Source of the DNA: Fibrobacteria bacterium
GTDB lineage: Bacteria > Fibrobacterota > Fibrobacteria > UBA11236
Length of the DNA stretch: 47,018 nucleotides
Direction of reading: 5' to 3'
NCBI GenBank assembly: GCA_050486505.1
Contig: JBJHDK010000012.1
Location: forward strand, 1-47,018
Shown here: positions 1-47,018 of the stretch, piece after piece
Layout: every line of letters starts with the position of its first letter
Position numbering within the stretch: the stretch's first letter is position 1
Made by a program: the position numbers and the translations under genes
Notes under the pieces: generated by a model
The model's database searches: none
Seen by the model: the letters and a program-made list of their open reading frames with translations, nothing else
Told to the model about the DNA's origin: nothing

Positions 1-52
1 ACCAGAACGGCCGCGAAGCACGCGGCCACGACGCGATGCGCGAAGCGACGCG

Positions 53-1333
53 TCAATCGATCAATAAACCGAGTCGCGTCCACCGGATCTTGAAGGGAAT
101 CGAAAACCAGCTGAAGGGGTTCGCGAAGGCGAAGGAGCGATTCTCGTTGTCGAAGGAGTAATAAATGATGAATGCCTTCGCCTTCACGTAGTCGCGCGAA
201 ACCGGACCCCAGTAGCGGCTGTCGGCGGAATTGTCGCGGTTGTCGCCCAGCATGAAGTAGGACGGCCGCTGCACGGTGTAGGAGTCATGCGCGACGCCGT
301 CGATGACCAGCGTTCTTTCGATGCGGAAGGAGGGGTCGCGCGCGGCGAGGTTGCGCTCGAAGAGTTCCAGGTATGCCCCGACGTAATACTCGTTGAACTC
401 CCGGCGGCGCCCGCCCGCATCGCGGAGATGCGCCGGCATCAGGTCGGAGCCGCGCACGAAGCCCGTGCGGGCGATGTCGCGCACGCGGGCGAACGGCACG
501 TTGCGCGACACGAGACGGTTGCCGTCCATCGCCGCGGGGAGCCCGAGGAAAAACAACGCGGCTTGGTCGTTGCGGTTGCGGGGGTCGCCCGTCACTTCGG
601 GAAACACGTAATCGTTGGCGGGCACGCTGTCGTGCCACAGGTCGAGACGGAGCTCAACGCTGCGGCCGTGGTTCTCCTGGAGCGCGAGCGAGCGCAGCCA
701 CGTCGCGTGCGTCAGCGAAAGCGTGTCGAGCAGGATCGTCTCCCCGGGCACGGGGATGCGGTAACGCATGCCGTCGCGCACGGGCTCCACCGCCCGCCCC
801 GGGCCGGTGCCGGCGAGATACATGCCCTCGGGAGGAAGCGGAAGCTCCCGCCCGTCCACCGTGACGCGCGTGCCCTCCACCTCAAGCAGTTGGCCGCTCT
901 CCGCGACCACGCGCTTGATGAAATCCTTGGGGGCGTACCACACGAGCCGCTTCTGTCCGGGGGAGGGATCGCGATCCCAATACAGGTTTCCGAACAGGAA
1001 AAGGTTGGCCAGCATGCGGTAACGCCGGGGGTTCCCTTCGGGGTGGGACGGATCCCCCGGGTACCGGAAGATCATCACATGGCCCGGCTTGGGTTCGGTG
1101 AAGGACGGCAACCGCTTCTGCGAGAATGGGACCGGAGCCCCGTACACGAATTTCAGCCCGAGCAGAAAGTCCCCGATCAGCAGGGATCGCTCCATCGATG
1201 CCGAAGGAATCTTGAAAGCCTGCACCGCGAACTGGATGAACACGAGCGCAAGGATGATCGGAACCAGAAATTCGCGGACGAAACTGCGTCCCGCGCCTCT
1301 CCAGCCCCTGCGGGACGGGGGTTGTTCGGTCAT
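53..1333 (-). CDS. lepB: Signal peptidase I with large internal insertion
   Basis: N-terminal TM, 'IPSASME' catalytic Ser box, 'DFIKRVV' Lys box, 'GDNRDNSADSRYWG' box E; start taken at ATG 1333. Confidence 0.93.
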   Translation of the reverse strand: MTEQPPSRRGWRGAGRSFVREFLVPIILALVFIQFAVQAFKIPSASMERSLLIGDFLLGLKFVYGAPVPFSQKRLPSFTEPKPGHVMIFRYPGDPSHPEGNPRRYRMLANLFLFGNLYWDRDPSPGQKRLVWYAPKDFIKRVVAESGQLLEVEGTRVTVDGRELPLPPEGMYLAGTGPGRAVEPVRDGMRYRIPVPGETILLDTLSLTHATWLRSLALQENHGRSVELRLDLWHDSVPANDYVFPEVTGDPRNRNDQAALFFLGLPAAMDGNRLVSRNVPFARVRDIARTGFVRGSDLMPAHLRDAGGRRREFNEYYVGAYLELFERNLAARDPSFRIERTLVIDGVAHDSYTVQRPSYFMLGDNRDNSADSRYWGPVSRDYVKAKAFIIYYSFDNENRSFAFANPFSWFSIPFKIRWTRLGLLID

Positions 1334-1499
1334 TTTCCGCCCCGTCGCGGGCGCGCGTTGCCATGCTGCATGCTGGTGTCCCGGATGCGCCGGCACGCGC
1401 CGGCACTGCAAGCGGGGAAGATACTAAAGGGCGGGAACTTGCTAGATTCGCGGAAGACGACACACGACTGCACCCGACCGCCACGCGGCAGGAGGACAC

Positions 1500-1829
1500 A
1501 TGGACTACACGTTTCTCGAACGCCTCAAATCCAAGGTCATCTCGGGCGCGCAAACCTCGGCCGCGAAGCTGGAGGACGCCGCACGCACCGGCAAGCTCCA
1601 CCTCGACATGATGGCCGCACGCCGCAAGCTGCAGCGCTCTTACACGGAACTCGGCAAGGAAGCGCACCAGGCCCTGCGCGAGGACACTGTGGCCGTGCTC
1701 GCGCACCGGCCGGGCGTCGCCGTGCTGCAGGCCGAGATCGAGGAGCACAAGGCGGAGATCACCTTGCTCGAAGCCAAGCTCGCGGAGACGAAGGACGCGA
1801 AAAACGCCCAGGACGGCAGCGAGGCCTGA
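1500..1829 (+). CDS. Hypothetical coiled-coil protein (109 aa)
   Basis: AGGAGG SD before ATG; helical, charged composition; fits between lepB and M23 gene. Confidence 0.75.
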   Translation: MDYTFLERLKSKVISGAQTSAAKLEDAARTGKLHLDMMAARRKLQRSYTELGKEAHQALREDTVAVLAHRPGVAVLQAEIEEHKAEITLLEAKLAETKDAKNAQDGSEA

Positions 1830-1861
1830 GTCGCGTCCAGGGCCGGACGCGCACCACCGAA

Positions 1862-2770
1862 ATGGACCGCAAGATTCGCATCGACTTCTTTCCCAAGGAC
1901 GCCTCGCGCGTCCGTTCCATCGCATTCTCCCGCCGCTGGGCCATCGCGGGAACCGCCGTTGTGCTTCCGCTGTGCCTCCTCGGGTTTTGGCTCGTTTTTT
2001 CCGGCGCGCTACGCGAGGATTCCGATCGCCGTTTCGAGCGCCTGAAACTCGAGCGCGAGACCGAAGCCCTGAGTGAAAAAACGGCGCAACTCCAGCGCGA
2101 GGTCGAAATCCTCCGCAAGCAGCTCGACAGCCTCGAGTCCGTGCGCATCCGAGTCTCCCTCTCCTCCGGCCTTGAAACGCCCCTGGCGCAAGATCCGGTG
2201 GACGACATCGGGCGGCGCTTCCGCCTGTTCGGGTCCACCTCGGATGCCCCGCGCAGCGAGGATTTCGATCGCACCCTCGAACAGGCCCGCGCCGCCGCGC
2301 GTTTCCTGGATTCCTCGCTGCACGTTCTGACACGCCAGGCGGAGAGAACCGCGGAACTTCCGACCTTGCGGCCCGTCGGCCCCGAGGCGATTCTCACGCG
2401 CGGCTTCGGCCCGGCCCGCGACCCTTTCACGGGGCGCATGAACCTGCATGCGGGCGTCGATTACAGCATGCCGAACGGATCCCCGGTCTTCGCTGCGGGC
2501 GGCGGCGTCGTGATCGCCGCCGGGAGCGACCACATCTGGGGCAACCACGTGCGCATCCGCCACGCCGACCGCGCGGAAACCTTCTACGCGCACCTGCACA
2601 GCATCAATGTTTCCGCCCGTGCGCGTGTCGAACGCGGGCAGGTCATCGGCACAGTCGGCCAAAGCGGCCACGCAACAGGCCCCCGCCTGCATTTCGAAAT
2701 GCGGCTGAACGGCGAGCACGTCGACCCGTTGCTGTACCTTCTCCCCGCCGACGCGCCGCAAATCCTGTAA
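1862..2770 (+). CDS. M23-family peptidase with N-terminal TM and coiled coil
   Basis: 'HAGVDY', 'YAHL', 'GQVIGTVGQSGHATGPRLHFE'; real start ATG 1862 inside the long 287..2770 ORF. Confidence 0.88.
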   Translation: MDRKIRIDFFPKDASRVRSIAFSRRWAIAGTAVVLPLCLLGFWLVFSGALREDSDRRFERLKLERETEALSEKTAQLQREVEILRKQLDSLESVRIRVSLSSGLETPLAQDPVDDIGRRFRLFGSTSDAPRSEDFDRTLEQARAAARFLDSSLHVLTRQAERTAELPTLRPVGPEAILTRGFGPARDPFTGRMNLHAGVDYSMPNGSPVFAAGGGVVIAAGSDHIWGNHVRIRHADRAETFYAHLHSINVSARARVERGQVIGTVGQSGHATGPRLHFEMRLNGEHVDPLLYLLPADAPQIL

Positions 2771-2793
2771 CCCCAGACCGCCGAGGAACCCCG

Positions 2794-3960
2794 ATGCAAG
2801 CCCGCATGACCCCGATCGCCGAAGCCGCCCGAGAAACACGACGGCGGCTGCACAGGCGCCCGGAGCTCAGCGGCGCGGAGCAGGCCACGCGCGAAACGCT
2901 CGTCGCGGAGCTAAAGACCCTCGGCTTCGAGCCCGAAATCTTCGAGGGCAACGCCGGCGTCTCCGTGCTATGGCCGGGCGAACGCAACGACGCCTGCCTC
3001 CTCCTCCGTGCCGACATGGATGCCCTCCCGCTCAAGGAAGAGTCCGGCGTTCCCTGGGCGTCCGAAAACGACGGCGTGATGCACGCCTGCGGACACGACG
3101 GACACATGGCGGTACTGCTGGGGGTCGCACGCTGGCTGGCCGAAGAAAAAAAGACCTGGCCAAAGGCGATCCGCCTGCTTTTCCAGCCCGCTGAGGAGAC
3201 GGGTCGCGGGGCGCCCGAGATGATCGCATCCGGTCTCCTTGAAAAACCCCGCGTCGAGGCCGCTTTCGCCCTGCACGGCTGGCCCGAATTGCCGGTCGGC
3301 ACGCTCGCCGTCCCGGACCGTGCGGTGATGGCCGCGGTGGACAATTTCACGATGACGGTGAAAGGCAAGGGGGGGCACGGTGCCATGCCGCACCTCGCCC
3401 GGGATCCCGTGCCTGCCGCCGCCGCCCTCATTCTCTCCGCGCAAACCCTCGTGAGCCGCAGGGCCGGGCCCCTCGACCCCGTCGTGCTGACCTTCGGGCA
3501 CATCTCGGCCGGCAAGGCCCACAACGTGATCCCGGAGACCTGCGTGCTGCGCGGCACGCTGCGCACCCTCGACCCGTCGCTGCGCAAGGAACTGACCGCC
3601 GCCCTCGAACGCCTCGCGCAAGGGACGGCGGATGCCCACGGAGTGCAGGCAAGCATCGAGTGGATCGAGGCCTGCCCGGCGACCATCAACCACCCGGGGA
3701 TGGCTGCGCTGGCACGCGAGGGCATCGCCGCCGCGCTCGGCGCGGACGTGCTGCGCGACCGCGCGCCCAGCATGGGCGGCGAGGACTTCTCATACTTCCT
3801 GGAAAAGGTGCCCGGGGCCTACTTCTGGCTCGGTCTCGGCATGGATCGCGGCAGCCTGCACAACCCGCGCTTCGACTTCAACGACGAGGCCATCGCCGCC
3901 GGTATTTCCGCCTTCGCGGGAATCGTGGAGAGATATTTCCGGGAGAACAGTGGACAATGA
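2794..3960 (+). CDS. M20D-family amidohydrolase
   Basis: 'LHRRPELS', 'RADMDALP', 'MHACGHDGH', 'FQPAEE', 'GGEDF', 'LHNPRFDFN'. Confidence 0.93.
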   Translation: MQARMTPIAEAARETRRRLHRRPELSGAEQATRETLVAELKTLGFEPEIFEGNAGVSVLWPGERNDACLLLRADMDALPLKEESGVPWASENDGVMHACGHDGHMAVLLGVARWLAEEKKTWPKAIRLLFQPAEETGRGAPEMIASGLLEKPRVEAAFALHGWPELPVGTLAVPDRAVMAAVDNFTMTVKGKGGHGAMPHLARDPVPAAAALILSAQTLVSRRAGPLDPVVLTFGHISAGKAHNVIPETCVLRGTLRTLDPSLRKELTAALERLAQGTADAHGVQASIEWIEACPATINHPGMAALAREGIAAALGADVLRDRAPSMGGEDFSYFLEKVPGAYFWLGLGMDRGSLHNPRFDFNDEAIAAGISAFAGIVERYFRENSGQ

Positions 3961-4047
3961 ACAGTGTGCAGTGTGCAATGAGAGGGTGAGACCGAGCAAA
4001 GCCCGAACCCTGTGTTCACTATTCACTATTCACTGTTCACTGTCCAT
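3946..4047. repeat. Inverted pair of heptamer tandem arrays between convergent genes
   Basis: (AACAGTG/TGCAGTG)-like x5 at 3946-3980 and (TGTTCAC/TATTCAC)-like x5 at 4013-4047. Confidence 0.8.
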
Positions 4048-5552
4048 CCCCCTCCCCCCCCTGTCCTCAATGCCTGGCTCCGGTTCCATTCCAGGACCGA
4101 AGCGTGCGCACGCGCCTTGATATCGTCCGGCCCCGCACTCTTCGCAAGGCCCTCAGGCGATACGACTCCCGCCGCATAGGCCAGCATCGCATCGGGAGGC
4201 AATGACGACGGCAGCGTCGGCTGAAGGCCGACATCACGATAGTCGAGCCCGGAGGACGTGAGGACACGACTGTACGTGACAAGCGCGAGTCCCCCTCCGG
4301 GGGTTTCGAACACCGCCTGCCCCACTCCCTTCCCATAGGTTCGCGTGCCGACCTGGGGGGCATTCAAGCCCTCGCGCAGGGCCGCCACGAGGATCTCCGC
4401 CGCACTCGCCGTTCCACTGTCAGCCAGCAGCACGAACTCCCTCCCCGCGCCGCGCCCGCCCGCCCGCGCACGAAAGGTGGACTCGTAGCGCACGGGTGCG
4501 CCTTCGAATTTCGTGTCCACGAGGCGGATGATGACGCCGCCGTCCATCACGTCGTCGGCCATCTGCAGGGCGATCCCCAGGCTCCCGCCCCCGTTTCCGC
4601 GCAAATCCAGGACAATGGAGGCGAAACCGCGCGTGGCATCGAGCGCCTTACGGAACTCATCGCGCGTCGTTCCGCCGCCGATGGTGCTGGACGTGAACGA
4701 AAGCACCGCGATGTAACCGACTCCGCCGAGGCTGTCGACGATTACCGTCGGGAAATTCACGTCTTCGCGCACCATGACCGCGGTGAGCGGCCCGCCCGAT
4801 GCGCCGACCGTCATGCGCACCGGCCCGACCGTGTCGAGGGCGATGAACCGTGCAAAGCGGGCAAACGCCGAATCCCCGGTCACGACACTGTCGCCCACGG
4901 CGAGCACCGGCATCCCCTGCCGCAGGCCCGCACGGTGCGCGGGGGAACCCGGGGCCACCAGGCGCAGCGATACCGTGTCGCCCGCGTCGTTCACGCGCAC
5001 CTGGATGCCGATCGTTTTCGGTTGCGTCGTGCTGAACAAACGGCGCCGCGCCTCCGCCGCACCCGCAGAATCCACATAATTCGAGTGCGCGTCGCGGGTG
5101 CGCGCCCGCTGGTAGAGCGCGGCGACATCGGAAAGGCCCGTTGTGTCGTCGAAGGTTCCGGGCCAGAGAAATCGCGAGCGGAGCAGGAAAAGGTTGTACT
5201 GGCGTTCGCGCTCAGGGGTCCAGGTGCCGAAGCTGCGCTGGCTCCAGCGATACTCCGTCACGCGGCCGGTTTCATGGTCGCGCACCCGTACCGGGCTCGC
5301 GAAGGCGGGAAAGGACGATGCACCCGCACCCAGGGAAGGGTCGTGCAAGGGCTGGAAGAGTTCGATCACGGCATCGGGAGGGCTCTTCACCACCTCATCG
5401 AGCGCGCGTTCCTGCAGGGAAGGGAACGAGGAACGCCCCGGGGACACCGAGAAGATGCAACCCGCGAGATAAAGGACGGACACCGAAAGGGCCGCGATCG
5501 TCGTGAACCGCCCGCAGGCGGGCCCGAAACACTGTTCAGATGCCGAAGCCAC
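4026..5552 (-). CDS. S41-family (C-terminal processing) peptidase with PDZ domain, probable lipoprotein
   Basis: 'LDLRGNGGG', 'TASAAEI', 'GTRTYGKGVGQ', PDZ 'SPAHRAGL', lipobox-like 'LAGC'. Confidence 0.88.
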   Translation of the reverse strand: MASASEQCFGPACGRFTTIAALSVSVLYLAGCIFSVSPGRSSFPSLQERALDEVVKSPPDAVIELFQPLHDPSLGAGASSFPAFASPVRVRDHETGRVTEYRWSQRSFGTWTPERERQYNLFLLRSRFLWPGTFDDTTGLSDVAALYQRARTRDAHSNYVDSAGAAEARRRLFSTTQPKTIGIQVRVNDAGDTVSLRLVAPGSPAHRAGLRQGMPVLAVGDSVVTGDSAFARFARFIALDTVGPVRMTVGASGGPLTAVMVREDVNFPTVIVDSLGGVGYIAVLSFTSSTIGGGTTRDEFRKALDATRGFASIVLDLRGNGGGSLGIALQMADDVMDGGVIIRLVDTKFEGAPVRYESTFRARAGGRGAGREFVLLADSGTASAAEILVAALREGLNAPQVGTRTYGKGVGQAVFETPGGGLALVTYSRVLTSSGLDYRDVGLQPTLPSSLPPDAMLAYAAGVVSPEGLAKSAGPDDIKARAHASVLEWNRSQALRTGGGGGWTVNSE

Positions 5553-5632
5553 ACTCCAATGATAGGCAGATTCACCCCCGCTTTACGGGCTTGTTACCTT
5601 TCCCCCTGACCCAAACCACGGGGATCCCCTCC

Positions 5633-6010
5633 ATGCAGCTTCCCAAGTACAAGAAAAAGAAACGCATCAAGCTCAAGGTTTGCCAGGAGCCCGGTTGCGG
5701 TCGTGAATTCTGGGGACACCCGATCGCGAAATATTGCGACCTGCACCGCGACATCAAGCAGCGTGCGAAGCACAAGAAGGAGTTCGAGAGCGTCGAGGTC
5801 AAGAACATGGTGTTCAAGCACAACTACACGGAAGTGCTCGACCTCGAATTCCTGTGCTGCCTCGAAGGCTGCGAACAGCGGTATGTCGTTAAAGTCTTCC
5901 CCAAGCAGTTCGTCTATCCCCGCTACTGCGTCGAGCATCGCAACGATTTCCGTCGCGCCAACTTCGCGCGCATGCACCGGATCAAGCAGCTGACGGCGGC
6001 GCGGGGTTAA
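5633..6010 (+). CDS. Small basic Cys/His-rich protein with two putative zinc-binding repeats
   Basis: MQLPKYKKKKR...; two C-x4-C...C-x2-H units; GC3-rich codon usage. Confidence 0.85.
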   Translation: MQLPKYKKKKRIKLKVCQEPGCGREFWGHPIAKYCDLHRDIKQRAKHKKEFESVEVKNMVFKHNYTEVLDLEFLCCLEGCEQRYVVKVFPKQFVYPRYCVEHRNDFRRANFARMHRIKQLTAARG

Positions 6011-6026
6011 CGTCGGCGTCGTAATT

Positions 6027-6055
6027 GTAGGGGCAAATGATTATTTGCCCCTACA
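6027..6055. repeat. GTAG-type REP-like palindrome, possible bidirectional terminator
   Basis: TGTAGGGGCAAAT-GATT-ATTTGCCCCTACA between convergent genes. Confidence 0.75.
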
Positions 6056-6067
6056 GCCCGCGCCGCT

Positions 6068-7693
6068 TCATTCATTCCCTGTAATGTTCCCGTAAAAATC
6101 GTTCCCCTTGTCGTCGATGACGATGAACGCGGGGAAGTCGCGCACCTCGATACGCCTCACGGCCTCCATTCCCAGTTCCTCGAACGCCACCGTCTCCACC
6201 TTGAGGATGTTCTCCTTCGCGAGGATGGCGGCCGGGCCGCCCACCGATCCGAGGTAAAACCCGCCGTGCTTTCGGCAGGCCTCGCGCACGACCGGGGAGC
6301 GATTGCCCTTCGCCAGCATCACGCGCGAGCCGCCGCGCGCCATGAACGCGTCGACGTAGCCGTCCATGCGGCCCGCGGTGGTGGGGCCGAAGCTCCCCGA
6401 AGGCATGCCTTCGGGGGTTTTCGCGGGCCCCGCGTAATAGACGGGATGATCCTTCAGCCACTGCGGCATCGACTCGCCCGCTTCGAGCATGGCTTGGATG
6501 CGCGCGTGCGCCACGTCGCGCGCGACGATGAGCGACCCGGTAAGCGACAGGCGCGTCTTGACGGGGTGCTTCGAAAGCTCCGTGATGATCTCCTCCATCG
6601 GCCGGTTGAGGTCGACCGGGATCGCGGGGGCCATGGCGCCCGCGCCGGCCTCGGGGACGAAGCGGTCGGGGCGCGTCTCGAGCTGCTCGAGGAAGATGCC
6701 GTCGCGGGTGATCTTGGCCTTGATGTTGCGATCGGCGCTGCAGCTCACGCCGATGCCGATGGGGCACGAGGCCGCATGCCGCGGCAGGCGGATGACGCGC
6801 ACGTCGTGCACGAAGTACTTGCCGCCGAACTGCGCGCCGATGCGGCTCTCCTGCGCCATCACCTGCACGCGCGCCTCCCACTCCGTGTCGCGGAAGGCGC
6901 GGCCGAGTGCGTTGCCGGTGGTCGGCAGCCCGTCGAGATACCCTGCGGAGGCGAGCTTCACCGTTTTCAGGTTCGCCTCGGCCGACGTGCCCCCGATCAC
7001 GATGGCGAGATGGTACGGCGGACAGGCGGACGTGCCCAGCGAAAACAGTTTCTCGTTGAGGAAGCTCGCCAGTGCCTTGTCGTTGAGCCGCGCCTTCGTC
7101 TCCTGGAACAGCAGGCTTTTGTTGGCGGAGCCGCCGCCCTTGGCGAGAAAGAGGAACTCATATGCCTCGCCGGGAGCCGCCATGATGTCGATCTGCGCGG
7201 GAAGGTTGGTGCCGGTATTCTTCTCTTCGAACATGGAGAGGGGGGCCATCTGCGAATACCGCAGATTCTCTTGCAGGTACGCGCTGGAGATGCCCTCCGC
7301 CAGGGCCGCTTCGTCATCGAAGCCCGTCCACACGGCCTGCCCCTTTTTCGCGAACACGGTGGCGGTGCCGGTGTCCTGGCACGAGGGGAGCTGTCCCTGC
7401 GCGGCGACCACGGCGTTGCGCAGCTCCGTGAGGGCGACGAAGCGGTCGTTGTCGGATGCTTCCGGATCCTCGAGGATGGCGCGCAGTTTCGCAAGGTGCC
7501 CGGGGCGGAAGTAGAAGTTGACGTCGCGCAGGGCCTCCCGCGCCAGACGCACCAATCCCTCGCGCTCGACGACCAGGAGCCCCCCCCGTTGCGTTTTCTC
7601 CTCGCGGACGAAATCCGTCGTGAGAAGGCGGTAGGGCGTCGGGTCTTCCCCGGTTTCAAAGAGTTTCTGGTGTGTGTAGACGGATTCTGCCAT
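6068..7693 (-). CDS. fumA: Class I (Fe-S) fumarate hydratase
   Basis: 'CQDTG', 'KGGGSANK', 'ACPPYH', 'GPTTAGRMD'; full length 541 aa. Confidence 0.95.
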
Positions 7694-7788
7694 GCGCCTA
7701 ATTTAAGTCACGCGCGACTCCGTGAAATGCGTCCCTAAAAAGCCCTTCGATTAGATTTCCCGAAATCAGCACAAGCAAGGAGGTCATC

Positions 7789-8484
7789 ATGTGCCGGATC
7801 ACGATTCTTACTGGCATCCTGTCCCTGGCAACGGGATCCATGTCGGCCACGATGCCGCTTTCTTTCTTGGAAGAAGTGGGTCAGCACCGGCCCGGTGTTT
7901 CGCACTTGAATGCGGAAACCCCGGGAACGACGCAGGGCGCGCGTGAGACATCGACGACGGAGTCCCGGCGCAGCCTTTACTCCAGCGGCATCTCCCTCGG
8001 TTATCTCTTTCCCTCCGACGGAAAATTCGCGTATGTCCGGGAATCTGGCCCCATCCTGATGCCTTCGCAGGAAACGAAGGCATATTCCCGCATTCTCCAG
8101 ATCGCCATGCTGAACACATGGCAGTTCGACGATTTGCTGCTCCGCACCGATTTTTCAGTGGGGATCCTTCCGGATCGCTTCATTTTCGGAGGTGAAGCGA
8201 GCCTGAACTACCTGTTCGGTCACGCCTACGTGTCTCCCTTTCTCGGCGCGGGCGCAGGCATCTATCACGGGCCCGTTGACGACGGAGAGGGGAGCGACAT
8301 GATGCGCGACATCAACCCCGCCCTGAACCTTCAGGGAGGGCTCCTTTTCTTTCGCGGCCACGACGTGAATCTCTTGCTGCGCGGAAAGTACCTGATGGTT
8401 CTCAACAGCGACAGGGATGACGGCTTCGTCATTGATGTCGGGTTCACCTACTCGCTGCCTGAGCTGCCCGGCAGAGGAAGGTGA
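7789..8484 (+). CDS. Exported protein with outer-membrane beta-barrel-like C-terminal region
   Basis: AGGAGG SD; signal peptide; alternating beta-strand pattern ('SPFLGAGAGIY', 'IDVGFTY'). Confidence 0.7.
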   Translation: MCRITILTGILSLATGSMSATMPLSFLEEVGQHRPGVSHLNAETPGTTQGARETSTTESRRSLYSSGISLGYLFPSDGKFAYVRESGPILMPSQETKAYSRILQIAMLNTWQFDDLLLRTDFSVGILPDRFIFGGEASLNYLFGHAYVSPFLGAGAGIYHGPVDDGEGSDMMRDINPALNLQGGLLFFRGHDVNLLLRGKYLMVLNSDRDDGFVIDVGFTYSLPELPGRGR

Positions 8485-8505
8485 GTTCGGGACGCGCCTC
8501 GCCAA

Positions 8506-9405
8506 TCACCACAACAACCCGTAGTTGACCCCGTACACGGTGCCGAGGGTATTGCGTCCTTCGACCGAAGAGGCGAGCTCGTGCTTCGTGAACCCCGCGT
8601 AGGGCGCAATCAGGATCCGTGACCCCAGCCTGAGATCAACCCCTCCCCGCCCCCAAATACCCACCGGAAACCCGCCATCGATCTGTGTGGAGCGATTCAG
8701 GAGGCTGAGTCCCGCGCCGACATAGGGTTTCGCCCGGGAATGCAGGAAGAAGGTCTTGCGTACACCGGCATCGCCGTGAACGAAGGCGATCGGGGACAAG
8801 GAGGATTCGACGTAACGTCGCAGCTCCATTTGAACCGGCCATTCGCTGCGCCCCAGCACCAGTTGAAATCCACCATCGTCCCGCCGATTCCCGTGCGGAT
8901 GCACATCGTGCGCGTAGCGTTTGACTCCGCCAAAGAACGAGAACGCGACTCTCCAGTCCCCGGTGCCCCATGGGTCCGCGTCCGTGGAAACCTTTACGGT
9001 GTGAGGGATCTCCCAGGGAGCCTTCGGTTCGAGTCTCCATGCGGATCCGGTGGCGAAATCGAAGACTGCGCCAATGGCCGCGAACGGGCCCCCTGCGACA
9101 TTGAGCCAGATGACGTGGCTGAGCTCCCTGTTCAAGGGGATCAGCAGCGTGTCGCCTGATTCCAACGAGTCCTGCCCGGAGCCGGGGATGATGATCTCGA
9201 TGCTTTGACCGGCCCGCCCACGCAACAGGCTCTCCGTCGCCGGAGCGGGGCGCGACGGCCCGCCGTTAAAGCTCACCTTGGCGCGAGGGTCATCGGCCGT
9301 GATCTCGACGGGTTGCCGCACGCCGTTCAGGAGGGTCGCGCACCCGCCCAAGAACGGAGAGGCAACCAAGCCCAGCCAAGCCATTGCACATGCATGGTGT
9401 TTCAT
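8506..9405 (-). CDS. Putative lipoprotein with C-terminal beta-barrel-like domain
   Basis: GGAGG SD; lipobox 'LGGC-ATLL'; C-terminal strands ('PYVGAGLS') ending in Trp. Confidence 0.7.
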   Translation of the reverse strand: MKHHACAMAWLGLVASPFLGGCATLLNGVRQPVEITADDPRAKVSFNGGPSRPAPATESLLRGRAGQSIEIIIPGSGQDSLESGDTLLIPLNRELSHVIWLNVAGGPFAAIGAVFDFATGSAWRLEPKAPWEIPHTVKVSTDADPWGTGDWRVAFSFFGGVKRYAHDVHPHGNRRDDGGFQLVLGRSEWPVQMELRRYVESSLSPIAFVHGDAGVRKTFFLHSRAKPYVGAGLSLLNRSTQIDGGFPVGIWGRGGVDLRLGSRILIAPYAGFTKHELASSVEGRNTLGTVYGVNYGLLW

Positions 9406-9566
9406 TCGTTCCTCCTCCCCAAAGGGATGCGCGTCAACGCAAGGAACCCCCCATTCCGGCTTTTCCCGTTAACCGCAGTTAACGACGGAATAAAATTCAT
9501 AAAAAACATCACTTGTTTATGAATTATTCGTGACATATTATGCGGGTCGGAACGGAGAACCAGCTC

Positions 9567-10049
9567 ATGACACCACTGCAGAGACACCGCATTGCAAAAA
9601 AACGCCGGATAGGCGCCGGCCTGCTCGCTGTCGCGCTGCTGGCAACGAATGTTTCCGCTGCTTCCTCCTCCCTGGGGGGCACGCCCGAGGTGCAACCCGC
9701 GCCGCAGGAGCGCTCCCGGGAAGGAAGCCCTGAAGCTCTCGATCCCTTCCTGGCCGGCGCCCTGGGCATCGTTCCTTTTGCGAGCGGCATGTACCTCACC
9801 GATGAACCGGCACGCGGAATCCTCTTCACCGCGGTCGACGTGCTCATGGCGCTCGGCATCTATTCGGCGCGCTACACCTCGGTGGGCGAGGAGCAAAACG
9901 TCAAGACCTATTTCCTGCTCATGGGTGCGAACAATGTGCTCGATGCCTTCGTCTCCATGCGATACGCGGCGCGCACGCAACCGCTCCAGGCGATGCTACT
10001 GCCCCTGCCGCAAGGGGGAATTCAACTTTCCTTGCGCCGGAGTTTTTGA
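9567..10049 (+). CDS. Hypothetical exported/membrane protein
   Basis: Signal-like N terminus, hydrophobic helices, C-terminal 'GIQLSLRRSF'; start uncertain (9540 or 9567). Confidence 0.65.
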   Translation: MTPLQRHRIAKKRRIGAGLLAVALLATNVSAASSSLGGTPEVQPAPQERSREGSPEALDPFLAGALGIVPFASGMYLTDEPARGILFTAVDVLMALGIYSARYTSVGEEQNVKTYFLLMGANNVLDAFVSMRYAARTQPLQAMLLPLPQGGIQLSLRRSF

Positions 10050-10096
10050 CCCTTCACCCAAGTCCTGATCACGTTCGTCACAACAAGGAGTCCATC

Positions 10097-10684
10097 ATGA
10101 ACCCATTCCAAAGAACCGCGGTCTCCCTCGCGCTTGTCGCGGGACTTTCCCTGCCGGCCATGGCCCAGGGCGGCATGACGTCAACCCCTCCCGCCCCCGC
10201 CTTGGGGGAGAAGGTGAACAGTCCGACTTACTGGGGCTGGGGACTGGGCTTCGTGTTCACCGAAGTCCCCATCTCCGAGTCCGACTTCACGGTATTGATG
10301 TCGGAACTGCACTACGGGTTCTACCTGACCGACCCCGACGACTTCGTGCGCACGGCGGCCGTCATCGGCCTCTACGGCTTCGCCCTCGTGCTTCCCGTTC
10401 CCAAGGCGGGTGTTGAAATGATCATCGGTGACCCGAGGCAAGACATTCAGGGGAAGGTGGGTATCAACGGGTTCTACGATATCAGTGTGGGGGGGCACGG
10501 TGGCGTGGCCCTGGAACTGGGGGTGCGCATGAAGAACAGGGTGGATATCTCGTTCTTCACCGTGCCTTTCGGGTCGGACTCCAAGCGTGACTATCTGGAG
10601 TTCATGGGCTTCCGCGATGAAGCAGGCGAGCCGCCCCACGTCATTCTACCCTACTTCGGGCTCTTCATCGGGTTTAATTACTGA
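10097..10684 (+). CDS. Hypothetical exported protein, beta-barrel-like
   Basis: AAGGAG SD; signal peptide 'AMA-Q'; terminal 'GLFIGFNY'. Confidence 0.75.
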   Translation: MNPFQRTAVSLALVAGLSLPAMAQGGMTSTPPAPALGEKVNSPTYWGWGLGFVFTEVPISESDFTVLMSELHYGFYLTDPDDFVRTAAVIGLYGFALVLPVPKAGVEMIIGDPRQDIQGKVGINGFYDISVGGHGGVALELGVRMKNRVDISFFTVPFGSDSKRDYLEFMGFRDEAGEPPHVILPYFGLFIGFNY

Positions 10685-10689
10685 ACGGG

Positions 10690-10820
10690 GAGGCAGCAGG
10701 CAGTAGGCAGTAGTAGAAGGTATCAGGGGAAGCGGCCCGTCAATCCCATGTGACTCAGCCGCCCTGCAGTTCTACTGTTGTATTGCTGTACTGCCCGCTG
10801 TACACTGCACACTGCCTACT
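10690..10820. repeat. Inverted heptamer arrays between convergent genes
   Basis: GGCAGCA/GGCAGTA units on the left; CTGTACA/CTGCACA/CTGCCTA units on the right. Confidence 0.65.
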
Positions 10821-12711
10821 CCAAATACGTGTAGCCGTACAGCCCCGAGCGGTAGTTCGCGAGGAACTCCTTGCCTTCCGTCGCCGTGATCTTGCCTTCC
10901 TTGACGGACGCGGAGACCCAGGTTTCCATGTCGCGCACCAGCTTCTTGGCCGAGAACTGCACGTAGTCGAGCACATCGGCCACCGACTCGCCGTCGATGA
11001 TCTGCTCGATGCGGTAACCATCCCCATCGCAGACGACGTGCACCGCATTGGTGTCACCGAACAGGTTGTGCAAGTCGCCGAGGATTTCCTGGTACGCGCC
11101 GACCAGGAAGGCGGCGAGATAATAGGGTTCCCCCGGCTTGAGGGGATGGAGGGGGAGGCTGCGCGAGAGCTCGCCAGACTGGATGAAACGGTCGATGGCC
11201 CCGTCGGAATCGCAGGTGATGTCCTGCAGGGTCACCTGCGACGACGGTTCTTCGTCATGCCGGTGCACCGGCATGATCGGGAAGATCTGGTCGATCGCCC
11301 AGGCGTCGGGCAACGACTGGAAGAGGGAGAAGTTGCAGAAGTATTTCTCCGCCAGCAACTTCGAGAGGCCCTGCAGCTCAAAGGGAGGATTCTTCATGTC
11401 GGCGGCGAGGCGATGCACTTTCTGCGCGATGCTCCAGAACAGGCGCTCGCCCATGGCGCGCGTGGGCAGGTCGATGAGGTTCATGTTGAATCCGTCGAGG
11501 ATGTCCTCGCGCAACTGCAGCGCATCGTGCCACGACTCGAGAATCCCCTTCGTCGTCAGGTTCCGGTAGATGGCGTGCAGTTCCCGCACGGTTTCGTGGT
11601 GGTCCTCCGTGACCGGGTGCTGCTGCTCGTCCCATCGCGGCAGTGCCGTGGTCTCAAGCACGTTGAACACCAGCACGGAGTGGTGCGCGGTGAGGGCGCG
11701 CCCAGATTCCGCGATCACGTGGGGGTGCGGAAGTTCCGACTTGTCGGCGGCGGTGACCATGGAATACACCACGTCGTTGGCGTATTCCTGGATGCTGTAG
11801 TTCACGGAGTTGGAGTTCGCGCTCCGCGTCCCGTCGTAGTCGACACCGAGTCCCCCTCCCACGTCGACGAACTCGATGGGAACCCCCATCTGCCGCAGCT
11901 GCACGTAGAACTGGGCGGCCTCGCGCAACCCGGCCTTGATCTTGCGGATATTCGTGATCTGGCTGCCGAGATGAAAATGGATGAGCTTGAGCGATTCCTC
12001 CAACCCCTCGCGCCTGGCGAACTCCACCGCCTCGAGCAGCTCGGAGGAGTTGAGGCCGAACTTGCTCTGGTCGCCTCCGCTCTCCTCCCATTTGCCGCTG
12101 CCCGAGCTGGCCAGCTTCACGCGCATGCCGATGTTGGGCTTCACGTTGAGATCGCGCGAGACTTCACGGATCAACTTCAGTTCGTTGAGCTTCTCCACCA
12201 CGATGAAAATGCGCTTGCCCATCTTCTGTGCGAGCAGCGCCAGCTCGATGAACTCGGCGTCCTTGTAGCCGTTGCAGATGATCAGCGACTCGGGGTTGTC
12301 CATGATCGAAAGCACGGCGTGCAGCTCCGGCTTGGAACCGGCCTCGAGCCCGATGTTGAACTTCTTGCCGTGGCGAACCATCTCCTCGAGGACAGGGCGC
12401 TGCTGGTTGACCTTGATGGGATAGACGTTGAAGGCCTTTCCCTTGAACCCGAAATCCTGGGCGGCGATGTCGAAGCACTGGGAGATTTTTTCGATGCGGT
12501 TGTCGAGGATATTGGGGAAACGCAGCAGCACCGGGGCGTTGGTATCGCGCAACGCGAGTTCGTCCATCACCTCTTTCAGATCGATGGCCGGCCCGCGGTC
12601 ACGCAGCGGCGACACCGTGGCGTTGCCCTTGGCGTTGATCCCGAAATAGCCGATTCCCCAGCCCTGCACGTTGTACAGTTCGGCGGAATCCTCGATCTTC
12701 CATTTGCGCAT
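10816..12711 (-). CDS. speA: Biosynthetic arginine decarboxylase
   Basis: 'YPIKVNQ' PLP Lys, 'GLEAGSKPEL', 'HFHLGSQ', 'DVGGGLG', 'DITCDSDG'; start MRKWKIEDS with AGGAG SD. Confidence 0.96.
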   Translation of the reverse strand: MRKWKIEDSAELYNVQGWGIGYFGINAKGNATVSPLRDRGPAIDLKEVMDELALRDTNAPVLLRFPNILDNRIEKISQCFDIAAQDFGFKGKAFNVYPIKVNQQRPVLEEMVRHGKKFNIGLEAGSKPELHAVLSIMDNPESLIICNGYKDAEFIELALLAQKMGKRIFIVVEKLNELKLIREVSRDLNVKPNIGMRVKLASSGSGKWEESGGDQSKFGLNSSELLEAVEFARREGLEESLKLIHFHLGSQITNIRKIKAGLREAAQFYVQLRQMGVPIEFVDVGGGLGVDYDGTRSANSNSVNYSIQEYANDVVYSMVTAADKSELPHPHVIAESGRALTAHHSVLVFNVLETTALPRWDEQQHPVTEDHHETVRELHAIYRNLTTKGILESWHDALQLREDILDGFNMNLIDLPTRAMGERLFWSIAQKVHRLAADMKNPPFELQGLSKLLAEKYFCNFSLFQSLPDAWAIDQIFPIMPVHRHDEEPSSQVTLQDITCDSDGAIDRFIQSGELSRSLPLHPLKPGEPYYLAAFLVGAYQEILGDLHNLFGDTNAVHVVCDGDGYRIEQIIDGESVADVLDYVQFSAKKLVRDMETWVSASVKEGKITATEGKEFLANYRSGLYGYTYLE

Positions 12712-12777
12712 TGCCCGGACTCCTGAAAAGAAAGGGGGAAACGTAGGAAATGGGAAACCGCTCACTACCTTTTCCCC

Positions 12778-13134
12778 ATGCTCACATTTTACGGATACCG
12801 GAAATGCTCGACCTGCCGCAAGGCGGAGAAGGCGCTCGAGGCGGCAGGGAAGCCCCTGAAGTTTGTCGACATCACCGAGACCCCCCCATCAAAGGCGGAG
12901 TTGAAGCGGATCTTGACGCAGTCGGGGCTGCCGCTGCGCAAGCTGTTCAATACCAGCGGGGAGCAGTACAAGGCGCTCGGCATCAAGGACAAGCTTCCGC
13001 TGATGTCCGAGGCTGACGCCCTGGAACTGCTGGCCGGCAACGGACGGCTCATCAAGCGCCCGCTCGTGACCGACGGAAAGTCCTCGACGGTCGGCCATGA
13101 CACCGAGGCCTTCTCGAAAGCCTGGAAGGCCTGA
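12778..13134 (+). CDS. ArsC/Spx/MgsR-family protein
   Basis: 'CSTCRKA', 'LFNTSG', 'LIKRP'. Confidence 0.9.
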   Translation: MLTFYGYRKCSTCRKAEKALEAAGKPLKFVDITETPPSKAELKRILTQSGLPLRKLFNTSGEQYKALGIKDKLPLMSEADALELLAGNGRLIKRPLVTDGKSSTVGHDTEAFSKAWKA

Positions 13135-13136
13135 AG

Positions 13137-13499
13137 ATGGACTTTCTCGCGGTGGCTCTCGGCGGCGCGGCGGGATCGGTGCTGCGGTACTCGATTCAGA
13201 TGGCCTTCCGCTCATGGCACTTTCCCGCGGGAACCCTGCTCATCAACCTCGCGGGCTCGTTCCTCATCGGTCTCGCGCTCGCCCTCGCCGAACGCGGCCT
13301 GCCCTGGATCCGCCCGACATGGCTGGTGGCGGGATTCCTGGGAGGGTTCACGACCTTCTCGGCCTTCAGCATCGAGAACATGGCCCTGCTGCGCGAGGGC
13401 CGCATCGGCACGGCGCTGCTCTACATGCTCGTCAGCGTCGCGGGCGGAGTCGCGCTGGCCTTCGCCGGGTACTGGCTGATGCGCCCCACAGGGACGTGA
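13137..13499 (+). CDS. crcB: Fluoride efflux channel CrcB/Fluc
   Basis: 'GGAAGSVLRY', 'GTLLINLAGSF', 'GFLGGFTTFS'. Confidence 0.93.
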   Translation: MDFLAVALGGAAGSVLRYSIQMAFRSWHFPAGTLLINLAGSFLIGLALALAERGLPWIRPTWLVAGFLGGFTTFSAFSIENMALLREGRIGTALLYMLVSVAGGVALAFAGYWLMRPTGT

Positions 13500-13549
13500 G
13501 CGCGGAAACGCCAAAGCCAGCCCCGCTCCCGCAAAGCCGCCTCGCCGCG

Positions 13550-14281
13550 CTAGCGTCCCGCGAAATAGTCCGGAAAGCGCTCCCGCAACGACGTGAACCC
13601 CTCCCCCGTCACGATCAGGTGATCGAGCAGCGGAATCCCCAGCAGGCGGCCCGCATCTGAAAGGCGGCGCGTCGTGAGCAAATCCTCCGTCGAGGGGTCC
13701 AGCGATCCGCTGGGATGGTTGTGCGCCGCCATGATCCCCACCGCGCGATCCTCCAACGCGCAGGCGAAGGTCTCACGGGGATGCACCTGGCTCTGGTTGG
13801 CCAACCCCACCGTGATCTCGTGCGCCTTGATGATTTGATGATTGCCGTCGAGAGTCAGGATGGTGAAGCATTCCTGGCGGCGATTGCGCAACGCGCCAAG
13901 ATACGGCAGGGCGTCGGCGGGCTTGCGCACGCGAACGCGCTGGCGGCGCACGAGAAAGCGACGGGAGAGCTCCAGCGCCGCAAGGATCTGGCAGGCCTTG
14001 CCGTGACCCACGCCGTGCAGGGTTCGTAACTCCGCGACCGAGGGCATTTCGGACAGCGACTCGAGGTGGCGCGTCACGTCGTGCGCGAGAGAAAGCACGT
14101 CGCGCCCGCGCGTGCCCCGGCCGAACATGACTGCCAGCAGTTCCTCATTGGACAAGGTCTCTGCCCCGTCGCGCGCCAGTTTCTCGCGCGGCCACTCTTC
14201 GGGCGAAAGGCTTTTCAACAACGAGACGGAAGGCGAAGGGGATGATGCGGGGGGTGTCGGTGCGGTCTGCGGGATGTTCAT
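13550..14281 (-). CDS. radC: RadC-family JAB-domain protein
   Basis: 'PREKL', HhH segment, 'HNHPSGSLDPSTED', 'LLDHLI'. Confidence 0.93.
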   Translation of the reverse strand: MNIPQTAPTPPASSPSPSVSLLKSLSPEEWPREKLARDGAETLSNEELLAVMFGRGTRGRDVLSLAHDVTRHLESLSEMPSVAELRTLHGVGHGKACQILAALELSRRFLVRRQRVRVRKPADALPYLGALRNRRQECFTILTLDGNHQIIKAHEITVGLANQSQVHPRETFACALEDRAVGIMAAHNHPSGSLDPSTEDLLTTRRLSDAGRLLGIPLLDHLIVTGEGFTSLRERFPDYFAGR

Positions 14282-14339
14282 GGGAACATCATACCGCCGA
14301 ATCGATTTTCAGGGTGTGACAGCGGTCACAGGGAGCAGG

Positions 14340-14480
14340 AAAGCGGACGGCGGACAGCAGACAGCGGACAGCAAGACAAGAGAACAACACTGTGCAGTCA
14401 TCCTTTCACGATACACCCTTTATTTTCCCCATCGCTCTCCGCTTGTTGCCCACTGTACACTGTACACTGCACACTGTTCA
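14340..14480. repeat. Heptamer tandem arrays
   Basis: (AGCGGAC)-like x4 at about 14341-14372; (CACTGTA/CACTGCA)-like x4 at about 14451-14479. Confidence 0.65.
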
Positions 14481-15728
14481 TCACTCCCTCCTCCCCGGCA
14501 GCATCGGCATCAAAAACAACGTGTAAACTCCCGCCGCGACGCTGATCGCCGCCGCGACGGCGTACACCGAGCGCAGCCCGAAGTAGTGCCAGAGAATCCC
14601 CGCCGCCAGTCCCCCGAGCGCGGTGGGGAGGCCGGTGTGGAACAGGGTTCCCAAGGCCTGCAGCGCGGGCCTGTCACGATGGTCGTAACGCCGGTCCAGA
14701 AACAGGTTGAACCCCGTCAGGGCCCCCGAAAAGAAGCAGCCGTGAAAGGCGAGCCCCGCCAAAAACATCGCATAGCTGTCGGCCGCACCGATGAACACCA
14801 GCTTGATGGTGGTTCCGAGCAGCCCGAACCCCAGCACGATCCTGAGTCCGTGACGACGCACCAACCAGGCGCAAAGCAGCATCAGGGGGATCTCGAACGC
14901 GGTGGAGACGATCCACGCCATGCTGATGGATCCCTGCCCGCCCGAAAACCGGGCGACGAGATAGTTGCCCTGCACCAGCGTGGCCATCGCATTGGCGAAG
15001 TTCATGATGCCCAGCGTCCAAAGCAGGCGCGCCGCGCGGGGCGCCGAGAGAAGGCGCAAGGTGCGGCGGAGATCGACGCGACGGGGCGGTGTCGCGCTTG
15101 AGGCATGCAGGTGCGCATGAGGGGACCGCGCGGATTCCGGCGATCGATAGTTGCGCGCGGCGACGGGCACCGCCAGCAGGAAGGCGATTCCGAACCCGAG
15201 GAACAACCACGGGAGGCGGTCGGGATCGGGCTGCATGAAGCTGATGACGCAACCGACGAGGTAGCCGACCGTGCCCACGCAGCGGATGACGAAGTACAGC
15301 CACTCTCCCCGCGAGCGCGTAATCTCGAGCGTGCAGGCGGTGTTGAGCATGTTGATGCTCGAGGCGCAAAACAACGCGAAGAAAAACAGGATGGCGGAAG
15401 CCCCGAAGGTCGATGCATGCGGCAGCAGCCCGATGCCCAGTCCCGCGCCGGCGAGCATGAACAGCAGCGGGTTGCGCGCGCCGCCCATGCGCCTGATGGC
15501 GGTGATTTGCGCGAGGGGGGCCGCGATGCCGGCCAGAAACCCAGTGCCCAGGAGCAACCCGATCTGCAACGGCGTGAACCCCAGCCGCTCGAAGAGGTAA
15601 CCGTAGAACTGCTGGGACGAAAGCCCGGCGAACCCCAGGAACATCACCAGACCGGCCCCGAAGACGGGGAGATGGGAGGTGGGCGCGGAGCGGGATGACG
15701 GGGGGGCGCTCTGGGGCGAATCAGGCAT
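14481..15728 (-). CDS. MFS transporter
   Basis: About 12 hydrophobic segments in two halves, 'FEIPLM', 'GLRSVY'; start ATG 15728 follows TAACTT. Confidence 0.85.
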   Translation of the reverse strand: MPDSPQSAPPSSRSAPTSHLPVFGAGLVMFLGFAGLSSQQFYGYLFERLGFTPLQIGLLLGTGFLAGIAAPLAQITAIRRMGGARNPLLFMLAGAGLGIGLLPHASTFGASAILFFFALFCASSINMLNTACTLEITRSRGEWLYFVIRCVGTVGYLVGCVISFMQPDPDRLPWLFLGFGIAFLLAVPVAARNYRSPESARSPHAHLHASSATPPRRVDLRRTLRLLSAPRAARLLWTLGIMNFANAMATLVQGNYLVARFSGGQGSISMAWIVSTAFEIPLMLLCAWLVRRHGLRIVLGFGLLGTTIKLVFIGAADSYAMFLAGLAFHGCFFSGALTGFNLFLDRRYDHRDRPALQALGTLFHTGLPTALGGLAAGILWHYFGLRSVYAVAAAISVAAGVYTLFLMPMLPGRRE

Positions 15729-15877
15729 TTGGGGAAAGTTAGCCGCCCTGCCCTCGAAGGGCGAGAACGGGAGGGGTTCTTCGAGGGCGATGCTCGAATG
15801 GTTCGGGACGCTGCGTGGGCTAGCCGGTGGATGGTCCGGGAAAAAGCCGGGAGTGGGGAGTCGGGAGCCGATCTCCG

Positions 15878-16225
15878 TCACTCTCGCAGGATCTTCGCCA
15901 TCGCCTTGCCCTTGGCGAGCTCATCGACCAGCTTGTCGAGGTAGCGGATTTTTTTCATCAACGGATCCTCGACCTCTTCGACACGCACGCCGCAGACAAC
16001 GCCCTTGATGAGCTTGCGCTTGGGGTTGAGGGCCGGAGCTTGCGCGAAAAAGGTTTTGAAGTCGACCTCTTGCTTGAGCTGCTTCTGCAATCCCGCTTTG
16101 GTGTAACCGGTCAACCAGCGGATGATCAGGTCGACCTCCTCCTGCGTGCGGCCCTTGCGTTCGGCCTTGTTGACGTAGTGAGGGTAGACGCTGGAGAACG
16201 CGGTGGTGAAGATGGGGTGGGACAT
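15878..16225 (-). CDS. DUF2200-family protein
   Basis: '[18 protein letters not shown]', '[10 protein letters not shown]', '[15 protein letters not shown]'. Confidence 0.88.
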
Positions 16226-16339
16226 GGGGGGGCACCTGAGGGTTGAAAAGGTGGTGGGGGGCAGCAGAGAGTCAACACCGGGCTTTACCGGCGACCCCTG
16301 GAACTTGCGGAAAAGTCGTCCGGTGGGTGCGGAGCCATG

Positions 16340-16750
16340 TCAGTCCTTGTTTTCAGGAACCACGGCAACGGCCTCGACCTCCAGAAGAAACTCCGGATTC
16401 GCCAGCCCCGCCACAACCAGCACCGTGACGAGCGGAGGATTGGGCCGGCTCCCCCACACGCGCTGGAACTCCACAAAAGCGGGCTGCAGTGATTGTCCCT
16501 GGACGACGTAAACATTCCACTTGATGACATTCTCCAGCCGCGCCTTTGCTGCGGAAAGCGCAAGCTCCAGGTTCTTGAAAGTCTGCTCGGCCTGCTTTCC
16601 CATGTCTCCGCTCCCGACGACCTCGCCGGACGCATCAACCGCGTTCTGCCCGCCGACATAAACCGTCCGTACACTGCCCTTCGTGACGACGACCTGCGAA
16701 AAGGCGGGATTTTTGTGCAGACCGTCCGGGTTTAAAAACTCGATATTCAT
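16340..16750 (-). CDS. RidA/YjgF-family protein
   Basis: 'FSQVV', 'YVGGQ', 'LANPEFLLEVEAVA'; ATGA overlap with upstream gene. Confidence 0.88.
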   Translation of the reverse strand: MNIEFLNPDGLHKNPAFSQVVVTKGSVRTVYVGGQNAVDASGEVVGSGDMGKQAEQTFKNLELALSAAKARLENVIKWNVYVVQGQSLQPAFVEFQRVWGSRPNPPLVTVLVVAGLANPEFLLEVEAVAVVPENKD

Positions 16751-17022
16751 TTTCGTTCGACTCCTTTCCCCCGTTTCATCGACGGGGCATGCGCCATGTT
16801 CATGTAGACACCGCCCTTTTCAAGTTCGCCGAGCATTTGGCGGAGTCTCTTCTCCTTCGTTTCCTGATGCGTCGCTCCGCTGATCCAGCCGATATAATCA
16901 TTCTGCTGGTATGCCGGTCGCTCTTTGTATGCCTCCATCAGGCCGAGCTCTTCGAGTGCTTGTTTCACGAACCCGGGCATTCGATGTTTGGGACGCGTCA
17001 GCGTTGAATTTCTTTGCTTCAT
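16747..17022 (-). CDS. YdeI/OmpD-associated family protein
   Basis: 'RPAYQQNDYIGWI...TKEKRLRQML'; GGAGG SD. Confidence 0.82.
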   Translation of the reverse strand: MKQRNSTLTRPKHRMPGFVKQALEELGLMEAYKERPAYQQNDYIGWISGATHQETKEKRLRQMLGELEKGGVYMNMAHAPSMKRGKGVERK

Positions 17023-17196
17023 CCTTCCTCCTGTGCGGTCAACGCCGCATTCAGCGGATTGTCCGCCGGTTTGCTTTGCCGGATGGCGCTTTCACGACAG
17101 CGGTCCAACCCCCTCAGGCCCATGATGACCATCAAGCTTGTCGGGTGTCGGTATTTCAGTATAGAAGGTGGCTTCCCTGAGGGCAAAGCCCGGGCA

Positions 17197-17820
17197 TCAT
17201 GTCCCCAAACGCACCGGAGGAAACCGCCCCTTCCCCACCGGATACCGCAGGTGCGTCACACCAACGCCCTGGATCACCGTCGGGTTTCCGAGGACTACGG
17301 GTGCATCGGCGATCTTGTCGAACAGCCGCACGCCGGAACCCAGCAGCACCGCCGCGACGTCGATGTGGAGTTCATCAAGGAGTCCGGCGTTCAGGAGCTG
17401 CTGAATGGTATCCGCGCCATGGACGCCGACGTTTTTCCCTCCGGCGGCAGCCTTGGCTTGCTTCACGGCACTTTCGATGCCATCCGTGACGAAGTGAACC
17501 GTCGAGCCGGGCTTCGGCCATCCGGCGGGGATTTGGTGGGTGAGCACGAACGCGGGACCCCATGCGTGGTTCCCGCCCCAGCCTTGGGCGACCTCGAACG
17601 TGCGCCGGCCGGTGAGCACGGCGCCGAGCTCGAACCAGAGGCCGCGCAAATGCCCGGCGCTGGCTTCAGAGACCTTGAAGGTCATGGCGTCTTCCCCTCC
17701 TGCGCGGAATTCGACATCGCCGGAATTGAAGTACCAGTCGAAGACATCCATGACGCCATCGTTCGCGTCGGCGACGTAGCCGTCGAGGGACATGGACATG
17801 AGGGCGATGAGTTTGGACAT
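17197..17820 (-). CDS. Dihydrofolate reductase/RibD C-terminal family protein
   Basis: 'MSLDGYVA', 'GRRTFE', 'GLLDELHI', 'LLGSGVRLF'. Confidence 0.88.
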   Translation of the reverse strand: MSKLIALMSMSLDGYVADANDGVMDVFDWYFNSGDVEFRAGGEDAMTFKVSEASAGHLRGLWFELGAVLTGRRTFEVAQGWGGNHAWGPAFVLTHQIPAGWPKPGSTVHFVTDGIESAVKQAKAAAGGKNVGVHGADTIQQLLNAGLLDELHIDVAAVLLGSGVRLFDKIADAPVVLGNPTVIQGVGVTHLRYPVGKGRFPPVRLGT

Positions 17821-17849
17821 GGGGGCGATCTACGGGGTTGACCGAAGTT

Positions 17850-17999
17850 TCAGGGATCACGAACCGCCGCTTCCAGCGCAAGCGGAAGATAGCGCACCAG
17901 GTGTTTCGCCTTGATGTCTTTTGTCGAATGAAGCTTGAAGTCATCCACAATGAGTGCGCCTTTGCTGAACTCCACGGACACGTGTTGCTTGTGCTTGAA
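17850..17999 (-). pseudogene. 5'-truncated fragment resembling the C terminus of a DUF1801-family protein
   Basis: Manual translation FKHKQHVSVEFSKGALIVDDFKLHSTKDIKAKHLVRYLPLALEAAVRDP*; no start codon; family resemblance from recall. Confidence 0.5.
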
Positions 18000-18499
18000 C
18001 GGTTTTTATGACCATCGAACTTCAGGGTAATTCGAGGCCCCCCCAAGATCAAGCGCGATTCCCTGGTTCCCCCATAATGCCATGCACCCGTTTCCGCCCA
18101 TCCCCGCGCACCGACCTCCGTGCGTGTGGAGGCTGTTCATGTCAGCGTCCCGGGAGCTGGAAGAGCGGTTCGCTACCTGCCTAAATGGCATTCGAGCTTG
18201 CCGTTTCGGCAGGAATTTTTCGTTTATTCCGAAATAAAGGTCGAAATTTTCTTAAAAATCGCTCGTCAAGATATGGCACGCGCCTTGCGATCCTCCCCTG
18301 CAGGTGGGTGTCTCGTCGTCAGAACCCGGGGTGCAGGTAGCCCGACTTCGGAGACAACGGGATGGTGTTCTGTTTCCGGGCCTGCACAACATGCCTGCTA
18401 ATGACAGAAATTCAGCCACGTTCACATTTGGCAACGCTTTTTCATAATGACACACTGCAGTGACAGAATTGCATCATACCTTGCGAGGCCACTGGCAAG

Positions 18500-18600
18500 G
18501 GGAAACACCGGCCGGCCTGAGCGACAACAATAACGTGCCGCGGCAGAAGGATCTGAACGCCCGTTGGACCCGGAAGCACGGCAAGTCCCACTACGGGTAC
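18500..18600 (+). mobile_element. IS5-family transposase remnant
   Basis: 'RQKDLNARWTRKHGKSHYGY' matches the IS5-type 'KDxDARWTKK...YGYK' segment; similarity ends at about 18600. Confidence 0.72.
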
Positions 18601-18724
18601 ACAGGCGTCTCCCGGGCTTCACGGCATACTCAACCGCTTCGGTTTGAGGGCGAAACGGTCGATACAGGGAAGCAACGTATGACGAAACAAGAGGTCAAGG
18701 TTCGGGAGAAGTCGTGTAAACGAC

Positions 18725-18806
18725 CCGACGAAAAAGGCGCACCCGTCGAAAGACGGGGTCACAAAGCCGTGGGCCCAATGGGCGCATTGGGTTGCCAGGT
18801 TTCCAT
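18725..18806 (+). ncRNA. c-di-GMP-I (GEMM-I)-like riboswitch aptamer, variant
   Basis: AAAGGCGCACC-CGTC-GAAA-GACG-GGGTCACAAAGCC...TTGCCAGGTTTCC: GNRA-capped P2, CAAAGCC junction, P3; ends just before GGGAGG SD. Confidence 0.72.
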
Positions 18807-18821
18807 AGGGAGGATCTGAAT

Positions 18822-19139
18822 ATGTCCATGTCCATGGAGATGATCCAAGATGTCAGCAAGGAGATGTTTGCGCTTGAGCGGTTTGTTTTAGGGGTGAGCG
18901 GCCTGTTTGACAGGCTCACCCCCCGTCAACAGGAGGTGGTCGCCCTGATGTCGCAGGGGCTCAACAACGCAGGCGTCGCCCGCAGGCTCGGGATCACCGA
19001 AAAGTCGGTCAAGAACTACATCAACGCGCTCTACCAGGAACTCGGTCTGGAGCGCTCGGGGGATTATCAACCGCGGGTGATCGCCGTCCTCTCCTACATG
19101 CGTGAACATCCGATGCTGCAGACGGCTTCATGGCCATGA
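18822..19139 (+). CDS. Stand-alone LuxR-type HTH regulator (no receiver domain)
   Basis: 'LTPRQQEVVALMSQGLNNAGVARRLGITEKSVKNYINALYQELG'; GGGAGG SD. Confidence 0.88.
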   Translation: MSMSMEMIQDVSKEMFALERFVLGVSGLFDRLTPRQQEVVALMSQGLNNAGVARRLGITEKSVKNYINALYQELGLERSGDYQPRVIAVLSYMREHPMLQTASWP

Positions 19140-19906
19140 GCGGCTTTCTGACGTGGCCTCTCGCAGCCATTACCGGACTCGTCGTGGGCAGTTTTGTGGG
19201 CGCCGTCGCCTACCGCTTGCCGCGAGGCATCTCCGTGGTGTGGCCTCCGTCCGCCTGTCCCGAATGCACCATGCCGTTACGCTCGCGTGACCTGGTTCCC
19301 GTCGTGAGCTTCCTCGCCACCCGCGGCCGGTGCCGCTATTGCAGCCTCCGCATCCCGCTCCGGTATCCCTTGACGGAGCTCGCGACGGGGGGACTCTTTG
19401 TCGCATCCTACCTGTTATCAACAGGCTGGCTTTCGTTTGCGGTGGGAGCGGCGTTCTTTACGCTTTTGATCATGATGTTCCTCATCGATCTGGAGCACAT
19501 GCTCCTACCCAACGCAATCAATATCGCCGGGATCGCTTTGGGCCTGTCCGCCGCCGCACTGGGCTGGACGGGCATCTCCGTGCAGGAGGCCCTTTGGGGC
19601 GCCGCTTTGGGTTACGGGATAATCTATGTCGTTGTGCTCGCCAGTCGCGGCGGGATGGGCATGGGGGACGCCAAGTTTCTCGCGCTCATCGGCAGCTTCG
19701 TCGGCCCCCAAGGCGTCATCGTGACCCTGTTTGGCGCCAGTCTGGTCGGCGCCGTCGTGGGCATCTCGCTCATCGGGCTGGGTCGCCACGAGCGACGCCA
19801 ACCCATGCCGTTCGGGCCGTATCTGGCTGGCAGTGCGATGGTCGTGTGGATTTTGTTGAACAATCAAGGCCTTAAGTCCCTTGTCCCGTCTGTGATTGCG
19901 GGATAG
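19136..19906 (+). CDS. pilD: Prepilin peptidase (A24A)
   Basis: 'SACPEC...GRCRYC', 'IDLEHMLLP', 'GMGMGDAKF', 'PFGPYL'; ATGA-coupled to the LuxR gene. Confidence 0.95.
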   Translation: MSGFLTWPLAAITGLVVGSFVGAVAYRLPRGISVVWPPSACPECTMPLRSRDLVPVVSFLATRGRCRYCSLRIPLRYPLTELATGGLFVASYLLSTGWLSFAVGAAFFTLLIMMFLIDLEHMLLPNAINIAGIALGLSAAALGWTGISVQEALWGAALGYGIIYVVVLASRGGMGMGDAKFLALIGSFVGPQGVIVTLFGASLVGAVVGISLIGLGRHERRQPMPFGPYLAGSAMVVWILLNNQGLKSLVPSVIAG

Positions 19907-19998
19907 ACTTCGTAACATCCGCCACCCCCAGGACCAATGACGGACGTGGGAGCCGGCGGCAACCAACAGGTATGGAAATTCTCAAAGGAGTTAGACAC

Positions 19999-20526
19999 AT
20001 GGAAAAGACGCAAGACAAAAAAGTGTTCCCGATCGCATGGATCCGGGAAAAATTGTTCAAGAAGGCCGCCACACACGGTGACCAAAAGGGATTCACCCTC
20101 GTCGAGTTGCTGATGGTCATGCTCGTCATCAGCATCCTCGCCGGGATCGGCTTTTCGGGGATGAACGTGTTGCAGACCCGCACTCTCATCACCAAGGCCG
20201 ATACGTACTGGCGAGTGCTGGATGCGTCCGTCCAGATGTTCGCCGCGGAGGGTAACGCGGTTACCGGGGGCATGAGTATTGCGCCGCTTGGTCCCAATTA
20301 TATCGATTCTACGGAAGCACCGTGGCAAGCGACCATTGCAAATGATTCAACCGCCAACGTCTGGACAGGCAGCGCATGTGGCGACCCGGCAAATGCGAAC
20401 TACTTCGATGCCGGCAATCCTCGTCCGACGGTCGAGTCCGTGTACTACTGCATCGATGATGATGCCCGCGTCAGGGTTTGGGTTGCTGATTCAAGGCGCA
20501 CCGGTGCCGCCACGAACAACCCGTAA
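19999..20526 (+). CDS. pilA: Type IV pilin, probably the major pilin
   Basis: AGGAG SD; 'QKG|FTLVELL' class III signal, hydrophobic helix, two C-terminal Cys. Confidence 0.85.
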   Translation: MEKTQDKKVFPIAWIREKLFKKAATHGDQKGFTLVELLMVMLVISILAGIGFSGMNVLQTRTLITKADTYWRVLDASVQMFAAEGNAVTGGMSIAPLGPNYIDSTEAPWQATIANDSTANVWTGSACGDPANANYFDAGNPRPTVESVYYCIDDDARVRVWVADSRRTGAATNNP

Positions 20527-20634
20527 CGAAACCTCTGGTGATTCCGGATTCCGGCCCTTCATCGGGCCGGATAGCTGGATAGCCGGATAGCTGATTGCCG
20601 TTCGTGTACGGACGCCGCGGCAGGGGCGCAATTG

Positions 20635-20664
20635 GCAGGGGCGCACTTAACGGTGCGCCCCTGC
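20635..20664 (+). terminator. 12-bp GC-rich hairpin between pilin and pilB (partial terminator, stabiliser or REP-like)
   Basis: GCAGGGGCGCAC-TTAACG-GTGCGCCCCTGC; no U-tract. Confidence 0.5.
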
Positions 20665-20721
20665 TGCACCTCAAAAAACCCTGAGGTTCCTCAACCGGGT
20701 TCAAATTAGGGAGCGTGGTCA

Positions 20722-22752
20722 ATGGCGATCAAGCGTTTTAGCAATGTCCTCACCGATATGGGACTCGTGGACCGGGCTCAGGTCGACGAGGCTTTGGCGT
20801 TACGGAAGAAAACCGGTCGCCATCTGGGCGAGATCCTCATCCAACTCGGCTACCTGACCCAGGATCAAGTGGCGGATGCCCTCGCCGCCCACACGGGTGT
20901 CCCGCGGATCGACCTCGACGAAGTCACCATTGCGCCCGGGATCCGGGAGCTTGTCCCCGAGGAGTTGATCACACGGCACCGCGTCCTGCCTCTCGGGCTC
21001 GAGGGCGCTGCGCTCAAGGTCGCGATGGTCAACCCTTTTGACTTCGTCGCGCTCGACAGCGTAAGGGCGGCGACACGACTCGACGTGATCCCGACACTGA
21101 CGACCGAGGAACAGATCGCCAGGGCGTACGACCGCCACCGCCTAAAGGCTTCGGCCCAGCTCGTCGTGGAGGAACTGGGCTTTGAGGAGGAAGACGAAGA
21201 AGACCCCGGCATCCTCGATGACGTCGGAGAGTCATCCCGCGTCAAGGTCGTCAACATGATCATCGTCCAAGGCATCCGGGACCGGGCCTCCGACATTCAC
21301 ATCGAGCCGCAGGAGAATCAGATCCGCGTCCGCTACCGCATCGATGGCCACCTCCGGGATGTGATGGAGTTTCCAAAGCGCTTGCGCAACGAGATCGTCG
21401 CCCGGATCAAGGTGATGGCGGAACTTGACATCACGGAACGGCGACGACCCCAGGATGGTCGTTTGCGTGTGAGTTACGACGGCGCCTCCATCGATCTCCG
21501 GGTATCGTGCTTGCCGACCATTTACGGCGAAAAGGTCGTGCTCCGGGTGTTGAGCCGGACGGAAAATGCCGTCACGATCGATAATATGGGGTACCATCCC
21601 GTCAACCTGGCCGCGGTCAACAAAATGCTTTCCCGGTCCGAAGGGATCATCCTGGTGACGGGTCCCACCGGAAGCGGCAAGACCACGACCCTTTACTCCT
21701 TTTTGCAGCAACTCAATCAGACCAACCGCAACATCATCACAATCGAAGACCCCGTCGAGCTGCGCATGGGCGGGATCACGCAAATCAACGTGAACACCCG
21801 GGCGGGCATGACGTTTGCGTCGGCTCTCCGCTCGGTCCTGCGGCAGGATCCCGACATCGTCATGGTCGGCGAAATGCGCGATCATGAGACGGCCGAAATC
21901 GCGGTTCGAGCCGCACTCACCGGCCACCTCGTGCTGAGCACCCTTCACACCAACAACGCCGCCGCCACCTTGGGCCGTTTGATCGATATGGGGATCGAGC
22001 GCTTTCTCCTTTCCGACACGGTGATCGGGATCGTCGCGCAGCGGTTGGTGCGAAGCCTTTGTGCCAACTGCTCGGAGCCGGATCCGGAAGGGATGGAGGC
22101 CGTTGCGAATTGGCTTGCCGATGTCCCCAAGACGGCCAATATCAGGCGCGCGCGAGGCTGTACGGCCTGTGGCAACACGGGTTTTCGCGGCCGAATCGCC
22201 GTGGAGGAAGTCTTGTCTCTCAATGGCGAATTGCGGCGGATGATTCGAGGCGGCGAGTCGGAGAACGATATTGAAGAAGCTGCGGTCCGCACAGGCATGG
22301 TCCGGATGAAGGACGCCGCGCTGCAGCGGGTGGTGGACGGAAAGACCACCTTGGACGAGATTCGTGGCCTCCTGTCATCGGAGGAATCGTGCACTGCGGT
22401 CCTTCCCGGTACGCGTGAGATGCCGGCGGCCGAAAAGGAATCGGAAACGGAAGTCGTAACCGAACCGGACGAGGAACTGGCGAGCGACCAGAACCTACCG
22501 GAGTCGATCGCCCAACTGATCGCGGCTCTGTCGCGTCAAGGGGAAAACGCCGACGAGCAAGCTCATTCGGTTGCTGTCTCAGTCAACGGTCAACACGGCG
22601 CCAACGGCCAAATTGGGGCTTTCACCGCGCATTCAGGCCACTTTGCACCACAGGCGGCACAGGGGCATTTCGGTCAGCAGACGCCACCAACACCACTTCA
22701 GACACCATGGAAGAGACGGAGCATCGCCAATGGATTCCCTGGCACTTCTTGA
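20722..22752 (+). CDS. pilB: Type IV pilus assembly ATPase PilB/GspE family
   Basis: MshEN-like N terminus, 'ASDIHIEP', 'GPTGSGKTTT', 'TIEDPVE', 'LRQDPD', 'TGHLVLSTLH', CxxC...CxxC. Confidence 0.95.
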   Translation: MAIKRFSNVLTDMGLVDRAQVDEALALRKKTGRHLGEILIQLGYLTQDQVADALAAHTGVPRIDLDEVTIAPGIRELVPEELITRHRVLPLGLEGAALKVAMVNPFDFVALDSVRAATRLDVIPTLTTEEQIARAYDRHRLKASAQLVVEELGFEEEDEEDPGILDDVGESSRVKVVNMIIVQGIRDRASDIHIEPQENQIRVRYRIDGHLRDVMEFPKRLRNEIVARIKVMAELDITERRRPQDGRLRVSYDGASIDLRVSCLPTIYGEKVVLRVLSRTENAVTIDNMGYHPVNLAAVNKMLSRSEGIILVTGPTGSGKTTTLYSFLQQLNQTNRNIITIEDPVELRMGGITQINVNTRAGMTFASALRSVLRQDPDIVMVGEMRDHETAEIAVRAALTGHLVLSTLHTNNAAATLGRLIDMGIERFLLSDTVIGIVAQRLVRSLCANCSEPDPEGMEAVANWLADVPKTANIRRARGCTACGNTGFRGRIAVEEVLSLNGELRRMIRGGESENDIEEAAVRTGMVRMKDAALQRVVDGKTTLDEIRGLLSSEESCTAVLPGTREMPAAEKESETEVVTEPDEELASDQNLPESIAQLIAALSRQGENADEQAHSVAVSVNGQHGANGQIGAFTAHSGHFAPQAAQGHFGQQTPPTPLQTPWKRRSIANGFPGTS

Positions 22753-23758
22753 AAAAGTTGTCAAACTCGGTGCGTCGGACCTGCATCTCACCAACAAGAT
22801 CCCGCCGACCGTCCGCCTGCACGGACGCCTGCACCCACTCGAGGGGTACGAACCGATGACGCCGGAATCCATCGAACGTCTCGCCGAGGCGTTGACGACG
22901 CAGGAGCTTCGCCAACGGTTCGCGGAGGACGGCGAATTGGACTTCTCCTACGGCGCGGAGGGGGTCGGCCGCTTCCGCTGCAACCTTTTCCGGCAGCGCG
23001 GCTGCCTGGCGCTCGTCTTGCGCGTGATCAACACCGTGATCCCATCGTTTGAGGACCTTGGCCTCACGCCTGTCATTCGCAACATCTGCCAAAAAAAGGA
23101 CGGACTCGTGCTCGTGACGGGGCCGACCGGTAGCGGCAAGTCGACGACGCTTGCGGCGATGATCGACTGGATCAACCGGCACCGACCGGAAGTGATCATC
23201 ACGTTGGAAGACCCGGTCGAGTTTCTTCACGAGCACAAGCGAGGAATCGTCAACCAGCGAGAAGTCGGCAACGACACCAAAGGGTACGCCCTTGGCCTGC
23301 GAGCGGCGCTGCGCGAGGACCCCGACATCATCTTGGTCGGCGAGATGCGGGACCGCGAGACGATCGAGATCGCGCTCAAAGCGGCGGAGACCGGGCACTT
23401 GGTGTTCTCGACGCTTCACACACGAACCGCGGGCAGCACGGTCGACCGGATCATCGATACCTTCCCTCCTCACCAGCAGCCACAGATCCGGACCCAGCTC
23501 GCGGGATCGCTCCAGGCCGTCATTTCCCAGACGCTGGTGGTCCGGAGAGGTGGTAAGGGACGCGTGGCCGCGCGTGAGATCCTCGTGGCGACGCCGGCGG
23601 TGCGCAACCTCATGCGGGAGGGGAAGACGCACCAGATCAACTCGGTGATCGAAACGGGCGCTCGCCACGGGATGCAGACGATGGCGGCAGCTCTGGATGA
23701 ACTCCTAAATCGCGGCCTCATCGACAGAGAAGAGGTCGAGGCGCGCAAGAGCGCCTAG
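22730..23758 (+). CDS. pilT: Type IV pilus retraction ATPase
   Basis: 'ASDLHL', 'GPTGSGKSTT', 'ALREDPD', 'AVRNLMRE' (AIRNLIRE motif), 'GMQTM'. Confidence 0.95.
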   Translation: MDSLALLEKVVKLGASDLHLTNKIPPTVRLHGRLHPLEGYEPMTPESIERLAEALTTQELRQRFAEDGELDFSYGAEGVGRFRCNLFRQRGCLALVLRVINTVIPSFEDLGLTPVIRNICQKKDGLVLVTGPTGSGKSTTLAAMIDWINRHRPEVIITLEDPVEFLHEHKRGIVNQREVGNDTKGYALGLRAALREDPDIILVGEMRDRETIEIALKAAETGHLVFSTLHTRTAGSTVDRIIDTFPPHQQPQIRTQLAGSLQAVISQTLVVRRGGKGRVAAREILVATPAVRNLMREGKTHQINSVIETGARHGMQTMAAALDELLNRGLIDREEVEARKSA

Positions 23759-23769
23759 GGTGATGACCG

Positions 23770-24972
23770 GTGGCGACAGTCTATCAATACAGGGCGTGGG
23801 ATCGCTCCGGCAAGCTCGTCACGGGCACGATCCAAGCCGATCACCCCGACCGGATCTCGGAGCGGCTGCGGGCCGAAGGCTTTTTCCTTTCGTCGCTCAA
23901 GCCGGTCCGCGAGAAAAAACCGCTCTTTCAGCGAACCAAACGCCTGTCGGCGAAGACGCTGGCACTCTTTTGCCAGCAGTTTTCGATCATGATCAACACC
24001 GGTATGCCGATTGTCAGCTGCCTGCAGGCGCTCAGTGCGCAGATGCCGGACAAGCCCTCCAAAAAGGCCTTGGAGAGCGTCAGTCAGCATGTGGCGGCAG
24101 GCGAAGGGCTCGGCGAGAGCCTGGGAAGCCATCAAAAGATCTTTCCACGGCTCTTCATCGACATGATCGAGCTCGGCGAGGCCTCGGGCAACTTGCCGGA
24201 AATCCTCGATCGGTTGGCGAGTTATTACGAGAAAGATGCGAAGCTCAGAGGCGACGTGAAACAAGCGATGACGTACCCTGCCGTCGTCTCCGCATTTGCA
24301 GTCCTCGCAGTGGCGGTGGTTCTCTTTACGGTCATCCCGACGTTTGCCGACCTCTTTTCGGACTTCGGCGGAGACCTGCCCCTCATCACGCAGCTGGTCC
24401 TGTCGTTTCAAGCGGCAATCGCCGATAACATCGTGTACATGCTTTTGATAATCGTCTTGCTCTTTTTCGCCATTCAACGGTTTGGTCGCACCAAGCGGGG
24501 ACGATGGCAGCTCGATTCGATGATTCTGCGCTTGCCCGTGGCAGGGGACCTTGTTGTAAAAGTGCTTCTTTCCCGCTTTTGCCAGACCCTAAGCCTTCTC
24601 CTCAGCGGCGGCGTGACGGTGATGAGCGCCTTGGAATTCACTCGCAAGGTCGCCGGGAACGTCGTACTGGCGGCCGACATCGCCATGGCGCAGACCGGAG
24701 TCGCGAGCGGACAAGGGATCAGCGAGCCTCTGAGACAGGCTCGTGTCTTCCCCAAAATGCTCGTGGACATCATCGCGATCGGGGAAGAGACAGGGAGCAT
24801 CGAAAAGGTGCTCAGCCAGATCAGCGATTTCTATGACAAAGAAGTGGACCGCGCGGTCAAGAGCCTCACATCGGTGATTGAACCTGTCATTATCGCAGTG
24901 CTCGCAGGAGTGATCGGCATTATTGCGGCCGCTGTCTTTATGCCGATGTTTGAAATCGTCAACGTGGTGTAA
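23770..24972 (+). CDS. pilC: Type IV pilus platform protein PilC/GspF family
   Basis: Two T2SSF repeats ('GEASGNL', 'AMTYP', 'GEETGS', 'IEP'). Confidence 0.95.
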   Translation: MATVYQYRAWDRSGKLVTGTIQADHPDRISERLRAEGFFLSSLKPVREKKPLFQRTKRLSAKTLALFCQQFSIMINTGMPIVSCLQALSAQMPDKPSKKALESVSQHVAAGEGLGESLGSHQKIFPRLFIDMIELGEASGNLPEILDRLASYYEKDAKLRGDVKQAMTYPAVVSAFAVLAVAVVLFTVIPTFADLFSDFGGDLPLITQLVLSFQAAIADNIVYMLLIIVLLFFAIQRFGRTKRGRWQLDSMILRLPVAGDLVVKVLLSRFCQTLSLLLSGGVTVMSALEFTRKVAGNVVLAADIAMAQTGVASGQGISEPLRQARVFPKMLVDIIAIGEETGSIEKVLSQISDFYDKEVDRAVKSLTSVIEPVIIAVLAGVIGIIAAAVFMPMFEIVNVV

Positions 24973-24993
24973 GCGGAGAACGGGAAGGATGAC

Positions 24994-25971
24994 ATGGCCA
25001 ACGTCGCAGTAGGAATCGAAATCAACGGCCGCGCCATGCGCGTCGTTCAGGTGCGAAGGGGTCGCAGGGGCGACACGCTCGAAGGGGCGGCCATGGCGCT
25101 CTTTCCACCGGGCCTGGTCACCCCGGGCGGCGTGCAGGAACCGGAGGCGTTTCGAGAGATCGCCGTCGATGTCCTGGAGCGGGCAAACGCCGAGCGGATC
25201 AACCTCTGCATCTCCGTCAGCAGCGAGAGGGCGGACATTCGCCAGATGCAGCTCCCCCGGATGCCCGACCGCGATCTGCACCGGACCATCCGCAGGGAAT
25301 TGGAGCGATTGGTCCTCTATCAAGACGACTTTCTTTTCGACTATCAGGTGCTGCTCGAGGATACCGAGACCAAGCTGTGCGAGGTGCTGGTCGTCTCGCT
25401 GCCGAGAAATCTCGTCTACTCGATTGTGTCACCGCTCCAAAGCGCGGGTTACCACCCGGAGATCATCGACGTCGGCGGATTTTCCCTGCCGCTCGCGTGT
25501 CCCAGGGACGGCGGGACGGGGTATCTGTTGCTCGGCCCCGATCTGGTCCACATGCTCTTTTGTCAAGGGAGCGAGTACCGGTTGAGCCGACTGGTGTCGC
25601 TCCCGCTAACGGACTTGTTTGAAGACATCGATAAAGATGATTCGCTCGCCGCGACGTCCGAGGACGATGCGACGGAGAGAGAGCCGGCTTCCGCGGAAGG
25701 GATGCCGCACCCCGCCATTCGCACCCTGTGCTCCACCGTGACGCAGACGTTGGAGGGGGCCCAGGACATCAGCGACACGCAGGTACTGATCATCAGCGGG
25801 GAAGGCGCCCAGATCGAGGGGATGGCGACGTGGATCGAAGACGAAACGGGGATTCCGACCGTCCGGGCGAATCCGCTCATCGGGCCCGGCGAGGAGAACC
25901 ACATTGAGGAAGAAGGCGCCGCGTACGCCGTTGCCGTCGGCATGGCTCACCGAGGAGTGACCGAGCTGTGA
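24994..25971 (+). CDS. pilM: PilM-like actin-fold alignment protein
   Basis: 'VGIEING', 'FDYQVL', 'ISGEGAQIEG', 'AVAVGMA'; operon position. Confidence 0.85.
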   Translation: MANVAVGIEINGRAMRVVQVRRGRRGDTLEGAAMALFPPGLVTPGGVQEPEAFREIAVDVLERANAERINLCISVSSERADIRQMQLPRMPDRDLHRTIRRELERLVLYQDDFLFDYQVLLEDTETKLCEVLVVSLPRNLVYSIVSPLQSAGYHPEIIDVGGFSLPLACPRDGGTGYLLLGPDLVHMLFCQGSEYRLSRLVSLPLTDLFEDIDKDDSLAATSEDDATEREPASAEGMPHPAIRTLCSTVTQTLEGAQDISDTQVLIISGEGAQIEGMATWIEDETGIPTVRANPLIGPGEENHIEEEGAAYAVAVGMAHRGVTEL

Positions 25972-26525
25972 TCCGGATCAACCTGTTGCCAAAAGAGGAG
26001 CGCGGGAAAAGCGGCAGCCAAGTGAATTGGGCGCGGATGAACGTCTTTCTGTTGCTCGCCTCGATCTTTTTGATGTCGTTTTTCACCATGTTCAACTACA
26101 TGTTGCTCACCTCGTACCGGGAGCGCCTCGCCAACGTCCAACCGCAGATGGAGACGTTGCGCGCGGCTGAACGCGAGTTGCAGAGGCTCCGATCCACGAA
26201 TAACGAGATCCGGCAGAGCGTGCAGGTGGGCGAACAGCTCTTTGTCCGTTCGGCCAACGACAGCATCCTCGGCCTGATTCAACAGATCGCGCAGGTGACG
26301 CCTCCGGATATCTGGCTGCGACAGTTGCAGTTGAGCGCCGGAAACACTCTCGCCCTCAACGGATACGCCACCCAGGCGGCCGACATCTCGCTTTACCTGA
26401 GCGACCTGCAAAACGTGCGCGGCATTTCAAACATTCAGATCAACGCGCTGAGTCGCATCGGCGACGGTGCTCATGGGATCCGCGTGTTCGGCCTTCACAT
26501 CACGTTGCAACGGGGGGGTGGTTGA
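25968..26525 (+). CDS. pilN: PilN-like protein
   Basis: 'INLLP' PilM-binding motif, TM, coiled coil, 'PPDIWL'. Confidence 0.9.
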   Translation: MIRINLLPKEERGKSGSQVNWARMNVFLLLASIFLMSFFTMFNYMLLTSYRERLANVQPQMETLRAAERELQRLRSTNNEIRQSVQVGEQLFVRSANDSILGLIQQIAQVTPPDIWLRQLQLSAGNTLALNGYATQAADISLYLSDLQNVRGISNIQINALSRIGDGAHGIRVFGLHITLQRGGG

Positions 26526-26526
26526 G

Positions 26527-27441
26527 GTGAAACTCCCCGCGCTCATGCCTCTATTCCTGGGGCTTCCTCAGCGTCTGGATGCAGTTCTTCCCGAGCCCCT
26601 AAAGGGCAAGGGCCGACTGCTCATCATGACCCTCGGCCTTTTCCTGGTGGTGGCCGTCGTCGCCGCGATCAACTGGCGCCTGCATACGACACGGGTCGAT
26701 GTGCAGCGACAGGTCGAAACGCAAGAGCGGGCCGTCGCCCGGATTCCCGGGGTCCGCCAAAACATCAACGAGGAGCTTGAAACCGCCGAGCGGTTGGCGA
26801 GCGAACGAAATACGGTCTACGCAATGCTGCCGGGCCTGACCAACGTGCCTGTCATCGTCCACCAGCTGGAGGTATTGGGGCAAATGTCCGGGGGCAAAAC
26901 CAACCAGGTGGAGTACGCGCCCATGCAGCAGCGGCCTCCGCGGATCGACGTCCAGTTTCGGGTCCGGTTCAGCGGCGACTTCGGAGCTTGTTTGACGTAC
27001 TTGTACAACATCGTGGCGTCGTTTCCCACGATCGCCATCCGACAGGTCGTGGTCGAGCGCCCCGCGAACGAATCGGGCTTGTTATCCCTCAACTTCGAAC
27101 TCGTGCTCGCTGCGCTCGAGAGTCGGGCGAGCAACCTCCCCTCGTGGGATTTTGGGCGGTTGGTTGCGTTCCCGGTCACTCCCCTCGGGCGTCCATTTGA
27201 CGCTCCGGCTCAAGTTTGGAGGGACGGACTGAAGATCGGCGCAGTGCTCCCCGGTTGGACCTTAAAGGGCATCATGTACACCTCCGCCGAGCAGATGGCC
27301 CTCTTTGAAGTGAACGGACGGACGCAATGGCTAAAGGTCGGCGAAGAGATCGACGGCATCGAGCTGGTCAAGGTGACAGAGGGTGTTGTGCACCTCTGGT
27401 CGGCAGGGCGGACATTCACATTACGGTCAGAGGGGCGTTGA
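26527..27441 (+). CDS. pilO: PilO-like protein with C-terminal PilP/GspC-HR-like domain
   Basis: TM, coiled coil, 'LP...VP', 'FSGDF' ferredoxin-like part, then 'LKGIM...ALFEVNG...LKVGEEIDG'; start uncertain (26518-26545). Confidence 0.75.
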   Translation: MKLPALMPLFLGLPQRLDAVLPEPLKGKGRLLIMTLGLFLVVAVVAAINWRLHTTRVDVQRQVETQERAVARIPGVRQNINEELETAERLASERNTVYAMLPGLTNVPVIVHQLEVLGQMSGGKTNQVEYAPMQQRPPRIDVQFRVRFSGDFGACLTYLYNIVASFPTIAIRQVVVERPANESGLLSLNFELVLAALESRASNLPSWDFGRLVAFPVTPLGRPFDAPAQVWRDGLKIGAVLPGWTLKGIMYTSAEQMALFEVNGRTQWLKVGEEIDGIELVKVTEGVVHLWSAGRTFTLRSEGR

Positions 27442-27446
27442 GACCG

Positions 27447-29441
27447 ATGAAACGGAAATGGGTTGTGTGGGTGGCCGCCCTGCAGCTGATCATCCTCATG
27501 CAGGTGACCACGGCTGCCCAGAAATTGATCGACCTCGAATTCAACGGGGCTCGCGTCCAGGATGTCCTGCAGGTGCTGAGGCGGCTCGGAGATTTCAACA
27601 TCGTCGCCGATCCCCAAGTGACGGGCGAAGTGACCATCTTTCTGAAGCAAGTCACCGCGCGCGAGGCCGTAGGACTCGTCGCCCAGGCGGCAGGCTACAG
27701 TTACCGCTTCCAGGGCAATACCGTGCATATCGCGACCGAACAGCGCCTGGAGGCGCTTTTTTCCCCGTCGGCGCAGCCGGCGTCCGCGCCGGAGTACAAG
27801 GTGTACAACCTGCAAAGCGTCGACGCCGCGCAGGCCGTGGCCATGCTCTCGCGCATGTTGCCCGGGGTGAATGCGGTCGCCGACGACTCCCGCAATCTGC
27901 TCGTGCTGAGCGCGAGTTCCGATCAGCTCCGACGGGCGGAGGCGCTCCTCTTTGACTTTGACAGGCGGCAAGCTTCGTCGCGGCCGTTGCGAAACGTCGA
28001 CGTCATCAATCTCAATCACGCAGACCCGGAGCAGCTCGCGAACGTGATCCGCGCAATCGAACCCAATGCGACCGTGACAGTCGACGCATTTACCCGGAGC
28101 TTGGTCGTGCGTGGCTCGGACCGCACCATCGCATCCGTCCGCAGCATGATTCCTTTGTTGGACACCATCCAACGGCAGGTTCTGGTGGAAGCGCGCTTGG
28201 TGGAGATCTCGCTCGAAGCGCTCAACCGGTTGGGCCTTACGTGGGACCTCCCTTCTTTTGCGTTGTCGCTTGAGCGAGGAGCAAGTCTTTCCATCACGTC
28301 GGAAGAGTTGGGGATCGCTCTTGAAGCTCTAAGTACCGAGGGGAGCGCGCACATCCTCGCGAACCCCAAGATCGCGGCGGTCAACGCCACCACCGCAACC
28401 TTTTTGATCGGCGACCGGATCCCGATCATGATGCAGCAAGCCGACGACCTGGGGCGCGTGACGGGATTTCTCGAGTTCATCGAAGCCGGGATCAGCCTGG
28501 CAATTACGCCGATCATTGGGGACGACGGCTTTGTCACGCTGGAGCTCACAACCGGCGTGAGCGGTATTACGGGAATGACGCCGCAAAACATCCCCCAGAT
28601 ACGAACCCGCGAGGTCACCGCAACGGTGCGTGTGCAGGACGGACAACCGCTCGTAATCGGCGGACTGATCCAGGAGGAGGATCGCGTGACGGTCAGCGGG
28701 ATCCCGCTCCTGCAGAAGTTTCCCTTGATCGGCGAGCTGTTTCGGCGCAGACAAAGCCACAAAGTGCAATCAGAGACCGTCATCTTCCTCACGCCGCACA
28801 TCGTGACCGCCGCTCCCAAGAGAGCGTCGTCTGCGCCGGCGCAGCAGCCGGGAACGGACTCGCAGTCGCCCCAGGCCGCAGTTTCGTCCGAAGTGCAAAG
28901 GACGACGTCGGCCGGAGGCGATCAACGTACCACCCCGCCCGGTGGCGGATCCAGTAAAGAACCGACCGCGAGTCGGCCGGCTGCCTCGCCGCCTTCTGTT
29001 CACTCCAAAACGGGCGATCCGGTGGCGCCGGCGCGCACGTCGATCTCGCTCGACATCGGCTTGCTCGTCGCCCCTGACATCGGCTTGCCCGCCGCCCGTA
29101 CCGTCGATGTGGAACTCGAAAGCGGCGCCGCGACCAGGTTTTTGACGCGGTTTCACGTAACGCCGAGTGAAGACGACGTGACATGGGGATTCGGGCTCGG
29201 ACTGAGGCGATTTTTGGCCGGCACGCTATGGGCCGACATCGGAGGCGAGCATATCGTCGGCCCCGACTCCCAAGGAACCGCCTGGGCCGCGTCCGCCCAG
29301 CTCGGGATCCGCGTGCCGCTCGGCAAGCGGATCTATCTGGATCCGCATGCAGGCTATCGTCACGCCATCACGAGCGAGGAATCGGCCACGCTCTTTGGAC
29401 GCACGGAAGGGGTATACGGCAGTGTTCGGTTTGGTTGGTAA
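27447..29441 (+). CDS. pilQ: Secretin (PilQ/GspD family) with C-terminal extension
   Basis: Signal peptide, N0 and N domains, 'QVLVEARLVEI', 'VQDGQPLVIGGL', 'IPLLQKFPLIGELFR', 'VIFLTPHIV'. Confidence 0.9.
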   Translation: MKRKWVVWVAALQLIILMQVTTAAQKLIDLEFNGARVQDVLQVLRRLGDFNIVADPQVTGEVTIFLKQVTAREAVGLVAQAAGYSYRFQGNTVHIATEQRLEALFSPSAQPASAPEYKVYNLQSVDAAQAVAMLSRMLPGVNAVADDSRNLLVLSASSDQLRRAEALLFDFDRRQASSRPLRNVDVINLNHADPEQLANVIRAIEPNATVTVDAFTRSLVVRGSDRTIASVRSMIPLLDTIQRQVLVEARLVEISLEALNRLGLTWDLPSFALSLERGASLSITSEELGIALEALSTEGSAHILANPKIAAVNATTATFLIGDRIPIMMQQADDLGRVTGFLEFIEAGISLAITPIIGDDGFVTLELTTGVSGITGMTPQNIPQIRTREVTATVRVQDGQPLVIGGLIQEEDRVTVSGIPLLQKFPLIGELFRRRQSHKVQSETVIFLTPHIVTAAPKRASSAPAQQPGTDSQSPQAAVSSEVQRTTSAGGDQRTTPPGGGSSKEPTASRPAASPPSVHSKTGDPVAPARTSISLDIGLLVAPDIGLPAARTVDVELESGAATRFLTRFHVTPSEDDVTWGFGLGLRRFLAGTLWADIGGEHIVGPDSQGTAWAASAQLGIRVPLGKRIYLDPHAGYRHAITSEESATLFGRTEGVYGSVRFGW

Positions 29442-29823
29442 AGATCAATCGGGATTCTCCCTTGTCGAAACGATCGCCGTCATGCTGCTGCTTCTCGTTT
29501 TCACGGTAGGCGTTTCGGCAGTGATCCGCTCGTCGGATCACCTGTTTCGCCGCGGCAAGCAGGAGGAGCAGATCCGGCAGTCTCTGATCGCCGCGGCCGA
29601 GACGATCAAGGTAGAGATGCGGTTTACGAAGGTTCCCGGAGGTTGCGGTGCAGGGGGCGGAGATTTCCCCGTCAACGGGACATACTGGGCGACGTACACA
29701 TGCAGCGGCAACCAAGAAGGTCTTTCCATGCTGTACAAGTTTGACGTCCGCCTCCACGAGGACTCCCCTGCCGGCGTCGAAGTGGGCGAGCTCATGTTTT
29801 ACGCGACAAGGGGGGGGTACTGA
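29422..29823 (+). CDS. Minor pilin
   Basis: 'QSG|FSLVETI' prepilin motif; start uncertain (GTG 29422 or TTG 29431). Confidence 0.78.
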   Translation: MFGLVGKDQSGFSLVETIAVMLLLLVFTVGVSAVIRSSDHLFRRGKQEEQIRQSLIAAAETIKVEMRFTKVPGGCGAGGGDFPVNGTYWATYTCSGNQEGLSMLYKFDVRLHEDSPAGVEVGELMFYATRGGY

Positions 29824-30992
29824 TGAACCGGTTGGACCCTGCCGAGCGGGGAATGGCGCTCGTTTGGGTGATCTCCCTGATGACCCTGATCCTGATGCTT
29901 GTGGGCGGACTCCTGTCTCTCGCGCCCGTCGCTTTTCGTCAGGCTCGCTTTGACGGGGAGCTCGCCTCGGCCCTCGTCGTCGCCGAATCCGGGTTGAACC
30001 ACGGCCTTGCCCGAATGGATAATGTCCTCGCGTCGGGGGGAACGCTGGCGGATTGGGTGTCGCCGAGCGGGTACGTCCTGACGGGAGGGGATCCCGACGT
30101 CAGCGGGAGTTACACCACCACGATCACCCACCATCCGACAATCGGCGGCGCCTTTTTGGTGGAGGCGGAGGGCTATTTCAACGATCGCAGACGAACCGTG
30201 AATCTGATGGTGGGCGAGGCCTTTCCCGTCTTTCGGGGAAAACTCCAATCGACCGATCCCTCGAGCCCGTATTACGATCCTGCGTTTTTCTGGGTGGACG
30301 TGAGCGTGCCCGGTTGGTCGCAAGGAACGGTCAGCGAGTGCTCGCCGGTCACGATCGACGGCATCCCCACGCTGTTGAGCGTGACCTGCCAATACAGCAA
30401 TCACTTCACCCTCACCAACAGTCAAAAGCTGTTGATCAAAAACTCGACAGTCCGCTTCGCCGGCAATGCGACATTTAACGGCGATCTCTTTATGGAGAAC
30501 TCCGACATTTACGTTGACGGTTCGGTCACCTTTCGCGGCAAGGCGGCAATGACCGGTTCCAACAACGGCTACGTTCAGGGGTACATCGCCGTGCAAGCCC
30601 CCGCGAAGGTTCACGGAGACGGGATGAACATCAACTACTTCTACGTGAAGGGGAGCCTCTCATTCTCCGGCAACGTCACGATCGGGTCGTGGGGCACGAC
30701 GCCTCCGTTTTCCGACATCGTCTTCCTCGGCGGAACGAGCACGGAAGTCTTTGTGGATCCACCGAGTTCGATTGATGGCTCGGCGGTCAAGTGCGCCTGC
30801 GGGATCTACACACCGACGCGAGATGTAAAATTCAACGGCGCGCAGTTTCAGGTCTACGGTTCGATCGTCGGGGTTGAGTTCGAGTTTTCCGGGGGCAGCC
30901 ATGAAAACATCGATTACGGGATCGAGCTGCGAGACGTGGCGATCCCGGGAGCTCTCAAGGTCGGGACGCGCAACTGGAACGAGGTCCGGTGA
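29823..30992 (+). CDS. PilX/GspK-like large minor pilin with beta-rich C-terminal domain
   Basis: 'ERG|MALVWV' (no Glu5), 'ALVVAESGL', C-terminal 'VYGSIVG'. Confidence 0.8.
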   Translation: MNRLDPAERGMALVWVISLMTLILMLVGGLLSLAPVAFRQARFDGELASALVVAESGLNHGLARMDNVLASGGTLADWVSPSGYVLTGGDPDVSGSYTTTITHHPTIGGAFLVEAEGYFNDRRRTVNLMVGEAFPVFRGKLQSTDPSSPYYDPAFFWVDVSVPGWSQGTVSECSPVTIDGIPTLLSVTCQYSNHFTLTNSQKLLIKNSTVRFAGNATFNGDLFMENSDIYVDGSVTFRGKAAMTGSNNGYVQGYIAVQAPAKVHGDGMNINYFYVKGSLSFSGNVTIGSWGTTPPFSDIVFLGGTSTEVFVDPPSSIDGSAVKCACGIYTPTRDVKFNGAQFQVYGSIVGVEFEFSGGSHENIDYGIELRDVAIPGALKVGTRNWNEVR

Positions 30993-30995
30993 TCA

Positions 30996-31550
30996 ATGAG
31001 TGCCATTTGCTCGCAACGCGGGTACACGCTCGTCGAGTTGCTCTTTAACCTCGTGATCATCGGCATCATCTGCTCCCTTGCCCTCCTTTTGTTTTTTTGG
31101 GGTTACGGACATGGACGCCGGGGTATGGACGAGTTTGCCATGAACACCGATCTGCGCGGCGTTTTGCGCGAGATCGCCGTCGGATATGCCCAAGGATCCG
31201 ACGACCGGAAGAAGGGGCTGGCGGGCTCGGAAAAGGTGGCATTCGCCGCGGGCGTCCTCTCGTACAAGGGCGAACTGACCGAAACCTCCTTCGTCACATA
31301 CACCTGGGAGACGGCAGGGAGCGGGTCGCTCGTTCGCCGGGTGGTGGCCGACGGCGGCGCCGTCCTCCACGGTCCGGACACCCTCCTGGAGGATGTCGAC
31401 CATTTTTCGGTTTGCGTCAACGACCGCGTCTTTATGGTTCGCATCTCGCAGCAGACCACGGACGACCGTCCCCGCCAAACCGACATGACGCGCAACATCT
31501 ACGGTCGCAATGCGCGCGCGACCAGCCTGACGGTGCCGGACTGCCCCTAG
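30996..31550 (+). CDS. Minor pilin (PilW/GspJ-like)
   Basis: 'QRG|YTLVELL' prepilin motif. Confidence 0.82.
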   Translation: MSAICSQRGYTLVELLFNLVIIGIICSLALLLFFWGYGHGRRGMDEFAMNTDLRGVLREIAVGYAQGSDDRKKGLAGSEKVAFAAGVLSYKGELTETSFVTYTWETAGSGSLVRRVVADGGAVLHGPDTLLEDVDHFSVCVNDRVFMVRISQQTTDDRPRQTDMTRNIYGRNARATSLTVPDCP

Positions 31551-31584
31551 ACGGTCGGGGCCGGCACGCGCTCGATGCCGATCG

Positions 31585-31602
31585 CTTCGCCGGGGTGACG
31601 AA
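31585..31602. repeat. Half of a GTCACCCCGGCG-type palindromic repeat
   Basis: CGCCGGGGTGACGAA (31588-31602) is the exact reverse complement of 32393-32407. Confidence 0.6.
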
Positions 31603-31635
31603 TAGAGCTACACTCGCAGAACCTTCTCCATCACC

Positions 31636-32190
31636 CTACTTGGGCACGTACCGCAGCGCCACGGATCCCGAGGGGAACTCTCGCGTGCCGACGAGTTTCA
31701 AATCCACGAACTTCGAGAGTCCGGCGAACAGGTAGGGGCCGTGTCCCGCGATGCGGGGGTGCACGAGGAACTCGTACTCGTCGATCAGGCCCAGTTCGGC
31801 CAATGCCAACGGAAGCGTGAGGCCCCCCAACCCGATTCCCTCCCCCGGTTCACTTTTAATCCGCCTTACGGCTTCCGCCAAATCCCCCCGCAAAAGTTCC
31901 GAGTTCCAATCGACCTGTTCAAGCGTACTCGATACGACGTATTTCTTTTTCGCGTCAATCGTTTCGGCGAACGGGATCATCCACGCGTCCATCCAGTCGG
32001 GCCAAGGCCCTGTCTCCGGCTTCCGCCACGCGCCTTCCATCATTTCGTAGGTGGTGCGGCCCAGAAGCAGCGAACCGGCCCGGGCGATGTTTTCGGTTGC
32101 GAATCGATGCGTGTCTTCGTTTACAATGCCGGCCATGTGGTCGCAGCATCCGTCGAGGGTGACGTTGATGGAATAGCGGAGAGGTTGCAT
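31636..32190 (-). CDS. Dihydrofolate reductase/RibD C-terminal family protein
   Basis: 'INVTLDGCCDH', 'GRTTYEMM', 'LIDEYEFLVHP', 'GHGPYLF'. Confidence 0.9.
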   Translation of the reverse strand: MQPLRYSINVTLDGCCDHMAGIVNEDTHRFATENIARAGSLLLGRTTYEMMEGAWRKPETGPWPDWMDAWMIPFAETIDAKKKYVVSSTLEQVDWNSELLRGDLAEAVRRIKSEPGEGIGLGGLTLPLALAELGLIDEYEFLVHPRIAGHGPYLFAGLSKFVDLKLVGTREFPSGSVALRYVPK

Positions 32191-32392
32191 GGTTCACTTT
32201 CCTTTCTTCTGAAGACGTACCAACAATTAGTCGGGTTGGGTGAATCGTTTGGTCATGAGAACATTGAACAGGTTTTTGTGGGGGGCTCTGTGGTATTTCG
32301 TGATTTGTTGGGGGAAGGGATCGATAAAGCAGGGGTCAGAAAGCACGCTTCAAGTGACCAGGCGCGGGCTAAACTCCGGTGGGGCTTGTTTC

Positions 32393-32422
32393 TTCGTCAC
32401 CCCGGCGCAGGCCGGGGGCCAG
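32393..32422. repeat. GTCACCCCGGCGCAGGCCGGGG palindromic repeat unit
   Basis: Related units at about 40569-40590 and about 42928-42949. Confidence 0.62.
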
Positions 32423-34141
32423 TCAGGAGTCAGGTGCCGACATAGAGGTTTGCTGCGGTCGATGTTTCTTCGGCGAAAAGACGCGGGACGCCCATTCGAC
32501 GACATTGCCCGGGGTTACCCCATCGCAGTAATCGCAACAATGGACTGTCGACTGAGCACGCGTCTTGCGTTCGAATAGCCATCTCACGATTCGCACGGAG
32601 ATCGATAGCCCGGCCGCTGATGATTTCTCGCCGAAATAGCGTACGATCAGCTCTCGAGCGCAAGAGCTTTTTGCCATCGCCTGCCTTTGCATCTGGACAA
32701 TCCCCTTATACCGTGCCTGGAGTGCCCCTTCCCGGGCAGCCGCGGAATCGGCGACGTTCAGCGCCGTCTTCTCGGCCATGTATCGAAGAAGTCTTTCGTC
32801 CTTTGGGTCCGTGAAAAGAACTGCAACGGAAGGCTTGCCATCGCGTCCAGCGCGCCCAAACTCTTGCAAGTAGTCTTCCACAGACGCCGGATGCTGCCAG
32901 TGTACAACCAAACGCACGTCTGGAACATCCAGGCCCATTCCGAAAGCGTTTGTGCAAATCACGACATTTACAGGTGGCGAAATCCGGCCCAGGAATCTCC
33001 CGAGAAGCATGTCCCGCTCGTTCGCGGAGCCGAGCTGTGAGTGGTAGAATGGCACGTCACGGCCATGATCCTTGAGTCCGGCGCGAAGCTGCCTGCCCGT
33101 TCGCACGGTGGGCACGAAGAGCATCGCGCGCCCAGTAGGCAGCGTATTCAGAAGATCAGCAATCAAGCGGTAGCGATTCAGGTCGTCAACCTTCTGGAGC
33201 CGAGCCAAGGCAATGTTGGGACGATTGACTCCCGTGACAATGACCCGCGCCTTCGGTACCCCGAGGGAGTAAAGAATTCGTCTTTGGCTTTCAACGCCTG
33301 CGGTCGCGGTGAACGCCAGTACCGGAGGTTCTCCAAGCATCTTTCTCACGTGTCCGAGCCTATCGTAGTTCGGGCGAAAGTCCTTTCCCCAACGATCGAT
33401 GCAATGCGCTTCATCGATGACGAGGTAACTCGGGCGTATGCGCTTGATCTCCTCCACTTCGGCTTGCCTCACCAAGTTGGAATCAAACCTCTCTGGCGTG
33501 CAGTAGAGGAACTTGTAGACCCCGTCGTGGAGGAGCTTGTATCTGAGCCTCTTCTCCCGCGGACTCAGATCGCCGTTGATAAATGTTCCGGGAATCTGCT
33601 TGCCTTGAAGGGAGGATACCTGTTGGCTCATCAAGGCCTTCAGCGGCGAAATGACCATTCCAACACGGTGGCCCAGAAGAATGGGCAGTTGGAAGCAGAG
33701 AGACTTTCCGGATCCGGTAGCGCTCACGAGCAGAAGAGATTCGCCCCGAAGCGCGGCCAGTACGACCTCAAGCTGAGGATGCCTGAACCGGCTGGCGCCC
33801 AACAGCCGAAGCCCGGCCCCCAAGGTTTCATCGATGTTGTCGAGTTCTTTCTGCCGGTCGAGCCAATGTGCCAGCCGCAGGCCCCAGCGCTCGAGCATGC
33901 GCCGGGAGAGCGAGGCTTGCAGGTTCGGGTGCCGCGCGGCATGGCATCCGTCGCACAGCGTGATCAGGTTGCTAGGGTCATCGAGACCACCGGCTGAGCG
34001 GGGGATAAGATGGTGGATGTCAGCTTCACCGGCTTCGGGTACGATGCCGCACGATACGCAAGTATTCTGGTCTCGGGCGAGTACAGCATCTCGGATTTCA
34101 GGCCATCGTCTGGAAGTTGCGTCGATTGGCGTGGCGGTCAT
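32423..34141 (-). CDS. HNH endonuclease-RecQ-family helicase fusion
   Basis: N-terminal 'CVSC...HHLIPRSAGG...NLITLCDGCH'; 'ATGSGKS', 'DEAHCIDRWGKDFRP', 'TATA', 'AFGMGLD', 'QEFGRAGRDG', Cys cluster. Confidence 0.9.
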   Translation of the reverse strand: MTATPIDATSRRWPEIRDAVLARDQNTCVSCGIVPEAGEADIHHLIPRSAGGLDDPSNLITLCDGCHAARHPNLQASLSRRMLERWGLRLAHWLDRQKELDNIDETLGAGLRLLGASRFRHPQLEVVLAALRGESLLLVSATGSGKSLCFQLPILLGHRVGMVISPLKALMSQQVSSLQGKQIPGTFINGDLSPREKRLRYKLLHDGVYKFLYCTPERFDSNLVRQAEVEEIKRIRPSYLVIDEAHCIDRWGKDFRPNYDRLGHVRKMLGEPPVLAFTATAGVESQRRILYSLGVPKARVIVTGVNRPNIALARLQKVDDLNRYRLIADLLNTLPTGRAMLFVPTVRTGRQLRAGLKDHGRDVPFYHSQLGSANERDMLLGRFLGRISPPVNVVICTNAFGMGLDVPDVRLVVHWQHPASVEDYLQEFGRAGRDGKPSVAVLFTDPKDERLLRYMAEKTALNVADSAAAREGALQARYKGIVQMQRQAMAKSSCARELIVRYFGEKSSAAGLSISVRIVRWLFERKTRAQSTVHCCDYCDGVTPGNVVEWASRVFSPKKHRPQQTSMSAPDS

Positions 34142-34204
34142 TTTTCAGTGCGATTGATTAACAAGTGATAGTCAAAGTGGATGTCATGTTAATGCCAGAG
34201 ATGA

Positions 34205-34256
34205 GTTTCCGGTCGAAGACTTCGGCGGCCCCAGCGATGACATCGGGGCTTTACTG
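34205..34256 (-). ncRNA. Candidate structured RNA downstream of DUF3800 gene
   Basis: Minus strand AAAGCCCCGAUGUCAUCGCUGGGGC-CGCCGAAGUCUUCGACCGGAAAC, two adjacent hairpins. Confidence 0.35.
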
Positions 34257-34325
34257 CTATGAGGCATTGACGTGAGAGAGTGGGTTTGGCCACGGGGGAC
34301 GTATGAGGCGTATACTGTACTGATC

Positions 34326-35498
34326 TCATAGAAGGGTGAGCTGTGAGTGCGCATCATTGATTTCATCGCATTGTCTTAAACTCTTCCAGCGTGGATCGGC
34401 CAACAGGTCTACGCCCAAGATAGTGTGCACATGAACGGTCATCATAGAGGCCTTATGCATCATGGGTTCAACTTTTTCTGTCATATTCTTGAAGTACTCT
34501 TCGATCTCAGACAGATTCACCGGAAGCTTATACCCTCCCTTTCTATTTGATACAATCAAAACGTCGTTGGTTCGAAGCTTCCCGATTACTTTCGTCCTGA
34601 AGTAATAATCTCCAACCTCTACCATCCTACTCTGACTTAATCGTTCACGCAGGTATTTTGTCCTGACGTAGAGATGAGGGTCACCATTCAAAATTTCATC
34701 GAGTAGCTCTCTGGCCAAGTGAACCTGGTCTTTTTTCAAAGGCTCCTCGGATTCTTCGTACTTCTCAATAAACACTTTCGCAAAGTTAACGGATGCTCTC
34801 AGCAGTGGCTCACTAATTTTAGCCGAAACCGCTACGTCAGAAAAGTCAAAGTTCCGCAGCGAAAATGGCCAAGCCTTAATTTTTACCAAATCAGAGACAT
34901 AATTAAAATTATGAGTTCCATCTCTGAGATCACGGAAAAGCGTGCCTGAGCAGAAGTCAGCTAATTGGTTAAGTCGAGATCCCTTGGACTCACGGAACTC
35001 AATGTTTGAGGTGTTAAAAAGATTTAAAGGCGCACGGTCAACAAAATATGCCATCAATGATTTTTGAAAATCTGCGTCCCCAATCGGATCCGGATAAATA
35101 ACGGCTGTGTCATGTGCTGCAATCAAATAATTGAATAACTGCCTCGGAACCCGCTTGTAAAATGTCCGCTTCCATTTGAACTTATCTGGTCCAAGCAAAG
35201 CTTTGTCGACTTTAAGGATTACACCTCTCCAAAGATTCCGAGGTAGTTCTTCTAGGATTTTTCGACGGAGGTTATCATCGGATATATTCTTTGACTTAAT
35301 TTGCCCGCCGTTTAAGCGCATTCTAGCAAGAGCGTCCAAGCTCGCATTTAGCTTGCCAACATTTTGGGCCTCAACAATTACAGCGCAAATCAAAAACCAA
35401 GGCTCGCTTTTCCCATCCTCAAAGTTTAATCCGTTGTCGCCCGTCTCATCTATGAAGATTTCAATCATGATATTATTCCATCGATCCTGATTACTCAC
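34326..35498 (-). CDS. DUF3800-domain protein with C-terminal wHTH-like extension
   Basis: 'IFIDETGD' and 'LNQLADFCSG' motifs; AT-rich codons; start GTG 35498 or ATG 35468. Confidence 0.82.
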   Translation of the reverse strand: MSNQDRWNNIMIEIFIDETGDNGLNFEDGKSEPWFLICAVIVEAQNVGKLNASLDALARMRLNGGQIKSKNISDDNLRRKILEELPRNLWRGVILKVDKALLGPDKFKWKRTFYKRVPRQLFNYLIAAHDTAVIYPDPIGDADFQKSLMAYFVDRAPLNLFNTSNIEFRESKGSRLNQLADFCSGTLFRDLRDGTHNFNYVSDLVKIKAWPFSLRNFDFSDVAVSAKISEPLLRASVNFAKVFIEKYEESEEPLKKDQVHLARELLDEILNGDPHLYVRTKYLRERLSQSRMVEVGDYYFRTKVIGKLRTNDVLIVSNRKGGYKLPVNLSEIEEYFKNMTEKVEPMMHKASMMTVHVHTILGVDLLADPRWKSLRQCDEINDAHSQLTLL

Positions 35499-35563
35499 CC
35501 CATGTCAGAATTAGGCCGCACAACAGAGCGAATGCCGCCTGATCGAATAAATTGATCCGTTCC

Positions 35564-36286
35564 TCACGTGATGGCACTAAGCGCAGCAATTAGTTCAGGG
35601 CCAATGTCCTTAACGAAAGCTACTTGGGCTTCAGAAACAGGCTCGCCGTGAAGGGCCGGAGAGCAGACCGAGTAAACTTCTCGGATAGCATTTGCTAGCC
35701 GAGGTTCAAGCAATTCTGCTTGGACCAATGCTCGGGTGAGCTGCATGGCGGGCATCGGGCGACGGATTTCCCCAACAAGCTGGCGCGACTCTCCAATTCG
35801 GCGGAGCTCCTTTTCCATATTGTAGCGAGTAGCGAACAAAAGTGCTACCTCTGACGGAACGGGAATCTGTGCGGGCGGAGGCGACTCCTTAATTCCGAGC
35901 TCTACTAGCGCATTCGATACCACTGATTTAATACGCCGTTCAATCTCAGGAAGTTGCGCATCGGCGACTGGAGCTGGAATTGTGAAGTGCGGGCTGAAGG
36001 TTGTCCGTACGTCAACTGCATTTCTGACCTCACTCTTTACATCTGTAAATTGGTCTGCAAGAAATCCCTTAAGCTCGTCCACTCGTTGTTTGAAGGTGAT
36101 GCCAAGTAGTGACACTTCGCTAAACAGAGGGGCAAGCAAAAGCGCTACCCAAACAATAAACACCACGATATCGGCAGGTACGGCGTGGCCCACAGTAAGT
36201 TCTGGATAGCGGTGGGCAAGAAATATTGTAAGGAGGACTACAAGTAGTAGCCACCAGGCGACCTTAATCCAGTTAGGTAATATCAA
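35564..36286 (-). CDS. Two-TM protein with C-terminal helical, HEPN-like domain
   Basis: Two N-terminal hydrophobic helices; 'MEKELRRI...AIREVYSVCSPALHG'; TTG start after G-run. Confidence 0.7.
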   Translation of the reverse strand: MILPNWIKVAWWLLLVVLLTIFLAHRYPELTVGHAVPADIVVFIVWVALLLAPLFSEVSLLGITFKQRVDELKGFLADQFTDVKSEVRNAVDVRTTFSPHFTIPAPVADAQLPEIERRIKSVVSNALVELGIKESPPPAQIPVPSEVALLFATRYNMEKELRRIGESRQLVGEIRRPMPAMQLTRALVQAELLEPRLANAIREVYSVCSPALHGEPVSEAQVAFVKDIGPELIAALSAIT

Positions 36287-36374
36287 AGCCCCCCCAATTC
36301 TTGTCGAAGCAGCCGAAGCCGAGACATTGAGTGCCGCGTGTTCCTGAGCTCTGCGTGGCTAGCCCAAAGGTGCC

Positions 36375-37538
36375 TCAATCAAGCGACACCTTAAGTGTTG
36401 GATAATATGTCGTGATTGGATTGTCCACCGCATCCGGATCCTCTAGAGATCGCCTCACCTGACTCGAAATCTCGGACTGATATGTACTCAGCTTCGGAAC
36501 AAGCGAATAGATGTCCGATGTGTCAATTTTTATCGTCCTAGTTTGACTGAGATCAAATGGAATTCGATCAGCAGCACGTATAAGCTGAACAACAGGGAGG
36601 CGCGCCGCATGTCGTAGTGCTAGCTCGTAAAAGACATTCGGATTGTGAAAAGAAAGATCAGCTATAACGAGTCTAGAGCGGATGACATACTCAATTATCT
36701 GACGCGTGATCGTTCCAGGCTTATCGATCGCATCAGCCCTTACAACCTTGAGTTTAAAAGGCTCGATTGCGGGCTCCACGATTGAGCCAAGAAAAAGATC
36801 TGAGTGCTTTCTTTCTTCGGACCCGGCCTCGCCGATAGGAGTTATGTAGAAGCACACTGTCTCAAATTTACCTTGCTCGGCTGTTATCAATGCCGATCCG
36901 CTATTCGGAGCTACATCCACAAAGACAGGGCCCTCTCGCTTCAACGAGGCCATAGGCAAGCTGTCAAGGAGATGGTCGACGGTTATTAGCCGCTCCGCAC
37001 CAGATAGGGTCTGAAGCAATCCAACGAACCTCACGTTCACAGTGAAGGTGTCAACCGCCTCTTCTAAGAGCTCTTCCGGAACCTCGAATTCCTTTAACGC
37101 ATCCACAAGAGCAGCACGAGCAGGAAGCTTGTTGCCTTGGAAACGCTCATACAGCTTGTTAAACGGCTCCTGATCTTGAATAGCGAGTTTCACCCGGGCC
37201 TTTGTCTGCTCTCGCTTTGGAATTTCATCGTCAACAGCCCTGGCTCCATCCTCCGTGAGCTTGATGTGATCCGCCTGATAGCCGCCCTCAGCTAATCCAT
37301 ACTTTCCTGCATTCGTAATGAGTTGGCGACTTGTGCCGCTTTCAGGAGACTTTTGCAAGTGGTCGAATAGTGAGATACGGCGAACAGGCTGTCCCGATCC
37401 GAATTTCGATATTTCAGCTGCAAACTCAAGAGCCTCCTCAAAAGGACATGCAGGAAATGGACGTTGCTGACGTTTTCGTTTTTTTTCGGCCGCGTCCGTA
37501 ACCTTTCGGTTCGCTTCATTGACTGAATGCTTTGTCAT
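36375..37538 (-). CDS. wHTH-like N-domain fused to nucleoside 2-deoxyribosyltransferase-like domain
   Basis: GGAGG SD; 'CFYITPIG', 'VVRADAI', 'VIADLSFHNPNVFYEL', 'IPFDL'. Confidence 0.8.
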   Translation of the reverse strand: MTKHSVNEANRKVTDAAEKKRKRQQRPFPACPFEEALEFAAEISKFGSGQPVRRISLFDHLQKSPESGTSRQLITNAGKYGLAEGGYQADHIKLTEDGARAVDDEIPKREQTKARVKLAIQDQEPFNKLYERFQGNKLPARAALVDALKEFEVPEELLEEAVDTFTVNVRFVGLLQTLSGAERLITVDHLLDSLPMASLKREGPVFVDVAPNSGSALITAEQGKFETVCFYITPIGEAGSEERKHSDLFLGSIVEPAIEPFKLKVVRADAIDKPGTITRQIIEYVIRSRLVIADLSFHNPNVFYELALRHAARLPVVQLIRAADRIPFDLSQTRTIKIDTSDIYSLVPKLSTYQSEISSQVRRSLEDPDAVDNPITTYYPTLKVSLD

Positions 37539-37765
37539 TCTTCCTCCGAGTGAGAATTGCCTCTGCCAAGCAGCCAGCGCTACCGACTGAATGCGTGTTG
37601 TATTCCACTATCGAGTTCCAGTATAACCCCCGCTACGTATCACGTAAACCTCGTCACACTCCGCCTACGGGGAACCTCGGACCTGCACTCCCCCACCCCA
37701 AAAACAAAGAGGGCCCCGTAGAGCCCCATTCCTTTCCAAAAAGCGCAATCGATGTCAAGCGGCAC

Positions 37766-37794
37766 CCATATATCGCGAAGATATATGGAGTCAA
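37766..37794 (-). promoter_or_regulatory. Putative promoter/operator upstream of the defence genes
   Basis: TTGACT directly followed by perfect inverted repeat CCATATATC-n5-GATATATGG. Confidence 0.45.
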
Positions 37795-37810
37795 ATGACT
37801 TCTATTCCCC

Positions 37811-38947
37811 TCACCCCTCCACCAACCGGTAACTCGTACTCCTCCCCCCACCCTCATTCCGCGCCAGCAGCCCCCACTCCACCAACTCCTTGATGTCGCG
37901 CAGCGCTGTGTCTTGCGAACACTTCGCAAGCGTCGCGTACTTCGTCGTATTCAAATACCCCGTCCAGCCCGGCTCCAGCATGCGATTGAACACCGCCCGC
38001 TGACGCGCGTTCGCCCCCGCCTCGCCGAGGCGCTGCCACAGGCGCGCCTTGCGGAACACCGTGGCCGTCAATGAATCCGACGCATCCAGGGTGCGATCGA
38101 GGCAACCCAGAAACCACGCCAGCCACGACGTGATGTCGAGCGAACCACGCTGCGTTGATTCGAGCTGCAGGTAATACTCCCGCCGCTCCGCCTCGATAGC
38201 CGACGACATGCTGTAGAAGCGATCCTTCGAACCATCGGAGCGCGCCAGCGCCATCTCCGCCACCGCCCGCGCGATGCGGCCGTTCCCGTCATCGAACGGG
38301 TGAATGGTCACGAACCACAGATGCGCCACGGCCGCCTTGAGCACCGGGTCAATGTTTGCGAGGGCAGAGGAGGAATCCCCCGGATTCTCCGATCCATTGA
38401 ACCAATCCAGAAAGCGTTGCATTTCGCCCGCAAGGCGTTTCGCCTCCGGCCCCTCAAAATGAACCCGTTCCTTCCCCATCGGTCCCGAAACAACCTGCAT
38501 CGGGCCGTGCTCATCGGTGCGCCAGGTGCCCACGGTGATGCGGCTCAATCCGCTATACCCGGTGGGGAACAATGCCGAGTGCCAACCCCAAAGCCTCTCC
38601 GCCGTCAGCGGGTGTTCGGAGTTCCGCGTGGCATCCAGCATCATCTCCACGATGCCGTCGATTTCGCGTGTGGGTTTCGGCAGGCCCGCGGTCTCCACCC
38701 CAAGCCTGCGGGCGATGGATGAGCGCACCTCCTCCGTGTCAAGTTTCTCGCCTTCGATCGCGGATGACTTCACGATCTCGGCGGTCAGCGTGGTGATGCC
38801 GGCCTCGGCTTGTAGTCCGAAGCCCAAGGCACGCATCAGCCCCAGATGCCGGCCCTGCTTGTGGCGAACCGCCGCAAGACTGTCGGCCAAGGCTTGGGGA
38901 TCCCAGGTAAATTGGGGCCAATCGGCTAATTCGTGGATATAGGCCAT
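37811..38947 (-). CDS. Fic-family protein (DUF4172-type N terminus, C-terminal wHTH)
   Basis: 'HPFDDGNGRIAR', 'SSAIEGE', N-terminal 'YIHELADWPQFTW', C-terminal 'GGRSTSY'; GGAG SD. Confidence 0.92.
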   Translation of the reverse strand: MAYIHELADWPQFTWDPQALADSLAAVRHKQGRHLGLMRALGFGLQAEAGITTLTAEIVKSSAIEGEKLDTEEVRSSIARRLGVETAGLPKPTREIDGIVEMMLDATRNSEHPLTAERLWGWHSALFPTGYSGLSRITVGTWRTDEHGPMQVVSGPMGKERVHFEGPEAKRLAGEMQRFLDWFNGSENPGDSSSALANIDPVLKAAVAHLWFVTIHPFDDGNGRIARAVAEMALARSDGSKDRFYSMSSAIEAERREYYLQLESTQRGSLDITSWLAWFLGCLDRTLDASDSLTATVFRKARLWQRLGEAGANARQRAVFNRMLEPGWTGYLNTTKYATLAKCSQDTALRDIKELVEWGLLARNEGGGRSTSYRLVEG

Positions 38948-38960
38948 TTCGTCGGACTCC

Positions 38961-39061
38961 TGCGGAGAATATAACCGATATTCACCGCAACTCGCCCTAT
39001 TCACCGCAAAATCTGCGGAGATTAACCCGCTTATTCGCCTCAAACCACCCTAATCTCCGCA
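38961..39061. promoter_or_regulatory. Cluster of ATTCWCCGCA-like operator repeats upstream of fic
   Basis: Six related copies in both orientations, including TGCGGAGAATAT-n5-ATATTCACCGCA. Confidence 0.6.
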
Positions 39062-39115
39062 AACCCCACATTGAGTCCCCCTCCAACCCTTGCCCCTCAA
39101 CGGCCTCCCCCCAAC

Positions 39116-39144
39116 AAAAAAACCCCCCGGTTTCCACCGAGAGG
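39116..39144 (-). terminator. Rho-independent terminator after citrate synthase
   Basis: Minus strand CCTCTCGGT-GGAA-ACCGGGGGG followed by T7. Confidence 0.75.
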
Positions 39145-39171
39145 CCATGATATCGTCCTTGGGGTTCGGGC

Positions 39172-39198
39172 CGGGCGATGCGGCGCATCGCCCCTACA
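39172..39198 (-). repeat. GTAG-type REP-like palindrome
   Basis: Minus strand TGTAGGGGCGATGCG-C-CGCATCGCCC. Confidence 0.68.
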
Positions 39199-39199
39199 A

Positions 39200-40417
39200 T
39201 CAGGATTGAATCTCGGGCCCCGTGTACACGTAACTCGGGCGCACGATGGGGATCCCCTTGCCGCCGCGCGCTTCCGTGCGTTCCCACACGATCTGCGACG
39301 CGATGCCCACGCAGCGCGACAGGCCGAACAACACCGTATAGTACGTCTCGTCCGTCAGCCCGCAGGCATTGAGCAACGTCCCCGACACCGCGTCGACATT
39401 GGGATAGGGGTTGCTGATCTTCGGACGCTTCTTGAGTGCCGCCACACCCACCTTGCGGAGCGACACCGCCAGGCGGAACAGCGGATCGTTCGCCGCGATC
39501 TCCTCGCCCAACGCGTACTGCACCGTCGCGCGCGGATCCTCCACGCGCAGCACCGCGTGGCCGAAGCCGAACAGCTTGCCGCCCGATTCAAGACGGTTCT
39601 CGATGTACTCCGCCAACACCTTCTCGTCGGAAGGATCCTTCACCTCGGCGGCGACTTCCTTCACGAAACGCAGGCACTCCTGGTTCGCCATGCCGTGCAG
39701 CGGCCCGGCCAGTCCGGCCATCGCGCCCGCGAGGGAGCCGTACATGTCTTCGAGTCCCGACGCGACCGCCTTGCCCACGAAGGTCGACAGGTTGCCGCCG
39801 CCGTGGTCGAAGTGCAGAATCATGAACACGCGCAGGAGGCGCGTCAGTTCGGGTGTCGCCGCGGGCGCGCCCAGCATGTGCACGAAGTTCTCCACCCAGC
39901 CCAGCTCGGGCTTCGAGGGAATCGGCGCGCCCCAGCCGCTGCGGATGCGGAAGATGGCGGCCACCAGCTCGGGAAGCTGCGCGATCACCCGCAGGCAATC
40001 CTTGCGGTAGTCGCCCTTCGGTTCGAACATCCCCATGGCCACGAGCCCGCCGATCAGCCACTTCATCGGATGGCCGTCGCGGGGGAAGCTTTCGAGCAGC
40101 TTCAGGATGCCGGGGTGCAGCGGGCCCTGGCCCACCAGCTCGCCGTGGAACATGGCCAGCTGGTCGGTGGACGCGGGCAGCGTCTTGCGCAGCAGCAGGT
40201 GGATGACTTCTTCCGGCTCCAGGTCTGCGAGCGACGCGATGGGGTACCCCCCGTAGCTCAATCCCTTGTGGGGATCGACATCGCTGATGGGGCACGTTCC
40301 CACGGGGAAACCGCGCATCCCGGTGTCGAGATGGTCACGCGTGATCGTGAACAACACCTCGTTGCCGTCCGTCGCGCTCTCCGCGCCCGATCCCTTTTTC
40401 GCGTTCTTGCCCGCCAT
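39200..40417 (-). CDS. gltA: Citrate synthase
   Basis: 'HFDHGGGNLST', 'LAGPLHGMANQE', 'GFGHAVLR', 'PNVDAVSG'. Confidence 0.93.
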   Translation of the reverse strand: MAGKNAKKGSGAESATDGNEVLFTITRDHLDTGMRGFPVGTCPISDVDPHKGLSYGGYPIASLADLEPEEVIHLLLRKTLPASTDQLAMFHGELVGQGPLHPGILKLLESFPRDGHPMKWLIGGLVAMGMFEPKGDYRKDCLRVIAQLPELVAAIFRIRSGWGAPIPSKPELGWVENFVHMLGAPAATPELTRLLRVFMILHFDHGGGNLSTFVGKAVASGLEDMYGSLAGAMAGLAGPLHGMANQECLRFVKEVAAEVKDPSDEKVLAEYIENRLESGGKLFGFGHAVLRVEDPRATVQYALGEEIAANDPLFRLAVSLRKVGVAALKKRPKISNPYPNVDAVSGTLLNACGLTDETYYTVLFGLSRCVGIASQIVWERTEARGGKGIPIVRPSYVYTGPEIQS

Positions 40418-40522
40418 GTCATGCTCCTCGTTCGGTCATCCCTTCAGTCTCCGGGAAGAGAGCCGCGTTTTCATGTCAGCCGTTTATCCAATAACACATT
40501 GTCCGCGACTCAAGGTGTTCCT

Positions 40523-40590
40523 CCCTCTCCATCCTCGCGCAGCGTTGGATGGAGAGGGCCGGGAGCCTGCCCCGGCGCAGGCCGGGATGA
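40523..40590. repeat. Composite palindromic element downstream of icd
   Basis: CCCTCTCCATCC-n12-GGATGGAGAGGG plus CCCGGCGCAGGCCGGGATGA. Confidence 0.6.
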
Positions 40591-40616
40591 AGCGCGTAGC
40601 GACGAAGCTTTGCCCA

Positions 40617-41963
40617 CTACTTCCCCTGAATCGCCTCCGCCACCAGCTTGCCGAACGCGTAGCAACCGACTTCCTGCGCGCCGTCCATGAGGCGGGCGAA
40701 ATCGTAGGTCACCGTCTTGGCGCCGATGGTCTTTTCCAGCGCGGTCACGATCGCCTCGGCGGCTTCCGTCCAGCCGAGATGCTCGAGCATCATCACGCCC
40801 GAGAGAACGACCGAACCGGGGTTCACCTTGTCGAGATTCGCGTACTTGGGGGCCGTGCCGTGGGTCGCCTCGAAAATGGCGTGGCCGGTGAGATAGTTGG
40901 CGTTGCCGCCCGGGGCGATGCCGATGCCGCCGACCTGTGCGGCCAGCGCATCGGAGAGGTAGTCGCCGTTGAGGTTGAGGGTCGCGATGACGTCGAAGTC
41001 TTCGGGACGAGTGAGCACCTGCTGCAAGGTGATGTCGGCGATGGCGTCCTTGATGACGAGGCCGGCGCCGGGCCTGCCTTCGGGGATCTTGCACCACGGG
41101 CCACCGTCGAGCTCGACCGCGCCGAAGAACTCCTTCGCCACGCGGTAGCCCCAGTCGCGGAACGATCCCTCGGTGAACTTCATGATGTTGCCTTTGTGCA
41201 CCAAGGTTACGGACTTGCGGCCGTGCTTGATGGCGTAGGCGATGGCGCTGTGCACGAGGCGCTCGGTGCCGAGCTGGCTCACGGGCTTGATGCCGATGCC
41301 GACATCGACGCCCACCGTGCGGGCGGGGGTGCCGGTGGTCTCGAGGGTCTTCTGCCAGTCTTGCGCGGCTTTTTGGGTGCCGAAGCGGATCTTGGAAAAC
41401 TCCTTGGGGAATTCCTTCTCGAGGAAGGCGAGGATCTTGGCCGCTTCGGGCGAGCCGCCCTGCCACTCGATGCCCGCGTAGATGTCTTCGGTGTTCTCGC
41501 GGAAGATCACCATGTCCACCTTTTCAGGGTGCTTGACCGGGGAGGGAACCCCCGTAAACCAACGCACGGGACGTAGGCAGACGTAGAGGTCGAGGATTTG
41601 GCGCAGGGCCACGTTGAGCGAACGGATGCCGCCGCCGACCGGAGTCGTCAGGGGCCCCTTGATGCCCACGAGGTATTGTTTGAAGGCTTCGAGCGTCTCG
41701 TCGGGGAGCCACTGGCCGTCACCATAGACGGAGAGCGACTTCTCGCCCGCGAACACTTCCATCCACTCGATCTTGCGCTTGCCGCCATAGACCTTGCGCA
41801 CCGCCTCGTCGAGCACGTGCTGCGAGGCCTTCCAGATGTCCGGTCCCGTCCCGTCGCCCTCGATGAAGGGGATGATGGGGCGGTCGGGAACGTTCAGCTT
41901 GCCGCCGGCGATGGTGATGGCCTGGCCTTGCGCGGGAACCTGGATGTGCTTGAATGCGGGCAT
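40617..41963 (-). CDS. icd: NADP-dependent isocitrate dehydrogenase
   Basis: '[10 protein letters not shown]', '[21 protein letters not shown]', 'HKGNIMK', '[11 protein letters not shown]'. Confidence 0.96.
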
Positions 41964-42205
41964 GAAATCTCCGAAAAGCTTGAATTATTACCGAAAATCG
42001 GCTTTTCTCGCGAAATGAAGTGAGCCGGGAAATATAGTACCGGGGGCCGGGGTGGTTCGTGAAAACAGGGGGAAAGCGCGGGAATGGCCGGGACGGTTAT
42101 AAATGTGAATATCGTTAACCAAGGTTCACGAAGCTCCGGCCGTGCGGCGCGACATTCCGTGGCACCCGCATCCCCTTCCGGAGGCGGGATCGCAGGGGGT
42201 CCCCC

Positions 42206-42859
42206 ATGAAATCGCTTGCTTGTGTTCACGGGCTGTTGCTGCTGAGTCTCCTCTCCATGGAAGGACGGGGGGACACCTTCGCCGACGATGCTCCGCCGGG
42301 GGATGCGGTGCTCATACCGGATTACCCGGCGGGGAGCCGATCCACAACCGCCTTCAACCAGAAAAGTTACGCGGCCGCCTACGCGTGGATGCTGGGCGCG
42401 ACAGCAATCCCCATCTACGCCGGTTCGTACATGTTATCCTCGTCTCATCACGAACAAGGAGAGGAAATCGGCGCGGCTCTCATCCTCGGTGGAATCCTCA
42501 TCGGCCCTTCGGCGGGGCAGTATTATGCGGGTGCGCCCGGGCCGGCGACGGGAGCCCTGGTGCTGCGTCTCGCCGGCGGAGGGCTCGTTCTCATCGGGCT
42601 GATCAAGGCCTTTTCGAATTGTTTTTGGGAGAGTTCTTCCTGCAACTCAGGAAGCGGGGAGGCACTTTTGGGAACAGTCCTGTTCGCTTCAGGGTCCGCG
42701 TACAGCCTCATCGACACCAAGTTCGCGGTCGACCGCTACAATCGCCGCGAGCGGGAAAGAGCGGCAGTCCGGACGTCGTTCTCCCCCGCCCTGTTCCCCG
42801 TCGGCGAGGGATCGAATCGCAGCTATGCGCCGGGGTTGGCTTTCACCGCGTCGTTCTGA
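42206..42859 (+). CDS. Hypothetical exported/membrane protein
   Basis: Signal peptide, 'GPSAGQYYAG', hydrophobic helices, terminal 'GLAFTASF'. Confidence 0.72.
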   Translation: MKSLACVHGLLLLSLLSMEGRGDTFADDAPPGDAVLIPDYPAGSRSTTAFNQKSYAAAYAWMLGATAIPIYAGSYMLSSSHHEQGEEIGAALILGGILIGPSAGQYYAGAPGPATGALVLRLAGGGLVLIGLIKAFSNCFWESSSCNSGSGEALLGTVLFASGSAYSLIDTKFAVDRYNRRERERAAVRTSFSPALFPVGEGSNRSYAPGLAFTASF

Positions 42860-42917
42860 TCAAACCGCATTGGAATCAGGGCGACGCCGTGCCCTTGTCC
42901 ACAGCGTGCCGCCGGAA

Positions 42918-42963
42918 GGGCGAGCCCGTCATCCCGGCGAAGGCCGGGAGGCTCGCCCCTACA
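42918..42963 (-). repeat. GTAG-type REP with nested GTCATCCCGGCGAAGGCCGGGA unit
   Basis: GGGCGAGCC-[CGTCATCCCGGCGAAGGCCGGGA]-GGCTCGCCCCTACA between convergent genes. Confidence 0.7.
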
Positions 42964-42974
42964 AGTCTGCGGTG

Positions 42975-44519
42975 TCAACCCGGCAGCACGTTGACTTCGG
43001 TCTCGCCGTCCTCCGGGCTCCACGCGCGGATGCGCATCGCATCGGGAAACACCAGCGGCTTGTGGATCGACTTGCCCATGAGCAGGCGCAGGCATTCCTG
43101 GATCCCCTCGGTGATCGACGGGTGCGGGTGGATGGACTTCATGATATCCTCCAGCCCCTTGTCCTGATCCATCAGGTGCGCCACCACCATGATGGTACTG
43201 CCCGCCTGCGGCCCGGCCGCGCGCATGCCGAGGATGCGATTGTTGCCGTCTTCCGACACGAGAATCTTCACGAAGCCATCGGTGCGGCGCATGGCGATGG
43301 CGCGGTTCACCAACGCGTTTGAGAAATACCCCACGCGGTAGGGAATTCCCTGTGCCCGGCACTGCTGCTCGTTGAGCCCCACCACCGCCACCTCGGGGTT
43401 AAAGAACATGATGGTCGACATGTTGTGGTAGCGCAGCGGATACTTGTTGCGCCCGTACATCGCCTTGATGGCGTAGCGCCCCTCCATCTCCGCGACGTTG
43501 TAAAGCGCCGAGCGCTGGGTCACGTCGCCCACCGCATAAATGTTCTCCTTGACGCAGCAATTGCCGTCGGCATCGAGGCCGCCGCGGGCGTTCACGGTAA
43601 TGCCCAGGTTCTCGAGGCCCAGTGAAGACAGGTTGGGCTCGCGCCCCACCGAAACCAGCGCCGCGTCCACCTCAAGCACCTGGCTGCGACCGCCCTCATA
43701 ATCCACCGTCACCTCGAGAAACTCAGGACGCTTGGCGATGCCGCGCAGGATGGCGTTGTGGTGGATGGTCACGCCCTTTCCCTCGAGGTTGTGGCTGACG
43801 TAGGCGCTCACGTCCTCGTCCTCGAAGGGAATGACGCGCGACTGGCGGTCGAGCAAATGCACCTTGGTCTGCGCGAAGTTCGAGAAAATCGTGGCGTACT
43901 CGCAACCGATGATTCCCGCGCCCAGGATGAGCAAGCGCTTGGGGAACGCGGTGAACGAGAGGATGCCGTCGGAGCTGATGACGCGCTGCCCGTCGATCTC
44001 CACGCCCTGGAAATGACGCGGCCGCGATCCCGTCGCGATCACGAAGTAATCCGCCGTCACGCGCTCCGAGCCGCCGTCGGCAAGGGCCACGTCCACCGCA
44101 TGCATGTCGCGAAACCGGGCCATGCCGCGCTTCAACGTGATCGACCCTTTGCCGGTCCACCGGTGCGGCGCGAAGGTCTCGATCTGCGACAACAACTGAT
44201 ACTGTTTTTCCTTGGCCGCCTGCACCACGGTGTCGAGCACCGCCTTGTAGTCGACCATCAACCCCGCCGCACGGTAGCCGCGATCCACCGAGGAGGCATT
44301 GGCATAATCCTTCGCCAGCTCCCACATCGTCTTGCTGGTCATCGCGCCGTGGAGAATGCCCGCGCCGCCGATATGCCCGCCTTCGACCAGGCACACTTTC
44401 TTTCCGAAGTCGAAGCCCCGCATGGCCGCGGCGAAACCGCCAGGACCCGATCCGATCACGCACACGTCGTAATGGTTCTCTGCCTTCGCTCTTTCTTTTA
44501 CTGCTTTCACTGCCATCAT
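42975..44519 (-). CDS. Flavoprotein disulfide-reductase-family oxidoreductase lacking the redox-active cysteines
   Basis: 'IGSGPGG', 'IATGSRP', 'GAGIIGCE', 'YAVGD', 'HPHPSITE'; ATGA overlap with queC stop. Confidence 0.88.
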   Translation of the reverse strand: MMAVKAVKERAKAENHYDVCVIGSGPGGFAAAMRGFDFGKKVCLVEGGHIGGAGILHGAMTSKTMWELAKDYANASSVDRGYRAAGLMVDYKAVLDTVVQAAKEKQYQLLSQIETFAPHRWTGKGSITLKRGMARFRDMHAVDVALADGGSERVTADYFVIATGSRPRHFQGVEIDGQRVISSDGILSFTAFPKRLLILGAGIIGCEYATIFSNFAQTKVHLLDRQSRVIPFEDEDVSAYVSHNLEGKGVTIHHNAILRGIAKRPEFLEVTVDYEGGRSQVLEVDAALVSVGREPNLSSLGLENLGITVNARGGLDADGNCCVKENIYAVGDVTQRSALYNVAEMEGRYAIKAMYGRNKYPLRYHNMSTIMFFNPEVAVVGLNEQQCRAQGIPYRVGYFSNALVNRAIAMRRTDGFVKILVSEDGNNRILGMRAAGPQAGSTIMVVAHLMDQDKGLEDIMKSIHPHPSITEGIQECLRLLMGKSIHKPLVFPDAMRIRAWSPEDGETEVNVLPG

Positions 44520-45256
44520 ACCGTCCGTTCGGGAGTGGGGGTTTCCTGCGCGGCCGCACGCTCCGTCAGGGGGTCGGGAATCCCGACCTCCGCGAAGCCC
44601 TTGGCCCGCAGCAGGCACGAAGGACAGCGCCCGCAGGGCGGAAACACGCCTTCATAACAGGTGTGGGTCAATGCCAGCGACTCCAACGCGCCCCAATCGC
44701 GCGCCAGTGAGATGCTCTCCGCCTTGGTGCGGAACATCAACGGCGCGTGAATGCGGAAGATGCCGCCACGCTCCGGCCAGCCAAGGCCGAGATGCAGGGA
44801 TTTCTGCAGGGCGCGCAGCGTCTCGTGCCGGCAGTCGGGGTAACCGCTGTAATCCGTTTCGCACACGCCGGTGACGATGTCGCGAATACCGCGTTCATAG
44901 GCGTAGGATGCCGCCTGCGTCAGGAACAACAAATTCCGGCCCGGAACGAAGGTGTTGGGCAAACCGTGCCCCCCCATCCCCGCGGAAATATCCATCGCGG
45001 GATCAGTCAGGGAGTTGCCCTTCAATTCACGGAAAAAATCGAGGCGGAAGATGCGCAGGGGAACCTGCAACTTCCAGGCGATGTTCTGTGCGGCGAGCAC
45101 TTCGTTCTTGTGGCGCTGGCCGTAGTCGAAGAACACCGTCTCGACCGAAGCGAAGGTGCGCAGGGCCCAGTGCAAACATGTGGTGGAATCCTGCCCGCCC
45201 GAGAAGACGACCAAGGCGGTGCGGTTCAATTTCGGTTTTGTGCGTTGCGCGGACAC
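44516..45256 (-). CDS. queC: 7-cyano-7-deazaguanine synthase
   Basis: 'FSGGQDSTTC', 'DYGQRH', 'TFVPGRN', 'YPDCR', 'CY...CGRCPSC'; start uncertain (45256 or 45229). Confidence 0.93.
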   Translation of the reverse strand: MSAQRTKPKLNRTALVVFSGGQDSTTCLHWALRTFASVETVFFDYGQRHKNEVLAAQNIAWKLQVPLRIFRLDFFRELKGNSLTDPAMDISAGMGGHGLPNTFVPGRNLLFLTQAASYAYERGIRDIVTGVCETDYSGYPDCRHETLRALQKSLHLGLGWPERGGIFRIHAPLMFRTKAESISLARDWGALESLALTHTCYEGVFPPCGRCPSCLLRAKGFAEVGIPDPLTERAAAQETPTPERTV

Positions 45257-45285
45257 GGGTGCGGCTTCCTGCAATGGCGGGACCG

Positions 45286-45903
45286 CTAGCGCAATCCCAG
45301 CTCTTTGTGCAGCTGGAAAGATAGCCTCCACCGCGGATGCGCCATCGCTGCCGCGATGGTGCGCTCCCACTCGGCGCGCGTGGCGGCGACATCGCGTTCG
45401 CCCTTGCCGAAGCGCCCGGTGCGAATCTCCTTGGGCTGCAGGTAGTAATGTTCGAATGCCGACTCTTCGAAGGCGGAAAGCTCCTGCCCTTCGTACACGA
45501 GCTTCAATTCGTTTCCCTCGCGCAGCTTCCAGTCGCCGCCTTGCGAAAGCTTCGGGCTGACCGTGACCCAGTCCACGCCGAGCGTGTCTTCCGAAGTGCC
45601 GTTCGTCTCCATCGTGACGTAGTAACCCCGCTCGTGCAACAGCTCCGTCAGCCTCCTGAAGCCTTCCGGTTGAATCGTCGGATCGCCGCCCGTGAGCACC
45701 ACGAACTTCGCGGGATACTCCACGATCCGCTCGACGACCTGCTCCGGCGTCAGTTTTTCCTTCAGGGAAAAATCGGTGTCGCAGAAGTCGCAGGCGAGGT
45801 TGCACCCCGCACCCCGGATGAAGACCGCGGGGGTTCCCGCGTGGTATCCCTCGCCTTGGAGGGAATAGAAGATTTCGGAAAGCCGAATTAGGGGAGAGTC
45901 CAC
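45286..45903 (-). CDS. queE: 7-carboxy-7-deazaguanine synthase (radical SAM)
   Basis: 'EIFYSLQGEG', 'CNLACDFCDT', 'ETNGT', 'VSPK', 'QLHK'; start GTG 45903 or ATG 45927. Confidence 0.93.
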   Translation of the reverse strand: MDSPLIRLSEIFYSLQGEGYHAGTPAVFIRGAGCNLACDFCDTDFSLKEKLTPEQVVERIVEYPAKFVVLTGGDPTIQPEGFRRLTELLHERGYYVTMETNGTSEDTLGVDWVTVSPKLSQGGDWKLREGNELKLVYEGQELSAFEESAFEHYYLQPKEIRTGRFGKGERDVAATRAEWERTIAAAMAHPRWRLSFQLHKELGLR

Positions 45904-46167
45904 GCACAGAAAGATAGCAGGGGGCATAAGCCAACGCATCGAACACCGTGAGGATCCATCCTTCGCTTCGCCGGGCTGCAAGCGCGCCATGCGGCGTTGC
46001 CGCTCCTCGCCATAGATCCGCTATGACTGCGTCGCGGCGCCTTGCCTGACGCGCCTTCGCTCCGGCGCCCCTGTTTGAGACCCCAAAGACTCTCGAGCCG
46101 TCCCTTCGAAAAATCCCTGCACCCCCTAATTCCCAAGCCCCAGGCCCTAAGCCCTGCTTTCCACTCG

Positions 46168-46213
46168 TAATTCATAACTCGTAACTCGTAACTCGTAACT
46201 CGTAACTCGTAAT
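46168..46213. repeat. Heptamer microsatellite (GTAACTC)n
   Basis: GTAATTC ATAACTC (GTAACTC)x4 GTAA. Confidence 0.85.
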
Positions 46214-46252
46214 TGTCCTGCGCGTTCCTCTCCCTCTTCGTACCTTAACCTC

Positions 46253-46672
46253 ATGTCCGACGGCAAAAAACTCGTGCAGGTGGAGAACTACCCAACTCTC
46301 ATCACCGCCGAACTGGCCAAGTCGAAGCTCGACCTCGCCGGCATCGGATCCGAAATTTTCGACGGCGAAACCGCCAACATGAACTGGCTCTACACCGCCG
46401 CCATCGGCGGGGTCAAGCTCATGGTGCGCGAAGAAGACCTCGAAGCCGCACGCGAAGTCCTCGCCGCCGACGTCGAGGCCGCCGCCCCCGAGATTGCCGA
46501 GGAAGACGCGATCTCGGATGACGTGCTGTTCTGCCCTGCCTGCCACTCCCGCGACATCGAAACCCCGGAACGCGAAACCGGCGGATTCTCCCTCGGCGAC
46601 GTCGTCAACCGCTGGCTCGGCGACGCCCGTCCCCGCCGCTGCCGCAAATGCGGGAATGAGTGGAAGGGATGA
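46253..46672 (+). CDS. DUF2007-like protein with C-terminal zinc ribbon
   Basis: 'AELAKSKLDLAGI', 'GGVKLMVREEDLEAAREVL', 'CPACHS...CRKCGNEW'. Confidence 0.82.
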   Translation: MSDGKKLVQVENYPTLITAELAKSKLDLAGIGSEIFDGETANMNWLYTAAIGGVKLMVREEDLEAAREVLAADVEAAAPEIAEEDAISDDVLFCPACHSRDIETPERETGGFSLGDVVNRWLGDARPRRCRKCGNEWKG

Positions 46673-46675
46673 AGT

Positions 46676-46763
46676 GAGCGAGTAGCGGACAGCGGGTAGC
46701 TGACAGCAAACACTGAAAGCCTTCCCTTCCGACTACACGCTACTCGCTGTCCGCTGTCCGCTA
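46676..46763. repeat. Inverted heptamer arrays between convergent genes
   Basis: AGCGAGT/AGCGGAC/AGCGGGT/AGCTGAC ... GCTACTC/GCTGTCC/GCTGTCC. Confidence 0.72.
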
Positions 46764-47018
46764 AAAAGCCTGATTGAACTTCACGATCAACGCAAACCCA
46801 TGCTTGCTGAAGCCCAGGTCGCCGCGCATGGCGCCCACGCGGTCGTTGAAGATCAACCGTCCGCCGACACCGCCTGAATAATTCAGGGATTCCCGGCTCG
46901 CCGTCACGAAATCGGGCCCCACGCGCCCTGCCTCGCCGAACACCGCGACCTGCCAGTCGCGCCCCAACCATGAGCGGATCCCGGGCAATGCCACCGGGAC
47001 CCCGACGCGAAGTGCGGC
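46761..47018 (-). CDS. C-terminal part of an Omp85/BamA-TamA-like outer-membrane protein (partial)
   Basis: 'VFGEAGRV', 'GVGGRL', 'RGDLGFS', terminal 'FNQAF'; runs off the window edge. Confidence 0.68.
   Translation of the reverse strand, partial: AALRVGVPVALPGIRSWLGRDWQVAVFGEAGRVGPDFVTASRESLNYSGGVGGRLIFNDRVGAMRGDLGFSKHGFALIVKFNQAF

Follow-up and report, generated by a model that had tools for sequence, protein, structure and literature searches.

The window analysed here, a stretch of 47,018 nucleotides from a Fibrobacterota genome, carries a type IV pilus-like locus whose genes encode a LuxR-type regulator, a prepilin peptidase, a pilin, PilB with an MshEN domain, PilT, PilC, PilM, PilN, a PilO-like protein, a secretin and three minor pilins. 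Positions are summarized in Table 1. Upstream of the secretin gene lie those for PilD, the pilin, PilB, PilT (474.5 bits against a cut-off of 319.1), PilC, PilM, PilN and the PilO-like protein. The three prepilin genes follow downstream, the first having a leader that reads MVGKDQSG, then FSLVE. No pilotin family was found among the genes of the locus.

Table 1. Features of the pilus locus, its secretin and the surrounding island (positions in the window).
Feature	Position	Strand	Basis or remark
Island without counterpart in same-genus genomes, about 23 kb, boundaries approximate	15700..39200	.	Flank comparison
Type IV pilus-like locus	18792..31550	+	Pfam and model scans
Secretin gene	27447..29441	+	664 aa plus stop
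STN / N0 domain, residues 50-93	27594..27725	+	Pfam PF07660, 28.8 bits, cut-off 28.4
Secretin_N ring domain, residues 118-176	27798..27974	+	Pfam PF03958, 76.9 bits, 2 stretches
Secretin pore domain, residues 294-453	28326..28805	+	Pfam PF00263, 148.2 bits, cut-off 27.5
Low-complexity linker rich in P/S/T/A/Q, residues 457-529 (73 aa)	28806..29036	+	Composition, ortholog comparison
C-terminal 134-aa domain ending ...VRFGW, modelled as an 8-stranded OmpA-like barrel	29037..29438	+	Tail search, AlphaFold2, structure matches
First of three downstream prepilin-like genes	29431..29823	+	TTG start, overlaps the end of the secretin gene by 11 nt

The secretin gene is contained in a single open frame, 27327..29441 (+). 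Its start was placed at MKRKW (position 27447), a start common to the three closest orthologs; an in-frame ATG is also present upstream, at 27327. The N-terminus, MKRKW followed by a hydrophobic stretch, resembles a signal peptide and has no cysteine, and no lipobox cysteine, the mark of liposecretins such as HxcQ and BfpB, was found in the first 30 residues of P0001, P0002 or P0003. The protein stayed below the thresholds of the PilQ model TIGR02515 (200.3 bits, 284.35 needed) and of the GspD model TIGR02517 (217 bits, 351.35 needed); no AMIN domain was found by Pfam scan, and no S-domain was detected. Judged by every feature tested, i.e. the secretin domain, the ring domains, the signal peptide and the pilus-machine context, the predicted protein is a secretin.

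Beyond the normal end of the secretin, an earlier sequence-only reading had described about 75 residues of linker and about 135 residues rich in strands, ending in GSVRFGW. Measurement gave 73 and 134-135 residues respectively, and position 28806 corresponds to the first residue after the Pfam Secretin domain. P, S, T, A, Q, G and E make up 79% of the linker. The frame closes with a TAA stop codon (29439-29441) directly after GSVRFGW.

Such an extension could be produced by a lost stop codon, or by an assembly error that placed a downstream gene or non-coding sequence behind the secretin. We consider this explanation excluded for practical purposes. At least 20 distinct secretins, drawn from several assemblies, carry the tail as an in-frame fusion, and all tail matches, chance matches apart, lie inside secretin frames. 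As the next gene overlaps the end of the secretin gene, the tail is part of a tightly packed operon rather than a spacer. In the contigs of two sequencing runs, X1 and X2, no indel was seen in 28806-29441, the sole differences being two substitutions in X2, so that the check for a lost stop proposed in the sequence-only reading came out in favour of a genuine gene.

We searched for relatives of the tail in two large collections. With the tail alone, phmmer returned 9 matches at E ≤0.001 among 1.84 billion representatives, query included. In-frame tails of other secretins were found at E 9e-55 to 7.5e-5; three distant secretins (681-703 aa) matched at their C-terminus, with 29-34% identity and E 1.5e-5 to 7.5e-5. 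Three more of the matches were short proteins, P0004-P0006 (105-154 aa, 67-77% identical), and are most likely fragments rather than stand-alone genes, because they lie on contigs of 818-1116 bp. When the tail of P0008 was used as query, only itself was found. Searching a collection of 5.8 billion clusters with the tail region of the whole protein yielded 3 matches among 5188 candidates, one being the query and the two others further secretins, 54-56% identical over 100% of the region. The Secretin family was present in 7 of the 7 long database proteins matching the tail profile. A profile search of all frames of at least 70 aa in 153 loci (1.44 Mb) and in the whole genome carrying the window found no stand-alone copy of the tail. 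A relative encoding the tail as a gene of its own, which would have pointed to read-through, was thus not encountered, short matches being confined to the 818-1116 bp contigs. Some candidates were dropped as chance matches: P0009 and P0010, the other two of the 9 phmmer matches, which are repeat proteins without a secretin domain, and G123 and G284/L123, with marginal matches in non-secretin frames.

Comparison with the four closest orthologs shows how unevenly the protein is conserved. Identity was 82-85% with 0 gap columns in the secretin part, 38-63% with 40-68 gap columns in the linker, and again 63-74% with 8-10 gap columns in the barrel. Among relatives, the linker varies in sequence and also in length, from 19 to 113 aa. 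At the sequence level, the contrast between barrel and linker is what a folded domain attached through a disordered tether would show.

The taxonomic distribution of the tail is narrow. When one genome per species was scanned for two conserved secretin motifs, 76 loci were obtained, of which the four best belong to metagenome-assembled genomes labelled Limnochordia or Clostridia; in three of these the match extends to residue 664, and the tail of the fourth is divergent. The tail was absent from the other 72 loci, as well as from 20 of 20 secretin loci of the window's own family. With the tail profile, the class Limnochordia (which holds the metagenome-assembled genome G208) gave 11 matches at E ≤0.01, one of them false; the ten others, in 10 of 95 genomes, are all C-terminal parts of secretin frames. 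A PF00263 search found a secretin in 78 of these 95 genomes, only 10 of them with the tail, and half of the tail-bearing genomes (5 of 10) have no secretin other than the tailed one. An even sample of the phylum of G208 gave 2 genomes out of 401, both of the Limnochordia class. In the window's own class, the profile matched one genome out of 208, the genome of the window itself, apart from one further chance match. The taxonomy of the tail, which the sequence-only reading had left to a search, is therefore mainly Limnochordia (10/95), plus the present genome.

Other C-terminal extensions are found in secretins: those of Nitrospira have about 190-205 aa, and one Halanaerobiaceae secretin has 212 aa, none of them matching the tail profile. 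A strand-rich tail of 139 aa in L145 (G247) was considered as possible kin and not counted, its hhalign probability being 0.75%.

We then asked where the secretin stands among its relatives. A tree was built from 125 secretin domains, with the tail columns left out. The window protein joins P0002 and P0003 (support 100), and these three sit inside a group of 12 tail-bearing secretins (87), itself inside a group of 27 rows (95). All 23 genome-assigned rows of the latter come from Limnochordia-class genomes; the window protein is one of the four others, and the remaining three are metagenome proteins not assigned to a host. Secretins of the window's own family, 18 in number, cluster apart (100). 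Mapped on this tree, the presence of the tail has to change twice. Eleven tail-less secretins form a clade nested beside the tail-bearers. One row, L104, and one counted genome derive from the unpublished genome G172, on which nothing here depends. From these sequence comparisons, the tail module belongs to a secretin clade of Limnochordia, which are two-membraned Bacillota.

The surroundings of the locus point the same way. The left 16 kb of the window matches 11 of 11 same-genus genomes, with 64-89% DNA identity, and the right flank matches 5 of 5 tested. When the pilus locus (18-32 kb) was compared with the same 11 genomes, only short paralogous ATPase pieces were found in 2 and a 100-nt piece in a third. 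The flanks are separated by about 3 kb in G190 versus about 23.6 kb in the window. A foreign island around the locus, which the sequence-only reading did not mention, is thereby delimited; it contains the pilus locus and defence-like genes. PilC from the locus has 59%, 48% and 47% identity to its counterparts in three tail-bearing Limnochordia genomes, versus 40% to same-genus copies. Since secretin and PilC both group with Limnochordia and the island is missing from all 11 same-genus genomes, the pilus locus was probably acquired by transfer, on this island, from Limnochordia.

A mis-binned contig was considered as another source of such a signal and rejected: the composition of the contig is no outlier (GC content 0.611, tetranucleotide distance 27th of 71), and both flanks match same-genus genomes. 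Run X1, which may be the source of the assembly, showed even depth over flank and island. The independent run X2 holds pieces of flank and of locus at 2-4x depth, from a close strain. None of the Logan contigs listed bridged the island junctions (e.g. 16228/16343), and the contiguity of the island rests on the assembly, on the even depth in X1 and on the presence of both flank and locus pieces in X2.

What does the tail fold into? AlphaFold2, supplied with an alignment of 8 sequences only, gave a closed barrel in which eight strands run antiparallel and the two ends lie on the same side (pLDDT 79.7, pTM 0.71). The strands follow each other in up-down order (tail residues 2-9, 21-29, 33-43, 48-61, 64-74, 81-91, 99-112 and 124-133), and confidence is low in two loops only (pLDDT below 50 at residues 13-18 and 115-117). 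Foldseek found no match to this model in the PDB at E ≤0.001; its best rows were the N-terminal domain of OprF (E 4.6e-3, TM 0.67), a designed transmembrane barrel, OmpA and NspA. VIA-align 2, run on 48,161 representative chains, gave PagL (13.5), OprH (13.3), OmpW (12.8) and CarO (12.6) as its best rows. The barrel of eight strands anticipated by the sequence-only reading was thus obtained, with outer-membrane barrels as best matches and a model that is neither soluble nor disordered in type.

At the sequence level, no Pfam family reached its cut-off for the tail alone. OMP_b-brl (PF13505) gave 14 bits for a cut-off of 28.7, in 1 of 11 members, and Autotransporter (PF03797) 19.4 bits for a cut-off of 26, in 2 of 11; nothing significant was found when the tail profile was run against PDB sequences (best E 0.24). 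No sequence relationship was detectable with the N-terminal 8-stranded barrels of OmpA and OprF (PDB 1bxw/1qjp, 4rlc), nor with OmpX, NspA, PagL, OmpW or TtoA. As modelled, the tail shares its fold with OmpA-like barrels but not its sequence, and we treat it as a domain family without a name. The look-alikes that a language model gave for this tail and for the divergent tail of G287 were small porin-like, OMP_b-brl, PagL and DUF3575 clusters, which we take as leads only.

The arrangement also differs from that of the known barrels. In OmpA and OprF, the barrel is N-terminal and the attached domain binds peptidoglycan, whereas here the barrel is C-terminal and attached to a multimeric pore. Autotransporters resemble the present protein by a C-terminal barrel with a terminal aromatic residue, and by the sub-threshold match of their β-domain to the tail mentioned above, but they have 12 strands and export their passenger, whereas the barrel predicted here has 8 strands and the secretin, a membrane protein itself, would stay on the periplasmic side.

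A soluble periplasmic barrel of eight strands, similar to avidin, YceI or lipocalins and binding a ligand or the cell wall, would be another way to read such a model. The two kinds of barrel differ in the conservation of their strand faces: in a small lipid-embedded barrel the polar, Gly-rich face is conserved and the hydrophobic face variable, and in a soluble barrel the reverse holds. We analyzed the faces of the tail on alignment columns, with strands taken from DSSP of the model. One face, variable, is 61% L/V/A/I/F; the other, more conserved, has 21% Gly and 12% Arg, plus Glu, Asp, Ser and Tyr. Mean hydropathy of the alternating faces was +1.49 versus -1.09, and mean column entropy of the polar versus the hydrophobic face 1.30 versus 1.83 (Mann-Whitney p 0.006). 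The invariant residues R38, G53, G55, R57, W65 and G90 are on the polar face. On the modelled strands, this pattern is that of a lipid-embedded small barrel, and we regard a soluble barrel as improbable.

A C-terminal strand with a terminal aromatic residue is a signal for BAM. Of 17 distinct tails, 15 have W, Y or F as their last residue; the two that do not are L004 and P0007, the latter being a truncated variant of P0012. In the subclade formed by L004, P0016 and P0017 the end reads ...GVRN, with no aromatic residue in last position. Omp85 genes occur in the genome of the window and in 5 of 5 tail-bearing Limnochordia genomes tested.

Taken with the face pattern, these observations lead us to propose that the protein is a secretin carrying, behind a linker, an 8-stranded barrel of the OmpA/OprF/OmpX kind, which BAM would insert and which would anchor the subunits at the outer membrane as a covalent substitute for a pilotin. 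We put the probability of this reading at roughly 0.55. The barrel of each subunit would be recognised and inserted by BAM through its C-terminal strand (...G-h-R-h-G-W, ending in an aromatic residue). Insertion would tether the secretin chain under the outer membrane, at the end where other secretins bind their lipoprotein pilotin, and so would concentrate subunits at the right membrane for ring assembly. Once the ring is assembled, the small barrels may stay around the pore as a ring of permanent anchors. In an 8-stranded barrel both ends are periplasmic, so that a barrel fused after the secretin domain would sit beside the pore, where the lipids of pilotins sit.

Secretins are known to be targeted with the help of lipoprotein pilotins, of accessory proteins in the inner membrane, or of a lipid that the secretin carries, and dependence on BAM varies from case to case. 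In type II secretion, as described in PMC6532946, a lipoprotein pilotin attaches to the C-terminal S-domain and transports monomers to the outer membrane through the Lol pathway; its point, as proposed there, is that monomers concentrated under the outer membrane then multimerise and insert. The pairs PulS-PulD, AspS/GspS-GspD and EpsS-EpsD described in that source share with the present protein a membrane-anchoring element at the C-terminal end, just after the secretin domain, as well as the proposed role of bringing and holding monomers at the outer membrane (PMC6532946). They differ in that their anchor is a separate lipoprotein delivered by Lol and bound non-covalently to a helical S-domain, whereas here it would be a covalent, lipid-free barrel, presumably delivered by BAM. 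Nearly all secretins are stated to need helpers, the exception named being the liposecretin HxcQ of Pseudomonas aeruginosa, which has its own lipid (PMC12475490). HxcQ is similar to the present protein in carrying its own outer-membrane targeting element without a separate pilotin (PMC12475490), but, as that source presents it, the element is an N-terminal lipobox and lipid depending on Lol, whereas here it is a C-terminal barrel and the signal peptide has no cysteine. As for BAM, dependence on it is reported to vary among secretins (PMC3230066), many of which are said to insert without it (PMC3230066; PMC4604470).

The earlier suggestion that a built-in anchor replaces the pilotin has to be split in two. 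Its first part, a membrane anchor, agrees with the fold and with the sequence pattern. Its second part, the replacement of a pilotin, may be correct, and the observations fall on both sides. The tail is found at the end where the pilotin-binding S-domain lies in other secretins, and 4 of 5 tail-bearing Limnochordia genomes gave no match to LolA, the fifth scoring 23.8 bits for a cut-off of 23.6, in a test insensitive enough that its control missed Bacteroides. On the other side, the genome of the window has LolA (41 bits), so that lipoprotein pilotins are not excluded in this host, and only 10 of the 78 secretin-bearing Limnochordia genomes have the tail. The LolA of this host speaks against a necessity of the tail, and so does its absence from most Limnochordia secretins and from the sister clade of 11. 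Pilotins of type IV pili are usually encoded outside the pilus operons, and the missing pilotin gene in the locus therefore says little. By way of comparison, Negativicutes are described as having neither LolA nor LolB, and Halanaerobiales as having LolA (PMC5007114).

Two other roles can be considered for a membrane-embedded barrel. It might not serve targeting at all and might come into play only once the ring has assembled, fixing it in an unusual outer membrane as a stabiliser or spacer, or offering other envelope proteins a point of contact. We think this unlikely, if less so than the other alternatives. It draws on the same fold evidence as an anchor does; tail-less secretins are common in the same class, so targeting is possible without a tail, and a linker of such variable length suits a loose tether. 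The data at hand fit the anchor equally, however, and no conserved partner gene was seen beside tail-bearing secretins. Still less probable, in our view, is a barrel with its own job at the cell surface, exerted through its loops or lumen as a small channel, a receptor or a binder of pilus-related substrates such as DNA, the secretin merely positioning it. Structural neighbours with such roles do exist (NspA, OprH, OmpW, CarO, PagL), but the loops of the model are short and least conserved or least confident, the conserved residues are on the inward strand face rather than in loops, and no catalytic or binding family was matched.

Returning to the anchor, a wider and more speculative proposal may be made. 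The tailed secretin might represent a third, lipoprotein-free route of secretins to the outer membrane, in which a covalent BAM substrate acts as the pilotin, and whose origin would lie in Limnochordia, apparently devoid of a Lol route. Needing only the universal BAM, it would allow the pilus locus to move from phylum to phylum, which the presence of the locus in a Fibrobacterota genome would illustrate. We hold this as a tentative idea, with clearly less confidence than the anchor itself.

The way in which secretins reach the outer membrane and insert there is a question of long standing. In the literature searched, which covered few subscription journals, we found no description of a secretin fused to a β-barrel, and the layout proposed here is so far supported by prediction and comparison only. 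The present analysis contributes a domain family that has no name so far, together with a probable case of a complete pilus locus passing from one phylum to another. If the proposed role is true, the family would offer a natural and clean test system, in which the same secretin can be compared with and without its barrel, and with and without BamA, and it would provide a self-contained secretin for moving pilus or secretion machines between laboratory hosts. It would also give a hint as to how two-membraned Bacillota, maybe without outer-membrane lipoprotein transport, place the pores of their pili.

A stretch of about 23 kb in the window (positions 15700-39200) has no counterpart in any of the 11 same-genus genomes, and in one of them, G190, about 3 kb lies in its place. 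This stretch contains a complete type IV pilus locus, of which the secretin and PilC both group with Limnochordia. A cross-phylum transfer is the likely origin of the stretch and of the pilus locus it carries. The window contains no tRNA gene, and none of the ORFs scanned matched an integrase family. Defence-like genes adjoin the pilus locus on the reverse strand (32423-39043, Table), and GC content is only 47-49% across positions 34-37.5 kb.

Elsewhere in the window, a repeat of ~35 nt was observed 3' of the fumarase gene (6024-6066). Further copies, with 92-100% identity, are present on many contigs of the same genome and in congeners; it is probably a REP palindrome.

Features located in the window and in Limnochordia secretin loci (L002-L005)
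Feature	Location	Strand	Remark
PilB ATPase	window 20722-22752		N-terminal MshEN-type cyclic-di-GMP-binding domain
HNH-helicase	within window 32423-39043	-	DpdF match, 575 bits
Protein with TIR-effector match	window 36375-37538	-	defence-like group
DUF3800 protein	within window 32423-39043	-	defence-like group
SoFic-type Fic protein	within window 32423-39043	-	defence-like group
Extra pre-secretin gene	L002 9215-10633
Extra pre-secretin gene	L003 8423-9658
Extra pre-secretin gene	L004 9971-11107
Extra pre-secretin gene	L005 9458-10669

The four Limnochordia loci of the Table carry an additional gene immediately upstream of the secretin gene, coding for a protein of about 380-410 aa which, judged by eye, has an N-terminus resembling the secretin N0 domain and lacks the pore domain. 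This gene is absent from the window, where a 324-aa PilO-like protein (26467-27441) directly precedes the secretin.

Other secretins were also found to extend past the secretin domain. Those of Nitrospira (in the range L031-L071, e.g. L044 from N. moscoviensis) have another kind of extension at the C-terminus, about 190-205 aa long, and that of a Halanaerobiaceae (L006) has an acidic one of 212 aa; the barrel profile matched neither. In the tail-less sister clade, one Limnochordia secretin (L145:372-788, reverse strand, genome G247) has a strand-rich C-terminal extension of 139 aa, ending in ...RIGIRLVK. Its kinship with the barrel family was not detectable (hhalign probability 0.75%), and it may represent an independent or very divergent tail. 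P0002, the close ortholog of the window secretin, lacks 66 residues relative to P0001 (~111-176), spanning one Secretin_N ring domain, and nevertheless retains both linker and barrel.

Finally, the MshEN-type domain of PilB scores above the cut-off (52.5 bits versus 38), so that the pilus is probably controlled by c-di-GMP.
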